A stretch of 64,000 nt of DNA from a virus. The position numbers were made by a program, and so were the translations under genes. The stretch spans positions 32,001-96,000 of IMG/VR virus record IMGVR_UViG_3300042454_000021. One strand, written 5' to 3'. Under the pieces are notes generated by a model, which saw only the letters and a list, made by a program, of their open reading frames with translations, was not told where the DNA came from and did no database searches. Positions 1 to 64,000 of the stretch are shown here, piece by piece (the stretch's first letter is position 1; each line of letters begins with the position of its first letter).

Positions 1-1
1 A

Positions 2-2257
2 CAAGGAGCAGCAGGAGGAGATGGTTCTTCAGGTACTAGTGGTTCAAGTGGTACGTCTGCTACAGCAGGTACATCAGGATCAAGTGGTTCAAGTGCTAGC
101 TCAGGTACATCAGCTACAGCAGGAACAAATGGTACAGATGGTTCTAATGGAACATCTGGTACAGCTGGCACCAGTGGTACAGATGGATCAAATGGAACCT
201 CAGCAACATCAGGCACAGCAGGAACTTCTGCCACTGCAGGTACATCTGGGTCTAGTGGTACATCAGGAACAGCTGGAACAGATGGTTCGAGTGGTACAAG
301 CGCAGCAGATGGTACTATGGGTACATCAGGTACTTCTGGTAGAGATGCTACTGCTGGTACGTCAGGACGTGATGCAACGTCTGGTATTGATGGAACTAGT
401 GGTACATCAGCTTCAAGTGGAACTTCTGGTTCTAATGGAACTAATGGATCTTCAGCTAGTTCTGGAGAAAGTGGAACATCAGGAACAAATGGTTCAAGTG
501 GAACAACAGGAACTGATGGATCTAGTGGAACGAATGGTTCTTCTGGAACTGATGGGTCTTCAGGTACATCAGGTACGACAGGTACAGATGGATCTTCTGG
601 CACTAGTGCAACATCTGGAACTACAGGAACTTCAGGTACATCTGCTTCTTCAGGAACTTCAGGAACCTCAGGAACAAATGGAACGTCTGGAACTACAGGA
701 ACTGATGGTAGTTCTGGTACTTCAGCTAGTTCAGGTAGCTCAGGTACAACAGGAACTGATGGTTCAAGTGGCACAAGTGGACAAGATGCAACAGCAGGAA
801 CATCAGGTTCTTCAGGTACTTCAGGTACTGCAGGAACATCAGCCACAGCTGGAACATCTGGATCTAGTGGAGCATCAGGTATATCAGGTGGACAGTTATA
901 TTACTTAAATCTATCTGATACAACTATTAGCCCATTTGGATCTCCTACATATAAAGAATGGAGCCCAACCCCTTCAGGTGCTACTGAATCAACAGCAACA
1001 GTTACAGCTGGTAGTACTGCTACAGTTACTCTTGGAACCTTTGCTACAAATAGTGGAGTTCCTGGGATAACACAAATTCCTGGTGGTGTATGGGCATATT
1101 ATTTACATATAATGGCTAACCAAGCTTCAGCTAATGCTGAGGTGTATGTAGAGGTTTATAAATATACAATTGGTGCAGTATCAACATTATTGTTTACAAC
1201 AAACACAGCGTTCGTTAACTTTAATAATATTGTTCCTATACAAGTGTACACAGATGCATTCTATATAGGAGATGATGTAGTGGCTACAGATCGTTTATAT
1301 GCTATTGTTAAAATAGCTAATCTAGAAACATCATCTGTAGACTATACACTATATACAGAAGGAAGTGCTAACTATTCATATTCGCAAACTACATTCAATG
1401 CTCCTTCAGGAACATCTGGAACCTCTGGTGTAAATGCAACAGCAGGTACAAGTGGGCAAGATGCAACATCTGGTACTTCAGGAGTTAACGCAACTGCTGG
1501 TACAAGTGGTTCATCAGGTACATCAGGAGGAACAGGTGTTAATGGAACTAGTGGAACAACTGGTACTAGTGGATCAAGTGCTACTAGTGGAACTAGTGGT
1601 AGCAGCGCTTCTTCAGGAACGAGTGCATCTTCTGGAAGTTCTGGAACATCTGGTGCTACAGGAGCTAATGGTTCTTCAGGAACATCAGGAGCTAATGGCG
1701 CTTCAGGTGCTGTTGGATCTTCTGGAACTTCAGGATCTAGTGGTTTATCTAGAACAGCTGGTACATCAGGTGCCAATGGTGCTACAGGACCAACTGGACC
1801 TACTGGCCCAACAGGACCTTCAGGTACATCTAACGTGTACGCTACTGCAATGAACCAATACGTTAATACGAATAGTAACCCTACGTTTGGTACTATCTAT
1901 GCAACTGGTGAGGTGTATGCATATTATTCTGATGATCGTTTAAAGGATCGTGTTGGCGATATCAAGAACGCTACTGATAAGATTATGTCTCTAGATGCAT
2001 TCTATTATTTAGCTAATGAACTTGCTAAACAATTTGGATATAATGATAATAAGATTGAAGTAGGTTTATCTGCACAACAAATAAAAGCTGTAATGCCTGA
2101 GACTATAAACTTAGCTCCTTTTGATAGGAATCAAGATACAGGAGAATCTTTATCAGGTGAAAATTATATTACTGTTAATTACGCAAAATTAGTAACTTTG
2201 TTAGTAGCTGGTTTTAAAGAACAGCAAAAAGAAATTGAGGAATTAAAACGTAAATAG
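2..2257 (+). CDS. Tail/capsid fibre with Gly-X-Y (G-T-S/G-S-S) collagen-like repeats and a C-terminal intramolecular chaperone (peptidase S74-like); 5'-truncated by the window
   Basis: The frame of ORF 317..2257 stays open back to position 2. It has long GTS/GSS triplet repeats, a central globular insert, and a C-terminal YYSDDRLKD...GLSAQQI...VNYAKLVTLLVAGFKEQQKEIEELK typical of S74 chaperone domains. Confidence 0.85.
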   Translation, partial: QGAAGGDGSSGTSGSSGTSATAGTSGSSGSSASSGTSATAGTNGTDGSNGTSGTAGTSGTDGSNGTSATSGTAGTSATAGTSGSSGTSGTAGTDGSSGTSAADGTMGTSGTSGRDATAGTSGRDATSGIDGTSGTSASSGTSGSNGTNGSSASSGESGTSGTNGSSGTTGTDGSSGTNGSSGTDGSSGTSGTTGTDGSSGTSATSGTTGTSGTSASSGTSGTSGTNGTSGTTGTDGSSGTSASSGSSGTTGTDGSSGTSGQDATAGTSGSSGTSGTAGTSATAGTSGSSGASGISGGQLYYLNLSDTTISPFGSPTYKEWSPTPSGATESTATVTAGSTATVTLGTFATNSGVPGITQIPGGVWAYYLHIMANQASANAEVYVEVYKYTIGAVSTLLFTTNTAFVNFNNIVPIQVYTDAFYIGDDVVATDRLYAIVKIANLETSSVDYTLYTEGSANYSYSQTTFNAPSGTSGTSGVNATAGTSGQDATSGTSGVNATAGTSGSSGTSGGTGVNGTSGTTGTSGSSATSGTSGSSASSGTSASSGSSGTSGATGANGSSGTSGANGASGAVGSSGTSGSSGLSRTAGTSGANGATGPTGPTGPTGPSGTSNVYATAMNQYVNTNSNPTFGTIYATGEVYAYYSDDRLKDRVGDIKNATDKIMSLDAFYYLANELAKQFGYNDNKIEVGLSAQQIKAVMPETINLAPFDRNQDTGESLSGENYITVNYAKLVTLLVAGFKEQQKEIEELKRK

Positions 2258-2259
2258 TT

Positions 2260-3258
2260 ATGACAATACCAAGTTCAGGTACCTTATCTATAGGTATGAT
2301 ACGAAATGAGCTATCTGCAATCAATGGTAGTTATGCATTAGGATCATTAAGTGTAACTGCAGGAAAAGCTGCTCCACATGCTATGGGAGAATTCTATGGC
2401 TATCAATTTTTTTGGACAACCAATGTTGTCGCTATTGTTGCTGGTGGAGGTGGAGGTGGATTTTATGCTGGTGGTGGTGGAGGAGGTGGAGGAGTAATTA
2501 GAAATGTTAATGTAACTATGTATCGTAATGTTAACTATACATTTACTGTAGGTGGAGGTGGTGGAGGTGATAGTACTTATGGAGGCAATGGTGGTAATGG
2601 AGGTAACTCAAACGCATTAGGATATACAGCAACTGGTGGTGGTGGAGGTGGAAGTCGTATTTCAGGAACTCAAAGTAATCCAGATCCCACAAACGCAGGA
2701 CAACCTGGAGGTAGTGGTGGTGGGGGTGGAGGAGCTCCAGGCAATGCTTCAGGTGGTGGTACTGGGAATCAAGGATTTCCTGGTAGTACAGCAATTGAAC
2801 CATATGGAGGAGCAGGAGGAGGAGCAGGAGGAAATCCTATTGTTAATGCATGGGGTTGTCCTTTAAGAGGAGGAACATCAGTCTCTGTTCCTGGTAGATC
2901 ATATGCTGGAGGTGGTGGAGGTGGAACTTGGTTAAGTGAAGAACTTACTCCTGGAGTATTTCTTGAACAAGGTGGTGAAACTGGAGGTGGAAGAGGTGGT
3001 GGTGGTCAACCTGGTGTTAATCTTCAATTTGCTACTGCAGGATCAAACACAGAAGGTGGTGGTGGTGGAGGAGGTGGAAATTTCCTTTTTGGACCTGGTG
3101 GATCATATGGTTTTGGAGCTAGTGGAGGTTCAGGTCAAATTAGAATCAGATACCCACTTCCACAAAAGATGAATGCTGGAACTGGATGGAATGGTGGAGA
3201 TGGTTATTTCTATCATGAAGTAAATGGAACAACTAACTTTACAACTTACGCAGGATAA
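2260..3258 (+). CDS. Glycine-rich virion/fibre-associated protein
   Basis: N-terminal MTIPSSGTLSIGMIRNEL motif is common after S74 fibres; many GGGGG tracts and GGSGQIRIRY. Confidence 0.7.
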   Translation: MTIPSSGTLSIGMIRNELSAINGSYALGSLSVTAGKAAPHAMGEFYGYQFFWTTNVVAIVAGGGGGGFYAGGGGGGGGVIRNVNVTMYRNVNYTFTVGGGGGGDSTYGGNGGNGGNSNALGYTATGGGGGGSRISGTQSNPDPTNAGQPGGSGGGGGGAPGNASGGGTGNQGFPGSTAIEPYGGAGGGAGGNPIVNAWGCPLRGGTSVSVPGRSYAGGGGGGTWLSEELTPGVFLEQGGETGGGRGGGGQPGVNLQFATAGSNTEGGGGGGGGNFLFGPGGSYGFGASGGSGQIRIRYPLPQKMNAGTGWNGGDGYFYHEVNGTTNFTTYAG

Positions 3259-3262
3259 CATT

Positions 3263-3748
3263 ATGGCACATTTTGCAGAAATTGACGAAGAAACATACAA
3301 GGTTTTAAATGTAATAGTTGTACCAGATGAACAAGAACATAGGGGACAAGAATATTTAGCTGAAGATTGTAGGTTAGGTGGTATGTGGGTTCAAACATCA
3401 TATAATACAAGGTGTGGAGTTCATTATAAACCTAACTCATTTGAGCCTAGTGGTAAACCAGCATTTAGAAAAAACTATGCTAAGATAGGAGGATACTATG
3501 ATCCAATAGCTGATGGATTTTATTCAGAAAAGCCTGTAGACAATCCATCATTTATATTGGATCCTGATACATTTATTTGGGTACCTCCTGTTCCCTTTCC
3601 AAAAAAATTACCTGAAGGTTTAGATCAATTTAGTAATTATGCTTATATTTGGGACGAATCTCAACTACAGTGGTTTTTAGTAAAATCAGAATCATTTGGA
3701 TTTGAAAATGAGTATCTTAAAAATAAATTTGAAAAATCAAATATATAA
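3263..3748 (+). CDS. Conserved phage protein (MAHFAEID family, tail-fibre associated)
   Basis: Likely start ATG at 3263; WVQTSYN and FRKNYAKIG-YDP motifs recur next to Gly-rich fibres. Confidence 0.65.
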   Translation: MAHFAEIDEETYKVLNVIVVPDEQEHRGQEYLAEDCRLGGMWVQTSYNTRCGVHYKPNSFEPSGKPAFRKNYAKIGGYYDPIADGFYSEKPVDNPSFILDPDTFIWVPPVPFPKKLPEGLDQFSNYAYIWDESQLQWFLVKSESFGFENEYLKNKFEKSNI

Positions 3749-3775
3749 GATAAATTAAACCAACAAACTAAATAT

Positions 3776-5401
3776 ATGGAAAATGAAGAACAAATTGGAC
3801 CTATGGGTCCATTAGATTCTTTACATGAACAAAGTAAAGAAACAACATTTAACTTTGTAATTGTAGGAGGAGGTACAGCAGGATGGATGACTGCATTGTT
3901 CTTAAAAAAATATTATCCTTGGACAAATGTTACAGTATTAGCTAGTGCTGAAATTGGCATTTTAGGAGCTGGAGAAGGAACGACTCCTCACTTTATCAGT
4001 TTTATGGATCACATAGGTATCCCTGCTTCTGATATTGTAAAGCATGCAAAAGGAACGATTAAGAGTGGTATTAAATTTACTAATTGGAATGGAGATGATT
4101 CCTCATACTTTCATCCATTTTTTGAAAATTTAAATATAAATGTATTTAGAACAAACGATGCAACTAATTCTAATGGTGGAGGTCCCTCTACTTTAGTTTT
4201 AGAAAATATTTCTAAAGGTGAATCATTAGATGATATTTTATTTAGTGCTAATTCATCAAAAAGAAATCTAGTTAACTTTTCTCCATCTATAAATATAGGC
4301 AATAAGGATAAAAATCCAATCAGCCATTTTGATTCATTATCTACTTTTGGTATGCACTTTGATGCTAGGCTATTAGCCAAACATCTAAAGAAGACTGCTA
4401 TGTATGCTGGAGTTAAATATGTTGAGTCTGAACTTGATGAAGTTATAACTAACGAAGAAGATGGATCGATAAAACAAATTAAAACAAAACGTGGTGATAC
4501 ATTGCCTTCTAATTTTGTATTTGATTGTAGTGGATTTAATAGACTGATTATTGGTAAGCATTTTAATAGTGAATGGGAATCCTATTCAGATAGTTTACCA
4601 ATGAAGCGAGCTCTTCCATTTGTTATTCCTAATGAAACTAGTGATGTACCTCCATACACTGAATCAATAGCATTGAAATATGGTTGGATGTGGAGGATAC
4701 CTGTCGATGGTCGTTTTGGTTGTGGGTATGTTTTTGATTCTGATTTTATTTCAGATGAACAAGCAATGGATGAGATCAAAGAACAGTTTGGAAATGATAT
4801 AGAGTTTGGAAAACCATTTACATATGAAGCTGGACGATATAAAGAAACATGGATTAAGAACTGTATAGCTATTGGATTATCATCTGGATTCATTGAACCA
4901 TTAGAAGCTACATCTATATGGACTATTATTACAGCATTGAATGAATACCTTGTTAATAATTTAGGAGCTATAGCTAAAAATAAGTTCTATATTGATAGAT
5001 TTAACAATCAGATTAATAAGTTTCATGATGATACTAAAGATTTTATTTATCTACATTATTTAACAAAACGAGAAGACTCTGAGTTTTGGAAAACATTTAA
5101 AGAGAAAAATAAAATCACTGATAATATTAAAAAATATTTAGAGGAGTGCAAAGAAACTATACCTAACTCTAAGTTCTTGTCAACAATAAACAGTGCATAC
5201 GATATAACTAGTTTTCATGTAATAACAAATGGACTAGGTTTATTCAATCGTCAAAAAGCATTTGAACTTTTAGAAGCTAGTAGAAGTGATATTCGTAGAG
5301 AAGAATTCTTTACAAATACCATTAGCTTTAAAAGAAACGTGTTGTTAAATCTAACAACATTGCAAGATCATAATGAATTCTTACAATATCTAAAGATGTA
5401 A
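3776..5401 (+). CDS. Flavin-dependent (tryptophan-halogenase family) halogenase
   Basis: GGGTAG FAD motif, GAGEGT, catalytic Lys in GTIKSGIKF, WMWRIP (WxWxIP), FIEPLEATS. Confidence 0.9.
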   Translation: MENEEQIGPMGPLDSLHEQSKETTFNFVIVGGGTAGWMTALFLKKYYPWTNVTVLASAEIGILGAGEGTTPHFISFMDHIGIPASDIVKHAKGTIKSGIKFTNWNGDDSSYFHPFFENLNINVFRTNDATNSNGGGPSTLVLENISKGESLDDILFSANSSKRNLVNFSPSINIGNKDKNPISHFDSLSTFGMHFDARLLAKHLKKTAMYAGVKYVESELDEVITNEEDGSIKQIKTKRGDTLPSNFVFDCSGFNRLIIGKHFNSEWESYSDSLPMKRALPFVIPNETSDVPPYTESIALKYGWMWRIPVDGRFGCGYVFDSDFISDEQAMDEIKEQFGNDIEFGKPFTYEAGRYKETWIKNCIAIGLSSGFIEPLEATSIWTIITALNEYLVNNLGAIAKNKFYIDRFNNQINKFHDDTKDFIYLHYLTKREDSEFWKTFKEKNKITDNIKKYLEECKETIPNSKFLSTINSAYDITSFHVITNGLGLFNRQKAFELLEASRSDIRREEFFTNTISFKRNVLLNLTTLQDHNEFLQYLKM

Positions 5402-5404
5402 CTT

Positions 5405-5947
5405 ATGCTTGATAAAGTATATTTTGGAGGCACTTATGCATATAAGAATTTTATCAATGATGATGAGCGTTTAGAACTAGAGGAATGGATATTATCTAAA
5501 AAAGAATTAATGACTTTCTCTAGACCTATAAATTCTGAAGAAGATCAATATACCCCTGGATTAAAACGTCATTTCAAAGTGTTACATCCTGATGACGAGA
5601 AACCAGAAATATTTCATAGGGTAAGAAATAAATTATTAGATTTAGAAAACATAACAAACCCTCTTCCTGCACCTGGTAATCTTGATTGGATTGGTATTGT
5701 AGGAGAAGGCGCATACGTTGAGCCTCACTGCGACGCTAACTTTCCTAATTATTATACTGTCAGATATAATTTATTAGTATCTTTTCCAGATGCTGGTGGT
5801 AGACCTATATATGGTGATGAGATTCTTCCAGTAGAAGAAAAGATGTTATGGAGATGTGATGCTGGAATAGTTAAACATTCTTCAGAAATAGTTAAAGGTG
5901 ATAAGTTAAGGATTAATTTATCATATGGTTTTTCATTTGAATTTTAA
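5405..5947 (+). CDS. 2OG-Fe(II) oxygenase
   Basis: PHCD...KHSS...RINLS: HxD/H facial triad and 2OG-binding Arg. Confidence 0.75.
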   Translation: MLDKVYFGGTYAYKNFINDDERLELEEWILSKKELMTFSRPINSEEDQYTPGLKRHFKVLHPDDEKPEIFHRVRNKLLDLENITNPLPAPGNLDWIGIVGEGAYVEPHCDANFPNYYTVRYNLLVSFPDAGGRPIYGDEILPVEEKMLWRCDAGIVKHSSEIVKGDKLRINLSYGFSFEF

Positions 5948-5955
5948 TAAACATA

Positions 5956-6543
5956 ATGGAATTAAAATTAGTATTTCCTGTACACAGTCAAAGTAATCCT
6001 TTAGGATTTTATGTATATAATGATTGTTTTACAGAAGAAGAATTAGGATGGATAGGTAACCTACAAAAATTATATGACGTACAGAAAGCATCAACTGGTT
6101 TTGGTGAGGATGAGGATGATATAAGGAAGTCAGATGTGAAATGGTTACATCATGATGATAAGACATATTGGTTATATAATCGTTTATCAAACGTTGCTAT
6201 GTTAGCTAATAAAGAAACATGGCAATTTGACATCCCTTCAATTTTAGATTCTATTCAATATACACAGTATTATGATGATGGGGGACATTACGATTGGCAT
6301 ATGGACAATGGTCCTTATCCTATGAATACAAGAAAGATTAGTATTACTGTTCAACTATCTGATCCTAACGATTATGAAGGTGGAGTGTTAGAATTAAATG
6401 TAGGGAATACAATAGTTCAAATGCCTAAAGAGAAAGGATGCGCTGTATTATTCCCTAGTTATATGTTACATAGAGTTACACCAGTAACAAAAGGGGTACG
6501 TAAAAGTCTTGTTCTTTGGGTGGGTGGTACAACTTTTAAATAA
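5956..6543 (+). CDS. 2OG-Fe(II) oxygenase (prolyl-hydroxylase/PKHD-like)
   Basis: YDWHMD, RKISITVQLS, YEGG, FPSYMLHRVTPVTKGVRKSLV. Confidence 0.9.
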   Translation: MELKLVFPVHSQSNPLGFYVYNDCFTEEELGWIGNLQKLYDVQKASTGFGEDEDDIRKSDVKWLHHDDKTYWLYNRLSNVAMLANKETWQFDIPSILDSIQYTQYYDDGGHYDWHMDNGPYPMNTRKISITVQLSDPNDYEGGVLELNVGNTIVQMPKEKGCAVLFPSYMLHRVTPVTKGVRKSLVLWVGGTTFK

Positions 6544-6544
6544 T

Positions 6545-7132
6545 ATGGATTTTATATATAGAAAAAATAACTTCTTATCATCAGACATGTGTAATGATTT
6601 TATTACTATGTTTGAATCTTCTCCATTACGTAAGAGAGGATGTATTGCTACAAAAAATAAGATTGCTATTGAGGTTGATTATATAAAACAATCTACAGAC
6701 ATTACCTTTTGGCCTGACTTTTTAGATAACGAAGAGAATAAAAAAGAGTGGGGAGAACTAATATCTAAGTTTCAACGTAAGCTACAATTTGAAATTGATA
6801 ACTATGTTGAGAAATATGAGACTTTAGAAAACATGGATAGGTTTGTTTTAGAAGGTTATAATATGCAAAAATATGAACCTACTGAAGGCTTTCATCAATG
6901 GCATTGTGAAAGAGGAAATCCTAGTACAGCACAAAGGATGTTAGTCTTCATGGTGTATTTAAATGATCTTGATGATGGTGGAACTGAATTTAAATATCAA
7001 GAGCACACTGAGAAAGCAGAGGAAGGTAAATTATTAATATGGCCTACAGATTGGACTCACACACATCGTGGACAAATAAGTAAAACAGAAACTAAATATA
7101 TTTTAACAGGTTGGTATTCTTTTAAACCATAA
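6545..7132 (+). CDS. 2OG-Fe(II) oxygenase (HxE type)
   Basis: Start ATG 6545; WHCE, YLND..GGTEF, WTHTHRG, KYILTGW. Confidence 0.88.
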   Translation: MDFIYRKNNFLSSDMCNDFITMFESSPLRKRGCIATKNKIAIEVDYIKQSTDITFWPDFLDNEENKKEWGELISKFQRKLQFEIDNYVEKYETLENMDRFVLEGYNMQKYEPTEGFHQWHCERGNPSTAQRMLVFMVYLNDLDDGGTEFKYQEHTEKAEEGKLLIWPTDWTHTHRGQISKTETKYILTGWYSFKP

Positions 7133-7133
7133 T

Positions 7134-7751
7134 ATGAAAGTTACAAGTAGCTTTAATAACTATTTAGTTATAGATGATTTTCTAAAAGAGGATGAATTAA
7201 AAAACGTTTGGTTAGAATTAGACTTCTTAACTAATAAATCTATAATGCTACCTCCTGAGAAATCTAGTAGTGCTAGGGATACATTAACTAACGTAATATT
7301 AAAAAAGAATAATGTTATATTTCTAGATGATGTATATCAAAACAGAGAGACATCACATATATTTAATGTATTTCAAAAATTACGTGGGGAAGAATTAACT
7401 GATATCATAGAAGATCTACCTCATGAATTTAAATATTTTAAATACATAGGACATGATCGTACATTTATTAGTTACTATGAGGATAGTGATTACTATAAAC
7501 CTCATGTTGATCAAGCAGTTTTAACATGTTTATATTGGTGTAATAAATCTCCAAAATCATTTGAAGGAGGTAATTTAACAATAGGTGATGAACAAACACA
7601 AATTGAATATAAGAATAACAGATTAGTTATATTCCCATCTTATAATATACATTCAGTAGATGTTATAAAGATGGCAGAAGATAACATACCATTTTCAGGA
7701 TGGGGAAGATATACAATAACTAAATTTTTATTTGTTAACCCTAAACCTTAA
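7134..7751 (+). CDS. 2OG-Fe(II) oxygenase
   Basis: YKPHVD, FEGGNL, IFPS..IHSV, GRYTIT. Confidence 0.88.
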   Translation: MKVTSSFNNYLVIDDFLKEDELKNVWLELDFLTNKSIMLPPEKSSSARDTLTNVILKKNNVIFLDDVYQNRETSHIFNVFQKLRGEELTDIIEDLPHEFKYFKYIGHDRTFISYYEDSDYYKPHVDQAVLTCLYWCNKSPKSFEGGNLTIGDEQTQIEYKNNRLVIFPSYNIHSVDVIKMAEDNIPFSGWGRYTITKFLFVNPKP

Positions 7752-8090
7752 ATGATGATCTATCCTATAGTATTTATAATTTACTTATTAGTTTTATATT
7801 ACTTAATAGGTAATGTAAAGATTATAGATAGATACAAGATGTATCTTTCAAAAGAATATTGGACAGACTACAATAGTATTGAGGCAGCTGCATGGTTGGC
7901 TAAAGCTGTCATCATTATCCCTGGACTTATATTTGGTGTAGAGATATGGTGGTTACACTTCTTGACATTAGCTACATCATCAGCTTTGATATGGGCTAGT
8001 ATGAGAAAGAGCCTACCTACATTGATTGCTTTTAACACTATCTGGATATGTATATCTTTAACAATTATAACTAGACACTTACTACTGTAA
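7752..8090 (+). CDS. Small multi-pass membrane protein
   Basis: About four hydrophobic segments; tightly coupled to both neighbours. Confidence 0.65.
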   Translation: MMIYPIVFIIYLLVLYYLIGNVKIIDRYKMYLSKEYWTDYNSIEAAAWLAKAVIIIPGLIFGVEIWWLHFLTLATSSALIWASMRKSLPTLIAFNTIWICISLTIITRHLLL

Positions 8091-8683
8091 TGCTAATTAG
8101 ACCAACATTTGAAGCCAACCCAGAGTTTCGTCAGATAACTCCATATCATATCGCTAATGCCTTTACACAAGAGGAGTTAGAGTGGATAGGTAATTTACAA
8201 CAACTATACCCTTATCAAGATGCTAGTATAGGTGGAGATGAAACATCCCAACTAGATGAGTCTATTAGAAAGTCTAGAATAAAATGGATACATCATGATG
8301 ATAAATCATGGTGGGTGTATGATAAGTTAGTTAAACACATAGAAGAGGCAAACAAAACATGGGGCTTTGCAATCAATTCTATCATTGATTCTATTCAATA
8401 TACAGAATACTATGAAGGTGGTGGTCACTATGACTGGCACATGGACGTAGGAAATCATCCAATGAACAATAGAAAGATTAGTGTAACAATACAACTATCT
8501 TCTCCTGATGATTATGAAGGAGGCGATCTTGAGTTTTGGGTGGGAAGAACTCCAGATAAAGCACCTAGAGAACATTTGTTAGCAATCCTATTCCCTAGTT
8601 ATCTAATGCACAGAGTGACACCAATAACTAAGGGAGTAAGAAAGTCTTTAGTTGTTTGGGTAGGAGGGGATACATTTAGATAG
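8090..8683 (+). CDS. 2OG-Fe(II) oxygenase, paralog of 5956..6543
   Basis: YDWHMD, RKISVTIQLS, HRVTPITKGVRKSLV; shares FT.EEL.WIGNLQ.LY with 5956. Confidence 0.9.
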   Translation: MLIRPTFEANPEFRQITPYHIANAFTQEELEWIGNLQQLYPYQDASIGGDETSQLDESIRKSRIKWIHHDDKSWWVYDKLVKHIEEANKTWGFAINSIIDSIQYTEYYEGGGHYDWHMDVGNHPMNNRKISVTIQLSSPDDYEGGDLEFWVGRTPDKAPREHLLAILFPSYLMHRVTPITKGVRKSLVVWVGGDTFR

Positions 8684-9736
8684 TACATCCTCTACAGAGA
8701 TTGTCTTATGACACTCATGTTGTCTAGGAGTATCTTCATGTTCAGGACACCAGTTCCAATCTCCCTTATTAAATCTAAACTTAGGATTGTTCCAACATCC
8801 ATTACATACGCTTCTGTTCTCTATACGTATACAATCAAACTCATGATTAGCTTCAGTGAAGTTTGCTATCATTGCTACCTTCACTTCCATAGCCCAAGCT
8901 AACCAGCTAAGCCCACTACTAAGTCCTATGTACACCTCACAGCTAGCAAGGATATCCATAATGTTTTCTAATGATTGATCTTGTGGTCTATGTACATTCT
9001 TTAAATCACAATCATCTTTAGAGAGTTCGTATACATCGTAGCCTAAAGTTATAAGTGTGTCTATAAGTTCTTGCCATTTGTCCCAAAGTTTTAGTTGTGC
9101 TGTAGACTTTACACTAATACATATATGTTTCTTGTCAGACTTAAAAGCCTTAGGTTTATAAGCTAACCTTGGTCTCATCTCTTTATATGAAAGATTCAAG
9201 ATATCTGTAGCTGATTGTTGTAATGGTATCGTGACAGGATTGTTAGGCTCCTTGTCTTTATCCCAGAACCATCCCAGCTGTGGCATAGCTATAATATTCT
9301 CAACTGTAGATCCTGGTTCAATAAACTCTAGTTCAGGATATGCATCTTTAAACAAAAAGTTTTTGAATGTTGACACAATAACTTTGCACTGGTAACGTTG
9401 TTGAAATTCTAATACGTAAGGCATCCATGCTATGGTGTCACCTAATGCTGCGCTATCAAAGCTAATGAATACACGTTTCCCTTTAAGATGATGTAAGAAA
9501 CTGATACGTTGTTTTAATACACCTTTATCATTTCTAATCTCTACAAAGAAGTTACCAATGTAACGTTTACTGCACTTCATCCACATGCCTTTCTTCAGGA
9601 CATCTTTATAGATTTCTGTACGTACGCCATTACGTTCTTCAACAAACGCACACTGATACTCTTTATCATCATAGCTATCTACTAATTCAAAGTAGAGACC
9701 ATCAATATTATATAGTTTAAAATCCATAATAGGCAT
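8648..9736 (-). CDS. Autotransporter O-heptosyltransferase-like (TibC/Aah family, GT9 fold) protein glycosyltransferase
   Basis: ALGDTIAWMPY, IGLSSGLSWLAWA, and the four-Cys iron-finger CNGCWN...WCP...HECHKTI. Confidence 0.85.
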   Translation of the reverse strand: MPIMDFKLYNIDGLYFELVDSYDDKEYQCAFVEERNGVRTEIYKDVLKKGMWMKCSKRYIGNFFVEIRNDKGVLKQRISFLHHLKGKRVFISFDSAALGDTIAWMPYVLEFQQRYQCKVIVSTFKNFLFKDAYPELEFIEPGSTVENIIAMPQLGWFWDKDKEPNNPVTIPLQQSATDILNLSYKEMRPRLAYKPKAFKSDKKHICISVKSTAQLKLWDKWQELIDTLITLGYDVYELSKDDCDLKNVHRPQDQSLENIMDILASCEVYIGLSSGLSWLAWAMEVKVAMIANFTEANHEFDCIRIENRSVCNGCWNNPKFRFNKGDWNWCPEHEDTPRQHECHKTISVEDVLSKCIPSYPNN

Positions 9737-10727
9737 TTAGATATGCATTGGTTGTATCTTCACTAGTCCATTTCTGATTAATTATACTAACAGCATCATA
9801 GAATTTCTTTAATATCTTACATACTTGTAACCAGCTATGATCTTGACGTTTTATTAATTGTTCATTTCTCATAGCCCCATACTTATTACATACAGTTTGT
9901 ATACCTGTAACTACAGCTTGTGTTGTATTCTCTGGAAGATTATACATACCAGGTAGAGTGACATTAGATGTACCAACAATTGGTAACCCACAACTCATTG
10001 CTTCTAGTATAGAGAGATTAGGATGTCCATACTCTAAGAATGATGGAGCTAAGAAAAGTGTATGATCTTGATATAACTTAAGAGTTTCATCATCTGTAGG
10101 ATTTGTTAACTTTAAAGTTAACTTTTTATAATCCAAAAGATCTTTATGTCCTTCAAAGAATGCATTGTTATTCTCAGGACCAGCAATAGTTATAGGAAGA
10201 TTAAGTCTTTGAGCTGCCTCTATTCCCCATCTAAATCCTTTTCTATCAATTGTACAATCACCTGCTAATCCATTGTTAGCTATCATCAATAAACTATGAT
10301 CTGTAGTAGTTTCTATAGATGGTTTGAAGAAGTCTGTGTTAACGCCATGTGGAAGATAGAACAACTTATCTGTACCATCAAAGTAATCAATGATGTGTTT
10401 ACTATGACATATAGATATAACAGATCCTTTAATAGCTGCTAAGTTATCCTTATACACACCACTATCTTTACCATACCATTCAGCATGATGATCATGTAGT
10501 GAGTAGATGTATGGTATATCTTTGTCACGCATGTCAATAGCTGTGTTAGCCATGTGTACATGAGCTAACATGTTTGGTTCTTTAACTACTTCATTCCAGT
10601 TTTTAATCTCTACGTCTACATCTAATAGTTTTAAGTTAGTAGTGTATTCCCAGATGATACGTTCTACAGCACCCCAACCATTAGGTGGGATGGTGATAAG
10701 TCCTGTTGCTACTTGTACAATTTTCAT
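9717..10727 (-). CDS. GT4 glycosyltransferase
   Basis: IPPNGWGAVE, PHGVNTDFF, RKG, and E..NLSILEAMSCGLPIV (Ex7E). Confidence 0.88.
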   Translation of the reverse strand: MKIVQVATGLITIPPNGWGAVERIIWEYTTNLKLLDVDVEIKNWNEVVKEPNMLAHVHMANTAIDMRDKDIPYIYSLHDHHAEWYGKDSGVYKDNLAAIKGSVISICHSKHIIDYFDGTDKLFYLPHGVNTDFFKPSIETTTDHSLLMIANNGLAGDCTIDRKGFRWGIEAAQRLNLPITIAGPENNNAFFEGHKDLLDYKKLTLKLTNPTDDETLKLYQDHTLFLAPSFLEYGHPNLSILEAMSCGLPIVGTSNVTLPGMYNLPENTTQAVVTGIQTVCNKYGAMRNEQLIKRQDHSWLQVCKILKKFYDAVSIINQKWTSEDTTNAYLNAYYGF

Positions 10728-13366
10728 TTCTTTATGAATTCTTTATGTTGTTTGTCAATCAATGAATAACCATCTGCCTGTGTTGTAAGTCTTTTATGTA
10801 CAATTCCCATATCATAAGAACTGCTATAAAATATTTGGTTAAAATACATATCAGCTGCGTCCCATTTACTTAAACGCAGTTTTTCCTTTAAAAAGTTACT
10901 GACATAAGAAGGGAACATAATGCATTGTAATCCTATTAAATGATCTGTAACATACATATCTTCATCTACCTCTCTCACTACAGGACTCTGTGGCCATGCA
11001 AACTCTAATGTATCTTTGTCTCCAAAAGACATAAAGCCTATGTTGTTTTTTTCCAACATTAACGCACATTTTTCCACTTTGTGTATGAAATTTCCAACAT
11101 CTCCTTCAATTAAACAATCTCCCTCACAGACTATTATGTATTCGCAGTCATGCATTTCAGCCAATATGGCATTTTTGAATGCTTCATAGCAACCATAGTG
11201 TGCTGGCGTAAGCGCTGTGCTTCGCTCTCTGACTGTAGCCTCATCGAATAACTCCATTGAGATTGCTTGTGGTCTGTTACAGTTATGCTGGGGTGGAAGG
11301 CTGGCATAAGGGATATTCTGGTGGAGGATATACTCCCATCCATAAGCTTTGACTTCTTGTAATGAAGCTCTAGATAATCGTTCTCGTTCATCATTTAATG
11401 TAGTTTGAATGTGTACTAATTTAATTGTAGGTCTGTTCTTATTTGCATTTGCCATTTGCTTTAAAATAATAGTTCCATCATGTTCATATCCATCTAGGAT
11501 ATATAACTCTTCTTTTATTGTCGTCCATTGATCCACTATAAATAACTCTACTGTCTTGACATCATCAGGGATAGGTAACACTAATGTTTGTTTCTCTGAT
11601 AGAGTTATGGATGCAGCTGTAGTAGTATCACTATCATCAAATACAACTTCTATAACTCTATGATCATTATTGTATGAATGGAAATAGAATACATTCTGAC
11701 CAGATATTTGTTCCTTTAGTATTCCATAATACTCACTGTTAGAAGACGTACCATGCCCACTGTGCTCTAGAAAAGTTTCCATATTTGGATACTCTACCCA
11801 CACCCCATTAGTCTTCTGCACCTTCTTCATCATGTAATCTTCTAAGAAGTTCTGAGCTCCTATAGATTCACATAGTTTATTATACTCTTCTGGTGTACGT
11901 ACATCATCTAATAGCTTACCTACAAAGTCTGTATTGAAGAACATACCATTGGTTTGTATACCCTTACCAAATGGTGTATTCAATGTAGCTAGTACAGCTT
12001 GCCATTCACTAGTTAATTTACTAAACCCATTATAGATAGCAGGGAAGTCCTTTTCATCTAGCTCTATATCAAATGTTACATAGAACATCTTATTGAACCC
12101 AAATGCTTTGGCTGCCTTACCTGCATTAATCAAGTTAGTTAGAACAGTGAGAGACTGGTTACTATTTCCAGTTATCTTCATCTCCACCTTAGCTTGTTCA
12201 TCTTCACGATAGAATCTATTGTAGTAGCTATGATGTGTCAAAGGATTGTGTTGATCATAGATGTAATAGTCTACCATTTCCTGTATCTTCTTAGGTACAG
12301 GATAATGACTCACTAACATGATTGGTCTATCCAACTTCTTAGCGCTATTGATGCAATCTATAGTTAGCTTAATCCTGGCATCAGTGTTTGGATAGGTGCC
12401 TATAACAATAAGCTGGTTATTCTTCTCTTGTAGGTTTAATATTTTTCTCATATTTATACTATCAGTATAACTATCGCCACTTAAATAAACTACATCTCTA
12501 TAGTCATCATACTTATTACAATATACATCTAGATTAAACATCATCTTAGGGATGTGTGGATACTCTAGCGCTTCTTTAATAGCTATTGGATTGAGCTCTT
12601 TGTTACCTCTATCTCCTCTAGATGTAAACAAGAACATGTCACAATCTTTTATAAAACTACTAACCCTATCTGATTCTCCATGTACTATACAGTTCTCAGG
12701 AAGATCTTCCATTAATGGTTTCCAATAGCTCTCAAAGTTACCAGCTTGATTACCTAAGAAGTGAAACTTTATATTGTAGTTTATAAGATGTCTAGCTATC
12801 TCTATAGCATAGGCTTGATTCTTACGTGGTGTCCACAGTCCCACTATACAAACGTCAAGGTATTGCTTTACTTTTGGTTCCCTTTTGTCAAGCTTTAGAT
12901 TGACAGGATATTCAATAACTTCCATAGGTACATCCAAGTGAGCATACTTGAAGATGTTATAAGCACTAACAAATACAAAGCTATCAGGCATCCATCTTTT
13001 CTCACTAGGAGGAAATGAACTATCATGTGTAGTTTCTACAATACGATATGTTCTGTCTTCACTATATATTTCTCTAGTTAAATCATTATCCATAAACATC
13101 TCAGGAAACTCTTCCATAGAGATGACATCTGGATTGAAGGTATCGATAAAATCTAAAAGCTCTCTTTTGTTTTCTCCTAGAGATTTAAAGTTGTTTCCAA
13201 TCAAAGTTTGTACCTTCTTGCGCTGTACAACAAAGTTCCATGCAAGAAATGCATATTCCACCACCATGATTTCATAGTGGTCTCGTAACAATTTTACCTT
13301 ATTTAATGTTACCTGGGGTGCTCCTCCTGTACTAAAGTGTGGAGATATAATTAATAGCTTCTTCAT
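10724..13366 (-). CDS. Multidomain glycosyltransferase (N-terminal GT-B/GT4-like, C-terminal GT-A/GT25-like)
   Basis: PHFSTGGAPQ, PRKNQ and ELNPIAIKEAL in the N-terminal part; GCYEAF..AI...IIVCEGD in the C-terminal part. Confidence 0.7.
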   Translation of the reverse strand: MKKLLIISPHFSTGGAPQVTLNKVKLLRDHYEIMVVEYAFLAWNFVVQRKKVQTLIGNNFKSLGENKRELLDFIDTFNPDVISMEEFPEMFMDNDLTREIYSEDRTYRIVETTHDSSFPPSEKRWMPDSFVFVSAYNIFKYAHLDVPMEVIEYPVNLKLDKREPKVKQYLDVCIVGLWTPRKNQAYAIEIARHLINYNIKFHFLGNQAGNFESYWKPLMEDLPENCIVHGESDRVSSFIKDCDMFLFTSRGDRGNKELNPIAIKEALEYPHIPKMMFNLDVYCNKYDDYRDVVYLSGDSYTDSINMRKILNLQEKNNQLIVIGTYPNTDARIKLTIDCINSAKKLDRPIMLVSHYPVPKKIQEMVDYYIYDQHNPLTHHSYYNRFYREDEQAKVEMKITGNSNQSLTVLTNLINAGKAAKAFGFNKMFYVTFDIELDEKDFPAIYNGFSKLTSEWQAVLATLNTPFGKGIQTNGMFFNTDFVGKLLDDVRTPEEYNKLCESIGAQNFLEDYMMKKVQKTNGVWVEYPNMETFLEHSGHGTSSNSEYYGILKEQISGQNVFYFHSYNNDHRVIEVVFDDSDTTTAASITLSEKQTLVLPIPDDVKTVELFIVDQWTTIKEELYILDGYEHDGTIILKQMANANKNRPTIKLVHIQTTLNDERERLSRASLQEVKAYGWEYILHQNIPYASLPPQHNCNRPQAISMELFDEATVRERSTALTPAHYGCYEAFKNAILAEMHDCEYIIVCEGDCLIEGDVGNFIHKVEKCALMLEKNNIGFMSFGDKDTLEFAWPQSPVVREVDEDMYVTDHLIGLQCIMFPSYVSNFLKEKLRLSKWDAADMYFNQIFYSSSYDMGIVHKRLTTQADGYSLIDKQHKEFIKK

Positions 13367-14291
13367 AAACTTGATCTACTTCTGGATGACAATAAAACTT
13401 ATCTTTATTTTCAAGGCAACCTATTAAAGGTTGTACGCCTTGTACAGATCCCCACTCCTTAACTCCATATTTCATATCAGAACAACATTGTAGTGCGCAT
13501 GTACCAGCTACATACTTGTAGTTATGATACTGACCATGCACTGTTCTGTATGGAGCTCTGAAGTTAGGATTGAGTGACGAACCCAAGTGTATAATGGGAG
13601 TATTTGTAGTGCCAGCGAGATGTAACAATCCACTGTCCATAGTTATAAAACATGATGCATTATGTATAAGGTGATAACAATCTGATATAGATGTCTGATT
13701 CATTAGATTCATACCATGAGGTATGTCAAAATTAAATACAGGTTTGTCAACATTAAAGAAGCCAGTCTCACTGCTATCTTTACCAATACTAATGACATAA
13801 AACCCTGCATCATTAAGATGCTTAACAAGCTCCATCCATTTCTCAGCAGGCCATGTTCTATTAGGCCACGTACTTACAGGATGTATAAGTATATACTTAT
13901 GGGGTATATCAAATCTATTTGGTTCTATAGGACTGTATTCACAATACAACTCATATCTATCCAACATGAACCCTAATTGTATAGCATGATACTGACGTAT
14001 GTCGATAGTATTATGTTTCATTTCCACTCCTTTTTCATTCTTCTTACCTACATTGGTGAAGGAGTTATGCATAATGAAGTGTTCATTGAAATATTCCCAA
14101 TCGATTGACGTGGACTTGTAACTATTTTGTACGTATGGATTCTTTTTGAACAGCTCTGGTATAGGACTAACCACAGTTATATTCTGTTCATAGGCTCTAG
14201 ATAGTTTTCTTATAGTGGGCGTAGCACATATAAGATCTCCTAGAGCAGGACATTCACTAAGGTTTAGACAAATTGGTTTAGTAGTTGACAT
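13332..14291 (-). CDS. GT9-family (heptosyltransferase-like) glycosyltransferase
   Basis: ALGDLICATP, IHP..TWPNRTWP, FITMDSGLLHLAG, Cys-rich C-terminus; start likely 14291 (alternative 14315). Confidence 0.85.
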   Translation of the reverse strand: MSTTKPICLNLSECPALGDLICATPTIRKLSRAYEQNITVVSPIPELFKKNPYVQNSYKSTSIDWEYFNEHFIMHNSFTNVGKKNEKGVEMKHNTIDIRQYHAIQLGFMLDRYELYCEYSPIEPNRFDIPHKYILIHPVSTWPNRTWPAEKWMELVKHLNDAGFYVISIGKDSSETGFFNVDKPVFNFDIPHGMNLMNQTSISDCYHLIHNASCFITMDSGLLHLAGTTNTPIIHLGSSLNPNFRAPYRTVHGQYHNYKYVAGTCALQCCSDMKYGVKEWGSVQGVQPLIGCLENKDKFYCHPEVDQVYEEAINYISTL

Positions 14292-14775
14292 AGTATCCAT
14301 ATTTATCATCGCCATATAATAATTTCAATGATGGATATCTACTAGCCATCTTATTGTATGTTAGATCTGGTTGATGATGTGTTTCGTGAATATTACCATA
14401 CTCTTCACCTTGCTCATATAAATAAGGTACAGCAATCAAACACTTCTTACCCAATGCATTAATCTTATCAATTAATGGTATTGCATTATCTAGTGTTAGA
14501 TGTTCTAATACATCTCCTAAGATTAGGTAATTGTAGGGATGAATATCAAACTTACATATGTCTTCTAAGAATACATTATCATAAAGATCTTGTAAATTAA
14601 ACTGATGAATGTAAGGTTCGTAAATTTCAACAGCATCTAAATGACATAGACCTTTTAACATCCTACCATAAGTGCCTGATCCAGGACCTACATCTAAGAC
14701 TTTAAAATCTTTATTTACTACAGAGAGTAAATGCTGTTCTACCTCTTCTTTAAATAGTGAGTAACTATAAGGCAT
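14278..14775 (-). CDS. Class I SAM-dependent methyltransferase
   Basis: VLDVGPGSG, DAVEI, GDVLEHL; start at 14775 follows an A-rich leader. Confidence 0.85.
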   Translation of the reverse strand: MPYSYSLFKEEVEQHLLSVVNKDFKVLDVGPGSGTYGRMLKGLCHLDAVEIYEPYIHQFNLQDLYDNVFLEDICKFDIHPYNYLILGDVLEHLTLDNAIPLIDKINALGKKCLIAVPYLYEQGEEYGNIHETHHQPDLTYNKMASRYPSLKLLYGDDKYGYYVNY

Positions 14776-14792
14776 ACTTTTGTTGGTTTGGT

Positions 14793-14810
14793 CAAAGTTA
14801 ATTATATTTA
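14793..14810. promoter_or_regulatory. Divergent Bacteroidota-type -7 promoter elements
   Basis: TAACTTTG on the - strand (14793-14800) just upstream of the glyco cassette; variant TATATTTA on the + strand before 14829. Confidence 0.5.
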
Positions 14811-14828
14811 CACAAAAATACAAGAGCT

Positions 14829-15197
14829 ATGTTAATAGATGTTAGTACAGGAGAAGTGGCTGATAAGATCAGCATTCTCGTTATTAAGAATGATAAGATC
14901 AAAGATACAACTCAGTTAGCTAATGTTCAAAAAGAACTTAGCGCATTAGTAGAATCATTCCCTGCAGAAATCTTAATTGATAAGTTGTACACTGAGTTAT
15001 GTAATATAAACTATCAGCTTTGGCGTATAGAAGATAACATCAGAGAGAAGGAACGATTGGGCGAGTTTGATGCTGAGTTTATACAGATGGCACGTGATGT
15101 CTACTTCACAAATGATAGAAGAGCATTCATTAAAAAAGAAATAAATATTAAGTATGGATCAGATATTATAGAAGAAAAATCATATAACCCATATTAG
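14829..15197 (+). CDS. DUF6165-like protein (often linked to glycosyltransferase clusters)
   Basis: VSTGEVADKISIL, LWRIEDNIR, ARDVYFTNDRRAFIKKEIN..YGS.IIEEKSY. Confidence 0.75.
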   Translation: MLIDVSTGEVADKISILVIKNDKIKDTTQLANVQKELSALVESFPAEILIDKLYTELCNINYQLWRIEDNIREKERLGEFDAEFIQMARDVYFTNDRRAFIKKEINIKYGSDIIEEKSYNPY

Positions 15198-15386
15198 TTA
15201 AAAATTTATTTGGATAATTCATAGGAATTACAGATATTTGTTACAACATACCTATTCCCCTTCTCATTTGAACAGGGCGCTCAGATTTAGGTTTTTTCTT
15301 TTTTTACATTTCATCAATTTTTTTGTTAACTACATAGCGTCTCAGCCCTATTTGGGTAGGGACGCTATTGTTTTTTCTATACTACT

Positions 15387-15683
15387 ATGGCTGTTCAACC
15401 AGATGCATTTAAAGATTATTTAGTCAAAGGACTAGCTACATTAGTTGTAGGAATGATGTGGTACGACATCAAGGATATAAAGACGCAGTTACATAGTTTA
15501 AATGATCGTACAGTGAGTAATACAATTAAAATTGAGAATATAGAACGTCAGTTCTACAAACAAACAACATATAAATCACCATTTCCTCCAAGTGAATATC
15601 CTAAAGGAATTATTAAAGCAGAGATGGTGGCAATATTAAGAGATAATGACCTAACGCCTAAAGAGTATGAAACATATAATTGA
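15387..15683 (+). CDS. Membrane-anchored coiled-coil protein (lysis region)
   Basis: One N-terminal transmembrane segment followed by heptads. Confidence 0.55.
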   Translation: MAVQPDAFKDYLVKGLATLVVGMMWYDIKDIKTQLHSLNDRTVSNTIKIENIERQFYKQTTYKSPFPPSEYPKGIIKAEMVAILRDNDLTPKEYETYN

Positions 15684-15969
15684 AGATCCTAAAGATTCTT
15701 TTTGGACTATATTTAAAGATACAAATGATTGGAATGAAAAGGCAATTATTGGAGCTATTTCGTTTGTTATCATGGTGGCTGTTGTTGCTATAGATTTATT
15801 TACAGGATTCTTTGGCAAAGAGTTAGTGTTAAATGATTATGTATTTAATTCATTTGTGATTACAACCCTTGGCTGCTTTGGTATTTCTGGCGTAGAGAAC
15901 ATCATGGGTAAGAAAACTAAAACAAAAGAGCCAGAAGAACAACCTTTCCCTGAAGACTATGAAGGATAA
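15667..15969 (+). CDS. Putative holin
   Basis: Two transmembrane segments and a charged C-terminus; upstream of the endolysin. Confidence 0.55.
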   Translation: MKHIIEDPKDSFWTIFKDTNDWNEKAIIGAISFVIMVAVVAIDLFTGFFGKELVLNDYVFNSFVITTLGCFGISGVENIMGKKTKTKEPEEQPFPEDYEG

Positions 15970-16564
15970 ACTACTTATATTATTAATTGGAATCTTTGCT
16001 ACACTATCATTATATCAATGGAGAGGATCCAGCAAAGCTAAGGGCCCAGATACATTAGTCGTAAGAGATACAACCTGGTTGAAGCACGATAGTTTAATTG
16101 TCAAGAAGGTTCCTGTGATTAGAGAAATACCTATGCCATACGAAGTGTTAGTGAAAGAATACCAAGCTGATACATCTTATCCAAAACTAAAGAAACAATA
16201 CGAAGACTTAGCTAAAGACTATGCTGCTAAGCGTGTATATGTAGACTCAGTTAATGTAGGAAAGTTTGGACACATCCAGATAATAGATACAGTTTCAAAG
16301 AACAAACTTAGTAAGCGTACCACTAAAGATAATTTTAAAATCCCTGTAGTAAAAGAAACAGTAACAATAACCAAATATGCAGAACCTGAACGACAACTCT
16401 ATCTTGGTGGTGGTGTTAATGCTAATAGTAGCAGTGGTATCAGAAGTGTCGAGGGAGGACTATTATATAAGACTAAGAAAGATCAAATCTATGGAGTTAA
16501 AGCAACAACAACTATAGATGGAATAACAACCTTTGGTGTTTCTACATACTTTAAAATAAAATAA
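15959..16564 (+). CDS. Membrane-anchored protein, spanin-like
   Basis: N-terminal transmembrane segment, DTLVVRDT repeats typical of Bacteroidota phage lysis proteins, amphipathic beta C-terminus. Confidence 0.5.
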   Translation: MKDKLLILLIGIFATLSLYQWRGSSKAKGPDTLVVRDTTWLKHDSLIVKKVPVIREIPMPYEVLVKEYQADTSYPKLKKQYEDLAKDYAAKRVYVDSVNVGKFGHIQIIDTVSKNKLSKRTTKDNFKIPVVKETVTITKYAEPERQLYLGGGVNANSSSGIRSVEGGLLYKTKKDQIYGVKATTTIDGITTFGVSTYFKIK

Positions 16565-16565
16565 T

Positions 16566-16685
16566 ATGAGGTTCTTAAACTTTTTACGTTCATTAATTTG
16601 GAAGCCTGAGCCTATATTAGAAGGTAAAGCAGAAGTTGTTAAAAAGAAAGTTGTTAGAAAAAAGAAAAATGTCAACGTTGCGTAA
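16566..16685 (+). CDS. Small basic hypothetical protein (39 aa, not in ORF track)
   Basis: MRFLNFLRSLIWKPEP...KKKVVRKKKNVNVA fills the gap before the endolysin. Confidence 0.45.
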   Translation: MRFLNFLRSLIWKPEPILEGKAEVVKKKVVRKKKNVNVA

Positions 16686-17493
16686 AGGTGATGAAGGTCC
16701 ACTAGTAACCAAGCTTCAAGAGAAGTTAGGCGTAGATCCTATTGGTAAGTTTGGACCTAAGACAGAAGCAGCTCTAATAGCATGGCAGTTAGCTAATGGC
16801 TTACAAGCTGATGGCATAGCTGGCCCTTTTACATTAGCTAAACTTGGTATAGAAGACCTGCCTAAAGCAGCTCCTGTAGAGATTCCTGAATCAGGATTTA
16901 AACTACACAAGTTAAAAGGACACATACCAGATGGTGTGATTGCACAGATCCCTGATACAGCTGCACGTTTTGGTATTACAAACAACTTACGTCTTGCGCA
17001 CTTCTTATCACAATGTGGTCATGAGAGTGGAGGCTTTAAAGCTGTACGTGAGAACTTAAACTATTCAGTTAAAGGATTAGTAGGTATCTTTAAGAAATAC
17101 TTTAGTCCTACATTAGCTGTAGCATATGAAAGACAACCTGATAAGATAGCTAACAGAGTTTATGCTGGTCGTATGGGTAATGGTGATGAGAATTCAGGTG
17201 ATGGATATAAGTTTAGAGGCAGAGGATATATACAATTAACAGGTAAAGAGAACTACACAAGGTTCGACGCCACAGTTCCTGAGAACATAATTGCAGATCC
17301 AGATTTAGTTGCTACTAAATACCCACTGGCATCAGCAGCTTTTTTCTTTAATAGTAATAAGTTGTGGTCTATATGTGATAGAGGTGCTACGCCTGAAGTA
17401 GTAACAGCAGTGACTAAGAGAGTTAATGGAGGAACTATTGGTCTTGCAGATAGAAATAAACATTTCAATGAATATTATAACCTCCTAAAATAA
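16669..17493 (+). CDS. Endolysin: peptidoglycan-binding domain plus GH19 chitinase/lysozyme-like domain
   Basis: LRKGDEG..V..LQ and ADGIAGP PG-binding motif; HFLSQCGHESGG, ENLNYS, FRGRGYIQLTGK, VTKRVNGG. Confidence 0.93.
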   Translation: MSTLRKGDEGPLVTKLQEKLGVDPIGKFGPKTEAALIAWQLANGLQADGIAGPFTLAKLGIEDLPKAAPVEIPESGFKLHKLKGHIPDGVIAQIPDTAARFGITNNLRLAHFLSQCGHESGGFKAVRENLNYSVKGLVGIFKKYFSPTLAVAYERQPDKIANRVYAGRMGNGDENSGDGYKFRGRGYIQLTGKENYTRFDATVPENIIADPDLVATKYPLASAAFFFNSNKLWSICDRGATPEVVTAVTKRVNGGTIGLADRNKHFNEYYNLLK

Positions 17494-17624
17494 TGGCTAA
17501 ACCATCAAAAAACGCTGAGAACAGAAAGATTGTCTTTGGTGTAAGACGTAAAGGCAAACATCAAAAGAACTTTGGACCTAAAGCTTCTCCTAGAAAAAAG
17601 AAGTATAGAGGACAAGGTAGATAA
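17493..17624 (+). CDS. Small highly basic protein (43 aa, not in ORF track)
   Basis: MAKPSKN...KKKYRGQGR; start overlaps the endolysin stop (TAATG). Confidence 0.6.
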   Translation: MAKPSKNAENRKIVFGVRRKGKHQKNFGPKASPRKKKYRGQGR

Positions 17625-17635
17625 ATAACCAACCA

Positions 17636-17734
17636 ATGAAAACATTTAAACTAACTTTGTGGATTGTATCTACAATCGTTGCAGTATCATTAATGATTCA
17701 ACTATTGTACATATACAAACATTTTATAATGTAA
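17636..17734 (+). CDS. Single-transmembrane peptide (32 aa)
   Basis: AACCAACCA leader; one hydrophobic helix. Confidence 0.4.
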   Translation: MKTFKLTLWIVSTIVAVSLMIQLLYIYKHFIM

Positions 17735-17735
17735 A

Positions 17736-18137
17736 ATGATGCATACACAAGAAGAAAAAACAGCAGAGCTAGAAAAAATAATTGCAGTAGATAGAGGCAA
17801 GTCTGACTTAGTTGAGAAGCTAGTGTATATATTGTTTCCTATTTGTGTTTCTGCAATTGGATGGTTGTTAACGCAGGTTAGTGAGCTTGATTCAAAGGTG
17901 AGCGTGTTAGAAAATAAAATGGCTGTTGTTGTCAACGCTGAGAACAAAGCTATACCTCCACAAGGAACAACTATTGAACTAGAAGAACTAAGAGCTGCTG
18001 CTATGCAAGCAAGATCTGATTTAAAGTTTGAGATAAGTGATAAGATAAATAACATTAAAGAAGGTGCTATGACTGAAAGAGCTGATATAAAAGCAAGACT
18101 ATCAGTTATAGAAGATAGATTAAATCGTAGAAGATAA
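17736..18137 (+). CDS. Transmembrane plus coiled-coil protein (lysis region)
   Basis: One transmembrane segment followed by heptad repeats. Confidence 0.55.
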   Translation: MMHTQEEKTAELEKIIAVDRGKSDLVEKLVYILFPICVSAIGWLLTQVSELDSKVSVLENKMAVVVNAENKAIPPQGTTIELEELRAAAMQARSDLKFEISDKINNIKEGAMTERADIKARLSVIEDRLNRRR

Positions 18138-18140
18138 AAA

Positions 18141-18425
18141 ATGACAGCTAGAAAAATATCCACAAACCCTTTACCTATTTCGTTTAAAGATTTTTCTAAA
18201 AATCCTATAGTGGGTACGTTATTTGTTGTTCTTATAGGAATATCTTATTTGTATATTGATGTACGTAATACATTCACTGATCAAATCTCTCGTCAGAATG
18301 AGAAGATAGATAAGATGGAGGTTAAAGTGGATGCTTGTACAAATCAATTAAGAAAGTCTGATAGTTTACTTTCAGCAAGTGCTAGTAAAATAATGGTGTT
18401 ACAACAACTAGGGAAGATAAAATGA
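18141..18425 (+). CDS. Transmembrane plus coiled-coil protein (holin/spanin-like)
   Basis: One transmembrane segment followed by a coiled coil. Confidence 0.55.
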   Translation: MTARKISTNPLPISFKDFSKNPIVGTLFVVLIGISYLYIDVRNTFTDQISRQNEKIDKMEVKVDACTNQLRKSDSLLSASASKIMVLQQLGKIK

Positions 18426-18778
18426 GACTCTTAATTATTTTTTCAATTTTCTTGTATGGTTGTTCTACAACTATTGCAGAAACAAATACATCAATAAATG
18501 ATAAACCTAGAAATATACAAAAAGAAGATTTTGAAGCTATTATGGCCCAATCTCAGAAGACTGGAATCCAAGCTGATGCTGCTTCTAGAAAAGCTGATCA
18601 AGCAGTAGAGAAGAAAGTGGATGTTACGATCAATAAGATAGAAACATTAAAGGAAGAAATTAAAGACTTAGTTAAAGAAAATGAAACCTTACAAAAAACT
18701 ATTAATGTTAGTGGTGAGCCTTTTGTTATTTTCTCAATCAGCGATAGCACAATATCCAACAAAGAAAATAATAGGTAA
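18422..18778 (+). CDS. Putative lipoprotein (o-spanin-like)
   Basis: Hydrophobic signal ending LYG-C lipobox; coiled coil. Confidence 0.5.
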   Translation: MRLLIIFSIFLYGCSTTIAETNTSINDKPRNIQKEDFEAIMAQSQKTGIQADAASRKADQAVEKKVDVTINKIETLKEEIKDLVKENETLQKTINVSGEPFVIFSISDSTISNKENNR

Positions 18779-19106
18779 TGATACAGTGGTTATCATTACA
18801 GAGAAGCAAGCTAACGATATAAATAATATTTTTAAAAATATAAAGGGCGATAGGATTAAGTTTGATAGCTTAGTGGTTTCATTTGATAAAGCAAAAAAAC
18901 TAAATAAAGAACTAGACGCTAAGCAAGCTAACTATTATTCATTACTTGCTGAATCCAATAACAGGACTTCTGTTGTAGAAGAAAAAAATAAAAATTTAAC
19001 ACTAATAAATACATCATTAGGTAAAGCTAAGTTGTCAATTGATTTGTCAACACTTTCACTTATGTTTGCACTTGTTAGTATTTTAGCGATATCATTTAAA
19101 CCATAA
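18681..19106 (+). CDS. Secreted or membrane protein with signal peptide and C-terminal transmembrane segment
   Basis: Signal-like N-terminus, coiled coil, hydrophobic C-terminus. Confidence 0.5.
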   Translation: MKPYKKLLMLVVSLLLFSQSAIAQYPTKKIIGNDTVVIITEKQANDINNIFKNIKGDRIKFDSLVVSFDKAKKLNKELDAKQANYYSLLAESNNRTSVVEEKNKNLTLINTSLGKAKLSIDLSTLSLMFALVSILAISFKP

Positions 19107-19110
19107 ATAT

Positions 19111-19449
19111 ATGTTAGAGAAAATAGCCATCTATGCAGGAATAGCAATAATGTTATCTGTATACCCAGCAATTAAGATTAGAAAAGCCAACGCACTATCT
19201 AGATACCAAAATAGAGTTAGTGTATTAGAACACAAGATTGATGAAATCAAAATCATAGAGCAAGATCCTGCTACAAGGTTTGTAAAGATTGGTAAGATAG
19301 AAGCCAAGATTGTAAAGGTGAGAGAGAAAGCTGATGAAACTATGAAGGTTTTAAAGCTACGTGCTAAGTGGGACTATCAGAAAGACCTAATAAAACTTAA
19401 GCGTAAACAGGTTTATCTTGATTCTACAATTGTATTACCTGCTAAATAA
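19111..19449 (+). CDS. Membrane-anchored basic hypothetical protein
   Basis: N-terminal transmembrane segment, Lys-rich helix. Confidence 0.5.
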   Translation: MLEKIAIYAGIAIMLSVYPAIKIRKANALSRYQNRVSVLEHKIDEIKIIEQDPATRFVKIGKIEAKIVKVREKADETMKVLKLRAKWDYQKDLIKLKRKQVYLDSTIVLPAK

Positions 19450-19511
19450 TCAATTTGATTAGAGTTGCTAATACAAATCATTAAAGTAAATTTTAATACT
19501 AATAATATATA

Positions 19512-19534
19512 TTGTTTAAACTAATATATATTTG
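19512..19534 (+). promoter_or_regulatory. Bacteroidota sigma70-type promoter (TTG ... TATATTTG)
   Basis: TAnnTTTG at 19527-19534 in an intergenic AT-rich gap, 26 nt before ATG 19561. Confidence 0.6.
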
Positions 19535-19560
19535 TAACATTCTATAAAAATATTCATACA

Positions 19561-20772
19561 ATGGCTATACCATCTAGACAAATAGGTTGGGGAACAGAGG
19601 AAAATCTGTTATGGCAAATCTCTAAGCAATTAGAGTATTTGTCAGGCATTACATACAATAGTGGTGGAGGATCAGGTTCAGGAACAAGTGGTTCCTCAGG
19701 AACTAGTGGTGGATCAGGTACTTCAGGATCAGCAGGTACTGCTGGATTAAGTGGATCTTCAGGAAGCTCAGGCGTAGCAGGTACATCTGGTTTATCTGGT
19801 GATAGATATAAAACAGAATCTGTTACAGAGTTTACATTAGGAACTGGTGGAACTATAACTGTAGGTACAGGTTTATCATACACTACAGCCCAAGACATCA
19901 TTATATCATATGATTCTACTCATCATCAAGTATCGATGGTTACATCATATGATTCTGGTACAGGTATATTAGTATTTGGTGCACCTTCAGAAACTACAGG
20001 AACAGGAGCATACAGTGACTGGACAGTTAACCTTAATGGTGCTGCAGGTGGTAATGGAACTAATGGAACGTCTGGATCTGCTGGAACAAGTGGACTATCA
20101 GGAACATCAGGTGTTGCTGGTACGTCAGGCTCTGCTGGTACTTCAGGTGCTACAGGAACTAATGGGTCCTCAGGAACTTCTGCATCTAGTGGCACAGCTG
20201 GTACAGCTGGTGTAGCTGGAACTGCAGGTACGTCTGGCACAAGTAGTGGTCCTACTACATCTTATGGTTTATTTGCTCAAACAGCTGATAGTACACCTGT
20301 AACTGCTACTACTGTAGAAACAACAATAGTAGGACCAGGAGTGGGTGGATTATCTGTTCCTGCAAATGGATTCTCTATTGGAGATTCTTTTACTTGTTTA
20401 TTAGATGGTCAGATGTCTTGTACAAGTTCATCAACAGTACATATTCGTGTTAAAACATTATCAGGAGCACTTCTTGCTGATACTGGTATAATTGACTTGG
20501 CTGCTGCAACTAATAAAGCTTGGATAATGAATTTGTATTTTACAATTAGAACATTAGGAGGAGCTGGTACTGCATCACTTTCATCTGGAGGATTGTTTTC
20601 TTACATTAGAAATGGAGGAACTCAGTTTGAAGGATATAATTTAAGTACAGTTAATACCACTACGTTTGACACTACAATAAGTAACACATTGGTAATCACT
20701 GCACAATGGGATAGTAATAGTGTAGATAATTCAATAATTTCTCGAAACTTTACATTAACTAAAGTTTACTAA
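19561..20772 (+). CDS. Putative virion fibre/decoration protein with G-T-S triplet repeats
   Basis: N-terminal MAIPSRQIGW module shared with the next gene; two GTS repeat blocks separating beta-rich domains. Confidence 0.65.
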   Translation: MAIPSRQIGWGTEENLLWQISKQLEYLSGITYNSGGGSGSGTSGSSGTSGGSGTSGSAGTAGLSGSSGSSGVAGTSGLSGDRYKTESVTEFTLGTGGTITVGTGLSYTTAQDIIISYDSTHHQVSMVTSYDSGTGILVFGAPSETTGTGAYSDWTVNLNGAAGGNGTNGTSGSAGTSGLSGTSGVAGTSGSAGTSGATGTNGSSGTSASSGTAGTAGVAGTAGTSGTSSGPTTSYGLFAQTADSTPVTATTVETTIVGPGVGGLSVPANGFSIGDSFTCLLDGQMSCTSSSTVHIRVKTLSGALLADTGIIDLAAATNKAWIMNLYFTIRTLGGAGTASLSSGGLFSYIRNGGTQFEGYNLSTVNTTTFDTTISNTLVITAQWDSNSVDNSIISRNFTLTKVY

Positions 20773-20773
20773 C

Positions 20774-21187
20774 ATGGCAATTCCATCAAGACAGATAGGC
20801 TGGAGTACAAAGAGTAATTTGCTTTGGCAGATTTCTAAGCAATTAGAAGCTTTATCAGGCATTATGTATGCTAGAGGTAATCCATCAGTTACTTACTATA
20901 ATGTAGCTGGTTGTGAAAGAATGGAATACCATGTAATTAAATACACTGGTGCTGGCACATTAGCAGAAGGTACCATTGTTAATAATGCTACTCCTGAATG
21001 TTGGACTATAATAGATGCAGCAACAGGTCCTGAAGATGTAGGAACTATTGCCTATGTGTGGAACACTCCTAGTGATTGTCAACCTTGTATAGATTCTCAT
21101 ACAACTACTACTACATCTACTAGCACATCGACTACAACATCCACCAGTACGTCGACAACAACAACTACGACTACTGCTGCACCTTAA
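20774..21187 (+). CDS. MAIPSRQIGW-module protein with Cys domain and mucin-like Thr/Ser tail
   Basis: Ends CQPCIDSH-TTTTTSTSTSTTTSTSTSTTTTTTTAAP. Confidence 0.75.
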   Translation: MAIPSRQIGWSTKSNLLWQISKQLEALSGIMYARGNPSVTYYNVAGCERMEYHVIKYTGAGTLAEGTIVNNATPECWTIIDAATGPEDVGTIAYVWNTPSDCQPCIDSHTTTTTSTSTSTTTSTSTSTTTTTTTAAP

Positions 21188-21211
21188 GAATTAAATTAAA
21201 CCAACAACTAC

Positions 21212-22228
21212 ATGAAGGAATTAAAATTTATCTGTGCCCAACCAGATGACACCTACTACACTTGGCAGGTACATCTATGGTTAGAAAGCTTAAGAAACAT
21301 TGGACATTCAGATAAGGCTATTGTCCTCATCTTTATCCCATCGTTTAGAGATAAGAATGAGAAATGGCAACAGGTCGTAGACCTCTATCCAGAAGCAGAG
21401 TTTGCTTTCTATAAGGATCAAGATGGCGTAAGTGAAAAGTTAGGAATCTATATTCCTGTATTACGACCTTACTCATTGATGCGCTACTGGCAGGATCATC
21501 CAGACATGAAAGACAAAGCAGTGTTCTACTGCGACTCTGATGTCTTGTTTACAGATAAATTTAATGTTGATGCATATATTGATGACGATATAAACTATTT
21601 ATCAGACACCAATAGCTACATTAACGCTTCATACTTCGATAGTAAGATACACCAAGTGCTTCCTGAAAGGTTGCATGGATATAAAAAAATAGATGTTCTA
21701 GCTCAGGCTACAGAGATGTGTGGTATCACACGTAAAATAGCAGAGGAGAACAACGACCACTCAGGAGGCGCTCAATATTTGTTAAAGAATATTGATGTTA
21801 TGTTCTGGGAGAAGGTACTAAGAGATTGCATTACAATACGTAGTTATTTATTAAACATAAACAGACTATATTTCAAGGATGAATCTGCAGGCTTTCAAAG
21901 TTGGTGTGCTGACATGTGGGCTGTCCTCTGGGCTATTTGGTTTAGAGGTGGGGTCACTAAGAATTTACCTGAAATGGAATTCTCTTGGTCGTCAGATCCT
22001 ATTGACAAGGTCCACAGGTTAGGTATATTACATAACGCTGGTATTGTCAATAAAGATATGGGTGACTACCCAGCATTTTACAAAGGTGAGTATCATATGG
22101 GTAAAGATCCATTTCAAGATCCTCATTTAGAATTAGTATTCAATGATCCAAGAGCTCAACAAAAAGGTACACACTACTACGTTGAGCAAATGATGAAGTT
22201 AAAATATAAGTATAAATTAAATTATTAA
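21212..22228 (+). CDS. Putative GT-A peptide O-glycosyltransferase (resembles plant HPAT/SGT1-type enzymes)
   Basis: FYCDSD (DxD), GGAQYLL, FQSWCADMWA (compare GW-x-x-EMY-[AG] of HPAT/SGT1), ILHNAG. Confidence 0.55.
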   Translation: MKELKFICAQPDDTYYTWQVHLWLESLRNIGHSDKAIVLIFIPSFRDKNEKWQQVVDLYPEAEFAFYKDQDGVSEKLGIYIPVLRPYSLMRYWQDHPDMKDKAVFYCDSDVLFTDKFNVDAYIDDDINYLSDTNSYINASYFDSKIHQVLPERLHGYKKIDVLAQATEMCGITRKIAEENNDHSGGAQYLLKNIDVMFWEKVLRDCITIRSYLLNINRLYFKDESAGFQSWCADMWAVLWAIWFRGGVTKNLPEMEFSWSSDPIDKVHRLGILHNAGIVNKDMGDYPAFYKGEYHMGKDPFQDPHLELVFNDPRAQQKGTHYYVEQMMKLKYKYKLNY

Positions 22229-22232
22229 TAAC

Positions 22233-22505
22233 ATGGCAATTCAGAGAGATTTAAAAGCATTTGTTCGCTACGATGGTAGTGGAAGGGTTGTTGCAGGCAG
22301 CCTTATTCTGAGAAAGAACAAGCCAAAAGTGGGAAGATGGCAAGAGATTCCAGCATATGAGTGCTGTAATTACATTCCTACAACTACGACTACTACTACA
22401 GCTAGTCCAACAACAACGACTACTTCTACTAGCACGTCTACTTCTACGACTACGTCAACTAGTACATCTACGTCTACAACTACTACAACGACAACTATTG
22501 TATAA
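22233..22505 (+). CDS. Small protein: ~48-aa conserved head plus poly-Thr/Ser tail
   Basis: LKAFVRYDGSGR...WQEI...ECCN followed by about 40 residues that are almost all Thr/Ser. Confidence 0.8.
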   Translation: MAIQRDLKAFVRYDGSGRVVAGSLILRKNKPKVGRWQEIPAYECCNYIPTTTTTTTASPTTTTTSTSTSTSTTTSTSTSTSTTTTTTTIV

Positions 22506-22507
22506 TC

Positions 22508-22810
22508 ATGGCAAATAGCAATAATCAATTAAAAGCATACGTTCGTTTCGATGGAACAGGACGTATAGTACCAAGCAGCTTAATCTTACAAAGATTCAAG
22601 CCTAAGGATGGTAACTGGCAAGAGATAGATGCAAAAGAATGTTGTAATTTTGTTCCAACAACTACAACAACTACCACTGCAACTCCTACTACTACAACTA
22701 CGTCGTCTTCAACAAGTACGTCAACATCTACTAGTACTTCAACTAGTACAAGTACTTCAACGTCAACGTCTACTAGTACAACTACAACCACTACAACAGC
22801 AGCACCATAA
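22508..22810 (+). CDS. Paralog of 22233: conserved head plus poly-Thr/Ser tail
   Basis: LKAYVRFDGTGR...WQEI...ECCN followed by a Thr/Ser tail ending TTTTTTTAAP. Confidence 0.8.
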   Translation: MANSNNQLKAYVRFDGTGRIVPSSLILQRFKPKDGNWQEIDAKECCNFVPTTTTTTTATPTTTTTSSSTSTSTSTSTSTSTSTSTSTSTSTTTTTTTAAP

Positions 22811-23223
22811 TGGCTAAATCATTATTTCCACAAGAAATGTTAAGTAAAGCAAGTGATAGCGAGCTCTCGTTAGAGAGCATCGCTGCTAAGCTTACTTATT
22901 TTCATGAGCAATTACATTTGACTCATTGGCAAACAAAAAGTTATGCAGAACATCAAGCCACAGGGGCATTGTACGATTATGTACATGATTTCAAAGATGG
23001 ATTGATTGAGAAGCTTATGGGCTATACAGGTAAAAGACCTGGAGTTTATAAAATAGAACCTCTTACAGATTGTACAGCTGAAAAATGTGTAGCAGATATA
23101 ATGTCATTTGCATCATCATTAAAGATGTATGGAGAAAAGAATGCTTATCATGATGTATGTAACTTAGCTGATGCATTGTCTGGAGAGGCAGCAAAAACTA
23201 AATATCTATTAACCTTGTCTTAA
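22810..23223 (+). CDS. Ferritin/Dps-like four-helix protein (DUF5856-like)
   Basis: HLTHWQT.SYAEHQA...YD...D..IE, terminal YLLTLS. Confidence 0.75.
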   Translation: MAKSLFPQEMLSKASDSELSLESIAAKLTYFHEQLHLTHWQTKSYAEHQATGALYDYVHDFKDGLIEKLMGYTGKRPGVYKIEPLTDCTAEKCVADIMSFASSLKMYGEKNAYHDVCNLADALSGEAAKTKYLLTLS

Positions 23224-23507
23224 TGCAAGTAGAGAAGAGATTCTTTCCCAAAATAATGGCTGACAATGATGCAATATATTTCTCGCATCTAGAAGGCATT
23301 ATAGATTCAGTTGATGAATTATCTAGTATGGAAGTTGTAAAACATCCTAAGCACTATTCATTCAGGATTGCACCTTCTCTTCCTATGTATACAAACATGT
23401 TAATAGAGGAACTATTTAAGTTCCACAACAGATTCCAGATCAAACTAAATATGAGTAAAAGCATTAAAACAAATGCAGTTATTTCTTTTGAAATTGATTT
23501 GGGATGA
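23223..23507 (+). CDS. Hypothetical protein
   Basis: Start overlaps upstream stop (TAATG). Confidence 0.6.
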   Translation: MQVEKRFFPKIMADNDAIYFSHLEGIIDSVDELSSMEVVKHPKHYSFRIAPSLPMYTNMLIEELFKFHNRFQIKLNMSKSIKTNAVISFEIDLG

Positions 23508-23508
23508 T

Positions 23509-23516
23509 TATATTTG
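23509..23516 (+). promoter_or_regulatory. Bacteroidota-type -7 element TATATTTG
   Basis: Upstream of 23539, with TTTG/TTG further upstream. Confidence 0.45.
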
Positions 23517-23538
23517 TTCAAACTAAACCAAAAATAAA

Positions 23539-23799
23539 ATGCAAATAGTAAAAGACGATGAGACAGGCGCTTCAGAAGTTCCTGCATACGATCCTTCAAA
23601 GAAATACACTTGGCATCAAGATGCTCAATTCATTCTTTCAGGTAACGAATTTGGAATGCTTTTAAACTCATTACGTGGAATTGTTTCTACGCCAGAGGCT
23701 AGAGTTATATTACGTGCTGCTGATGCAGCTGACGCTATTGAAAGTATAATGGCTAGGGCTGTTGAATCAGGATTAGTTATTGAATATCAAGAACAATAA
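23539..23799 (+). CDS. Hypothetical protein
   Basis: A-rich leader; in operon. Confidence 0.6.
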   Translation: MQIVKDDETGASEVPAYDPSKKYTWHQDAQFILSGNEFGMLLNSLRGIVSTPEARVILRAADAADAIESIMARAVESGLVIEYQEQ

Positions 23800-24225
23800 A
23801 TGAACATTAAAGAATTCGATATGGGCAAGTACATCTTACTGATTGGTAAGGATGCTACTGACATATTCAATTACTATAAAGTTAAAGAAATGCATGGGCT
23901 AAATCTTAAAGATGCCCAAGCAGAAGAGGTTGATAAGACAAAAGGTAATGGTGTATACATCTATGGATTGACAAACTACGATCCTGCAGATAAAAAGCTA
24001 GTAGCTAAAGCTCCTTATAAACCTTTTCTTTTTTTAAACATGGGCACTTTTAAAAGATATAGTGCTGATGAACAGAAAACAGCTATAATGCATGAAACAA
24101 TGCACATGGCTCTTCTCCTATACAAATGGGATGCTGAGAAAAAATCAGAAGAAATAGTAACAATGGCTGAAGATGAGGCTAATAAAATCATCAAAAAACT
24201 CAAAGGTATTAAAGTTATAAAATAA
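23800..24225 (+). CDS. Putative HExxH zincin-like metalloprotein
   Basis: AIMHETMH with a downstream EE. Confidence 0.5.
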   Translation: MNIKEFDMGKYILLIGKDATDIFNYYKVKEMHGLNLKDAQAEEVDKTKGNGVYIYGLTNYDPADKKLVAKAPYKPFLFLNMGTFKRYSADEQKTAIMHETMHMALLLYKWDAEKKSEEIVTMAEDEANKIIKKLKGIKVIK

Positions 24226-24422
24226 TGGCAAAGGCAAACAAATCATTAGGTAGTCTTTCAGGACTAAAGGCTTCTAACAAACGTGTAGGACCTGTAGATC
24301 CTAAAGGTGCTTGGACAAAGGTTCAAGAGAAAACTTTAGCAGGAGCTAAAAGTGGTAAACCTTCATTGAAAAAAGATAAAGAACTTGGTGCTACCAAGAT
24401 GGGTGCTAAAAAGAAGAAGTAA
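24225..24422 (+). CDS. Small Lys-rich protein
   Basis: Coupled start; very basic. Confidence 0.65.
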   Translation: MAKANKSLGSLSGLKASNKRVGPVDPKGAWTKVQEKTLAGAKSGKPSLKKDKELGATKMGAKKKK

Positions 24423-24658
24423 TGATCTTTGAACCTGTTAACAGAATAGATGTATCTACACCTAAAGGTGATGGAGTCATCTGGCTTGTTACAGAATATG
24501 GTCATGAAACTGATACAATGTATACAGTTATTATTAACGCCACAGGGGAGCTCTGGCAATTTATTCATAGAGATATTAGGGTAAAACCTAATGTAACATT
24601 TAGAAGATATGGCAAAGGCGAAAGACAAGAATTGGATTCAGAAGGCAGTAAATCCTAA
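24422..24658 (+). CDS. Hypothetical protein
   Basis: VSTPKGDG..W...YG.E motif seen in phage proteins. Confidence 0.6.
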   Translation: MIFEPVNRIDVSTPKGDGVIWLVTEYGHETDTMYTVIINATGELWQFIHRDIRVKPNVTFRRYGKGERQELDSEGSKS

Positions 24659-24764
24659 ACATAAAGGTTTCTGCACCCCTATGACAAAAGCTACATGCAC
24701 TCCCAAGCGCAAAGCATTAGCTATGACATTTAAGAAAATGGCTGCAAAGCGTAAGGGTAAATAA
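24609..24764 (+). CDS. Small Lys-rich protein (51 aa, not in ORF track)
   Basis: MAKAKDKNWIQKAVNPKHKGFCTP...ALAMTFKKMAAKRKGK. Confidence 0.65.
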   Translation: MAKAKDKNWIQKAVNPKHKGFCTPMTKATCTPKRKALAMTFKKMAAKRKGK

Positions 24765-24766
24765 CT

Positions 24767-25090
24767 ATGGCTAAGTCATCACTAAAATCTATGGTGAAGT
24801 CTGGTCTTAGAGCTGGATTACGTAACACACAACCTCAGAATGTCACTAGAGGTAATGGTGTTAAGAATCCACAGAAGGCTACAGCTTATGTAGGTAAGGG
24901 TGTCCTTAGAAATGGTGATAGTATACCAGCAATCAAAGGAGCCATAACACCTGTACCTAATGGTCATCTTATAAAGAAAGATGGCACATCATTAAAGAAT
25001 GGTGGTAAGATAAAGTGCTGGACTGGCTATGTGAAGAAAGGTACCAAGAAGAAAGGTGGTAGAACAGTTAATAACTGCGTTAAGAAATAA
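24767..25090 (+). CDS. Lys/Gly-rich protein ending in a CW.GY...NCV motif
   Basis: KNGG...KCWTGYVKKGTKKKGGRTVNNCVKK. Confidence 0.7.
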   Translation: MAKSSLKSMVKSGLRAGLRNTQPQNVTRGNGVKNPQKATAYVGKGVLRNGDSIPAIKGAITPVPNGHLIKKDGTSLKNGGKIKCWTGYVKKGTKKKGGRTVNNCVKK

Positions 25091-25218
25091 TGAGAAAGAC
25101 TACTAAACTAGATGCTTTCAGCAAGGTTAAGAAAGCCATGAAGCCTAAAAAAGAAAAGATGTGGATGGATAAGGTTAAGAAAAATTTATCTAAAGTTCAA
25201 TCTATTAAGAAAAGATAA
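25090..25218 (+). CDS. Small Lys-rich protein (42 aa, not in ORF track)
   Basis: TAATG coupling at both ends. Confidence 0.55.
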   Translation: MRKTTKLDAFSKVKKAMKPKKEKMWMDKVKKNLSKVQSIKKR

Positions 25219-25478
25219 TGGCAAATAAAGCTATTGTTAAAGCTGGTGGTCAAACTCATAAAGTTTTCAAAAAGAAAACTGATAAGGGTATAGGTGATAA
25301 GGGAGACATCGTTGTAGATCATACAGCTGGAATACCAGCAGGTAAATGGGATAAGATTAATCTCACTGCTAAATCTAGAGCTAAAACTGTTAAACAAGGT
25401 GTTGCTTCAGTTAAGAAGTGGCACAAAGACAATCCTGACTATGGCAAAAAGCGAAGCATGGCAAAGAAAGGAAGGTAA
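25218..25478 (+). CDS. Small Lys-rich protein
   Basis: KAGG; WDKINLTAK...VKQGVASVKKWH. Confidence 0.65.
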   Translation: MANKAIVKAGGQTHKVFKKKTDKGIGDKGDIVVDHTAGIPAGKWDKINLTAKSRAKTVKQGVASVKKWHKDNPDYGKKRSMAKKGR

Positions 25479-25695
25479 GAATCCTTCTGGTGGCCTAAAT
25501 GCAAAAGGTAGGGCTTCCTACAACAGAGCTAACCCAGGTAAACCTGGTCTTAAAGCTCCACAACCTGAAGGTGGTCCTCGCAAGAAATCATTCTGTGCTA
25601 GGATGTCAGGCATGAAAAAGAAACTAACGTCTGCAAAAACTGCAAACGATCCTAATTCTCGTATCAATAAATCTCTACGTAAGTGGAAGTGTTAA
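25441..25695 (+). CDS. Basic phage protein (DUF6321-like)
   Basis: Start ATG 25441; AWQRKEGKNPSGGLNAKGRAS...RKKSFCARM...SRINKSLRKWKC. Confidence 0.8.
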   Translation: MAKSEAWQRKEGKNPSGGLNAKGRASYNRANPGKPGLKAPQPEGGPRKKSFCARMSGMKKKLTSAKTANDPNSRINKSLRKWKC

Positions 25696-25696
25696 C

Positions 25697-26152
25697 ATGA
25701 AAAAATTAAAGAAAGCTCAAGTTGGAAGTTTAGTAAAAGGACTATTTAAAGGTGCAATTAAAGGCACTGGAAAAGCTGCAGCTAAAACAGCTCCTAAAGT
25801 ATTAACTTTAGCTGAAAAAGTAGAGGCTAAAAAATTTGCACAAACACCATTAGAAAAGAAAATAGGAAAAGATGCAGATAAAACTTTAAAAAAGTTAAAC
25901 ATTAATAAGTACAATGAAACTCCTCCACCAGCATTCAAATTAACAGCAGAACAAAAAGCTAATAATGATAGAATTCTTAAGAATGCTAACAATAATATGA
26001 AGTCTGGTGGTATGATTAAACGTGCTGATGGTTCTATGTCTAAGCGTGGTTTATGGGACAACATTCGTGCTAACAAAGGCTCAGGTAAGAAACCTACAGC
26101 TGCTATGTTAAAGCAGGAGAAAAAAATTAAAGCTCAAACTAAAAAGAAATAA
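25697..26152 (+). CDS. Lys-rich protein with KAQxG/KSGG motifs
   Basis: KKAQVG, MKSGG, RGLWDNIR. Confidence 0.7.
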   Translation: MKKLKKAQVGSLVKGLFKGAIKGTGKAAAKTAPKVLTLAEKVEAKKFAQTPLEKKIGKDADKTLKKLNINKYNETPPPAFKLTAEQKANNDRILKNANNNMKSGGMIKRADGSMSKRGLWDNIRANKGSGKKPTAAMLKQEKKIKAQTKKK

Positions 26153-26154
26153 CA

Positions 26155-26550
26155 ATGAAAACAATGAAAAAAGCACAAGCTGGTGCATCTGTTAAAATTA
26201 AAGTTAAAGCTAAACCATTACCTAAAGCAGGTAAACAAACTCCTGCAGACTTCCTTCCAGGATCTTATGATAAGTTACCACGTACAAAAAGTGGTGGAGC
26301 TAATTATGATGGACCTAAAGCTGGACCTCGTGAGATGAATCCTAAAGGTATGTCTAAAAATGGTAGTATGATGAAAAAAGCTAAAGTTGGTGGAGAATTT
26401 GGTATGTTATCAGTGAAAGCTGGTATCGATAAGAACCCTAATCCTACAGCTGCTGATCGTATTGCAGGTGCTACTAAAGGTAAGGCTAAATCAGGAGCTA
26501 TGATGAAAAAAGGTGGTGCTATGAAAAAATGTAAATATGGCTGTAAATAA
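26155..26550 (+). CDS. Lys/Gly/Met-rich protein with repeated KxGG motifs
   Basis: KKAQAG, KSGG, KAKVGG, AKSGA, MKKGG. Confidence 0.7.
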   Translation: MKTMKKAQAGASVKIKVKAKPLPKAGKQTPADFLPGSYDKLPRTKSGGANYDGPKAGPREMNPKGMSKNGSMMKKAKVGGEFGMLSVKAGIDKNPNPTAADRIAGATKGKAKSGAMMKKGGAMKKCKYGCK

Positions 26551-26551
26551 T

Positions 26552-26734
26552 ATGAAAAAGAAAGCTCAATCAGGTGCAGCTGTTTCTAACAAGTTCACCA
26601 TCACTGCAAAACAAGCTCCAGATAAATTAGGTAAAAAACCTTCTAAGGTTGATACTACAAAATCATTTGAGAGTAATAAATTCACTATACCTAAGAAGAC
26701 TATGAAGTCTGGAGGTAAAATGAAAAAGAAATAA
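26552..26734 (+). CDS. Small Lys-rich protein
   Basis: KKAQSG...MKSGGKMKKK; internal SNKFTI repeat. Confidence 0.65.
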   Translation: MKKKAQSGAAVSNKFTITAKQAPDKLGKKPSKVDTTKSFESNKFTIPKKTMKSGGKMKKK

Positions 26735-26901
26735 TGATTAAGAAAAAAACAAAGCCTGTGCTTAAAATGCACAAGCCTGCAAAGGCTCCTAAAGTGGCAC
26801 CTCCTAAACCAGTTGATGCTAACTATATGAAGGAGGCTGATACGCCATCACGTCTTAAGAGTAAGATGTGGCCTTTGAAACAAAAAAGACTTTCTAAATA
26901 G
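26734..26901 (+). CDS. Small Lys/Pro-rich protein (55 aa, not in ORF track)
   Basis: TAATG coupling; MIKKKTKPVLKMHKPAKAPK... Confidence 0.6.
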   Translation: MIKKKTKPVLKMHKPAKAPKVAPPKPVDANYMKEADTPSRLKSKMWPLKQKRLSK

Positions 26902-26943
26902 ATTTTTGTTCGTTTCGATTAAATTTGTGATTTTGGGTTAAGT

Positions 26944-26976
26944 AAAAAGGGAACCATTTGGCTCCCTTTTTCTTTT
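26944..26976. terminator. Bidirectional intrinsic terminator
   Basis: AAAAAGGGAACC-ATTT-GGCTCCCTTTTT between convergent operons. Confidence 0.8.
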
Positions 26977-27511
26977 ATGGTTGTAGTGAATTATAGGTAG
27001 ATAGCACTTTATTAATGTAATATTTGTTCTTTGCTTTATTATAACAGTTTTCAGCAAATATACCATCTGCATCTCTTCTACTTAAAACAAATCTTTCATT
27101 ACCTACTAATGATGTATGTAAAATAAAGTTATGACTATCTACATAGCTTAATTTAACTATGTTTCCATACAATCTATGTACACCACTGGTCCATACTTGA
27201 TCAAATGATATAAAGTCATTATCTAAATCTTTGATATTATCCCATAAGTCTGGATGCATAGTTGTATCATCATCATTAAAGTATATCCAACCTTCTGTTA
27301 CTAGATCGATTGCTAAGTTTCTTTGTGCATTTCCACACACGCTGTTTATATCTTTAATGCAATAAGCTTCACATTCTGGGATGTTTTCTGGAATAGTCTC
27401 TGAATCAAAAACAACAATCCACCTGTAGTTATCTTTAGGGATATTGATGCTTTTTGAAACAGCATCTAAAAACTCTGGTCTACTACAAGGGGTGATAATA
27501 TTTAAGAACAT
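26975..27511 (-). CDS. GT2-like glycosyltransferase
   Basis: IITPCSR, GNAQRN, YFNDDD. Confidence 0.8.
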   Translation of the reverse strand: MFLNIITPCSRPEFLDAVSKSINIPKDNYRWIVVFDSETIPENIPECEAYCIKDINSVCGNAQRNLAIDLVTEGWIYFNDDDTTMHPDLWDNIKDLDNDFISFDQVWTSGVHRLYGNIVKLSYVDSHNFILHTSLVGNERFVLSRRDADGIFAENCYNKAKNKYYINKVLSTYNSLQP

Positions 27512-28155
27512 TCTTTATCATTTCTATGTAACACCAATAACTTATCATTATCCCATCCTGGAGAAAACTTTAACTCATGATCAGCCATAATAAATGTAGC
27601 TGATGAGAAGTATTCTTTAATACCATCTATAGCTTCTATATATCTATTCTCATCTTCCTTAAGGAAAATGTCTTCGATAACAATTATACCTCCTGGTTTA
27701 ACACACTTATATGCTACGTTTAGAAATCTAATCTGATCCTCAAATACATGTGTAGAGTCTTCTATGATTATATCAAAGAAATCATTCTTGTTAAATACGC
27801 TCTTAATAGATTCTTCATTGGTAACATCTATATGAATGTATGTAGCATTTCTCAGATTATCACGTATTCCTTTTTGCAATTTATCATCATGATATTCATA
27901 TCCAAATAAAGCTGCATTAGGAAAGTATTCTCTCCAACATAACATTGAATGGTTGTCCAATATTCCCACTTCACCTATTGTAATTTCCTTATAACGAAGT
28001 TGCGAGAACAATAGGTTATATATAGATGTATAAGCATGTCTATGCAAATGAGATTCATTGTGATAAGGACACTTATCTGTAGGATACTTAACAGCAAGTT
28101 TACACAAATCTGTATTAGCATGTGTAGAGTCAATACTTATTCTATTTATTTGCAT
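27502..28155 (-). CDS. SAM-dependent (sugar O-) methyltransferase-like protein
   Basis: EVGI...SMLCWREYFP, FDIIIEDSTH, VKPGGIIVIED. Confidence 0.8.
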   Translation of the reverse strand: MQINRISIDSTHANTDLCKLAVKYPTDKCPYHNESHLHRHAYTSIYNLLFSQLRYKEITIGEVGILDNHSMLCWREYFPNAALFGYEYHDDKLQKGIRDNLRNATYIHIDVTNEESIKSVFNKNDFFDIIIEDSTHVFEDQIRFLNVAYKCVKPGGIIVIEDIFLKEDENRYIEAIDGIKEYFSSATFIMADHELKFSPGWDNDKLLVLHRNDKECS

Positions 28156-28894
28156 TGATGAAATCTTTTAACATTTGATTATAATCTTTATCCCAATGAG
28201 GATTAAGTGTGACTTCGCCTACAGGAACATTTCCTTTGCGTCTTTCTCTTTCTATATGAGCACTATGTCTTTGTATAGCGTTGAGTTTTCCAGAATGATC
28301 TGTACCCTCACCACTCATATGATATCCTCTACCACCCCACATATAGAACCAACTAGCTTCTTCTTTAGGTGGCTTAGCAAACAGCCTTCCCCCATAAGCA
28401 TTGATGTTTTCAATAAAAGTCATATCATATCCAGCATTCTCAAGAGGATGCCCTCCTATAGCTTTCCAAGCTGACTTTCTAAAAACAATACCAGAGTTAC
28501 CTATCCAACCAACTTGTTCAATACCTGTAATGTGACATAGTACACCTACTTCCCAATGAATAATGTTTACATCATTAGTCATGTATTTAACTACATTCTG
28601 TAAATGATTTGGTAGGGCTACATCATCATCATCCCATTGACATATAATTTCTCCTTGACACATCTCTGTTGCATAGTTTTCTTTTTCTCCTATGGTATCA
28701 AAAGTTTTGTCTAGGTTAACTATCTTAACTTGTGGATGATCAAATACAAGAGTTTGTAAAGGATAATCATTAACTATGATAAGCTCACACTTGTCAGCAG
28801 GATAGTCCTGCTTGAGGAAAGATTCTACACTCTCCTCAAGCGTGGACACTCTACCATAAGTTATACACTTACATGAAATGAAAGGTAGTTCCAT
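28142..28894 (-). CDS. GT2 glycosyltransferase
   Basis: CITYGR, FLKQDY, IIVND, QWDDDD. Confidence 0.85.
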   Translation of the reverse strand: MELPFISCKCITYGRVSTLEESVESFLKQDYPADKCELIIVNDYPLQTLVFDHPQVKIVNLDKTFDTIGEKENYATEMCQGEIICQWDDDDVALPNHLQNVVKYMTNDVNIIHWEVGVLCHITGIEQVGWIGNSGIVFRKSAWKAIGGHPLENAGYDMTFIENINAYGGRLFAKPPKEEASWFYMWGGRGYHMSGEGTDHSGKLNAIQRHSAHIERERRKGNVPVGEVTLNPHWDKDYNQMLKDFINANK

Positions 28895-28895
28895 A

Positions 28896-29183
28896 TTACC
28901 AAACTAAAATCACATCAAATGGTGTAACTAATAACTTATTCTCATCACCAATAGGAATCACTGGGGCTTTACCTAATGCTCCTGGATCAACTAAGATCTT
29001 ATCACCTATGTTAATGCTAGTAACAAGATCACCTACAGCATGTACTGTAAGCTTATTAAGTTTCTGCATCATCTCTCTTTCAAGAGCTTCTTTTGTGTTC
29101 TCGTCCACAATAAGTTTACCTTCATCTTTCTTAGGAAGGTCTAAAAGGATTCTATTTCCTAGTAATTTTTTAAAATCTGCCAT
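28896..29183 (-). CDS. groES: GroES/Cpn10-like co-chaperonin
   Basis: LGNRILL...VHAVG..V..I.IGDKIL...DVILV pattern. Confidence 0.65.
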   Translation of the reverse strand: MADFKKLLGNRILLDLPKKDEGKLIVDENTKEALEREMMQKLNKLTVHAVGDLVTSINIGDKILVDPGALGKAPVIPIGDENKLLVTPFDVILVW

Positions 29184-29458
29184 TATGCTTCAATGTTTGT
29201 TAGTTTTTTAAATCTTATAATGTCATCACCTTTCAAATGAATATCTGATTGGAAGATGTCACGCTTACGTTGTACACCTATCACCTTATTAGTCTTAGGA
29301 TTAAGTGTAGGAACCTCTTCAACACGCTCATGGATATCATCTAGTAATACTACTAGCTCATCATCAAATGCAATGCTGCGAATTACTTTATTCACATTGA
29401 AAGAGTCTGTAAACTCTTTGTCACCCTCTTTACGAGTGTAGAAAAATTGATTTGTCAT
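29183..29458 (-). CDS. Hypothetical protein
   Basis: Coupled in operon. Confidence 0.6.
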   Translation of the reverse strand: MTNQFFYTRKEGDKEFTDSFNVNKVIRSIAFDDELVVLLDDIHERVEEVPTLNPKTNKVIGVQRKRDIFQSDIHLKGDDIIRFKKLTNIEA

Positions 29459-29868
29459 TGGTTTATTTTGTTTAAAATTGCAATACGTCTTCTGTTAACT
29501 TCTTCAAATCTGTACATATCATTCTCTACAGATTCATGTTCTGGTAAAGTTAATAAAATAATATTAGATTTATCATATTGTAGTTCAGGATATTTACTCT
29601 TAGGGAGGATGTGATGAAAGAATGTTGATAATGCTTCTCCTCCTAGATAATCTCCACTCACTTCTGAGTAATGTTTGCGTTCTTTCCAGATTTCTAAGAA
29701 CAAGTTTCTCATTGTCTCTATCTTAGTCTTCTGCACAAACATGTCACGCTTAGCTGCTATCAGCCCACCTCGTTTAGGAGTGATGGGTTTACGCTTGATG
29801 TGACTCAAACATAAACCCTTACTCCATACAGGCTTATCACAATTTTCTACAGAACATGATTTTGCCAT
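29455..29868 (-). CDS. HNH-like nuclease
   Basis: N-terminal CSVENC..LCLSH zinc motif; HHILPKSKYP...NI..LT..EH. Confidence 0.6.
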   Translation of the reverse strand: MAKSCSVENCDKPVWSKGLCLSHIKRKPITPKRGGLIAAKRDMFVQKTKIETMRNLFLEIWKERKHYSEVSGDYLGGEALSTFFHHILPKSKYPELQYDKSNIILLTLPEHESVENDMYRFEEVNRRRIAILNKINQ

Positions 29869-30142
29869 CTTGTTTTTCTATTAGAAGATTGAGATAAGTT
29901 TGGGCCTTCTTTAAATCTTCCAGCCCATTCTTACGTCTCCATCTCAGTAAATACTTTAACACATTACCTTCCAGAAAGTCTAATCCATACTCATTAGCTA
30001 TATCGATTACATCAAAGGCATATCCTTTGTAATGATCTGGATGTACAGGTCTTTCCATCTGACCTATTTCATCCATTTCTAGTCTATTTTTTAATGTATT
30101 ACCTTGTAGCCTATGCTCAATTTCCTGTTGATCCATGTCCAT
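29837..30142 (-). CDS. DUF3310 / T7 gp1.7-like nucleotide kinase
   Basis: HPDHY, GNVLKYLLR..RKNGLEDLKKA. Confidence 0.8.
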   Translation of the reverse strand: MDMDQQEIEHRLQGNTLKNRLEMDEIGQMERPVHPDHYKGYAFDVIDIANEYGLDFLEGNVLKYLLRWRRKNGLEDLKKAQTYLNLLIEKQDGKIMFCRKL

Positions 30143-30542
30143 CTGTTCCTCTTTGTGTTTCTGATAGTTCTTCTACTTCTACATATTTTGCTAATGGTAC
30201 TGGTATAATTACTAGCTGAGCAATACGATCACCTATTTTATATAGTTCTCTAGTATTGTGGTTAGTTTTAATATTAAATGTTACCATTATCTCACCTCTA
30301 TATCCACTATCTATTACACCTACAGAGTTAGCCATACTTAGTGCGTAGTTACGTACAGAGGAACGTGGGAACACAAGTCCCACCATTCCTTCTGGTATCT
30401 CTACAGCAAGTCCTGTACCATATACTATTTGAGACTCTGTTGCCCAAGCAACTGTAGCTACAAGATCTGCACCTGCATCTCCTGGTTTGCCAAACTTAGG
30501 CTTCTGTGCCTCTGGATTCAACTTCTTGAAGTGTATCTTCAT
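30117..30542 (-). CDS. dut: Trimeric dUTPase
   Basis: AGADL, PRSS, GVIDSGYRGEI, RIAQL, RGTDGHGSTG. Confidence 0.95.
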   Translation of the reverse strand: MKIHFKKLNPEAQKPKFGKPGDAGADLVATVAWATESQIVYGTGLAVEIPEGMVGLVFPRSSVRNYALSMANSVGVIDSGYRGEIMVTFNIKTNHNTRELYKIGDRIAQLVIIPVPLAKYVEVEELSETQRGTDGHGSTGN

Positions 30543-31563
30543 CTTCTGTTTCGTTTATTTCGTTTACGTTATTAATTTTATCCACAATATCCTGACGCAG
30601 TTTGTCAAAGAATTCTTCATTGTCTGTTAGTAGAGTTCTAAACTCGTCAAGCTCATACTTGATCTCATTGTATGTAATAGTCTTACCATACTTACGTAAG
30701 ATTGCAAGGTCACTAGCCATGTCCATGATCTCTAACATACGATCAATACCTACGCCAAACAATATCTCAAACTCTACACCCTTGAAAGGAGGAGCCATCT
30801 TGTTCTTGATAGTCTTAATCTTAGTTAGATTACCATAAGCTTCTGTACCTTCCTTAGCAAGAGTCTTACTAACTTCTACGCGCACATCACTATAGAACTT
30901 TAATGCATGACCACCTTGAGTTGTTCTAGGATCACCAAACATTACACCAATCTTCTCACGATATTGACTTACTACAATAACACATGTCTGGTGCTTAGAT
31001 AGAATACCCTTTAACTTAGGATAGACATCACTGTTAAGCTTAGCTTTTCTACCAATAGAACTATCACCCACCTCACCATCTAAGACTTTCTTAGGGATTA
31101 AAGATGAATCTGAGTCAATGATAACAAGATCAATCTCTCCAGTGTTAATCATATCCATAGCAATTTGGAAACCCTCCTCGCCACAAGTTGGCTGAGAGAT
31201 TAGCATACTTGCAATATCTACACCTAGAGCAGTGAAGTAGTTAGGATCAACAGCATGCTCGCCATCGATGTACAACACCTTACCACCATTAGATTGACAG
31301 TTAGCTACAGCATGTCCACAGATAGTAGATTTACCACTACCCTCCCAACCTACAAGTTCATAAAGTTTCCCTTTAACGAAACCTCCCACACCTAGAGCGA
31401 TGTGGTCAAATGCAATAGATCCTGTAGAAATAAGATCATATTCATTGTGGTTTTTATCACCTAAGGATAAGATAGTACCCACGCCATACTTTTTGTTGAG
31501 CGCATCTAATGCGTCATCCAGCTTAGATTTACCTGAAGCTGCTTCTGTTTGCTTTTTTGCCAT
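30496..31563 (-). CDS. recA: RecA recombinase
   Basis: GWEGSGKST, IDGEHA, GGHALKFY, KNKMAPPF; likely start ATG 31563. Confidence 0.95.
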   Translation of the reverse strand: MAKKQTEAASGKSKLDDALDALNKKYGVGTILSLGDKNHNEYDLISTGSIAFDHIALGVGGFVKGKLYELVGWEGSGKSTICGHAVANCQSNGGKVLYIDGEHAVDPNYFTALGVDIASMLISQPTCGEEGFQIAMDMINTGEIDLVIIDSDSSLIPKKVLDGEVGDSSIGRKAKLNSDVYPKLKGILSKHQTCVIVVSQYREKIGVMFGDPRTTQGGHALKFYSDVRVEVSKTLAKEGTEAYGNLTKIKTIKNKMAPPFKGVEFEILFGVGIDRMLEIMDMASDLAILRKYGKTITYNEIKYELDEFRTLLTDNEEFFDKLRQDIVDKINNVNEINETEDEDTLQEVESRGTEA

Positions 31564-31612
31564 TTCGTTTATTTTTTTGTTATATAAAGTTACAAATAAT
31601 TCATTAAAAAAG

Positions 31613-31645
31613 AAATAGCCTAGAAGCAAAACCTCTAGGCTATTT
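31613..31645 (-). terminator. Intrinsic terminator
   Basis: AAATAGCCTAGA / TCTAGGCTATTT stem followed by a T-run on the - strand. Confidence 0.75.
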
Positions 31646-31667
31646 GGAACTCTACACAATCTAAATA

Positions 31668-31778
31668 CTAATCTTTAGAGCCCTTCACCCACTTAGGAGT
31701 GTAAGGACAATTTGAACATTTACTGCCACAGCAGGAGCCTCTACTTGCTAAGAACTCCTTAGACAAGCTCGCAGGCAC
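31668..31778 (-). CDS. Small Cys-rich protein (DUF5522-like; not in ORF track)
   Basis: LSKEFLASRGSCCGSKCSNCPY; GTG start overlapping the nrdJ 3' end. Confidence 0.6.
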   Translation of the reverse strand: MPASLSKEFLASRGSCCGSKCSNCPYTPKWVKGSKD

Positions 31779-33684
31779 CTCCACCACAGGCAACTGATTC
31801 GTTGAAGTTAACTGTATCATCTATCTCTTTGATTTTAGTGATATCGATTTCTTTAAGTTCACCAATAAGTGAATTATATTTCTCTTCAGTGATGTCCTCA
31901 AAAGGAGCTTGCTGATAAGACCCACCCCAATAAGGTAGTACAGACAAACCATTATAGAACTCACGATTCTCCCACATCCAATCACCTACAGCTTCCCACT
32001 CATCCATATATCCACCTTCTGCTGGATTATACTGAGTGCCTTCACCATCATTCATATTAACTGCAATATACTTTCTAGTGCTATCAATAGAAATAGTAGC
32101 TGATACGTTGTGTGTATTGTCACCATGTACATGTCCTGCATTAATCCAATCAGTAGAGAAATGTTTAACTCTTTCTAATGTATCAAGAGCAGTTTCTGTA
32201 CGAAGGATAGAATCCTCTGGTGCCTTAACAGGAATGCGTACACAGATGGTATCTTGTGGGCGTAACACATCATCTTCTACTAACTCTGGATGATTAGTCA
32301 TTAGATACTGTGCAATGTCTTCGTTCTTGTTAAAACGCATTGTACGTAAATAATAATCGTTATGCCAAGCATGAATACCAGATGCTGTTCCCAATACCAA
32401 TGACGTTGTACCTGAAGGTTTAACACAACTAATACGAGCTGCTTCATTAATACCAGTCTTCTCAGAAATCATTTGATTAACTTTCTTAGCTACATTAGCT
32501 GCCATCTTTAAGTCATACTTCATAATCTCTCCACTTCCTATACCAGTCATACCAATACCTAATAAGGCATCGTGTTGAGTTGTTTTAGCCCAGATAGGAC
32601 GAAGGTAGTGGAAGTCAGTAAAGCCTGCCTGTAATGTACCAAAGAACGCAGCTGCACCTACACGATTGTTAAGATCATACTGGTCTTCTATATCACTTAC
32701 ATTAACCTCACATAAGTTACAGAACTGATAAGGACGTAGAGCAATCTCACAACATGGGTTGGTTCCCCAATCTTTGTTGTTACTCCAATACAATCCTGGT
32801 TCTCCACTTCCTGATGCTTCTATACGTTTCCATAAAGCAAAGAACTCTTCTTGACTAACTTCTCCACGCTTTAATACAGCAGAGTTGTTAGCACGTCCAC
32901 GTTGTTCGTTAGTCTCCCACCAGTTGCCATACTTACATGTAATCATTTCTTCTTCATCATGATCAAATAAAGAGATCATAGCTGAACGACGAATACCACC
33001 TGCAAGAACAGAGTTAGCGATATGACATAAGATATCATGGCAGTCTAGTGGAGATAACTTCTCACCTTCAGCCTTTCTATCTAACATAGCCTGAACATGT
33101 GTAAGACATAACTTCAATGGCTCTGGTCCTGGTGCCTTACCACCAGCTGTAACTAGACGCGCACCTTTCTCACGAACAGCACGATAGTCAAACTTTGGTA
33201 AGAATGATCCTTCAAGATAGGCTTTCATTAACACCTTTACAGCATCAGCCCATCCCATGATAGAATCTTCAACTAGATAGGTACGACCTTTACCTGGTTT
33301 CTTGATAGCTGGTAGCTCAGCTACGTGATGACGTTGTACACTATATCCTACACCTGTACCACCTAATAATAAGAACATACTTTCAGAGAAACTATGTAAG
33401 CTATCAATAGGTAGGTAACAACAGTTGTAAATACGTGCGTTGTTTACTTCAGCAGCAGCACCAGCAAATTGTAGTGCTCTCATAGAAGGCAAGATCTTCT
33501 TGTCTCTAATCATTGGAATAGACTCCTTGATTGACTCCTCTAAATAAGGATACTTCTTGATCATCATTGCCTCATAACGACTAATGATTTCATCCCATGT
33601 CTCTCTCCTGTTCAGCTCAGGAATAAACTTTGCATACTTGCTGAATACTGTTATTTTACTCAAGGCTTCTAATCCTAAATCCAT
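31759..33684 (-). CDS. nrdJ: Class II (adenosylcobalamin-dependent, monomeric RTPR-type) ribonucleotide reductase
   Basis: RRETW, YNCC, GGIRRSA, GTNPCCEI, VKPSGT, C-terminal CGGGAC. Confidence 0.92.
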   Translation of the reverse strand: MDLGLEALSKITVFSKYAKFIPELNRRETWDEIISRYEAMMIKKYPYLEESIKESIPMIRDKKILPSMRALQFAGAAAEVNNARIYNCCYLPIDSLHSFSESMFLLLGGTGVGYSVQRHHVAELPAIKKPGKGRTYLVEDSIMGWADAVKVLMKAYLEGSFLPKFDYRAVREKGARLVTAGGKAPGPEPLKLCLTHVQAMLDRKAEGEKLSPLDCHDILCHIANSVLAGGIRRSAMISLFDHDEEEMITCKYGNWWETNEQRGRANNSAVLKRGEVSQEEFFALWKRIEASGSGEPGLYWSNNKDWGTNPCCEIALRPYQFCNLCEVNVSDIEDQYDLNNRVGAAAFFGTLQAGFTDFHYLRPIWAKTTQHDALLGIGMTGIGSGEIMKYDLKMAANVAKKVNQMISEKTGINEAARISCVKPSGTTSLVLGTASGIHAWHNDYYLRTMRFNKNEDIAQYLMTNHPELVEDDVLRPQDTICVRIPVKAPEDSILRTETALDTLERVKHFSTDWINAGHVHGDNTHNVSATISIDSTRKYIAVNMNDGEGTQYNPAEGGYMDEWEAVGDWMWENREFYNGLSVLPYWGGSYQQAPFEDITEEKYNSLIGELKEIDITKIKEIDDTVNFNESVACGGGACELV

Positions 33685-33716
33685 ACATTTAATTGTTTAT
33701 GTGTTGTTAAAAAAAT

Positions 33717-33746
33717 AAGGGCTACAAATGTAACTTTGTAACCCTT
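33717..33746 (-). promoter_or_regulatory. Inverted repeat overlapping a TACATTTG -7 element upstream of nrdJ
   Basis: AAGGGCTACAAA-TGTAAC-TTTGTAACCCTT. Confidence 0.45.
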
Positions 33747-33774
33747 ACCAAACAACCACTTTTGAAAATTAACT

Positions 33775-34176
33775 TTAACCATTTTCCTTATCACTAACTG
33801 ATTTAGTTAATGTTGATTCAAGTTGCTTAATTGCAGTTTCTACAGCAATTTTATCAGCTTCTTTTCTAGTCTTATAAACTTCACTTGACCCACTAGTACC
33901 TATATTAGCTATTATAGAATAGCTAAATGATCCATCAGAAAAAGGTGTAACATTTATATACATATTATGACTATCAAAGAAATCAAATAGGTTTCTAGGA
34001 TTACCATCTATGATAGCGCCAACATTATTATTGTCTATTCCTTCTTCTCTGATGCTTTCCTTAAAGTCTTCAGGTAATCCTTCATGCTTTAAAGATTCAA
34101 TCATAATTTCCAAATAATAGCTACATATAAGCTTAGCAGATTCTGGGTTCTGCTCTAATAATTCTTTTCCTTTCAT
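33775..34176 (-). CDS. Hypothetical protein
   Basis: In operon. Confidence 0.6.
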   Translation of the reverse strand: MKGKELLEQNPESAKLICSYYLEIMIESLKHEGLPEDFKESIREEGIDNNNVGAIIDGNPRNLFDFFDSHNMYINVTPFSDGSFSYSIIANIGTSGSSEVYKTRKEADKIAVETAIKQLESTLTKSVSDKENG

Positions 34177-34730
34177 ACTAATTCTTCTTGTTTAATTTTA
34201 TCTAAATCTAAAACTTCATTATCTATATCAAAGCCATTCCATACCTCCATATCTTCTGTAAACTGCATGTCGAGTCTATCTTCCCAATATGTACGTAAGT
34301 CATCTGTCTTTTTAAAGATTCTATATTGTAAAGATATTTCATCTTTATGTAAACCACTTTTTATAATCTTAATAACTTTTGGAAAATCATCTTGAAACTC
34401 TTGAGATGTTTGAGAATACAAACCTTCTTTAACAAGTGCAAAATCTTTCTTCCATTTCTTATCTAATGTATACACTACCACTACAAAACCATCTTCATAA
34501 TCATAATCATCGATGATTTGCTTTGTACGCTCAGCTTCACTGTCTAAGAATTCTCTAAATTGATCAATATTACGTGGTTGAAATAAGAGATATACAGCAT
34601 TTTGATACTGTATGTCTCTTCTAACGTCGCTCATATAACCATTTAGATAGCCATTTTCTTTCAGCTTATCTCTATTGATTTTAAGAGTGGGCACTATAAA
34701 TATACTTGTGATTGTTTTCTTTAACTCCAT
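34173..34730 (-). CDS. Hypothetical protein
   Basis: In operon next to the PD-(D/E)XK nuclease. Confidence 0.65.
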   Translation of the reverse strand: MELKKTITSIFIVPTLKINRDKLKENGYLNGYMSDVRRDIQYQNAVYLLFQPRNIDQFREFLDSEAERTKQIIDDYDYEDGFVVVVYTLDKKWKKDFALVKEGLYSQTSQEFQDDFPKVIKIIKSGLHKDEISLQYRIFKKTDDLRTYWEDRLDMQFTEDMEVWNGFDIDNEVLDLDKIKQEELV

Positions 34731-35777
34731 TTATCCTTTTATGTTTACAATGCCACCATTTGAATAATTCTTACGAGATATATTCCATACGTCATTTTCA
34801 ATAGCCCACTTAAGATCGTCTATTGTTTCTAATACGCCTGGATATTTATATCCTTTTAGATCAAATCCATCTCTAGCATTTGTCATGTCTTCTGTATCTA
34901 GTGTATAGATGAGAGGACTAAAATAGTTAGTGCTATCACAGACAATGAAGCTAGGATATTTAACTTTATATCCTGCATCTACTAAGTCTTGGAAATGAAA
35001 ATGACCTGCATGCCAATACAAGAATGCTTGGATGTAAGCTCTTCTATAAAGATAATATTCTTTATAGAAACCTTCAACACTCCAAGTACATTTTAAATCA
35101 TAAATTTGTATTGTTTGTGTATGATGATCTACAATAACTTTATCCATCATACTTTTAAATTTATGACCATGCACTTGATAGTTTTCTACCTGGAGCTGAT
35201 TATGCACATCATATCTAGCTGTTTGATCTTGATTAACTATAGATGCAGTGATAGGATTAGTCCTTAATTCTGTCACAATTCTTTCACAATTTGTGACATC
35301 ATTAATGCTAACAACTGTCATGCCTTTTCTCCTAACCAACATAATCTCATCAAAATACGCCTCTGCTTCAGAGTCTATGAACTTCTTCATGACAGCTTCA
35401 TACGTAATCTTGAATCCTGAATCTTTATACGCATCTTGTGCCACATCACTGAATTCACGAGTTATCTCTCCTGATTCATTTGTAGCTTCCTTCATATATT
35501 TATATAAAGCTTCTACAAAATCTAACATTAATCCTGTTGGTACACTTTGACATGTAGATAGATAGAACTTCTCATCAAACAACTCTGGTTCCATAAGCTT
35601 AGTTTCTACTAACCTACCCATAGTTGCTGCCTTACTGTCCTCATCCTCCACTTTATCACCAAGTACATACTTACGATAATACTTCTTTCTGTCTTGTGAA
35701 AACTCTTTTAGACTAGAAGAGCTATCCATTACGATAGCTCTATAACTTGCTTCTGTTTTAACTGATCCTTTAATCAT
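34731..35777 (-). CDS. PD-(D/E)XK exonuclease (RecE/ExoVIII-like)
   Basis: SSSSLK, KSMMDKV...IYDLKCT, Y.Q..LY. Confidence 0.8.
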   Translation of the reverse strand: MIKGSVKTEASYRAIVMDSSSSLKEFSQDRKKYYRKYVLGDKVEDEDSKAATMGRLVETKLMEPELFDEKFYLSTCQSVPTGLMLDFVEALYKYMKEATNESGEITREFSDVAQDAYKDSGFKITYEAVMKKFIDSEAEAYFDEIMLVRRKGMTVVSINDVTNCERIVTELRTNPITASIVNQDQTARYDVHNQLQVENYQVHGHKFKSMMDKVIVDHHTQTIQIYDLKCTWSVEGFYKEYYLYRRAYIQAFLYWHAGHFHFQDLVDAGYKVKYPSFIVCDSTNYFSPLIYTLDTEDMTNARDGFDLKGYKYPGVLETIDDLKWAIENDVWNISRKNYSNGGIVNIKG

Positions 35778-36027
35778 TTTGTTTTTTGTTTTGTGATTCG
35801 TAATATGCTTCTACTATTTGGTCATGCATTCCTCGTACCTCTACAGGAACACGTTTAAACCACCACTTAACTTCTACTTCGTATTCTCTACCCTGCTCAT
35901 CTAATCCTCTAGGATTAACTAGCCAGAAGTTATACGTTTTACCATTAAACTCTACAGATCCTTCATACCATATCTCTGTGAATGAAGAATTCTTATTGAT
36001 CGATACTGTTGCTTGTATTTCTCCCAT
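35770..36027 (-). CDS. Hypothetical protein
   Basis: In operon. Confidence 0.6.
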   Translation of the reverse strand: MGEIQATVSINKNSSFTEIWYEGSVEFNGKTYNFWLVNPRGLDEQGREYEVEVKWWFKRVPVEVRGMHDQIVEAYYESQNKKQND

Positions 36028-36242
36028 TATAGTTCGCTTATCTTTTTAGTTGGATTCCATAGGTAAGCAAACAATTCATACTGACGTCCTGAATCTGTCT
36101 TACCAACTATTTCATTTTGTAACTGATGTGGTGTCAAGATCATAACATCTTCTTTATGAATAATTATAAAGTCTTCACCTAACTTATAACATTTCCTAAC
36201 CTCATCTGAAGTTAAGTCTGCCCATTGTACTTTAGAGTCCAT
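36027..36242 (-). CDS. Hypothetical protein
   Basis: Probable start at MDSKVQW inside ORF 36027..36317. Confidence 0.5.
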   Translation of the reverse strand: MDSKVQWADLTSDEVRKCYKLGEDFIIIHKEDVMILTPHQLQNEIVGKTDSGRQYELFAYLWNPTKKISEL

Positions 36243-36672
36243 TTCTGGCTTGTACAACTTTTGTAGCTCCTTTTGCATCTTTTTCTGATTTTGTTTTAGC
36301 ATTGTGACATGTTTCACATAATACCTGTAGATTATCTACTTCACAAAACAGCCTCTCAATAAAATCAGGCAGGTCTTGTGCAGAATTAAGACTTCCTGCT
36401 GGGCAAATATGATCCACATTAATCTTCTTATCAGGAAACCAATTCTTACATTGATTACACTGGTATTCAAACTTCTGTCTCTTCAAAGGCCCTTTGTATA
36501 GGCGCTTTGCTTTAGCTTTAGCTTCAGAGATAGGTTTCCACCATCTTGACTTCTGTCTTAGTGCACTTCTAATGAAGGACCAAAACGCTGATTCTGTCAA
36601 AGTACCAGAGTTCCTTGTTTTAGGAACCCTGGATCTTTTTACTGGTATCTTTTTTACTATTCTCTTAGCCAT
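36232..36672 (-). CDS. HNH endonuclease
   Basis: CNQC, VDHICP, NLQVLCETCHNAKT. Confidence 0.85.
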   Translation of the reverse strand: MAKRIVKKIPVKRSRVPKTRNSGTLTESAFWSFIRSALRQKSRWWKPISEAKAKAKRLYKGPLKRQKFEYQCNQCKNWFPDKKINVDHICPAGSLNSAQDLPDFIERLFCEVDNLQVLCETCHNAKTKSEKDAKGATKVVQARNGL

Positions 36673-36696
36673 GTTATTGTGTTGTAAGTTACAAAG

Positions 36697-38229
36697 CTAC
36701 ACAATAACTACTCTTCCTCCAATAACTTGCTTCATTTCATCAAGACTAGCAATGATGTTATCTACAGTTTTAGGATTGATAGTAGGGAAATTAAAGTTGT
36801 ACTTCTTAGCCTCAGCTGCGAATCCTTCTTTAACTTTCTCTGCTAAGTTATCAAGCTCCTGGATAGCATAGGCGTCATCCAACTGCATAGTATCAAAGTC
36901 TAGATCATGCAATATAGATGTAGCCTCCTCACGTGGTACAGTCATGATTGGTAGATACTCATAACATCTACCTTTGTGCTCACCAATGCCCACAACCTTC
37001 ATAGGATTGATTAACACTAACATAGACTGATCACCACATCCTACATAGTGAATCTGATCTGCTGTAAAGTGTAAACCTGCTGCTGCACAATCTTGTGTAG
37101 ACCAGTTACACTCTTCCATAGGCATCTTTACAGGAACGCCTACACGAATGTCAAACGTCTTAGTCCAGTCGTCTGTGAAACGATTCTCTGCACGATTAGG
37201 GAGATCAAGATATAAATCTGTCAAGTTACCAATTCTCTCACCATGATCTACAGTCCATGTATTAGTGTGCTCATACTCATCTACCTCTCCTGATCCACCA
37301 CATTGCTCACATTCTAGCCATCTGTCATCATCAAAATCATAGAATTCACGATCTTCATCATCAGCATCCCAACCACCTTCTCCTAGACAATCTGGACATG
37401 TTGTAGTTTTATGAGTTTCCTCTTTAAAATAGTCATCATGATGTACAAGTTTGTACTCACCATTTTGTAAGAATACGCCATAATTATCAGGGCTCTTCTT
37501 CCACACAGCTTTCACCTTGTTGTAGCTATTGCTAATAAAGTGTACAAGCTCTGCACCACCATGCAATGTAACTACATTACGTAATGCAACAAAGAAACCT
37601 TGCTTAGTGATTCTAAAGCTGTTGTCTTTTAAGAATCGAAATAACTCATCAGCTACCTCAGCACGTGGATTTAAACAACACCACATCCAGAAACGCTTTA
37701 AGCCTTCCCAACGCTCATTAACTTCGTCATCATTCCAATCTTCTTGAAACAAGATGATGAATTCCTCAATCAATAACTGAGGCATGCTGCGATCAATACC
37801 TGTCATATACAAAGCACCATCACGCTCTTCAAACTCATCTTCTGCAAAATCGATTAAACTCTTGATACCTGCTGATAATGATTCATTGCGCTTAACTTCT
37901 TCTTCAAACTTACGTTTCTCTTCTAGTCCTTCTTTAGAACTACATACAGTGAATAGCTCCATTTCAGTTTTTGAGTTACGAGCACGATTGAAATCATCAA
38001 TTGTAGCAGGATATTTACTAACGATGTTACCATCATTAAGAATAATAGTTAATACGTCATTTACAAACTTGATGTTTGAATATGGCTTAAGAAGAATTGT
38101 ACTACTAGTATCGCTAGATGTAGTAGTAAGAGTGTACCCAGGAGCTGTTGTTTCTTTCAACAACATCTCTGCTAATTTTGTGTCTCTATCAATAAGAGAC
38201 TTGAAAAACTCTAAACTTGCATTGTTCAT
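36697..38229 (-). CDS. rIIB-like protein
   Basis: LNPR...ELFRFL, QDCAAAGLHF, VLINPMKVV, KGRCYEY; directly downstream of the rIIA-like gene. Confidence 0.8.
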   Translation of the reverse strand: MNNASLEFFKSLIDRDTKLAEMLLKETTAPGYTLTTTSSDTSSTILLKPYSNIKFVNDVLTIILNDGNIVSKYPATIDDFNRARNSKTEMELFTVCSSKEGLEEKRKFEEEVKRNESLSAGIKSLIDFAEDEFEERDGALYMTGIDRSMPQLLIEEFIILFQEDWNDDEVNERWEGLKRFWMWCCLNPRAEVADELFRFLKDNSFRITKQGFFVALRNVVTLHGGAELVHFISNSYNKVKAVWKKSPDNYGVFLQNGEYKLVHHDDYFKEETHKTTTCPDCLGEGGWDADDEDREFYDFDDDRWLECEQCGGSGEVDEYEHTNTWTVDHGERIGNLTDLYLDLPNRAENRFTDDWTKTFDIRVGVPVKMPMEECNWSTQDCAAAGLHFTADQIHYVGCGDQSMLVLINPMKVVGIGEHKGRCYEYLPIMTVPREEATSILHDLDFDTMQLDDAYAIQELDNLAEKVKEGFAAEAKKYNFNFPTINPKTVDNIIASLDEMKQVIGGRVVIV

Positions 38230-38254
38230 TTTGTGATTGTTTTAGTGTAGAATC

Positions 38255-38283
38255 TGTCACAAATATACAACATATTTGTGACA
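38255..38283. promoter_or_regulatory. 12-bp perfect inverted repeat overlapping a TATATTTG -7 element upstream of rIIB
   Basis: TGTCACAAATAT-ACAAC-ATATTTGTGACA. Confidence 0.55.
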
Positions 38284-38325
38284 AATCTACGTGAAATTTT
38301 TGATATAACTAATTGATAATCAAGT

Positions 38326-40677
38326 TCATGCAGCCTCTTCTAGCTCGCTAACCTCTTTTTTTTCAACAAGACGATAGTTAGATAGATTCATTCGCATATT
38401 CTTGTAACGACACATGTCTTTCATGACATCTAATAAACCTTTATAATCAAAAGCATTTCCATAACTACCATGCATTTTGTTACATAACTTCTTCATGAAA
38501 GGATGTTTAGAAAAGAGTTTATCTGTACGATTGAGTTTAGTAAACATCTCTAAGTCATAAAGATTATGCTTAGAGGCATATTCATCAAGCTTAAGATCAG
38601 TATTAGTTTCTTTAGCCCATGTATGAATCATCTTCTCTTGATAATTATATAGATCATCAAGATCTTTCTTTAAACCTGAGTTAACTTCATCTAATACATT
38701 ACGAACATCAAACACTCTAGTGTATAATCCTTTAAACATGAAGATTAACTTAGCTGTCATCATTCTCTTGAATGGTTTGTTATGACCTTTTAAGAATGTA
38801 GCTAGAGGCATAAAGTTGTGAAGATTGTATATCTCTAACACTTTAATCTCTCTATCAGACATGATGACAAACTTTACCTCATTCTCTACTTTCTTAAACA
38901 TTCCAAATAGATGATCAAGAGATGAGCGCTCTTCTTCTTTAGCATAAACAGTGAGCATCTTTCTTTTATGAAGAGTTTTACCATCATACACTGTAGGAAC
39001 AAACTTAGCATTAGTTCCTGTCTCTCTTTCTGGAGCTGTTGCTTGCTTAACATTAACGTCACCCTTCTCCTTTATTCTACCATTCTTGGCAGCTTTAGGT
39101 TTAGGCTTGTGGTTCTTAGCTTTGTCAGCAACAATCCATGCTTCAGGAATATCAATAGTATCAAGATCTATAAAGTTATCTGTAACCTTCTTAATACAGG
39201 TTTGGAATTCAGTTATCACCTCTCTCCATTGTGACTTAGGATAGTTATATAACTTTAACAAGTCATGATAACAACGCATGTCTGGATTAGAATAATGAGT
39301 AGTTGTTGCCCAACCTTTATCTTTAGAAAACAATGTAAAAGGATGAGACTTCTTAAGAAACTTTGCAGACTTCTTAGCCCATAGTTCTTTGATGTAACGA
39401 CGTTTGCGATCACCAAATATTCCTGTGAATATAACAATCTTATCAGCTCTATGTAAAGATGTGAAAGTTACATCTGAATCCCATCTACTACGAGACTCAG
39501 ATATTCTAGCCCTGTAATTACTTAGCTCATATTTACATTCATATTCATTAAGCATATAGTCTCTTATTTTATAAAGACTTTCTGCTGTAAAATACTTACA
39601 TCCTATTAATGTAGGCGTACGTGCTGGTATTGTAGCATGCTTTAGTATTTCAGATATCTCCCACTTATCACCATTGTGATCTGTAATGTGTCTAAATCCA
39701 GTAGAGAAATGATCCACCACTGCACGTACGTCATCTGTATCAGCAATAGTTTCATTATACTTAGTCATGAACTCATTAGCCAGGGTTGTAATCTTACTCT
39801 TGATGAGTTGCTTAGCTTCCTGAGTGTATCTTAACGATTCTCTATTTGGCGTAGGAAACAATCCATCTGTAAGACTAAACCTTAATCCTATTCTAGAATG
39901 ATAAATTCTACTAATACCAAGCTTATCAAAGTCTAATGGATAATATACATTGTCTAGACATACGTGCATTTCATGATCAGGACATACGTCTGAGATTTGA
40001 TAGTGCTCACTTCTATAGATGTTGAATGTATTGCTCATATCAGGAACATCAAAATAAACATTCTCAAAATAAGCAAGCTGTTCCTTAATCTTCTTCTTGA
40101 ATTCATAGGCATCAGTCCACTTAACAGGAATGATAATCTTAACACCATTACCTTCAGAAGTTGCACTATCAGACAACAAGTCAATCGAGTTGACTTCTTC
40201 TCCTTCATACATCATATACTTACGCTCTCTTCCATCTTTACGTGCAATGAAATAGAAGCTAGAAGCATATGCAAGAGGGGCTTTGAAACCAAGGCCCATC
40301 ATACCAAGCTCTGTGGTAGAGTTACGCTTTGTGCTCTTACCATACTTGCTAATGATGTTCTCTACATCATCAGCATCTAAACCAATACCAAAATCCTCAA
40401 CAGAGAATTCATAGCTATTATTAGTAGACTTAAAGCTAACAATAATAGGATGATTGTCCTTACCTGCTCTACGATGAGAGTCTAGTGCATTACTAGCACA
40501 CTCTCTAACAGTTGAACCAATTGCGTCTGCATATAGGTTCTTACTTAACATCTGCATCAAAACCTGTGCACTGTCAAGATCTAACGACATACCAATAGTA
40601 CCTTGTGTACTACCAACTTCTTGTATTAACGATTGTGTTTGTTTTTCTAAGATCATATCTCTACTTTTTCTAGCCAA
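38326..40677 (-). CDS. rIIA-like protein with N-terminal GHKL ATPase domain
   Basis: LSKNLY, VRECASNALDS, EDFGIG, STKRNS, GMMGLGFK, TPNRESL. Confidence 0.88.
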   Translation of the reverse strand: MARKSRDMILEKQTQSLIQEVGSTQGTIGMSLDLDSAQVLMQMLSKNLYADAIGSTVRECASNALDSHRRAGKDNHPIIVSFKSTNNSYEFSVEDFGIGLDADDVENIISKYGKSTKRNSTTELGMMGLGFKAPLAYASSFYFIARKDGRERKYMMYEGEEVNSIDLLSDSATSEGNGVKIIIPVKWTDAYEFKKKIKEQLAYFENVYFDVPDMSNTFNIYRSEHYQISDVCPDHEMHVCLDNVYYPLDFDKLGISRIYHSRIGLRFSLTDGLFPTPNRESLRYTQEAKQLIKSKITTLANEFMTKYNETIADTDDVRAVVDHFSTGFRHITDHNGDKWEISEILKHATIPARTPTLIGCKYFTAESLYKIRDYMLNEYECKYELSNYRARISESRSRWDSDVTFTSLHRADKIVIFTGIFGDRKRRYIKELWAKKSAKFLKKSHPFTLFSKDKGWATTTHYSNPDMRCYHDLLKLYNYPKSQWREVITEFQTCIKKVTDNFIDLDTIDIPEAWIVADKAKNHKPKPKAAKNGRIKEKGDVNVKQATAPERETGTNAKFVPTVYDGKTLHKRKMLTVYAKEEERSSLDHLFGMFKKVENEVKFVIMSDREIKVLEIYNLHNFMPLATFLKGHNKPFKRMMTAKLIFMFKGLYTRVFDVRNVLDEVNSGLKKDLDDLYNYQEKMIHTWAKETNTDLKLDEYASKHNLYDLEMFTKLNRTDKLFSKHPFMKKLCNKMHGSYGNAFDYKGLLDVMKDMCRYKNMRMNLSNYRLVEKKEVSELEEAA

Positions 40678-41369
40678 TCAATTTTATACCCATTGGTTTC
40701 TTTGATTAGCGTGTTGATTTTTGTGAATACTCCTTCTGTGTCCCAATGACTATTCCTGTAAGAAGCTGATGCTGGATGACTCACCTCAAAATGAAATGTA
40801 AATGGTGAGACATATCTTTTAAGCTTACCTGCTTCTTTACCAAAGAACACTATTGGTATACCTGTAAATGAAAACACTTCCTCTAACAGATATTGCATAA
40901 ATGGTTCCCATATCTTTAGATGAGATCCTGCTTTATGAATTTCTGTAGTGAGAGCTGCGTTACATAATAACACTCCTTGCTTAGCTAGGAATGTTAAATC
41001 TGGGTTTCTATCTCTATCCATACGAAACCCACCATACACTTCTCTTTCTATGCCTTGATATAATTGAAACAAGCTTGGTTGTAACGAATTAGTTACAGAA
41101 CAACTCATCATCAATCCATCAGCCACTGGTTGTCCACTTACCATTGTGTGATAAGGACATAAACCTATGAGAATAACTTTAACATCTTGAAAGCGTGTTT
41201 CTTTAAAACATCTCCAAACATTCTGAGAGAGAGGAGCAATCATCTTGCCCCTCTTACTATCAGCTTTTAGTTGTTCGTAGATTTTATCACACGCCTCGCT
41301 CTCTATGAAAGGCTTCATCTTAGGATGCCAGCTTTCATGAAATAAATCTTTAAACTTTTCCCAATTCAT
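40653..41369 (-). CDS. ung: Family-1 uracil-DNA glycosylase-like protein with atypical active-site motif
   Basis: VKVILIGLCPYH, ADGL, QGVLLCNAALT, SHPAS. Confidence 0.85.
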   Translation of the reverse strand: MNWEKFKDLFHESWHPKMKPFIESEACDKIYEQLKADSKRGKMIAPLSQNVWRCFKETRFQDVKVILIGLCPYHTMVSGQPVADGLMMSCSVTNSLQPSLFQLYQGIEREVYGGFRMDRDRNPDLTFLAKQGVLLCNAALTTEIHKAGSHLKIWEPFMQYLLEEVFSFTGIPIVFFGKEAGKLKRYVSPFTFHFEVSHPASASYRNSHWDTEGVFTKINTLIKETNGYKIDWLEKVEI

Positions 41370-42154
41370 TATAATGATAGTTCTAATTGTCTATATTCTA
41401 CTTGTGGTACACTGATGATAGCTGGTCTCTGACTAGCTACTAGTTCACCTTGAGCGTTTACAAAGAAATCATGAGCACTCATATGATCACTCATCCATGT
41501 TGCTGGATGTAGTTCTTTCATTGAATGCGTTGTGTGTTGATACAAATCCCACAGTGTGCCTTCTACACCATAATCATAAGAAGGTTTAACTATCTCCTTA
41601 CGAATGATGTTAAGCTGCATTGTGCTAATGATTTGTTCTTCTACCACCATACGTCCTAATAGCTCACCTTGCTGACGCTTAGTAAGTTCTACTTGTTTCA
41701 TCATCTCACGTTGAATCTGAATCTCTCTAAAAGCATCACCTGCGCTCTTGATGTATTCAGTGATGGCTGATGGTGTAAACTCTTGAATAGAGCCCTTATG
41801 AGCTTTCTTGAATGTACCCATGTCACCAGACACTACACCATTAGAACATATCATGATGTTTACACCAATAGCAAACTTCAAACTAACCTGACGATTATAA
41901 CTGTTCTGCCATCCAATCTGGATTTGCATCTCACTATCCATAATATTAGATAGTGTAAACTTACCTGTGGCCACTTGGCCATCAGCTGCAAGCGTATATG
42001 CTTCCTTACCTAATGTAAAGCCTGCACCATCAATAGCTGCTAGTGTAAGATCAATTAATTGTGCATTGCTTACAGGTTTGTAAGTTGCTGTTTGTGCTGG
42101 CACTGGTACATCTGTTACTAAGTGCTTCAAGCTTGTGTAATCTGTTCTTTTCAT
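41369..42154 (-). CDS. DUF932-family protein
   Basis: YKPVSN, NSYN..VSLKF, CSNG, TLWDLYQ. Confidence 0.7.
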   Translation of the reverse strand: MKRTDYTSLKHLVTDVPVPAQTATYKPVSNAQLIDLTLAAIDGAGFTLGKEAYTLAADGQVATGKFTLSNIMDSEMQIQIGWQNSYNRQVSLKFAIGVNIMICSNGVVSGDMGTFKKAHKGSIQEFTPSAITEYIKSAGDAFREIQIQREMMKQVELTKRQQGELLGRMVVEEQIISTMQLNIIRKEIVKPSYDYGVEGTLWDLYQHTTHSMKELHPATWMSDHMSAHDFFVNAQGELVASQRPAIISVPQVEYRQLELSL

Positions 42155-42333
42155 GATTGTGATATCTTAAGTTTAAATCCAAAAAATCTGTTTAATATTC
42201 CTTCTAGGTTTTCTATACCTATACATTCTATAGAGTCTCCTTCTGTAGTCTCTAACCATTCTGTCTCTTGTTGTATCTCATACACAAGATCTTCTACAGC
42301 TGCTGCTAATTCTTCTACGTCTTCTACGTTCAT
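42151..42333 (-). CDS. Small acidic hypothetical protein
   Basis: Overlapping start and stop in operon. Confidence 0.55.
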   Translation of the reverse strand: MNVEDVEELAAAVEDLVYEIQQETEWLETTEGDSIECIGIENLEGILNRFFGFKLKISQS

Positions 42334-43343
42334 AGTAGTTGTTTTTCTTTTAGATAATTTTCGATTGTTTGCATACCATGGACTCTTGCTAGATCAGCCC
42401 AATCCTTAATGCCCTCAGATAAATACTTCCTAGGTACATTACAATAATCAAAGTCAAATATCTTGGTGATCTGTTGTGAATTCTCTACGCCTGTTACGTC
42501 GCTATCAAAACTAAGAATCTGACTAGCAGAATTACTCTTGATATATTCAACGTTCTCAGGAGAGAAACAACCTAGTCCCTCGTTCTGTACAGCACAGCTA
42601 CATGGAAAGAGTTTCTTCATCACCATATAATCCTTCTTTGATTTGTTGATAAATGCTACATCGCATTGTTTGATGTCATCTTTACCATCCATCGCAGTTA
42701 TGGGTACATTGTTTGGTACCCATTTACTCTTCTTATCCTTAGCGTGTGGACGATATATCTTCCATTTATCATCATACAAATAACCAAACCTTAGCTCACT
42801 AAGAGGAGCTGGGAATAGTTGTTTGTTAAGATAAACCTTAGATATACTATAAACATTATTTGCTTTCAGGTCATCAAGACTTTGATGATACTGATTCCAA
42901 TAGGCCAATTCATCATTAGTGAATGCTTTTACAACCACTTGAATGTTAGAATATGCTTTGACAGCACGTACTGGTTGGATGTATTGTGAGACAATACGTT
43001 TGTATTGTTCTGTATTGGTTTCTCTGGAGAATCCTAGTCCAAAGTCTCTATCAATTAGTGCTAAGACTTCTTTTAAATCTTTAAGATTAAAAGACATTTT
43101 AACAAAATCAAAACAAGAACCTCTCTTACTAGTATCTGCAAAATCAATAAACGTTAATCTTCCTTGCTTATTTCCAATCATGAATGATGGATTACGCTCG
43201 TTTCTAAATGGAGAAAACGTCACAACATTTGGCTCCCAATCAGTATTGGGCATATAATATTTAAATATGTCATACTCTGTTATCTTCTCGAGTATCTTTT
43301 CTGGCGTAAGGAAAGAAGGTTTTAATCTTCCTGTTATTCCCAT
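42330..43343 (-). CDS. DNA primase (crAss-type DnaG/TOPRIM)
   Basis: SPFRNERNPSF, KIYRP, KSKKD, SFDSDVTG, IKDWAD. Confidence 0.8.
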   Translation of the reverse strand: MGITGRLKPSFLTPEKILEKITEYDIFKYYMPNTDWEPNVVTFSPFRNERNPSFMIGNKQGRLTFIDFADTSKRGSCFDFVKMSFNLKDLKEVLALIDRDFGLGFSRETNTEQYKRIVSQYIQPVRAVKAYSNIQVVVKAFTNDELAYWNQYHQSLDDLKANNVYSISKVYLNKQLFPAPLSELRFGYLYDDKWKIYRPHAKDKKSKWVPNNVPITAMDGKDDIKQCDVAFINKSKKDYMVMKKLFPCSCAVQNEGLGCFSPENVEYIKSNSASQILSFDSDVTGVENSQQITKIFDFDYCNVPRKYLSEGIKDWADLARVHGMQTIENYLKEKQLL

Positions 43344-43366
43344 TTAATTTGTTTAGTTTAGAAAAG

Positions 43367-43395
43367 AAAGCCCAATCTAAGATAGACTGGGCTTT
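43367..43395 (-). terminator. Intrinsic terminator or hairpin
   Basis: AAAGCCCA...TGGGCTTT followed by T-rich sequence on the - strand. Confidence 0.6.
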
Positions 43396-43423
43396 ACTAT
43401 AAAAATTATGTATAAAATGAATC

Positions 43424-44281
43424 TTAATAATCTGCATCATCAGTTGCAATCACTTTGTCTGACTCTACTAAATTTGAATCAGGGTCATAATCATGTAACT
43501 CTTTGAATGTATAATAGTCTTTACAACCATACTCACCTGTTACATTAACAACGAAACGCTCATGCATCTTTAACTCAGCAGACTTTCTGAATGCTAGTCC
43601 ACGCACTACATCAGGATTGTTGTAATCAATCAAACGCATGCTTCTAATAGAATAGCCTGGAAAGAATGATTTAACAAAGATGTTTTGAAATGATTTAGGA
43701 CCATCTCCTTTATCACTAGTTTTAACTGTAGCTAATGCACCAACAGTTTGTGTAAACTCACCATCAATTTGATCTTTCAAATCAGATAGATTATTTTTCA
43801 TAACCTTATCCCAATTCAAGAATATCTCAGTTTCTGGATCAGAAAAGTCAAGACCACCTAACCATATACGTACAAATCCTAAAAATTCTTCCTCACCTAT
43901 ATGTGCTACGCGTTTATCACGCTTAACAAACCAACTAGGAAGAGTTTCTTCACTACTAGCCCAGCTACACACACCAATGTTATTGATGTATTGTTTCTTT
44001 GTGCCATCCTTATTAACTTTCTCACCATGTTCTAACCAGAACGTAGCATTGGTTTTAAAGTCACTGTTTACATCTTGTAACCATACATTAACGCGTAACT
44101 TCTTTGCAACGTCATCATAATAATTAGTTGCCTTACTGTCCTCTTTCAAATCAATCCCTAAGATTTCTTTGTACTCTTGTGCAGTTGGATTGATAGCGAT
44201 TACTTTCGCTTCAAATATACCAACCTTCTTTACAAAATCTCCACCTTGTGGGATTTCTCTCTTTGATCCACCTATTGCCAT
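43424..44281 (-). CDS. Putative single-stranded DNA-binding protein
   Basis: KVIAINPT motif; acidic C-terminal tail ending in an aromatic residue (DDADY); lies between the ATPase and primase genes. Confidence 0.5.
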   Translation of the reverse strand: MAIGGSKREIPQGGDFVKKVGIFEAKVIAINPTAQEYKEILGIDLKEDSKATNYYDDVAKKLRVNVWLQDVNSDFKTNATFWLEHGEKVNKDGTKKQYINNIGVCSWASSEETLPSWFVKRDKRVAHIGEEEFLGFVRIWLGGLDFSDPETEIFLNWDKVMKNNLSDLKDQIDGEFTQTVGALATVKTSDKGDGPKSFQNIFVKSFFPGYSIRSMRLIDYNNPDVVRGLAFRKSAELKMHERFVVNVTGEYGCKDYYTFKELHDYDPDSNLVESDKVIATDDADY

Positions 44282-44289
44282 GTTTCTAG

Positions 44290-44961
44290 TTATTTATAAT
44301 ATTCGTCAATTGTATCTGCAACTTGTTGTAAATTATTAGGAATCTTGATGTCTGCAAACATACCATCAGGAGTCTTGGCAGGGAACTTTCTAAACCTATT
44401 GGTTACAAAGTTATACGTACAAGTGCCATCTTTGTTCTCTTCTACATAAGTGTAGAGACACATAGTTAATAGGCCCTCTAATAAGATTTGATTGTCAATC
44501 AGCTTGCCTGCTGTCTTGATTTTGTATCCTATAATCTCTCCACCTTCTTCAATAGTTTCTGGGTGAGTGAAATAGAACACTTTCAAATCGTCACGTAGTT
44601 TACGAGCTTCTTGAAACAAGGCCACCATATCTCTAGCCATGATGCTAAATTTAGTGAACCCAACTTCTGTTGCTCGTGACACAATGTTAAAACCCATGAT
44701 GTAGTTTGAATCCTCAATCACGATGTTCTTAATGTGTGGTGCTTTCTGAGAAATGTTTTGTAACAATCGAGTGATCTCAACTGCGTCATCAACTTCTCTG
44801 TAGTTCTTCTTCTCTGCATTATACAAAGATTCAGAACCTTTAAAAGGTAATTCCTTTTTCGCTACATTGATAATGTAGGTTTCTTCTGGATTTAGGTGCT
44901 TAATCGATGTCGATTTGCCAGTTCCAGTGGATCCAACGATCCCAATCAGTTTACTTGCCAT
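44290..44961 (-). CDS. AAA_24/Sak4-like ATPase
   Basis: GSTGTGKST, IVIED, KTAGKLID, AKTP.GMF. Confidence 0.85.
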   Translation of the reverse strand: MASKLIGIVGSTGTGKSTSIKHLNPEETYIINVAKKELPFKGSESLYNAEKKNYREVDDAVEITRLLQNISQKAPHIKNIVIEDSNYIMGFNIVSRATEVGFTKFSIMARDMVALFQEARKLRDDLKVFYFTHPETIEEGGEIIGYKIKTAGKLIDNQILLEGLLTMCLYTYVEENKDGTCTYNFVTNRFRKFPAKTPDGMFADIKIPNNLQQVADTIDEYYK

Positions 44962-44998
44962 GTTTAATTTATTTAGTTAATTTACTTACTCTAAGTTA

Positions 44999-46090
44999 CT
45001 AAATTCCAGGAACATTAACAACTTTAATCTTGTCTTTGTCAAAGAATTCTAGTGCCTTATTCAACCACTTTTCCTCTACTGCTTCATTGGTGGAAATGAT
45101 ATAAATCTGTGCTTTCTTGTCTGGATTATTGTATTCCATAGCCATGCACCTATTCACCTTTTGAGCTAGATTCTCAGCGTTACTGTCAAAGTAATTCAAG
45201 ATCACTTTGTTTAAAGGTTTGTATGTAACACCTGTATTACCAATCTTTACAACAGCCATGTGGCTTCCTTCTCCTTCTGCAAACCTTTTGAAGCCCTCTT
45301 TGTCAGGCGATTTGCTATGGTGTGAAGGTATACCTAAACTATCTGCAGCATCAGTAGTACCACAAAATACAAGTATGCGCTCATTGCTATACTTGTTTAA
45401 TATTGCCTTAGTCATGTTTAACTTAGCAATACTTCCTTGGACGATTCTCATTCTCTTTAGGCGTAACATCATTGTGTCTTTACCTTGAGAGCTGAGCTGT
45501 TCAATCACCCAACTACACGCGTCAAAATGTTTCTTCTCTGTCCTGGCTTTACCCTTAACAGTTGTAACAATTTTATTATCCAAAGGTACTTTAATCACTG
45601 TGATTTGATAATCAACAATAACGCCTTCTTGGATAGCTTGTTCAATAGGATAGTGTGCCAATACAGGAAGATCTAATCTCATGTCAAGCTCAGACTCTGT
45701 TGAGGTTGATAGAGTGCCTGTCAGTCCTAGCACTTGATGATTAAGTAATGTTAAATCTTGTAAAGCATCAATCTGTGCATCACTTAACAAATGTATCTCA
45801 TCAATGATCACCACATCATACTCATTGTTTACATGTTTATGTAAAGATAGGTGTGTTGTATAGGTGATGTTTGAATTGTTGTATCCACGTTCTTTGAAAT
45901 CCTCCTCCCAAGAATCCTTGATCTTAACATCAGGATAGGCGATTAGTATAGATATATCATCATTCATCTTTTCCAAGATGTTAATTGTTGTATATATCTT
46001 ACCAAATCTTGGACACAGATTTAGGATACCCCATTTCTTATCAAGCCATATCTGTGCAAACTCTTGTTGCCTTTGATCTCTTAAACTCAT
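44999..46090 (-). CDS. Superfamily 2 helicase
   Basis: PRFGK, IIDEIH, LGLTGT, QKVNR. Confidence 0.85.
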   Translation of the reverse strand: MSLRDQRQQEFAQIWLDKKWGILNLCPRFGKIYTTINILEKMNDDISILIAYPDVKIKDSWEEDFKERGYNNSNITYTTHLSLHKHVNNEYDVVIIDEIHLLSDAQIDALQDLTLLNHQVLGLTGTLSTSTESELDMRLDLPVLAHYPIEQAIQEGVIVDYQITVIKVPLDNKIVTTVKGKARTEKKHFDACSWVIEQLSSQGKDTMMLRLKRMRIVQGSIAKLNMTKAILNKYSNERILVFCGTTDAADSLGIPSHHSKSPDKEGFKRFAEGEGSHMAVVKIGNTGVTYKPLNKVILNYFDSNAENLAQKVNRCMAMEYNNPDKKAQIYIISTNEAVEEKWLNKALEFFDKDKIKVVNVPGI

Positions 46091-47157
46091 GGTTCTAAAA
46101 AGAATGTTTTATTTACTATTGATTGATAATCATACTCTGATATATTCTTAACTCTTGGTAGTTCTTTGAACATACCCACTTGACCTAGGAAACCTAGACC
46201 AATACGAATATCATCTTCACCATAACTATTTTTGATTAGTCTTAGTGAACGATAATACTTACCACCAAATTCATCTTTAAGCCTATCAAGATCATAACCA
46301 CTAGGGTCTGTAACTTTATAACGCATAGGATCAAATAGTGCTAACACAACATCAGCATCGTCCTGTGTAGATGAGCTGTCCTTGAAATCTTCTAGCTGTG
46401 GTTCTACGTCACCATTCTTAATCCTCATAGGATTAGCAATGTCACGATTGAACTGACTTACAACTATTGGTGAATATCCATACATGTCACGAGCATATCT
46501 CAGCTCTTCAGACATCTTATCGATGGCTGCCTTCTTTGTATTATAATCCTTGGTAACTTTTAATAGACCAATGTGATCGATAACAACCAGGGTCACTGTG
46601 TTATCTTCATCAGGAATATAAACTCTGTTATACTTATCGATTTCTTCTATTCTACCATTAGCTTCAGCATGATCTTTCAAATGCTTAGCTACGCCTATTG
46701 GATTATCTGGACCATCAATGATTGTAATGATTTCTGACATGCTGCCAATATAATCTCTCTGTGCTAGAAATAAATCATGCTCATCATGCGTCATCTTCTC
46801 CTTCTGCCAACCCAATAGTTTACTAACAGGAATGATTATACCAGAATCTAAGAATATCTTCCTAGCTACCCATTTAGCCATCTTGTATGTCTTACTACGC
46901 TCCATGGATCTATATATAATCTTTAGCTTGATATCAGAGTTCTGACCATACTTAGATATATACCAATCAAATGGATTAAGGACATATGCATCATCTATAA
47001 AAGATGTCTTACCAGAACCTGTTAGACCACCCACAAGAGTATATATAGACTTCCTGATACCAATGTATCTGTTAAGTCTATCAAACCCCATAGGTATACC
47101 ACTGTTCTTACCATCAATACCATCTTGTACTGCCTTGGCTAAATCTTGAAATATCAT
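46087..47157 (-). CDS. DnaB-like replicative helicase
   Basis: GLTGSGKT, SME, VIDHIGL, SQFNR, QDADVV, KN.YG. Confidence 0.9.
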   Translation of the reverse strand: MIFQDLAKAVQDGIDGKNSGIPMGFDRLNRYIGIRKSIYTLVGGLTGSGKTSFIDDAYVLNPFDWYISKYGQNSDIKLKIIYRSMERSKTYKMAKWVARKIFLDSGIIIPVSKLLGWQKEKMTHDEHDLFLAQRDYIGSMSEIITIIDGPDNPIGVAKHLKDHAEANGRIEEIDKYNRVYIPDEDNTVTLVVIDHIGLLKVTKDYNTKKAAIDKMSEELRYARDMYGYSPIVVSQFNRDIANPMRIKNGDVEPQLEDFKDSSSTQDDADVVLALFDPMRYKVTDPSGYDLDRLKDEFGGKYYRSLRLIKNSYGEDDIRIGLGFLGQVGMFKELPRVKNISEYDYQSIVNKTFFLEP

Positions 47158-47363
47158 AGTTTCTCTATTTCTTGTTTAACTTCTTGCCAATATATTTTTT
47201 CTAATTCATAATCGTAACTTCCAATTATAACATTTAATATTTCATCTACTGCAATTAATGCACATTGTTTAGCAAATTGTTGTCTACTTTCAACATGATG
47301 TGGATGAGTAGATGTATTGTAGAAATTATTATAGAGTTCTATTGCTTTTTCTTTTGGTGTCAT
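47154..47363 (-). CDS. Hypothetical protein (MTPKEKA family)
   Basis: AKQCALIAVDEI...YWQEVKQEIEKL. Confidence 0.65.
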   Translation of the reverse strand: MTPKEKAIELYNNFYNTSTHPHHVESRQQFAKQCALIAVDEILNVIIGSYDYELEKIYWQEVKQEIEKL

Positions 47364-47986
47364 ATATCTGTTGTTCCTACTGGTTTGGGTTTTTCTTCAA
47401 TTGTGATTCCTTGCTTAACAAGCTCGATGAATGGTTCAAAGCTTCTCTGTGTTAGATATGTAAGACTATTCTGCATGTATTTAAGTTTATTCTCTCCTGA
47501 TTTGTATGAGTTCTCTTTCTTTTGAAGAACATCAAACTCAACAGCAGCGACTAAATCATCTGCAGTGTATTCTCCTTCTGACAAAATGGCATTGAATTTA
47601 AGCCTACAGTTCTCTACATCTCTACGTAAAGATCTAGAGCCTGAGAAGCTTTTATCTTTATGCTTGAATGTATCAGTTCCTGGGAATGCTTTCCACCATC
47701 TTTGAAAATCTTCAGTGGCAGGCTTCTTCTTGATAATCTTATCTTTAGGAGCTTCCTCTTTAAGAAACTTAAGAACATTCTTACCTGTTAGTGTGATTTT
47801 GTTATCTCCTGATATCAGTCCTTTACGATAAATACCTTGAGCAAGGATCTCCAGTTTAGGATCTCCATTACATGCGTCTTTTAGATCATGGCCCTCCTCC
47901 ACTAGTTTGAGGAGAAAGACCATGTCTAATGTAAAACCATTCTTGAGTAGCTCTTTAAAATGATAGAGCGTCAATTTTACGTTCAT
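47360..47986 (-). CDS. Putative replication initiator or helicase-loader-like protein
   Basis: N-terminal winged-helix-like region; FQRWWKAFP...YMQNSLTYLTQ; adjacent to DnaB. Confidence 0.45.
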   Translation of the reverse strand: MNVKLTLYHFKELLKNGFTLDMVFLLKLVEEGHDLKDACNGDPKLEILAQGIYRKGLISGDNKITLTGKNVLKFLKEEAPKDKIIKKKPATEDFQRWWKAFPGTDTFKHKDKSFSGSRSLRRDVENCRLKFNAILSEGEYTADDLVAAVEFDVLQKKENSYKSGENKLKYMQNSLTYLTQRSFEPFIELVKQGITIEEKPKPVGTTDI

Positions 47987-48221
47987 AATTTCTAATTATT
48001 CTGTGATCTATTTTAGCAATTAAACTTTGAGGAATGCACACATTAATCTTAGCCCTCTCTTGTAGAGATTCTAGATCTTTTAAATGAACTTTATCGCTCA
48101 TAAAAGCTTCAATTTGAGCGATACCTGGGTCATTTAGTGAGCGATAAAATAGCTCCTTCTCCTCTTGCAAATATACTAAATCTTTCTGAGCTTCACGCTC
48201 GTAGTCTTCTATATGTATCAT
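47955..48221 (-). CDS. Hypothetical protein
   Basis: In operon. Confidence 0.55.
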   Translation of the reverse strand: MIHIEDYEREAQKDLVYLQEEKELFYRSLNDPGIAQIEAFMSDKVHLKDLESLQERAKINVCIPQSLIAKIDHRIIRNYERKIDALSF

Positions 48222-48225
48222 AATT

Positions 48226-48414
48226 TTACATTGAATTTGTGTTTAAACCATATATTATTCTAGGCTTGGGCTTTTTAATAACTTTACGTTTAGGCTTAGG
48301 TTTATTCATCTCAGCCATCATTTCTTCTTTTGTTATATAACCCTTTTCAACAGCCAATTTTAATGCTTGTCCTTTAGTAGGATAAGGATTATCAATGATT
48401 TTTTTCTTACTCAT
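48226..48414 (-). CDS. Small basic hypothetical protein
   Basis: Likely start at MSKKK. Confidence 0.5.
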   Translation of the reverse strand: MSKKKIIDNPYPTKGQALKLAVEKGYITKEEMMAEMNKPKPKRKVIKKPKPRIIYGLNTNSM

Positions 48415-48613
48415 TATCATTATAGTTCTCATACTCTCTAAACTTTGGGTCCAAGGTACGTCCTTCGTTATCCCAATAACTTTCACATTTATCCCCCTTA
48501 CGAGGTGATTCAGCAAAGACAGATTGTCTAAACTGATTCCATGGTGCTGTGTGCCTGTAGCACTTAAATTTCACAGGACATTCCATGTCCCTACACATTG
48601 CTATATCAGCCAT
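48407..48613 (-). CDS. Small Cys-rich hypothetical protein
   Basis: MADIAMC...CP....CYR...Q......P....C. Confidence 0.6.
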   Translation of the reverse strand: MADIAMCRDMECPVKFKCYRHTAPWNQFRQSVFAESPRKGDKCESYWDNEGRTLDPKFREYENYNDNE

Positions 48614-48986
48614 TGTCTTGTTGTTTAGATAGTTTAATTAACTCATCAATACACGCTTGCTCTGCTTGCTCATAGCTATCAATATATAATTGAAAATGAG
48701 TGTGACCTTTTATCAAATCATTAATGTGATAAGAGTATTCAATGCCATATTCTTGCGTATCAGAATCAACATATCCTAATAGGTTATGTTTCTCTCTAAA
48801 CCATCTAAATACTTGTTGTTTAAGTGGAGCTTTGAGTTCAAAGGATGAGTAGTACTGACTATCCTCAATAGATACATAGGATACATACATAGATTTGTTC
48901 AAATCATATCCAGCTAAACAGGGTTCATCAAACCCTAATTCCTTTAAGGCTAATGCTTGTTCGTATGTTACAAATTCTTTATTCAT
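48606..48986 (-). CDS. Hypothetical protein (FVTYEQALALKELGFDEPC family)
   Basis: Likely start 48986; AP..QQVFRWFREKH. Confidence 0.65.
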   Translation of the reverse strand: MNKEFVTYEQALALKELGFDEPCLAGYDLNKSMYVSYVSIEDSQYYSSFELKAPLKQQVFRWFREKHNLLGYVDSDTQEYGIEYSYHINDLIKGHTHFQLYIDSYEQAEQACIDELIKLSKQQDNG

Positions 48987-49224
48987 TGTCTTTGCCATAA
49001 GTTTCGTTGTAATATTTTTCTTTTGGCTCATAAGCATCAGGAGTACAAATAGTTGCTCCATTAGTTTGTCCACATAACCAAGCATCTTTTATCTGCTCTT
49101 TCTCCATTTCTTTAGTTTTATTGTACACCATCTCTAGATAGTCAAACAAGTTATCAGGCAGGAATGATTTACTTTCTTTTATTTCTTGAAATAGAATGTC
49201 TAATGCTGTTCGTTTATTTGCCAT
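48979..49224 (-). CDS. Hypothetical protein
   Basis: KEMEKEQI.DA...YYNETY motif common in Bacteroidota phages. Confidence 0.6.
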   Translation of the reverse strand: MANKRTALDILFQEIKESKSFLPDNLFDYLEMVYNKTKEMEKEQIKDAWLCGQTNGATICTPDAYEPKEKYYNETYGKDNE

Positions 49225-49459
49225 TTTTATGTTTTAGATTATAATTTATTTTCCACTCTGGTTTGAACTGATTAAATGAATAAAATCCACTAGGAGAGAA
49301 ACGTGCTATTAGTTTCTTATTACATGCTTTACAATAATATGTTACAGCAGAAGAGTTGCCTGTTTTATCAAACAACTCTTCTATTATTGATACATTTTGT
49401 ATATCTCCACAATAAAGACAGTGCATCTTATCTTCCAATAATTTAGGTTTCTTTGGCAT
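49214..49459 (-). CDS. Zinc-ribbon protein
   Basis: CLYC...CKAC. Confidence 0.55.
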   Translation of the reverse strand: MPKKPKLLEDKMHCLYCGDIQNVSIIEELFDKTGNSSAVTYYCKACNKKLIARFSPSGFYSFNQFKPEWKINYNLKHKNGK

Positions 49460-49460
49460 A

Positions 49461-49688
49461 TTAATACAGTTCTGATTCGTTCTTAGTTACAGGTGTTACA
49501 TTATTTACATAATCATAATGTAATAATGTGTAGGCCAGCTTATCTGGCCACACATAAAATACTCTCATTTTAAGAGAGTCAGGCTTTGTATACACAATAT
49601 CATTCTTCTTGTATTTGTGTACAATAATAGGAGCCATCTCTTTAGATGTACATCCCATCAATAACAATAAACAAACTATTCTTAACAT
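49461..49688 (-). CDS. Putative small lipoprotein
   Basis: LLMG-C lipobox-like sequence. Confidence 0.45.
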   Translation of the reverse strand: MLRIVCLLLLMGCTSKEMAPIIVHKYKKNDIVYTKPDSLKMRVFYVWPDKLAYTLLHYDYVNNVTPVTKNESELY

Positions 49689-50233
49689 GCTGCGTAGCCA
49701 AAGAATATATACGTTCCTTCTCTTTCTTGTGTAGATTTCTTGTATTTAATACAAGCTACATTAGCATCTTGATTAGTAAGAATCTTCTCCATACGTACAA
49801 ACGTGGTGTTCTGTGATTTCTCTGTATACTCACGAGCATACTTCACAGCATCAGTCTTGGTCTTGAAAGACTTCAACTGTCTGTCATCCCAACCTGTATA
49901 TACATTGTAACGAAGCTCCCATTTACTGGTGCCTTTAACAACAGTGTGATCAACAACAGATTTAATCTTGTTGTTATTCTTTACTGGTGATTCTTCTTCA
50001 ATGACATAACATTCACGCTTACCTGCATTCTCTAACATGTCATCAATAAACTGACGTCTTTCTTTCTTACTCTTACGAAATTCAGCAGTTACATCTCTAA
50101 AGCTAGTTGTTGTACTGATTGTACCATTGTAGAGATTTCTACCATGTTCTGATTCTGCTGCTTCTACAGCGTGTGTGTACGCTTCGCTAGCATTCATTCC
50201 TCTTTGTCTTGTAATAAAAGCTTGTGCTCCCAT
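49682..50233 (-). CDS. Hypothetical protein
   Basis: MGA...YNGTIST...FFGYAAC conserved-looking termini. Confidence 0.65.
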   Translation of the reverse strand: MGAQAFITRQRGMNASEAYTHAVEAAESEHGRNLYNGTISTTTSFRDVTAEFRKSKKERRQFIDDMLENAGKRECYVIEEESPVKNNNKIKSVVDHTVVKGTSKWELRYNVYTGWDDRQLKSFKTKTDAVKYAREYTEKSQNTTFVRMEKILTNQDANVACIKYKKSTQEREGTYIFFGYAAC

Positions 50234-50235
50234 GA

Positions 50236-50532
50236 TTATTTGATTAATGTGTAAATTAATGATGTAAGTGCTACCAATAATGTTAATGTTGCCATAATTC
50301 CTAGCATAATCAATGCTCCAATATTTTCATCAACAAAATCATAATATACATCTTTTTTAAACAGTTGTCTAATAGATGTAAATACAATCCATAATAATGA
50401 TAGAATAATTATTGATAATCCTACAGCTAATAGCTGTGTTCCTTCATCAGGACTATGCTGATGGTGATGATGATTGTTTGCATTGTTCATTGCGTTCATT
50501 GTTGCAATTGTCATTGCTGTTGATGCTCCCAT
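50236..50532 (-). CDS. Two-transmembrane protein with His tract
   Basis: NNHHHHQH followed by two transmembrane segments. Confidence 0.55.
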   Translation of the reverse strand: MGASTAMTIATMNAMNNANNHHHHQHSPDEGTQLLAVGLSIIILSLLWIVFTSIRQLFKKDVYYDFVDENIGALIMLGIMATLTLLVALTSLIYTLIK

Positions 50533-50534
50533 GA

Positions 50535-50759
50535 TTATTTTACCTTTTCTAAGTTATACGATACTTTATACTTGCCTAATAGTTTAATCTCATACAGATA
50601 AATTTCTGTCATGTATGGTTCATTCTCCTTAACATAATTGATAGCAGCGTCTGCTGTCAGTTCTGGATATAATTCCATCTCTGGCTCAATAGGTGAAGTT
50701 GATGCAACATAATACATTTGCTCTTCTGTTGATTCTTGTTGTTTTTTAGGACGTCCCAT
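50535..50759 (-). CDS. Hypothetical protein
   Basis: First gene after a long intergenic region. Confidence 0.6.
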   Translation of the reverse strand: MGRPKKQQESTEEQMYYVASTSPIEPEMELYPELTADAAINYVKENEPYMTEIYLYEIKLLGKYKVSYNLEKVK

Positions 50760-50848
50760 GTTTTTGTGATTTAAAATGTGTAAAAATTATAATATGTAAA
50801 ACTATAAATTACCAATAAACACCTAAAAGTGGTAAAATTGAGTAATAG

Positions 50849-50874
50849 AAAAGCCCCAGATTTCTCTGAGGCTA
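50849..50874 (-). terminator. Intrinsic terminator-like hairpin
   Basis: AGCCTCAGA-GAAA-TCTGGGGCT-TTTC on the - strand. Confidence 0.6.
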
Positions 50875-50879
50875 AAAGC

Positions 50880-51071
50880 GTTACAAATTGTAACAGTTTA
50901 GATAATTAATAAAAGTAGTAGTAATACTACTGATTTACAATGTTAAATTACATCGTCTAATTCGACGATAATTCGAATTATCGTGTATTTTATGACACTT
51001 TTTGTCAAATTTTATACCCTTTCACGTATAAATTTTGGAAATAGTGCAATATTATACCCTTTCGCATATAA
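50880..51071. repeat. Array of short palindromes plus a 20-bp direct repeat
   Basis: GTTACAAATTGTAAC; AGTAGTA-GTAA-TACTACT; ACGATAATTCGAATTATCGT; TGACA-N5-TGTCA; TTATACCCTTTCRCRTATAA twice, 40 bp apart. Confidence 0.75.
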
Positions 51072-51089
51072 TTTAACTAACATCAAGTG

Positions 51090-51470
51090 TCAATCATAAT
51101 ACCCTCTAAAGAACTTCTTCATCTTTTGTAAGAATGTAGGCTGTTGATCTTTAAGAATATGTGCTTCAGGTGGTATTGTTGTGTGGATGTGTGTTGTATC
51201 AACCTCTTCTGGATTATACTCACGCAATCCTAAATTAAGCTCGAACCAACTCATTGTTGACTGTGCTCTTGTCTTATTACACTTAAAAGTTTTCTTAATA
51301 AGTGGAAGAGCAGCCTTACGCCATTCTAATGTTTGTTCTGTTGTCAATGTATACACTCTCCAGAATTCTGGTGTGTCCACTGCGTCCTGATAGGTTAGTC
51401 CTATCATTTCCATTTGCATAGTGACTAACTTTCTGTTAATCTCTTCTCGTTGTTTATCTGATCCTGCCAT
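51090..51470 (-). CDS. Hypothetical protein
   Basis: Coupled to the polymerase stop. Confidence 0.6.
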   Translation of the reverse strand: MAGSDKQREEINRKLVTMQMEMIGLTYQDAVDTPEFWRVYTLTTEQTLEWRKAALPLIKKTFKCNKTRAQSTMSWFELNLGLREYNPEEVDTTHIHTTIPPEAHILKDQQPTFLQKMKKFFRGYYD

Positions 51471-53419
51471 TAAAATAAATTTAGTTGGTTCGCGATTATT
51501 ACAGGTCTTTTCTTACCATTGTAATTAATCTTGTTAATAATTCTTTCTGCTTTCTCTATGTAATAAGAATGATTAATATTATCTAGAGAATGATCCTTAG
51601 ATAGCTTATTACACACTGTCATTAGCCACTCACCTGCTTCCACTTGTGATATTGGTGCAGCGTTGGATAGACATTCTGGGTTCTTCACTTTCAATAGCTT
51701 CTCACCAGTGTTAGATACATAATATCTAATTAGTTTATTATACACAGTAGTCTTGCCATTGAACTTGCCTTCATAATGAAAGTCTCTGCTAGCCTTCTGT
51801 CTGAGACAAAAATCAAAGATGTTACTATGATTACTGATACTATCAGCAACAGGAATACCATCGCAATAATAACGCTCAAGAGCAATAGGCACCACTCTAG
51901 CAGATTTGTTTTTATGTAATTCAAAATCTGTAAGGAAATCACCTTTCTTCTTAACTTCTCCATTGGTCTTAACTGCTAGATAATCATTAACTGTTGAGAA
52001 TATAATCTTACTGTAATCTGTACGCTCAAGCTCATATTTCGTTAAGTTAGACCACCATGCATTAATCTCATGCATCTCATCAAGATGTGTCTTTTCTATT
52101 CTAATTGTAACACCATCTGTATTAGCTGATATAACATGTATACCTGCTAGTTCATAAGCTTCAATAAGCATAAGCAAGCTAAGCTCTCCAGTAATAGTAG
52201 TGAACATAGTAAGCTGTCTATCGTAGATCCACGACTGCATATCAGAAGACTTACCATATACAGAATTGACAGCAAGCTTAAGGGCACCAACAATGCCTGC
52301 AATGCGTTTGCTCTTTTTAGCCTGTGGCTTGAGTTCAAGACGCCTTTCAAACATGCGCTTATAACCAGTAAGAAACTCTTTACCAAGGTGGCTAGGATAG
52401 CGACCATTATTGATAATAATAGCAGGATAGTAACTAGAGACATCCCAATCAATAATTTCAAAATGCTCATCAGTTTCGAATACCTCTGGTTTGTTCTCTG
52501 TGTGTAAGCCACCTTTAGCGAACGTATAAGTGTTGCCATAAAAATGTATACTTTCTTTAAAGTCATCATTAAGTCCTAATACTAGTTTATCTATGTACTT
52601 TTTAAACTCAATGAGCTGGTTAGTTTGAAACTTTAGATAATCAGGTCTACATTGTGATACAGTTATCTTCTTTCTAAAGAATCCTGTGCGAGGTAGATTA
52701 GCATATGTAATTTTCTTCTCTTCACAATAATACTTTTTAATCATCTCATCACCAATCTTACTATCAGAATAATTAATACAGTTAATACCAAACTCTTCTT
52801 GTATGTCTAGTCTTAATTGTAATTGATTATTTCCTTTATACAAGGGATGTTCTGTATCACCTGTTGTAACCTTAAAGAACTCATAGGTTGCCATTACATC
52901 ATTCACACAATAGTTCATTGTAACATCTATCTCTTCTTGAGTCATGTTACGCTTTGTGTGATGTATAGGCATTTCCTCAATGTTCTCAAGGTCCATCTCA
53001 AACTCTAGACGTTTAAGGCTAACCATACGATTCTTATTATCATAATGATTAACCTTAAACAAATCTATCTGTTTGAACGACAAATCCTCTTCTCGATATT
53101 CTGGGAACTGTTCGTAATTAGCATCTTCAATCACATCTTGAGCCTTCTGTGCAATTTTAGCACATATTTCTAGCCCTCCAAGTTCATGCCAATTATCATG
53201 ATTACGTAACACCCATTCTACCACTTGAGCATCAAAACGAAGATTATTATAACCCACCCAATAATAGTCTGGCTTATCATGCATTAGTTTTGTAAATGCA
53301 TCAAAGTTATTCTGCCATTGGCTAATCAGGAAATCATAATGCTCATCTTCTTTTGGATCGTAGACATGTATCAGGAATAACTCCTGCATTGTCTCGATAT
53401 CATAAATTAATACGTCCAT
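51470..53419 (-). CDS. Family B DNA polymerase with 3'-5' exonuclease
   Basis: YDIE and GYNN..FD exonuclease motifs; DVSSYYP, KLAVNSVYGK, NTDG. Confidence 0.92.
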   Translation of the reverse strand: MDVLIYDIETMQELFLIHVYDPKEDEHYDFLISQWQNNFDAFTKLMHDKPDYYWVGYNNLRFDAQVVEWVLRNHDNWHELGGLEICAKIAQKAQDVIEDANYEQFPEYREEDLSFKQIDLFKVNHYDNKNRMVSLKRLEFEMDLENIEEMPIHHTKRNMTQEEIDVTMNYCVNDVMATYEFFKVTTGDTEHPLYKGNNQLQLRLDIQEEFGINCINYSDSKIGDEMIKKYYCEEKKITYANLPRTGFFRKKITVSQCRPDYLKFQTNQLIEFKKYIDKLVLGLNDDFKESIHFYGNTYTFAKGGLHTENKPEVFETDEHFEIIDWDVSSYYPAIIINNGRYPSHLGKEFLTGYKRMFERRLELKPQAKKSKRIAGIVGALKLAVNSVYGKSSDMQSWIYDRQLTMFTTITGELSLLMLIEAYELAGIHVISANTDGVTIRIEKTHLDEMHEINAWWSNLTKYELERTDYSKIIFSTVNDYLAVKTNGEVKKKGDFLTDFELHKNKSARVVPIALERYYCDGIPVADSISNHSNIFDFCLRQKASRDFHYEGKFNGKTTVYNKLIRYYVSNTGEKLLKVKNPECLSNAAPISQVEAGEWLMTVCNKLSKDHSLDNINHSYYIEKAERIINKINYNGKKRPVIIANQLNLF

Positions 53420-53577
53420 TTATCTTCTATTATATCAATTAAATCTTTCATATTGGTTGAAAATAAACAGTTGTCTTTATTACCATTCCAATAGTCATTA
53501 CAACTCTCTCTTGGAATAGCCCACCACAATCCCTCATGGTGATTGTAATGGAATACATAGTTATATATTAATTCCAT
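53407..53577 (-). CDS. Small hypothetical protein (56 aa, not in ORF track)
   Basis: MELIYNYVFHYNHHEGLWWAIPR... fills the gap and overlaps both neighbours. Confidence 0.55.
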   Translation of the reverse strand: MELIYNYVFHYNHHEGLWWAIPRESCNDYWNGNKDNCLFSTNMKDLIDIIEDKWTY

Positions 53578-53843
53578 TGTTCTAAAGCTGTTCTGCTTTT
53601 ATTAACTTTAATCTCACGTAAGCCATATTTCTCAAGATATTGTTTCTTGCTACGCATATGCTCAATTTGTAATTCATTATCAACAGATTTAAATACATTG
53701 ACAATTGCTTTAATCACCTCTGGTGATTCTATTTCTGGTGCTTTGTTGTTCATAGTTCGATTAATTATAGCAGACACCACCACGATGCCTGCAAAGGTTA
53801 AAACATAAAATACTGGATGTAGGTTAATCTTCATCGTCTCCAT
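53568..53843 (-). CDS. Single-transmembrane hypothetical protein
   Basis: One hydrophobic helix. Confidence 0.55.
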   Translation of the reverse strand: METMKINLHPVFYVLTFAGIVVVSAIINRTMNNKAPEIESPEVIKAIVNVFKSVDNELQIEHMRSKKQYLEKYGLREIKVNKSRTALEQWN

Positions 53844-54093
53844 AATAATCCATTGGGTCTATTGCTTCATATATATCATCAAGACTCACCCAATCAGGCA
53901 CCTCCATCTTGTTGACATATTCACCACAATATGTGATTAGTTTAGTATCCTCAATGACCAAATCATCATCACCTGGCTGTTCTAATGTAGCTTGTGATGT
54001 ATGATGAGCCCATTTAATTTCTACACTACAAAATATATCATCCTGTGTTGGATGATAGAAATCTGCAAGTGTTCTGCCTCTTGTTGTGCTCAT
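53824..54093 (-). CDS. Acidic hypothetical protein
   Basis: In operon. Confidence 0.55.
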   Translation of the reverse strand: MSTTRGRTLADFYHPTQDDIFCSVEIKWAHHTSQATLEQPGDDDLVIEDTKLITYCGEYVNKMEVPDWVSLDDIYEAIDPMDYYGDDED

Positions 54094-54506
54094 AATACTA
54101 TAATTGCTTTATCGTTTAAAATTACTGGTTTACCTGCTGAGTCTATTTGAACATTAACTTTTTCACCTATAAACTCTGCAAGTGTTGAAGGTCTTACATT
54201 TTTTATTGCGCCTTCTTTATTAACTACCCATGCCATACGATGGGATGGTACAATAACATTGTTTTCATCATCTACTAAGACTGGATTACTATTATCTAGC
54301 ACTATCAACTTTAATTTGATTGTTTTCATAGCTTTTAAATCTATAGGTTTATCTAATTCTGAATAATTGTGATGAATAGTTTCAGCAGGAATAAATTTAG
54401 AAGCAGTCATTATTTTAACTGTTCCATATATCACTGCAAATACTCTTATAGTAAAATACAATATTACAATTGTAAATATTCCTGCTGTTACCCTATCCTT
54501 TATCAT
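54090..54506 (-). CDS. Hypothetical protein (N-terminal transmembrane segment; possibly two genes)
   Basis: In operon; internal MKTIK could be a second start. Confidence 0.5.
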   Translation of the reverse strand: MIKDRVTAGIFTIVILYFTIRVFAVIYGTVKIMTASKFIPAETIHHNYSELDKPIDLKAMKTIKLKLIVLDNSNPVLVDDENNVIVPSHRMAWVVNKEGAIKNVRPSTLAEFIGEKVNVQIDSAGKPVILNDKAIIVL

Positions 54507-54507
54507 T

Positions 54508-54777
54508 CTATTCAGATTTTGTTATTAACCTACCATACTTAGTATACTTACCCTTTTCCATGTTATCTATATAGATGTCTTCTTGTGTTACTATTCCAAA
54601 CCTTTCTGTTTTATTTTGCATAAACCTACTTTTATTTGGAACTCCCTCATTGTGTGAGTTATAACTAACAAAAATCATAAGTATAAATATTGATAAGGTC
54701 ACTAAGATAACAATAAATGTTAGAAAAAATGATAATAGTTTTCTTTCTACTCTATCTTCTCTATTTTCTGGCTCCAT
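54508..54777 (-). CDS. Single-transmembrane hypothetical protein
   Basis: Long hydrophobic helix. Confidence 0.55.
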   Translation of the reverse strand: MEPENREDRVERKLLSFFLTFIVILVTLSIFILMIFVSYNSHNEGVPNKSRFMQNKTERFGIVTQEDIYIDNMEKGKYTKYGRLITKSE

Positions 54778-55004
54778 TAGTCCAAGATTTTAGATATTAC
54801 ACTACGTTCCACTTGATCTTCAGTGTTCTTACGAGCTCTCTCGTATGCTACAGTAATCTCTACATCTGTAAACAGATAAGGATTATACTGTCCATTGCTA
54901 TTTAAAATTACAGCTTGATAAGTATTATTAGCTGCTTTTTTCTTGTCCTGGTTCTTAACCTTTACAAGTTTACCCACTCTAGTTTTAATCGACATAATAT
55001 TCAT
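54777..55004 (-). CDS. Hypothetical protein
   Basis: LFTD.E...A.ERA.KN.ED motif. Confidence 0.6.
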   Translation of the reverse strand: MNIMSIKTRVGKLVKVKNQDKKKAANNTYQAVILNSNGQYNPYLFTDVEITVAYERARKNTEDQVERSVISKILD

Positions 55005-55593
55005 TTATATTTATTGGTTTAATTGTACTTCTAAATGTTAAAAACCATCTATCATCTTTTACATCCATTTTGGATAAAGAGTTTTCTATATGGCTAGGAA
55101 ATAATAATATTTCATTATTAGAAACAAGAATAATCTCTTTAGTTTGAGCATAAGGATTATTTACTAATAATTCAGAATTAATAAATGGCTTTGTGGATTT
55201 TATATTAGGCTTATAAAAGTTAACAATTGCTCTATTATCTGGTATATCCATATAATACACACCTGACACTAAATAACCATCATTATAATCTATATTTGTT
55301 TCACCACCATTCATATTTCTATTAATTCTACTCTCTGTAATCATGATATCTCTATCAATAGCTAATGCATTTACATAGAAATCCTTAAGTTGTTTCTCTA
55401 TGTATGCTTTAAGCTTCTCCATACCTGGTAAATCTAAACAATATGATTCAACTGATTCAAAATGATTACCATTTTTATATCTAGGTTGACTATCAAGCTG
55501 TTTTAATTGTAACAGCTCATCTTCAAAATACTCCTGCACTCTAACTCTTTGCACTGGTGTAGGAAATAAACTTATGATTTCTAAATTCTGCAT
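54985..55593 (-). CDS. Degenerate 2OG-Fe(II) oxygenase-like protein (TIGR02466-like) lacking metal ligands
   Basis: LFPTPV, SGVYY and LLFPS are retained, but HxH is replaced by DYN and the distal His by Asn. Confidence 0.6.
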   Translation of the reverse strand: MQNLEIISLFPTPVQRVRVQEYFEDELLQLKQLDSQPRYKNGNHFESVESYCLDLPGMEKLKAYIEKQLKDFYVNALAIDRDIMITESRINRNMNGGETNIDYNDGYLVSGVYYMDIPDNRAIVNFYKPNIKSTKPFINSELLVNNPYAQTKEIILVSNNEILLFPSHIENSLSKMDVKDDRWFLTFRSTIKPININEYYVD

Positions 55594-55594
55594 A

Positions 55595-56038
55595 TTAAAT
55601 CATTTCTTCATTATTAAACTTTGATGATTCATCTTCGTAGTCATCTTCATAATCATCATACTCTTGATCAATATAAAATACTACACTGTCATCCTTTTCT
55701 AAAACTAATTCACCATCGCTATATGCAAGCACCTCAACATAACCTCTAGCAGAACAAAAATTCATTTGTTCTACAGATAGATTTATCTGATCTGGATATG
55801 CTACAATGATTGGTGCTACATCAGGATTGCTACTTGTTCTCATGATGAGATGAGGCTGGACAGGAAGTCCATGCTTTTGAATATATGCTCCTTGATCTCT
55901 TGGTATTTTATCAAGTTCATATATATGAACATATGGATGCTCTTGAACGAGTCCATCCATTGATACAAAATACATACCTTTCTCTAATTGGTCAGGATGG
56001 TACTCTGGGAATATTAGTTGTACGTTTACGTATTTCAT
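55595..56038 (-). CDS. Hypothetical protein with acidic tail
   Basis: In operon. Confidence 0.6.
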   Translation of the reverse strand: MKYVNVQLIFPEYHPDQLEKGMYFVSMDGLVQEHPYVHIYELDKIPRDQGAYIQKHGLPVQPHLIMRTSSNPDVAPIIVAYPDQINLSVEQMNFCSARGYVEVLAYSDGELVLEKDDSVVFYIDQEYDDYEDDYEDESSKFNNEEMI

Positions 56039-56306
56039 TTGATTTCAAAGTTAATGATTTTTTCTTTTTCTTCACCTTTTGTATCACAAAATGTTTATTG
56101 AATATGGTTTTGTTGATATTATATGACAACAAATCATTAACATACACTTTATAATATATACCATGAACACCACGTGGATGATATTCACAGATGTACGTAC
56201 TGTCCTTACGATAGTATGTATCACAGTTGTATACATTACAATCTTCAATACATTTACATCTATCTATCTTTAATCCTTTTATCTTGATTGGCCTCTCTAC
56301 ACGCAT
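55992..56306 (-). CDS. Hypothetical protein
   Basis: In operon. Confidence 0.5.
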   Translation of the reverse strand: MRVERPIKIKGLKIDRCKCIEDCNVYNCDTYYRKDSTYICEYHPRGVHGIYYKVYVNDLLSYNINKTIFNKHFVIQKVKKKKKSLTLKSNEIRKRTTNIPRVPS

Positions 56307-56314
56307 ATCTGATT

Positions 56315-56698
56315 TTATCTACTATCTTTTTGTAGCTCTTGTAGTTGATTTTGAAGCTCTGCAATCTTATTTAGTCTTCGTTGCTCACTAGACTCATCTG
56401 ATTTTGCAATAAAGTCAATGATATCCTGTTTAGTACGCAAAATGATTTGATCTAATTCAGCATCACTGAGGTTTTCTACATCAATACTAACACCATTACT
56501 GATATAATCACCCTTTTGATAAAGAGTTATTTCCAGCTTTTTATTATTCATGAATGAAATAGCATAATATTCTATACCACTTCTTCTTACAGTTATCCAA
56601 GTGGACACGTCAATATATTGGTCATCTATATTGTTGACCTGAATTGTACTACGTAATTGCTTAGCTAGTTTTAATAGCTCATTTAATTGATCTCTCAT
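56315..56698 (-). CDS. Hypothetical protein
   Basis: Follows a hairpin and A/T-rich leader. Confidence 0.6.
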   Translation of the reverse strand: MRDQLNELLKLAKQLRSTIQVNNIDDQYIDVSTWITVRRSGIEYYAISFMNNKKLEITLYQKGDYISNGVSIDVENLSDAELDQIILRTKQDIIDFIAKSDESSEQRRLNKIAELQNQLQELQKDSR

Positions 56699-56730
56699 GT
56701 CTATGCATGTTTAAAATGTGAAAAAATAAA

Positions 56731-56759
56731 AGAGCTCAAGGACAATGTCCAAGAGCTCT
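56731..56759 (-). terminator. Hairpin followed by a T-run
   Basis: AGAGCTCTTGGACATTGTCCTTGAGCTCT-TTTATTTTTT on the - strand. Confidence 0.6.
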
Positions 56760-56779
56760 ATGCATTCAACCTTTTAACC

Positions 56780-56941
56780 CTAATTCATAACTTTATAGCC
56801 TGTTGTTAATAGTTGTTTTAATAGGCTAATTTTAATCTTTACTACCACATAGTTATTGGCATAAACATAGTCATGCATCACTAATGGATAGTTCTTACAC
56901 CAACACATATATTGTTGTAAGGGTACGTTAAATGTTTTCAT
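56780..56941 (-). CDS. Small hypothetical protein (53 aa, not in ORF track)
   Basis: Open frame with an A-rich leader. Confidence 0.45.
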   Translation of the reverse strand: MKTFNVPLQQYMCWCKNYPLVMHDYVYANNYVVVKIKISLLKQLLTTGYKVMN

Positions 56942-56988
56942 CTTTTTGATGATTTAGAATGTGTGAATAATTTATGTATTAGTGGCAG

Positions 56989-57141
56989 TTATTTCTTTGA
57001 ACGTTCAAGTATGGCTATGGATATACATACAAATGATATAAACATACATAACATTGTCATCCATATACTTCTTTGTTGTAATGATGCACCAAATGATAGC
57101 ACTCCCACTGCCATTGGTAATATATAATCTAATTTCTGCAT
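56989..57141 (-). CDS. Small two-transmembrane protein (50 aa, not in ORF track)
   Basis: Open frame directly after the 57144 ORF stop. Confidence 0.45.
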   Translation of the reverse strand: MQKLDYILPMAVGVLSFGASLQQRSIWMTMLCMFISFVCISIAILERSKK

Positions 57142-57143
57142 AA

Positions 57144-57404
57144 CTAATTAGTTTCAAAGAATTCTATTTTACTAGGAGTACTAGTCATCTTCTTATAAAT
57201 CAATTGAGCTTTAACAGCATTGATAGCTGTAGCATAAGCACTAACAGCAGCTTGTGCAGCTTTGATGTCTGCTGTCTTGTTGTATGTCTTGGTTAACTTG
57301 TCACCAATCTTCTGACATGCAATACGTACATCATCCACTGTTACTGTTTCAGTATTGATTATTACTAACTCTAATACTTCTTGTTTTTTTACTTGCTTTT
57401 TCAT
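57144..57404 (-). CDS. Hypothetical helical protein
   Basis: Paired with the upstream Cys-repeat gene. Confidence 0.6.
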   Translation of the reverse strand: MKKQVKKQEVLELVIINTETVTVDDVRIACQKIGDKLTKTYNKTADIKAAQAAVSAYATAINAVKAQLIYKKMTSTPSKIEFFETN

Positions 57405-57412
57405 AATTGTTT

Positions 57413-58132
57413 TTATTTTTTAATTTGACGTGATAATAAAACTTGTTTTCTTTTAATTTCAATTAACTCTGGTGGTATATCTGCTCTTTTAATAGTTGTA
57501 TTACCAGTTAACAAACCTTTAATATAACTATCACCTACATTCTCTCTTATTTTATTCCTATGAGTACGATAACGATTATTAACTTTTTCTTTATTCTCGT
57601 TATAATATACTCTTGATCTTATTTTATTATACTCATTATAAACTTCTTTTCTACGTTTTATTATAGGTTCCATGTGACATTTTTTACAGTGATGCATACC
57701 TTTGAGATATTCTATAACTGGTTTATCAATAAAACATTTTGAACATTTTTTTATACCATCTATAATAGGAAACTTATAATTTTTCTTCATTCCCATCACT
57801 CTTCGATTTTTTTCATGATACTCAAGTGTACATAAAGAACAGTTAGCATATATTTTTCCATCTGCTTTCATATAATACTCAGAAACATGTTTATTTATAT
57901 TACAAGCTGTACATTTTTTGTGATCATCTATAATTGGATATCTTTTATTAACTTTTGCTCCTCTTGATCTACGTAAGTTATTAATATATTCAGCTTTACA
58001 TTTTCTACAATTAGCCTCTGGTGTAGAAGATCCATTTTTATTATTTCTAATTTGATAGTCACAAACAGGTTTTATAATATGACACTTAGTACATTCTTTG
58101 TGACCATCAATAACTGCATATAATAGTTTCAT
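57413..58132 (-). CDS. Protein with three tandem CxxC...CxxC zinc-finger repeats
   Basis: (YP/FP)IID.HKKCxxC...K...Y...CxxC repeated three times; no HNH core visible. Confidence 0.7.
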   Translation of the reverse strand: MKLLYAVIDGHKECTKCHIIKPVCDYQIRNNKNGSSTPEANCRKCKAEYINNLRRSRGAKVNKRYPIIDDHKKCTACNINKHVSEYYMKADGKIYANCSLCTLEYHEKNRRVMGMKKNYKFPIIDGIKKCSKCFIDKPVIEYLKGMHHCKKCHMEPIIKRRKEVYNEYNKIRSRVYYNENKEKVNNRYRTHRNKIRENVGDSYIKGLLTGNTTIKRADIPPELIEIKRKQVLLSRQIKK

Positions 58133-58360
58133 AATGCTATATATTTACAAGGTTAAAAAAATTGATAGTTTTAAAAAGCCAGGTCTATCAACTGAGCACA
58201 ATGATACAGATGGTGATGAAATACTTGTTAGTAAGACTTTCTTTCATCACCCTTCTTGTATTAACTTTTAGTTTTGGACACTACTGGTGGAAAGTTATTA
58301 AACCACCTCACGCATAGTACACTCATCTAAGAACTACCAAAGACTTATGTCTAACTGTCG

Positions 58361-58460
58361 TAGTCAGGACAGGATTCGAACCTGTATGATGGTTGCTTTA
58401 AGATTACGTTTTCACCCTTCTTTCCATCTAAGCTAGCGTCTACCATTTCGCCACCTGACT
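58361..58460 (-). tRNA. tRNA-like RNA (Leu-type D arm) with non-canonical or replaced anticodon region; no encoded CCA
   Basis: AGTCAGG/CCTGACT acceptor stem, TGGCGAAATGGTAGACGC D arm and ACAGG-TTCGAAT-CCTGT T arm; the 50-nt central region has no standard anticodon stem-loop. Confidence 0.75.
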
Positions 58461-58466
58461 ATATAA

Positions 58467-58597
58467 TATCCCTCTGCATTCAATTGTAATATAATAAGCT
58501 ACCTCTAACATTTAGTCTTTTGAACTAAACAGTCACTGTCCTGACCTATTACATTACAATTGCTATCCCTTGGGAAGATAGAATGATGCATTAAATA
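58467..58597 (-). ncRNA. Twister-like self-cleaving ribozyme candidate (P1 type with long P5)
   Basis: UAA-UGCA...CUAUC-UUCCCAAGG-GAUAG...UGCA-GAGGG, with a 17-bp P5 stem. Confidence 0.5.
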
Positions 58598-58600
58598 AAA

Positions 58601-58617
58601 GGGAGAACAAGTCTCCC
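58601..58617 (-). terminator. Hairpin with U-rich tail after ORF 58618
   Basis: GGGAGAC-TTG-TTCTCCC-TTTTATTT on the - strand. Confidence 0.55.
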
Positions 58618-58821
58618 TCAATAATACTCCTCGTCTTGGTCAACATAACCAACTTCAGGAGACACATACCTCAATCCTTCTTGATTAGGCATATCATCAG
58701 AAACTAATCTCCAATGAAATGAACCAAGAGGAGATGAATTAATTATATGTTGAGCTTCTTCTATTGAATAGACAAACATTATATGTCTACCCATGTAATC
58801 ATATATTTGATAAGTACTCAT
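58618..58821 (-). CDS. Hypothetical early protein
   Basis: A-rich leader. Confidence 0.55.
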   Translation of the reverse strand: MSTYQIYDYMGRHIMFVYSIEEAQHIINSSPLGSFHWRLVSDDMPNQEGLRYVSPEVGYVDQDEEYY

Positions 58822-59147
58822 GTCTTTATTATTTAAAAGGTTAATGCTATATATTTTCAGTGTTCGTCACTATTATAGCGTTGGTTAAAAGGATATTATT
58901 ACCTGTGATGGGTTACACTGCACTATTTTTACACACAGATATATATAATTCTGATGCTATTTTACCATAAAAGTTTATTTCTCCCTAGGGACAAAGTGCA
59001 AAATAGCATTAGTTTATATACATCAGTGTAAATCCCACCCAACGTGCTACACTTCGTTCTTCACCCACCCTTATATATAAGGACTGTAATGGTAGGAGAG
59101 AGAACTTTCCCTCGAAGGTGCATTCCTTCTCTCTCCTATTATTCCAA

Positions 59148-59528
59148 TTACAATGTCACTGCAAGTAAACTGTCGATTGCTGATTGGCTTAATCCTGACT
59201 TACTTGCTTGCTCAGCTACTGCTTGCTTGATCTCGATGTCTAAGAATGCAGAATCAGCGTGAGCTTGCTTAATCTCATCACGAGTTTTGAATACTGACAA
59301 TGCTGTTAAGCGTGAGCTTGTTGCAGTGATAGCACCATTAGCATCGATAGTGTCAATGTCCTTCTCTGTTGCAATAGCAAAGATTGGGAATTTAACATCA
59401 GCATCAGCTGTTGCTCCAATGGCTTCCATCTGACGTCCAAAAATGTGAACTCTTTCTCCTAATGCTGTGTAGCCTGAGAAATTGCCTGCTGTTGAGAACT
59501 TGCCATTGTTGATTACGTAATTTTTCAT
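59148..59528 (-). CDS. Hypothetical protein (first gene of the leftward arm)
   Basis: Strong A-rich leader; codon usage suggests high expression. Confidence 0.7.
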   Translation of the reverse strand: MKNYVINNGKFSTAGNFSGYTALGERVHIFGRQMEAIGATADADVKFPIFAIATEKDIDTIDANGAITATSSRLTALSVFKTRDEIKQAHADSAFLDIEIKQAVAEQASKSGLSQSAIDSLLAVTL

Positions 59529-59780
59529 TTTTAATTATTTAGATTGTTTTCGTGTGCACTTTAACATGGGGGGCACACTCCATTCCCTAAAATCTCCTAG
59601 GGGTTGTGATATGATGTAACCTACCCTCTCACAGACACGAGGGGTGTGGGGGCTATAAAAAATTTTGGGTGGGAGTTAGCCAATGAAAAATTTCCTCTTG
59701 ACAAATTTTTTATTTCAAAAAAGTTTCCTCATCTTTGGGGGGGAAAGGGGGGGCCTTCCTTTCACGTAAACAGAAACATC

Positions 59781-59930
59781 ATGATAGATATTCGTTTTAA
59801 TAATATTTCTAAGTTTGGACTAGGGTTTGAATATAGAGCTAAGGAGTTACATTATTATTCTATGAAGAGACTTGACATTCATCTTTTAATAATCACTATT
59901 TCATTTGTAATTACAAAATTTAATATATAA
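59781..59930 (+). CDS. Small hypothetical protein
   Basis: More plausible ATG start within ORF 59646..59930. Confidence 0.4.
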   Translation: MIDIRFNNISKFGLGFEYRAKELHYYSMKRLDIHLLIITISFVITKFNI

Positions 59931-59957
59931 TATAGCAATGGAGATTATTCTCAGTGA

Positions 59958-59987
59958 TTGAGATTCCAAGAATAATACATATATTTG
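59958..59987 (+). promoter_or_regulatory. Bacteroidota-type promoter (TTG...TATATTTG)
   Basis: Lies just upstream of ATG 60001. Confidence 0.55.
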
Positions 59988-60000
59988 CCACAAACTAAAT

Positions 60001-60363
60001 ATGGAAAACAGTAGCAAGAAGATTATTGTCCAGAAGTTTCTTAGGAAAATAGAAGATAATTATGCTATGGCTGAAAAGTATTATAGTGTATTGTCTACAA
60101 TTAATAATTTGAAGCTTACACAGAGAGAGGTGCAGCTTGTAGCATTCACAGCTATACGAGGGAACATTTCTTATTCTTCTATCAGAGAGGATTTCTGTAA
60201 GAAATACAATAGCACATCTCCTACAATTAACAACATTATATCAAAGCTGAAGAGAATTGGTGTGTTTGTTAAGGATGGCTCGAAGATAAAGGTGAACCCA
60301 GTTATAATTCTTAATTTCTCTAATGATATAACGTTAGAGGTAAAGATGGAGCATAATGAATAA
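60001..60363 (+). CDS. Winged helix-turn-helix DNA-binding protein
   Basis: LTQRE...TINNIISKLKRIG...VNP. Confidence 0.6.
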   Translation: MENSSKKIIVQKFLRKIEDNYAMAEKYYSVLSTINNLKLTQREVQLVAFTAIRGNISYSSIREDFCKKYNSTSPTINNIISKLKRIGVFVKDGSKIKVNPVIILNFSNDITLEVKMEHNE

Positions 60364-60709
60364 GCCACAGAGTATGTCACATAAGGAGTTTCTCATAAGG
60401 ACATTAGCTGTAAAGCTGTCTGTAAATGAGAAGGTGATAGAGGCTGTTGTTAATCATCAATTCCAGAGTGCTAATGAGGCTATGGATTTGAATCATTCTA
60501 TAGAGCTTTCAGGATTTGGTAAGTTTATGCTGAATGTAAAGAAGGCACACAGAAAGATGGCTAAGCTTATAGGGAAAAGAGACACGTTTCAAGCTACAGT
60601 GGATGATGAAACGAAGACAGAAGCTGAAAGACTGAAAGCAAGTGTTGTAGTTAGTAAAACAATTGATCAAATAAATCTATTAAAACCAACAATAGACGCT
60701 CATGATTAA
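60356..60709 (+). CDS. HU/IHF-like DNA-binding protein
   Basis: LIRTLA...VIEAVV...SIELSGFGKF; upstream of terminase as in crAss-like phages. Confidence 0.7.
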   Translation: MNKPQSMSHKEFLIRTLAVKLSVNEKVIEAVVNHQFQSANEAMDLNHSIELSGFGKFMLNVKKAHRKMAKLIGKRDTFQATVDDETKTEAERLKASVVVSKTIDQINLLKPTIDAHD

Positions 60710-60995
60710 CTTTAAACAAGTTTATGAGGGATATAAAAACCTCATTATTCCATCTGCTGATATGAAGGTGGCAATTAGTCAAGTGAGACAGGAAAGATTA
60801 AACCAATGTTTTGATTGTCCCTTTCATTCTAAGTTCCATAAAACGCCTTTAAGGCCAGATGATCATTGCACAGAATGTGGATGTAATTTAGATGCAAAAA
60901 CGTCATGTTTAACATGTGAATGCCCTAAGCAAAAATGGTTAGCTGTGGTTAGTACGATTGAAGAAGAAGCAGAGTTAAAAAAACAAACCATATAG
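60702..60995 (+). CDS. Cys-rich zinc-binding protein
   Basis: R...C..CP...C..CGC.L.AKT.C..C.CP..KW. Confidence 0.7.
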   Translation: MINFKQVYEGYKNLIIPSADMKVAISQVRQERLNQCFDCPFHSKFHKTPLRPDDHCTECGCNLDAKTSCLTCECPKQKWLAVVSTIEEEAELKKQTI

Positions 60996-60996
60996 G

Positions 60997-61230
60997 ATGG
61001 CTATTATAAAGAAGGTTCCTCTTGATGAAATTATAGATGTCTTTATGGACTTATATAATAAGGGTGTAGATTTTATTGATTTAATAGCCTCTGAAAAAGA
61101 CAATAGAATCTCTGTCATATTCACAGAAGAATACATCAATCAAGAAGCTAAAGATGATTTCGAATTAGACAACAATGAAATCGATATAAACACTAAGCTG
61201 ACAGATGAGGATTTTAACCAACTTATATAA
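60997..61230 (+). CDS. Acidic hypothetical protein
   Basis: In operon. Confidence 0.6.
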   Translation: MAIIKKVPLDEIIDVFMDLYNKGVDFIDLIASEKDNRISVIFTEEYINQEAKDDFELDNNEIDINTKLTDEDFNQLI

Positions 61231-61508
61231 TGAAACCAAACTACTATGAAAAAATTCTTGCAGTTCTTACAGAATTAAAAGAAACATTCCCAACGTATAA
61301 CCTAGGCAGACACATAGAAACAGCTCTAGATGGATATAAAGATGTGTGGGGAATGACAGATAAAGAGATGCATTGGGCACTCATCAAATACAAAGCACAA
61401 ATCACGATGGATGTTCCTCATCCAGATGAATCAGAGATAGATAAGATTATAAAGGATGGAATGCAGTTACACAATATACTGCATGAAGACGAAGAAGACC
61501 TAGACTAA
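61230..61508 (+). CDS. Hypothetical protein
   Basis: In operon. Confidence 0.6.
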   Translation: MKPNYYEKILAVLTELKETFPTYNLGRHIETALDGYKDVWGMTDKEMHWALIKYKAQITMDVPHPDESEIDKIIKDGMQLHNILHEDEEDLD

Positions 61509-61509
61509 C

Positions 61510-61851
61510 ATGGCAGCACCAAAGAAAACTACATATATTAATACAGAGCTCGAATGGGCTGAAGAACAATTAAAATCTTGGAGACAGTATGTGGATGCAA
61601 ATCCCATGCATGAGCTAAAAGATAGAATTGAGTGGAAACCAACAGCAAAAGGTGGTGTAATGCCCATGGTTATTGCCTCTATTGAGGCTCAGGGCAAGTT
61701 CATCCAAGAGACAATGAAGAACTATTTAGCTCTTCTCGAAGTGGTGGATAAACTACGTGAGAAAGAAGAGGCTAAAGTGGAAGTGAGGGGTGGTGTAAGT
61801 ATGAGCTCTAAAGCTGAGAAATGGTTAAAGCAACGTAATGAAACTACATAA
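61510..61851 (+). CDS. Putative terminase small subunit or conserved pre-terminase protein
   Basis: Overlaps the TerL start; helical, ending VEVRGG. Confidence 0.45.
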   Translation: MAAPKKTTYINTELEWAEEQLKSWRQYVDANPMHELKDRIEWKPTAKGGVMPMVIASIEAQGKFIQETMKNYLALLEVVDKLREKEEAKVEVRGGVSMSSKAEKWLKQRNETT

Positions 61852-63862
61852 GGTTGATTATAAAGATTGGTTGATGAATCAGAAGCGTCTACCCACACCT
61901 GGCAGTGTTGAGTATGATGCTTTTTATGCATTTCATGAGGAGCTTTGTAAGAATGGTTGTATGATGGGAGACACCTACATTAACCCATTCCTCTACTGGC
62001 ATCTTAATGCATGGCATACAGAGATTGACGTTATAGATGATTATGGTAGAATAGCACAGAAATATGCTAACCCATCCTTAAGAGATAATGAGTGGATAGT
62101 GAGCTCTGAGATTGATAGAGCACAGAAGGAGAAAAAGGGCTTAGTTATCCTTGGTATTCGACGTTTTGCTAAGTCTGTTCTAGAGGCATCGTATGTGTCA
62201 CATGGGGCAACGTTTGATGAGAACTCACAGAACATTATAGCTGGCCTAAATGCAGCTGATATAAAGCTAATTACAGACAAGATTGACAAAGGATTAAACT
62301 ATCTACCAGAGGCATGGAAATGGCAACGTGTAGAGGATAATTGGAAGAACCAAGTGACGCTTGGTATAAAGACAAGAGGAGGAGAACGTATTCCCTTCTC
62401 ACAAATATTAATACGTAACTTAGACGAAGGTAATAACGAAGAAGCTATTGCTGGTACAAAACCTAGAAGATTAATTATAGATGAAATTGGTAAAGGAAAT
62501 TTCCTACGAGGCTTTCAAGCAGCTGTCCCTGGCTTCACAACACCCTTTGGTTGGGGCTGCTCACCAATTCTTACTGGCACTGGTGGGGATATGAAGAAAT
62601 TTATGGATGCCAAGAGCTTAATGTTCGATGTTGGCAACTATAACTTCTTAGAGTATAATAATGCTAAAGATGAAAAACGTATACATGGACTATTCATCTC
62701 TCACAAGTTTAGAATGGAAGCCAAGTATGAAAGTTCTCTTGGTGCATATTTAAATCTACCAAAGAAGAACGATTTACACAATGTAAAGATGATGGTGAGT
62801 GATGAAGAACTTGCCACAAAGATAACTAATGACAATCTCGAAAGGCTTAAGAAAGCTGGAGATAGACTTGCATATTTAAAAGAGAAGATGTACTATCCAC
62901 AAGAAGTGGATGATATATTCTTAAACGAGGATAGTAACATATTTGATATAGAGGGAGCAAAACGACAAAAGGCCAGACTTCTAGCTAATGAACGTACTGG
63001 TACGCCTGTTGTGCTATATGATGATGGTGATGGTATAAAGCATGAGTTTACAGACAAAATGCCCATCACCAACTTCCCTCTTAAGAATACAGATCATAAG
63101 GATGCTCCTATAGTTATATATGAGTTTCCTGTAGAAAATCCTCCTTATGGGTTATATGTAGCTGGAGTCGATCCATATCGTCAAGGTAAAGCTGCTTATT
63201 CAACATCATTAGGAGCTGTATACATCTATAAGAGGATGCATGCAATCACAGGTGAGAAGTATCAAGATATGTTTGTAGCTTCGTATTGTGCTCGTCCTGA
63301 TAAGAAGGAAGTTTGGGAAGAACAAGCTAGACTCTTGATTAAATATTATAATGCTAGAGCATTGTGTGAGAATGATGAGGTTTCGTTTATTGATTACATG
63401 ATTTCTAAGAACGATGCTCACTATTTAGAGAAGCAGCCTGAGTGGTTGAAAGAAGTGGTACCTAACACTACTGTGAGACGTGACTATGGTATACATCGTT
63501 CAGCAGAGAAGATTAGAGACTTCTTACATGGATGTCTTAAGAAGTATACAGAACAAACTCTCCTTGTTGAAAAGAATGAAGCAGGGGAAATAACTAATGA
63601 GAAGAAAGGTATGGTGAAGATATTCGATCCTGTCCTTTTGGAAGAAATGATTCAGTATAATGAAGATGGTAACTTTGATAGAATCATCGCAGCTGAATTA
63701 GCAGTAGCATTAGCTATGAAAATGGATCCTATTATGGGAAGAGTGGGATCTTCAGGAGATGCTAGAATAATGGCTATGCATCCAAGAATTAAGAAAAATA
63801 AATTGTTTGATGAGTCCAGAGGGCTTTTCAATAATAGACCTAAACAAAAACTGTTTACATAA
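61838..63862 (+). CDS. terL: Terminase large subunit (crAss-like)
   Basis: GIRRFAKS Walker A, LIIDEIG Walker B, TGTGG, AGVDPY RNase H-like nuclease motif, GNFDRI. Confidence 0.92.
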   Translation: MKLHKVDYKDWLMNQKRLPTPGSVEYDAFYAFHEELCKNGCMMGDTYINPFLYWHLNAWHTEIDVIDDYGRIAQKYANPSLRDNEWIVSSEIDRAQKEKKGLVILGIRRFAKSVLEASYVSHGATFDENSQNIIAGLNAADIKLITDKIDKGLNYLPEAWKWQRVEDNWKNQVTLGIKTRGGERIPFSQILIRNLDEGNNEEAIAGTKPRRLIIDEIGKGNFLRGFQAAVPGFTTPFGWGCSPILTGTGGDMKKFMDAKSLMFDVGNYNFLEYNNAKDEKRIHGLFISHKFRMEAKYESSLGAYLNLPKKNDLHNVKMMVSDEELATKITNDNLERLKKAGDRLAYLKEKMYYPQEVDDIFLNEDSNIFDIEGAKRQKARLLANERTGTPVVLYDDGDGIKHEFTDKMPITNFPLKNTDHKDAPIVIYEFPVENPPYGLYVAGVDPYRQGKAAYSTSLGAVYIYKRMHAITGEKYQDMFVASYCARPDKKEVWEEQARLLIKYYNARALCENDEVSFIDYMISKNDAHYLEKQPEWLKEVVPNTTVRRDYGIHRSAEKIRDFLHGCLKKYTEQTLLVEKNEAGEITNEKKGMVKIFDPVLLEEMIQYNEDGNFDRIIAAELAVALAMKMDPIMGRVGSSGDARIMAMHPRIKKNKLFDESRGLFNNRPKQKLFT

Positions 63863-64000
63863 TGGCAATTATTAGATATACCAAAGATGCGACTATTAGG
63901 TATGCGTACCTAAACATCTTCCCTGATCAGTTCAAAACTGAGAAGGAGAAAATGGATGAGAGTTGGATCAAGAATACAATGGACTATTTTGCTAATAAGT
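63862..64000 (+). CDS. Probable portal protein (3'-truncated by the window)
   Basis: Coupled to the TerL stop; FPDQF..EKEK.DESWIK..MD resembles crAss-like portal N-termini. Confidence 0.65.
   Translation, partial: MAIIRYTKDATIRYAYLNIFPDQFKTEKEKMDESWIKNTMDYFANK

Follow-up and report, generated by a model that had tools for sequence, protein, structure and literature searches.

Dense Thr/Ser tracts are classic acceptors of mucin-type glycosylation. Animal mucins are made by GT27 enzymes, and the linkers of fungal cellulases are O-glycosylated on Ser and Thr. The plant and algal enzymes HPAT and SGT1 are of the retaining type and glycosylate repetitive peptides rich in Ser or hydroxyproline (Hyp). 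Among GT8 enzymes, the target of glycogenin is a protein side chain, and that of pneumococcal GlyE is the serine-rich repeat adhesin PsrP, on which it extends an existing sugar. For phages, particle glycans have, to our knowledge, so far been shown for a few mycobacteriophages only, in which they blunt antibody recognition. According to PMC12619734, the virions of mycobacteriophages Che8, Corndog and Myrna are O-glycosylated (Freeman et al. 2023, Cell Host Microbe 31:1216, as cited there), and phage-encoded glycosyltransferases decorate the C termini of capsid and tail-tube proteins, resulting in a glycan coat on the particle.

We analysed a gene block of an uncultured phage with a genome of 112,925 bp in a window of 64,000 nucleotides (positions 32,001 to 96,000 of IMG/VR record IMGVR_UViG_3300042454_000021). 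In the ORF list, positions 19561-22810 of the window hold five tightly packed genes on the + strand, separated by gaps of 1-24 nt. The block opens with a 403-aa collagen-like fibre protein with Gly-X-Y repeats, rich in Thr and Ser (19561..20772; Pfam Collagen, E 5e-11; PHROG tail-fibre families). It continues with a 137-aa protein composed of an anchor motif, a Cys-containing domain of ~70 aa and a Thr/Ser tail at residues 108-137 (20774..21187), a 338-aa protein (21212..22228), a 90-aa protein with a conserved 48-aa beta head and a Thr/Ser tail of ~42 residues (22233..22505), and a 100-aa paralog of the latter with the same head and a tail of ~51 residues (22508..22810). The initial annotation had described three small genes with Thr/Ser tails flanking the 338-aa gene, and our reading of the tails in the ORF list agrees; we consider their products, in gene order, as the first, second and third candidate acceptors for glycosylation. 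The length of 25-45 residues given there for the tails fits those of ~30 and ~42 residues and is slightly low for the third, of ~51 residues. The three genes adjoin the lysis block, away from the main head/tail block.

The 338-aa protein carries the motifs VFYCDSD, GGAQY and SWCADMWA. It matched phrog_4417, a family with no assigned function (E 5.5e-50; residues 4-329 on profile positions 1-290 of 293), and gave no Pfam match at E <= 1. A Foldseek search with its AlphaFold model (pLDDT 97.4, pTM 0.93) against the PDB returned 264 matches at E <= 0.001, including glycogenin (E 3.6e-7), UGGT, alpha-1,3-GalT and XXYLT1; the closest solved structures by fold were retaining enzymes of GT8, GT24 and GT6, and the LPS/glycan transferases LgtC and WbbM were also among the neighbours. 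In the model, a single Rossmann-like alpha/beta/alpha domain superposes on solved GT-A enzymes, with VIA-align Z scores of 14.2 for glycogenin and LgtC, 13.7 for the Skp1 galactosyltransferase, 12.0 for GlyE, 10.9 for the PBCV-1 capsid glycosyltransferase A64R and 9.3 for a GT27 enzyme. The DxD motif, D108-S-D110, follows strand 103-106, and both Asp residues are invariant among 78 diverse homologues, as are Q229, H274 (at a strand end in the model) and K291. The fold matches and the invariant DxD support the earlier proposal of a GT-A fold. Based on the model, we can assign the protein with high confidence to the GT-A fold glycosyltransferases, predicted to be of the retaining, GT8-like type; the fold fits a protein, sugar or lipid acceptor alike.

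The comparison with GT8 enzymes revealed both common and distinct features. Glycogenin, LgtC and GlyE were the best fold matches of the model (Z 12-14 over ~220-235 residues), and the DxD motif follows a beta strand in both. Farther along the chain of the phage enzyme, the invariant H274 is a candidate for the second metal ligand. However, the identity to the solved structures is ~10-12%, the phage protein exceeds the GT8 core by ~80 residues, and Pfam Glyco_transf_8 (PF01501) did not match it. Searches of the whole phage genome with the Pfam models HPAT, DUF7164 and GT8 (PF01501) gave no match, with PF01501 controls matching in 6 genomes, and a sequence profile of the 78 homologues against all PDB chains yielded chance matches only, to small designed or thioredoxin-like proteins. 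Unlike GlyE, the phage enzyme seems to act on its own where it occurs in small phages. The initial annotation had also suggested kinship with plant HPAT (GT95) and SGT1 (GT96), which we could not confirm: the HPAT model (PF23452, cut-off 23.9 bits) did not match the 338-aa protein, three of the 78 homologues matched it weakly (best E 0.012) and below the threshold, and no solved HPAT or SGT1 structure was among the fold-search matches. HPAT was found on 10% of the members of one related Atlas cluster. The likely acceptor differs as well, being Thr for the phage enzyme and Hyp for HPAT.

The enzyme family, which lacks annotation, falls into 748 clusters at an identity of 50% and 2655 at 90%, and fused members carry GT2, DXD-sugar-binding and methyltransferase domains. 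Its cultured carriers include phages of Lactobacillus, Lactococcus, Enterococcus, Staphylococcus, Clostridium and Chryseobacterium (77 tblastn records). A related-locus search with the distant query P0192 found no viral locus, and full-text searches of a literature library returned no paper dealing with this family or with phage proteins that have poly-Thr tails.

The 137-aa protein ends in ...TTTTSTSTSTTTSTSTSTTTTTTTAAP, the last residues of its tail being TTTTTTTAAP. As previously noted, the 100-aa protein has the identical ending, ...TTTTTTTAAP; the 90-aa protein ends in ...TTTTTTTIV. Thr is encoded in the tails by ACA, ACT, ACG and ACC and Ser by both TCN and AGY codons, and Tandem Repeats Finder detected imperfect repeats only (63-81% matches), except for one exact 9-nt pair. 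The mixed Thr/Ser codons and the imperfect repeats indicate that the tracts are kept at the protein level and are no clean microsatellites, in agreement with the selection on protein sequence proposed before. A slippage microsatellite or a wrong-frame artefact was ruled out by the mixed codons, the use of both Ser codon families, and the heads, which stay in frame across dozens of relatives. Runs of at least seven Thr residues occur in approximately eight real ORFs of the whole genome, all on the + strand and above the chance expectation. Thr tracts also occur in ORFs of the head/tail block and in a protein of 1669 aa that matches a virion-structural PHROG family. The runs are sharply quantised at seven residues, with three-residue spacers (VAP, AAP) between them that mostly end in Pro. 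Like mucins and fungal linkers, the phage proteins have dense Thr/Ser tracts of variable length, which could form extended, probably protease-resistant stalks or brushes. They differ from mucins in the quantisation at seven, in an enzyme family other than GT27 (Z 9.3), and in a cytoplasmic, prokaryotic-viral setting.

Two conserved N-terminal modules of the small proteins had been missed in the initial annotation. The first ~37 residues of the 137-aa protein, with the anchor motif MAIPSRQIGW..LLWQISKQLE, are common to this protein and the upstream collagen-like fibre. A conserved 48-aa head (LKAFVRYDGSGRVV..KPKVGRW.EI..ECCN) is common to the 90-aa and 100-aa proteins. In relatives, some anchor motifs lead into nothing more than a T7 tail, and others are joined through a poly-Thr linker to a lectin-like domain, Laminin_G_3 or Lcl_C. 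The length of the tail differs widely among close relatives, with head-family proteins of 58 to 438 aa. The model of the 48-aa head was modest (pLDDT 79), and its sole significant viral fold match was a homologue, hence giving no functional clue. Pfam, PHROG and fold searches gave no match of the small Thr-tailed proteins to any known virion protein or structural family.

In other phages, we scored ORFs that have at least five consecutive Thr residues (T5+) around the enzyme gene. A stricter Thr/Ser tract filter missed T7 runs broken by xAP spacers, and the apparent lack of tracts in 27 of 80 relatives was an artefact of that threshold. With the T5+ criterion, such an ORF lies within 1 kb of the enzyme gene in 79 of the 80 close relatives, loci that are not phylogenetically independent, and the rest of the +/-10 kb around the gene is nearly free of tracts. 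In other lineages, whose loci are likewise not phylogenetically independent, T5+ ORFs occur at 17 of 22 enzyme loci, mostly directly upstream; there, 19 of 60 ORFs within 1 kb have the tract vs 5 of 185 farther off (Fisher p 3e-9, kinship ignored). The remaining five loci, from two lineages, have the enzyme and no poly-Thr ORF within 2.5 kb. This survey extends the association of homologues with Thr/Ser-rich ORFs, anticipated in the initial annotation, far beyond the phage's own lineage.

The cultured phages show which proteins carry the tracts. Near the enzyme gene of iLp84, Lactococcus phage 1706, phiCTP1, phiFL1C and R3.3, poly-Thr tails were found on capsid, tail-tube or decoration-like proteins; in these five Firmicutes phages the tracts are mostly C-terminal and on annotated capsid and tail proteins. 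In Chryseobacterium phage MA9V-3, two ORFs without annotation, located immediately upstream of the enzyme gene, contain internal poly-Thr tracts. The homologous tail-tube proteins of phiGBSVK-C, Javan505, phiJL-1, ATCC8014 and phiLpTT2 have no Thr tails, and the enzyme was not found in the whole genomes of these five phages (positive control 5/5). Enzyme and tags are thus present or absent jointly across phages, even in the genus Coetzeevirus, where R3.3 has the enzyme and the tails, and phiJL-1 and ATCC8014 have neither. In the stretches read of small temperate Firmicutes phages, the enzyme is the only annotated glycosyltransferase and adjoins, or lies near, the tagged capsid/tail genes. Because the enzyme comes and goes with the Thr tails of head/tail proteins in unrelated phages, phages with both probably sugar-coat their particles.

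The fold, the DxD motif and the linkage to Thr-rich ORFs are best explained by the enzyme-plus-substrates arrangement that the initial annotation had put forward, namely a protein O-glycosyltransferase that the phage encodes together with the poly-Thr tags serving as its acceptors, a reading to which we give a probability of about 0.7. In this model, the 338-aa protein would be a cytoplasmic, metal-dependent (DxD), retaining-type GT-A glycosyltransferase, which would take a host nucleotide sugar and place O-linked sugars on the Thr (and Ser) runs of phage proteins before or during virion assembly. The poly-Thr runs would serve as portable acceptor tags, typically of seven residues with three-residue spacers (VAP, AAP), found here as the tails of the three small proteins whose genes flank that of the enzyme and also inside larger structural proteins encoded elsewhere in the genome. 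The short conserved N-terminal module of each small protein, one of which is common to the collagen-like fibre, probably docks the protein on the virion. The product would be small virion appendages in the form of stiff threads or stalks, coated with sugar, at the surface of the particle. The roles suggested in the initial annotation, shielding, adhesion or receptor mimicry, are conjectural.

The same enzyme could instead modify a non-protein target, such as phage DNA bases or a sugar of the host wall or LPS, with the poly-Thr segments being flexible linkers or tails merely in the same cassette. Phage GT-A enzymes that glycosylate DNA do exist (10.1101/2023.12.21.572611), and the LPS/glycan transferases among the closest folds, the further glycosyltransferase genes in the window (GT9, GT4), and the five of 22 loci with the enzyme and without nearby tracts are all compatible with this possibility. 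However, the DNA-modifying phage enzymes are JGT/TarP-like, have R..DDD..EDY/F motifs and are encoded beside 5mYOX or ThyS genes (10.1101/2023.12.21.572611), whereas the 338-aa enzyme is GT8-like in its model and found within structural gene blocks. DNA hypermodification was rejected as the main reading on account of these differences in motifs, fold type and gene context. The joint presence of enzyme and tails in five Firmicutes phages and the absence of both in five relatives, together with the sole annotated glycosyltransferase of the small temperate phages lying near tagged capsid/tail genes, also argue against a non-protein target, which we consider unlikely. It is similarly improbable that the tails are glycosylated on proteins that stay off the virion, acting within or outside the infected cell as, for instance, decoys, protease sinks or surface modifiers, even though the small proteins lack matches to known structural families and their genes adjoin the lysis block instead of the main head/tail block. 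The N-terminal module that one small protein has in common with the collagen-like fibre, and the lectin-like distal domains, typical of fibres, borne by the anchor module in relatives, speak for virion proteins. In a variant of this alternative, the enzyme would recognise the head as a leader peptide of the RiPP type; in Firmicutes phages, capsid and tail-tube proteins themselves bear the tails and have no common head, suggesting that a leader is unnecessary for recognition.

The Pro residues that mostly end the spacers between the T7 runs raise the question of whether the sugar is attached to hydroxyproline rather than Thr. The enzyme would then be a true HPAT-like hydroxyproline glycosyltransferase acting on xAP prolines first hydroxylated by phage prolyl-hydroxylase-like enzymes. 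The window indeed holds two genes for 2OG-Fe(II) oxygenases resembling prolyl hydroxylases, and the weak HPAT matches of three of the 78 homologues and of one related Atlas cluster point in the same direction. Yet several Firmicutes tails have no Pro beside the run (TTTTTTTSK, T10HHD, T6SHA), the stretches read of the enzyme-carrying Firmicutes phages have no annotated oxygenase, and the HPAT model matched neither the 338-aa protein nor the phage genome. The collagen-like fibres of relatives, with their Gly-Pro triplets, would be a simpler target for the hydroxylases, and we regard attachment to hydroxyproline as highly improbable.

The proposed glycosylation of Thr tags by a phage enzyme resembles the mycobacteriophage system in that the enzyme-carrying iLp84, 1706, phiCTP1, phiFL1C and R3.3 have candidate Ser/Thr acceptors at the C termini of capsid or tail-tube proteins, the sites decorated in the mycobacteriophages. 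In contrast, the capsid and tail-tube proteins of Che8 end in ..NKTGS and ..QYSDGS, with no poly-Thr runs, and in the 113-kb phage, small proteins devoted to this role and stalk segments within proteins would be the main acceptors. A profile of the 338-aa enzyme family found nothing in the whole Che8 genome at E <= 1, and no Mycobacterium phage was among the 77 tblastn records of the enzyme. The hosts of the enzyme-carrying phages are probably Bacteroidota and Firmicutes, as opposed to Actinobacteria for the mycobacteriophages. If the enzyme glycosylates poly-Thr tags, sugar-coated virions would be widespread, with consequences for the stability and adsorption of phages, for their recognition by the immune system in therapy and for how virion proteomics is interpreted. 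We see roughly even odds that a single small enzyme and a tag of ~seven Thr residues, with xAP often coming next, make up a portable kit for sugar-coating that has spread among Bacteroidota and Firmicutes phages, by which any tagged surface protein is glycosylated and the threads can replace collagen-like shafts as fibre stalks. In that case, virion glycosylation would be common in dairy, gut and aquatic phages and not a mycobacteriophage peculiarity, and the pair of enzyme and tag could be a minimal protein-glycosylation tag for engineering. The strong preference for seven-residue Thr runs in the sequences may hint that acceptors are bound by a defined rule, of use in designing such a tag.

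Upstream of the gene block lies an AT-rich intergenic gap of 111 nt (19450..19560, + strand), which may be a promoter-bearing region. A motif search found a Bacteroidota-like TATATTTG box at 19527-19534, a candidate promoter element at the site where the initial annotation had placed a promoter; pattern scans for promoters and terminators performed no better than on shuffled sequence. At the other end, the stop of the gene for the 100-aa protein overlaps the start of a + strand gene at 22810..23223, which encodes a 137-aa DUF5856 protein (Pfam DUF5856, E 8e-14; phrog_858) and is the conserved downstream neighbour in most of the relatives listed.

The viral record (112,925 bp, 98% complete, with the window at bases 32001-96000) encodes a terminase, a portal, a major head protein, collagen-like fibres, rIIA/rIIB, a DNA polymerase and a ribonucleotide reductase. 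Five nearly gapless genes occupy the + strand at 19561-22810: a 403-aa collagen-like fibre (Pfam Collagen and PHROG tail-fibre families), a 137-aa protein (20774-21187), a 338-aa protein (21212-22228) and two paralogs of 90 aa (22233-22505) and 100 aa (22508-22810). Each of the 137-, 90- and 100-aa proteins has a C-terminal Thr/Ser tail, of about 30, 42 and 51 residues, respectively, and two of these tails terminate in TTTTTTTAAP. The initial annotation had described such tailed small genes flanking the 338-aa gene and written in mixed codons, and the predicted ORFs agree: four different Thr codons and Ser codons of both families appear in the tails, which at the DNA level are imperfect repeats only. 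Two features were absent from that description, namely the N-terminal ~37 residues common to the 137-aa protein and the collagen-like fibre, and a 48-aa head common to the 90- and 100-aa paralogs. The start codon of a DUF5856 protein (22810-23223; phrog_858, 'starvation-inducible transcriptional regulator') overlaps the stop of the last Thr-tailed gene, and this protein is found downstream in most of the relatives listed.

The 338-aa protein had no Pfam match and belongs to phrog_4417 (E 5.5e-50), a family with no assigned function. Its family is large, with 2655 clusters at 90% identity among the scored candidates and, from an exhaustive search, 748 at 50% identity, and includes longer forms fused to extra GT2, DXD sugar-binding or methyltransferase domains. 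Alignment of 78 diverse homologues shows no variation at D108 and D110 of the DSD motif or at Q229, H274 and K291. AlphaFold predicts the structure with very high confidence (pLDDT 97.4, pTM 0.93), and the Foldseek neighbours of the model are glycogenin, the UGGT catalytic domain, alpha-1,3-galactosyltransferase and xyloside xylosyltransferase. A second, independent aligner gave Z scores of 14.2 for glycogenin and LgtC, 13.7 for Skp1 galactosyltransferase, 12.0 for GlyE, a GT8 glycosyltransferase from the pneumococcal pathway for serine-rich-repeat adhesins, and 10.9 for the PBCV-1 capsid glycosyltransferase. These matches bear out the GT-A fold proposed earlier and indicate that the modelled protein is a retaining, GT8-like GT-A glycosyltransferase; the likeness to GT8 is one of structure, since its sequence does not place it in that family. 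The kinship with the plant peptide O-glycosyltransferases HPAT and SGT1 that had also been suggested remains a lead: the HPAT Pfam model weakly matched 3 of the 78 homologues and missed the 338-aa protein itself, and one related Atlas cluster carries HPAT on 10% of its members.

The expected linkage of homologues to Thr/Ser-rich ORFs was recovered across loci. In the same lineage (80 IMG/VR loci, 65-97% identity), 79 loci have a same-strand ORF with a run of at least five Thr within 1 kb of the enzyme gene, and the remaining ±10 kb flanks contain almost no Thr tracts. By the criterion of five or more Thr, 17 of 22 loci from other lineages also have such ORFs, most of them ending 7-52 nt upstream of the enzyme gene; the five exceptions, from two lineages, carry the enzyme without nearby Thr runs. 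Among these 22 loci, runs occur in 19 of the 60 ORFs within 1 kb of the enzyme gene versus 5 of 185 farther away (Fisher p 3e-9, which overstates the evidence because the loci are not independent). In one relative (L081, 5080-6099 and upstream), a 194-aa ORF whose sequence looks like an HNH homing endonuclease is inserted between a Thr-tailed anchor protein and the enzyme gene, so the cassette can be interrupted.

All six cultured phages examined with the enzyme have its gene beside or near poly-Thr-bearing proteins. The major tail protein of Enterococcus phage phiFL1C ends in ..NGTTTTTSTTTTTTSSTTTTTTTQASSK and is immediately followed by the enzyme gene. In Lactobacillus phage iLp84, both the capsid and the tail protein end in ..TTTTTTTSK, and a 125-aa ORF consisting mostly of Thr runs lies immediately upstream of the enzyme gene. 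Lactococcus phage 1706 has 9-10 Thr followed by HHD at the end of its capsid/protease protein and of its major structural protein, a 200-aa protein upstream of the enzyme gene in phiCTP1 ends in ..TTTTTNAPITTTTTTV, two ORFs upstream of it in Chryseobacterium phage MA9V-3 have long Thr/Ser tracts, and R3.3 has Thr tails on capsid and tail proteins. The reverse test holds in five phages whose tail-tube proteins share about 52-60% identity with the phiFL1C protein (phiGBSVK-C, Javan505, phiJL-1, ATCC8014 and phiLpTT2): none of these tail-tube proteins has a Thr tail, and the enzyme profile matched nothing in their complete genomes, while the same search recovered five of five carriers. Within the genus Coetzeevirus, R3.3 has the enzyme and the tails, phiJL-1 and ATCC8014 have neither, and the alignment of their proteins runs to the start of the tail. 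Two overlapping frames (record positions 25867-26571 and 26540-26740) together make up the enzyme homologue of phiFL1C (L002, 3001-3874), perhaps because of a frameshift or an error in sequencing; the gene is unsplit in phiFL1A, phiFL1B and phiFL2B, and phiFL1C keeps its Thr tails despite the split.

The tails are combined with exchangeable modules. The anchor motif, the N-terminal module beginning MAIPSRQIGW that the 137-aa protein has in common with the collagen-like fibre, occurs in 90 distinct proteins of the relatives, followed by a collagen-like shaft and C-terminal domain, by a bare seven-Thr tail in proteins of only 44-55 aa, or by a poly-Thr linker and a Laminin_G_3 lectin-like or Lcl_C adhesin-like domain. 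Eighty distinct proteins carry the 48-aa head, which precedes either Thr tails of widely varying length, in proteins that range from 58 to 438 aa, or globular domains that are unrelated; the head is predicted to fold as a small three-stranded beta unit, for which a fold search gave no informative structural match. Judged from these sequences, both modules resemble attachment units whose distal parts can be swapped, a pattern typical of phage fibres, which suggests that the poly-Thr segments are stalks or threads. Thr runs are not confined to this locus of the genome: a 1669-aa protein with a match to a virion-structural PHROG family has them, as do three ORFs within the head/tail gene block. 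Run length peaks sharply at seven (139 of 256 runs in loci L003-L082 and L095-L116 and window positions 21097-21187, 22377-22505 and 22655-22810), and seven-Thr runs are also present in distant lineages and iLp84. A possible origin of the peak at seven is the enzyme's acceptor site. The three-residue spacers between runs are mostly VAP, ASP, AAP, VPP or AEP, and mostly end in Pro.

We consider it likely, with a probability of about 0.7, that the enzyme is a phage protein O-glycosyltransferase, which would transfer sugars from a host nucleotide sugar onto the poly-Thr tags of surface-exposed virion proteins. It is the sole annotated glycosyltransferase in the stretches read of small Firmicutes phages, and probably forms the first protein-sugar bond itself. 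Modification of DNA or host glycans is a less likely role: the known DNA-modifying phage GT-A enzymes are of another type and adjoin 5mYOX or ThyS genes, and such a role leaves the joint gain and loss of enzyme and tails unexplained. Hydroxyproline would be possible in principle as the sugar target, given the Pro-ending spacers and two prolyl-hydroxylase-type oxygenases in the window, but some tails have no Pro beside the Thr run and do not fit this target. The 48-aa head is unlikely to be a RiPP-like leader peptide because tails in the Firmicutes phages sit on unrelated proteins.

The nearest known system to the proposed tag glycosylation, as far as the account of Freeman et al. (2023) in PMC12619734 extends, is virion O-glycosylation in mycobacteriophages. 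The enzyme family is absent from mycobacteriophage Che8, whose capsid and tail proteins lack poly-Thr tails; the predicted enzyme-tag system is therefore a distinct variant of virion glycosylation, differing in enzyme family, hosts, a very simple acceptor tag and dedicated small acceptor proteins. Our literature search found no paper on the pairing of this enzyme with poly-Thr tags.

A glycosyltransferase block on the - strand (8648-14823) comprises two GT9 heptosyltransferase-like genes (8648-9736 and 13332-14315), a GT4/GT1-type glycosyltransferase (9717-10727) and an 880-aa protein with a GT1 domain (10724-13366); these might extend glycans begun by the 338-aa enzyme or modify host LPS. On the + strand, a collagen-like tail fibre (317-2257) and a Gly_rich_2 protein (2260-3258) are directly followed by a tryptophan-halogenase-family flavoenzyme (3776-5401, E 6e-103) and the two 2OG-Fe(II) oxygenases of prolyl-hydroxylase type (5956-6543 and 7134-7751), and the collagen-like fibres may be hydroxylated or otherwise modified by the enzymes of 3776-7751. 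Very basic, Lys/Arg/Gly-rich small ORFs of 42-107 aa at 17493-17624 and 24225-25695 (+) may encode DNA-binding or internal virion proteins; one of them, a 43-aa peptide ending in ..KKKYRGQGR, is seen again ahead of the fibre gene in several relatives (e.g. loci L020, L024, L047 and L066).

Follow-up and report, generated by a model that had tools for sequence, protein, structure and literature searches.

Twister ribozymes of type P1 cut at their own 5' end. In this type (RF03160), P1 and the scissile U-A-A are followed by a P2 of four pairs, a short linker, a P4 stem whose loop L4 carries CCCAA and is closed by a near-invariant G-C pair, an optional P5, the 3' strand of P2, a GAGGG sequence and the 3' strand of P1, and the fold is held together by two pseudoknots, T1 (CCC with GGG) and T2 (two conserved pairs, GC/GC). 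In the structures, the closing pair is G-C, a Hoogsteen pair forms between U and A, and two T2 bases bulge out; it has been suggested that an altered P2 length may disturb the active site (PMC5408937). Natural twisters cleave well even where P1 is weak, P2 or P4 has imperfections or a P5 stem-loop is present; imperfections of the two-pair pseudoknot reduce cleavage, and an optional additional stem, P0, lowers it (PMC11662667). The role of bacterial and phage twisters is an open question (PMC5408937, PMC6765202).

Together with the hatchet, pistol, twister-sister and hammerhead ribozymes, twisters are clustered near phage genes (PMC10085705; PMC6765202). Another group of phage ribozymes, the minimal HDV-like theta ribozymes of gut phages, lies in non-coding regions directly beside tRNA-type genes, with the cleavage site against the tRNA, and has been proposed to act in maturation of tRNA 3' ends (PMC10879173). 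Here we analyse a locus of a freshwater phage that carries a 131-base twister-like RNA upstream of a tRNA-like RNA. On the basis of sequence comparison we consider it fairly likely that this RNA is a type-P1, P5-bearing twister variant that is transcribed with the minus-strand early genes of the phage; the early transcript would most likely be cut just upstream of the tRNA look-alike.

Results and discussion

The locus was studied in a window of 64,000 nucleotides, positions 32,001 to 96,000 of an IMG/VR virus record (IMGVR_UViG_3300042454_000021; 112,925 bp, 98% complete by CheckV), and coordinates below are those of the window unless a contig is named. The element occupies 58597-58467 on the minus strand and reads UUUUAUUU up to the predicted scissile bond and AAUGCAUCAUUCUAUCUUCCCAAGGGAUAG beyond it, followed by an 18-bp stem with a 46-nt interior and by AAUGCAGAGGGAUA; these are exactly the letters that an earlier note, made from the sequence without database searches, had given for a twister-like motif. 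The element folds with -37.7 kcal/mol (z -3.94), a stability reached by none of 200 shuffled sequences, and it is the only twister-like copy in the phage record, scoring 104 bits with the covariance model R1 described below.

From 5' to 3' on the minus strand, the U-rich strand at 58593-58597, which ends with U(-1) at 58593, is one side of the P1 that the earlier note had called weak; with the AUA at 58467-58469 on the other side it can indeed form at most three A-U pairs, with a bulge. The predicted scissile bond is the U-A step between 58593 and 58592, and the following A(+1) (58592) and A(+2) (58591) would correspond to the general-acid adenine of twister and to the adenine of its sheared A-G pair. 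The five-nucleotide 5' strand of P2, UGCAU (58586-58590), has its partner at 58479-58475 and is followed by an invariant C at 58585. P4 is made up of CUAUC (58577-58581) and, as placed by the alignment, GAUAG (58563-58567), and is capped by the L4 loop UUCCCAAGG (58568-58576), in which CCC (58574-58572) can form T1 with GGG (58472-58470). The 18-nt 5' strand of P5 (58545-58562), derived from the fold, begins with ten conserved nucleotides, CAAUUGUAAU, referred to here as the P5 base; the distal insert of 46 nt (58499-58544) is particular to the source phage, and the 3' strand (58481-58498) is placed by fold and alignment alike. The optional P5 that had been proposed is thus present, as an 18-bp stem around the insert. 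The next segment (58475-58480) comprises an unpaired A at 58480, which is A in 53 of 55 copies, and the P2 3' strand AUGCA (58479-58475). It is followed by GAGGG (58470-58474), in which G58474 has the position of the twister catalytic guanine and GGG is the T1 strand; A(+2), as in twister, could form a sheared pair with the first G of GAGGG, which lies opposite.

Copies of the element are numerous in environmental sequences. A 22-mer over L4, P4 and the start of P5 was present in 14 other viral contigs, where both halves of the motif are near-identical and neither the P5 interior nor the outer flanks show any relationship. Relaxing the pattern at the 3' strand of P4, with a script filter afterwards, yielded about 28 distinct copies with many differing P4 and P2 sequences. 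The covariance model R1 was built from an alignment of 18 copies (A1); in the window and 24 related loci (designated L with a number) it scored 27 copies highly, all of them viral except for one contig of a metagenome-assembled genome (MAG), L221, and in metagenomes it gave 53 matches among 59 pattern matches. A second alignment (A2) holds 27 copies, and 55 parsed unique copies were used for position counts. The distinct copies, in viral contigs, metagenome contigs and the one MAG contig, total 68. Since copies occur within unrelated flanks and dozens of them match the covariance model, the element is not a product of chance.

A blastn search of a GenBank phage collection with the region gave no match, and three of four pattern matches in bacterial genomes were discarded as chance matches inside genes. 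The only true relative in a bacterial bin is L221, a 111,986-bp contig (JBBAJS010000010.1) of a Sediminibacterium MAG. The contig, syntenic with the source phage, is a relative of nearly full length, and one product of 747 residues shows 85% identity; it is evidently itself a phage genome, and its assignment to Sediminibacterium gives a weak hint of a Bacteroidota host of the source phage. At the syntenic site of L221 a pair of twister-like copies stands in tandem, and the P5 base of one is wholly different (CAGAUAAG...).

These copies also bear on the simplest account of the locus, namely that the A+T-rich spacer holds nothing more than an intrinsic terminator and, after it, hairpins that arose by chance. 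A terminator scan does find a G+C-rich hairpin, GAGGGAGAC-UUGU-UCUCCCUU, with a U tract at 58599-58619 on the minus strand, abutting the predicted cleavage site, and no twister model matches the element. Conservation nevertheless refutes this account, as the 68 distinct copies have near-identical or covarying cores inside unrelated flanks, and we give it practically no weight.

The structure is supported by covariation, a check that the earlier note had proposed. In the 27-copy alignment, 94.6% of the cells assigned to pairs are paired, versus 28-48% when the partners are slid by 1-3 columns, and the covariation score is 0.331 versus 0.145 in shuffled alignments, with 0 of 500 shuffles reaching it. 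Compensatory changes are seen at all five P4 pairs, with 16 differing stem sequences, and three of the five P2 pairs covary (variants UGCA/UGCA, UGUA/UACA and UGCG/CGCA). The P5 base pairs are 98.9% paired, and three of them covary. In the P1 columns the share of paired cells is only 65%; the 3' side of P1 is mostly GAUA in the relatives, and there are some compensatory changes (UUUGU/GCAAA in L020, GU/AC in L065). The twister-like core is thus strongly backed by conservation and covariation, and the suggestion that the element is a variant holds.

The bases around the predicted cut are conserved. The AA that follows the cut site does not vary, and 53 of the 55 parsed copies have U at N-1, in agreement with the position of the cut predicted earlier (U58593-A58592, minus strand), and GAGGG is invariant in every copy, although the viral-scan pattern left it free. 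The patterns also left UAA, P2 and the 5' strand of P4 free. CCCAA of L4 is invariant as well, but the search patterns prescribed L4 and the start of P5, so that part of their invariance is by construction. The positions of U-A-A and GAGGG are those of the scissile dinucleotide, A2 and the catalytic guanine of twister (PMC5408937), and in natural twisters mutation at the positions that are invariant here abolishes activity (PMC11662667). Since CCC and GGG are without any variation across the copies, T1 pairing is compatible with the data and is unproven by covariation.

Covariation leads to a corrected fold around P2 and the second pseudoknot, which the earlier note had read as UC with GG. The pyrimidine after UGCA covaries not with the last G of L4 but with the purine 5' of the P2 3' strand: the combinations in the 27 copies of A2 are U:A (17), C:G (8) and U:G (2), and in the 55 parsed unique copies U:A is found 30 times and C:G 22 times. 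This covarying fifth pair makes P2 a stem of 5 bp and shrinks T2 to one C-G pair, C58585-G58569, which is C-G in 27 of 27 copies, with no variation, and which by analogy with twister is a candidate for the single T2 pair. By the same analogy, the stack of P2 and T2 would keep six layers, five plus one in place of four plus two. The U in L4 that had been regarded as extra is present, but instead of being supernumerary it probably forms, as U58576, a closing U·G pair of L4 with the last G of the loop, G58568; its equivalent is C in two variant copies (L036 and L020), which is consistent with a closing pair.

Some copies carry an insertion of 110-135 nt between the 5' strand of P4 and L4 (L036, 12888-13115, minus strand; L020, 6818-7117, plus strand; also L094, L087 and L027). 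The ends of the insertion are conserved, with GU(A/G)GAUAU(A/G)AAGACUUCUUA at the start and UAAUYAG(Y)C at the end, and in two copies the first U of L4 is swapped for C.

In the order of its parts, from P1 and the U-A-A through P2, the short linker, P4 with the CCCAA loop, P5, the second strand of P2 and GAGGG to the second strand of P1, the element is the same as a type-P1 twister, and T1 can form. P1 is dispensable and P5 is tolerated in twister, and here P1 is weak and P5 long; phage contexts near other ribozyme classes are likewise shared. The variant differs from twister in having five covarying P2 pairs rather than four, YC and GG in place of GC/GC at T2, which is reduced to one C-G, and a probable U·G rather than G-C as the pair closing L4 (C-G in two insertion-bearing copies). 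It differs further in its sequence-conserved P5 base with hypervariable inserts of up to 164 nt, and in the insertion of 110-135 nt that some copies have between the P4 5' strand and L4.

The earlier note had pointed to the Rfam twister models as a check. The twister-P1 model RF03160 (gathering score 67.2 bits) had no match at E<=10 in the source phage or in four relatives. Full Rfam scans in gathering mode of the window and 15 related loci gave the element no match to twister, twister-sister or any other ribozyme, and permissive scans (E<=10) of three short stretches, which included copies with a short P5 (21-63 nt), gave no twister and no other ribozyme on the element. As no Rfam twister model matches and two conserved features of twister are absent, the element is not filed as a catalogued twister member; judging from sequence, it is probably an uncatalogued phage variant of twister that works like twister. 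No description of a twister variant with a 5-bp P2 and a one-pair T2 was found in the literature searched. The hatchet, pistol, twister-sister and hammerhead ribozymes keep the same genomic company as the element, but their folds are unrelated and their Rfam models do not match it. In L065, a hatchet ribozyme (RF02678, 80.7 bits; 8518-8654, minus strand) lies 1.6 kb upstream of two copies and on the same strand, which is consistent with the known clustering of self-cleaving classes.

On the minus strand, a 126-codon gene and a 67-codon gene (58821-58618) are followed by the hairpin with its U tract, the ribozyme, the tRNA-like RNA, about 200-230 nt of non-coding sequence and a 239-codon gene. 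A hairpin and U tract precede about half of the 27 copies, with differing stem sequences. The hairpin at 58619-58599 may be a terminator, with read-through transcripts trimmed to the same end; alternatively, by analogy, it may be a counterpart of the optional P0 of twister. Of 44 loci, 34 have flanks in which open reading frames on the strand of the element clearly prevail, and 3 have flanks dominated by those on the opposite strand. Sites resembling sigma-70 promoters are as frequent as in shuffled sequence, and the likely Bacteroidota host uses other promoters. The neighbouring proteins, compared with Pfam and PHROGs, showed no RNA-related function. The 239-residue protein (57413-58132, minus strand) has three repeats of a CxxC...CxxC zinc-ribbon unit; its PHROG matches, to the endonuclease VII, HNH and Lar-like families, are weak. 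In four contigs (L036, L011, L014 and L221) copies stand in tandem, and there GAGGG is followed by the next U-AA cut site within 0-4 nt; this head-to-tail spacing is as expected for cutting at the predicted sites.

The tRNA-like RNA (58361-58460, minus strand) scores 38.4 bits with the Rfam tRNA model and has a 41-nt insert that replaces the anticodon arm; ARAGORN makes no tRNA call at these positions. It is separated from the motif by the 6-nt gap (58466-58461) that the earlier note had reported. The link to a tRNA-like RNA that the note drew holds for the adjacency here but is not a rule of the family: of 61 distinct downstream contexts, 8 have a T-loop motif in their first 400 nt, and only in the window and in L008 does a tRNA-like element directly adjoin the ribozyme. 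Moreover, with the cut at the 5' end of the ribozyme, as in type-P1 twisters, it is the upstream RNA that would gain its 3' end; the 5' end of the tRNA-like RNA would not arise from this cut.

The acceptor, D and T arms of the tRNA-like RNA are conserved and its centre is variable. The first 27 nt and the last 28 nt are found again in L005, L006, L012, L221, L010, L020 and L036, where they surround unrelated cores of differing length, with Rfam tRNA matches of 85-139 nt. RNA evidence came from assembled contigs of four wetland metatranscriptomes of one study, which cover 58357-58468 (the tRNA-like RNA and the tRNAs of relatives). Contigs of 103 nt from 3-4 of these runs equal 58361-58462 with one mismatch and one inserted A, and are the tRNA-like RNA alone, from a relative of the source phage; being confined to the tRNA-like region, the contigs have no bearing on transcription or cleavage of the ribozyme. 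Farther downstream, about 196 nt of non-coding sequence (58165-58360, minus strand) are 99% identical in L005, L006 and L012, where the flanking genes are 74-84% identical. This stretch has two clear hairpins and no Rfam match, and its conservation points to a non-coding RNA that is strongly constrained or was recently exchanged. Phage tmRNA genes are present in three of the contigs that bear the element (L021, 69-403; L036, 9393-9837; L094, 1730-2150; all on the minus strand).

The theta ribozymes are the nearest functional parallel to the arrangement in the window. Like them, the element is found in non-coding phage DNA with a tRNA-type gene as its immediate neighbour, and like them it would cut at its own 5' end and define the 3' end of the RNA upstream. 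Unlike theta ribozymes, which have an HDV-like fold and their cleavage site against the tRNA (PMC10879173), the variant lies upstream of the tRNA-like RNA, with the predicted cut 132 nt (58592-58461) before its 5' end, and the association with tRNA-type RNAs is only occasional.

Only the P5 interior is hypervariable among the copies (15-164 nt). Close relatives, with flanking genes 74-88% identical, have ribozyme halves that are 98-100% identical and P5 interiors that are unrelated. L014 shares the upstream gene and hairpin with the window, yet it lacks a tRNA-like RNA and carries two different copies; in L005 an additional module separates the ribozyme from the tRNA-like RNA; and L010 and L221 have one insert in common, on scaffolds with different P4. 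The insert of the window had no match in any related locus compared. The P5 base is a perfect inverted repeat that holds the palindrome CAATTG, and its sequence, fixed in part by the search patterns, is conserved beyond the needs of pairing.

Conserved halves around unrelated inserts, different cassettes at the same locus in relatives, halves far more alike than the flanking genes and an inverted repeat in the P5 base could all be read at the level of DNA: the halves would be recombination or cassette-boundary sites, acting as folded single strands like integron attC, the middle would be cargo, and the likeness to an RNA would be incidental. We consider this very improbable. The inverted repeat does not include P2 and P4, where compensatory changes are seen, and covariation (U:A versus C:G) also links the two halves through a long-range pair. 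The element points the same way as transcription in most loci, its layout agrees with that of twister position by position, and none of the neighbouring genes checked encodes a recombinase.

A less remote alternative, unlikely though still worth weighing, is a structured RNA, descended from twister or convergent with it, that is not mainly a self-cleaver but a stable scaffold presenting the variable P5 insert, for instance as a small regulatory RNA, a decoy or a protein-binding module, with the P5 base as a protein or processing site. The confinement of hypervariability to the P5 interior, the sequence conservation of the P5 base CAAUUGUAAU, the occurrence of the same insert on scaffolds with different P4 in L010 and L221, and a core that deviates from canonical twisters and receives no score from the Rfam models would all fit such a scaffold, and the perfect 18-bp stem of P5 could be an RNase III substrate. 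It would leave unexplained, however, why the strictly invariant bases (U-A-A, GAGGG and CCCAA) are those of twister chemistry and not of folding only, and why the junctions of tandem copies fall exactly at the predicted cut site. One RNA could, moreover, both serve as a scaffold and cleave itself.

In the window, the sequence GGUCAGGACAG (58546-58536), which consists of two P5-stem bases (58546-58545) and the 5' end of the insert, is complementary to CUGUCCUGACU (58362-58372), the 3' strand of the T-stem and acceptor of the adjacent tRNA-like RNA, over 10 Watson-Crick bases, or 11 with a terminal G·U. No shuffle out of 200 reached this complementarity in the window. A comparable antisense match was not seen in 24 other copies, and the pairing is unused in the minimum-energy fold of the 246-nt precursor. 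A general role of the P5 insert as antisense to the downstream RNA was rejected, as only the window exceeds the shuffles.

A more speculative reading, which we regard as improbable, makes the element a self-excising carrier whose payload is the hypervariable P5 insert: swappable small RNAs would pass between phages through recombination at the conserved P5 base and be released in units with 5'-OH and cyclic-phosphate ends. Tandem units could then be circularised by a host RtcB-type ligase, and the 10-11 nt antisense to the 3' arm of the tRNA mimic could allow the two RNAs to regulate each other's folding.

The twister variant that we favour would work as follows. Folded into a 5-bp P2, a 5-bp P4 capped by UUCCCAAGG, T1, a one-pair T2 and a long P5, the RNA would cut itself between U58593 and A58592. 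The upstream 67-codon message would be left ending in the hairpin and U tract with a 2',3'-cyclic phosphate, and the downstream non-coding RNA, comprising the ribozyme, the tRNA-like RNA and the conserved RNA of about 200 nt, would start with a 5'-OH. RNase P, if it acted where the tRNA-like RNA begins, would free the ribozyme and its P5 insert as a separate RNA of about 132 nt; in a tandem arrangement, each unit would be released as a discrete RNA. Catalysis, these products and a role of the P5 insert are what we infer from the conserved structure, the covariation and the orientation with the neighbouring genes.

Conclusion

The element provides a large natural data set. Its distinct copies number at least 68, most of them on viral and metagenome contigs from the environment; their catalytic positions stay constant, and two changes of the architecture go together, with one pair more in P2 and one fewer in T2. 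If the variant is active, current models and descriptors understate the plasticity of the double-pseudoknot core of twister, and a common phage ribozyme escapes standard Rfam annotation. The hypervariable inserts, tandem arrays and cassette exchange point to a module for RNA processing or RNA delivery in early phage transcripts.
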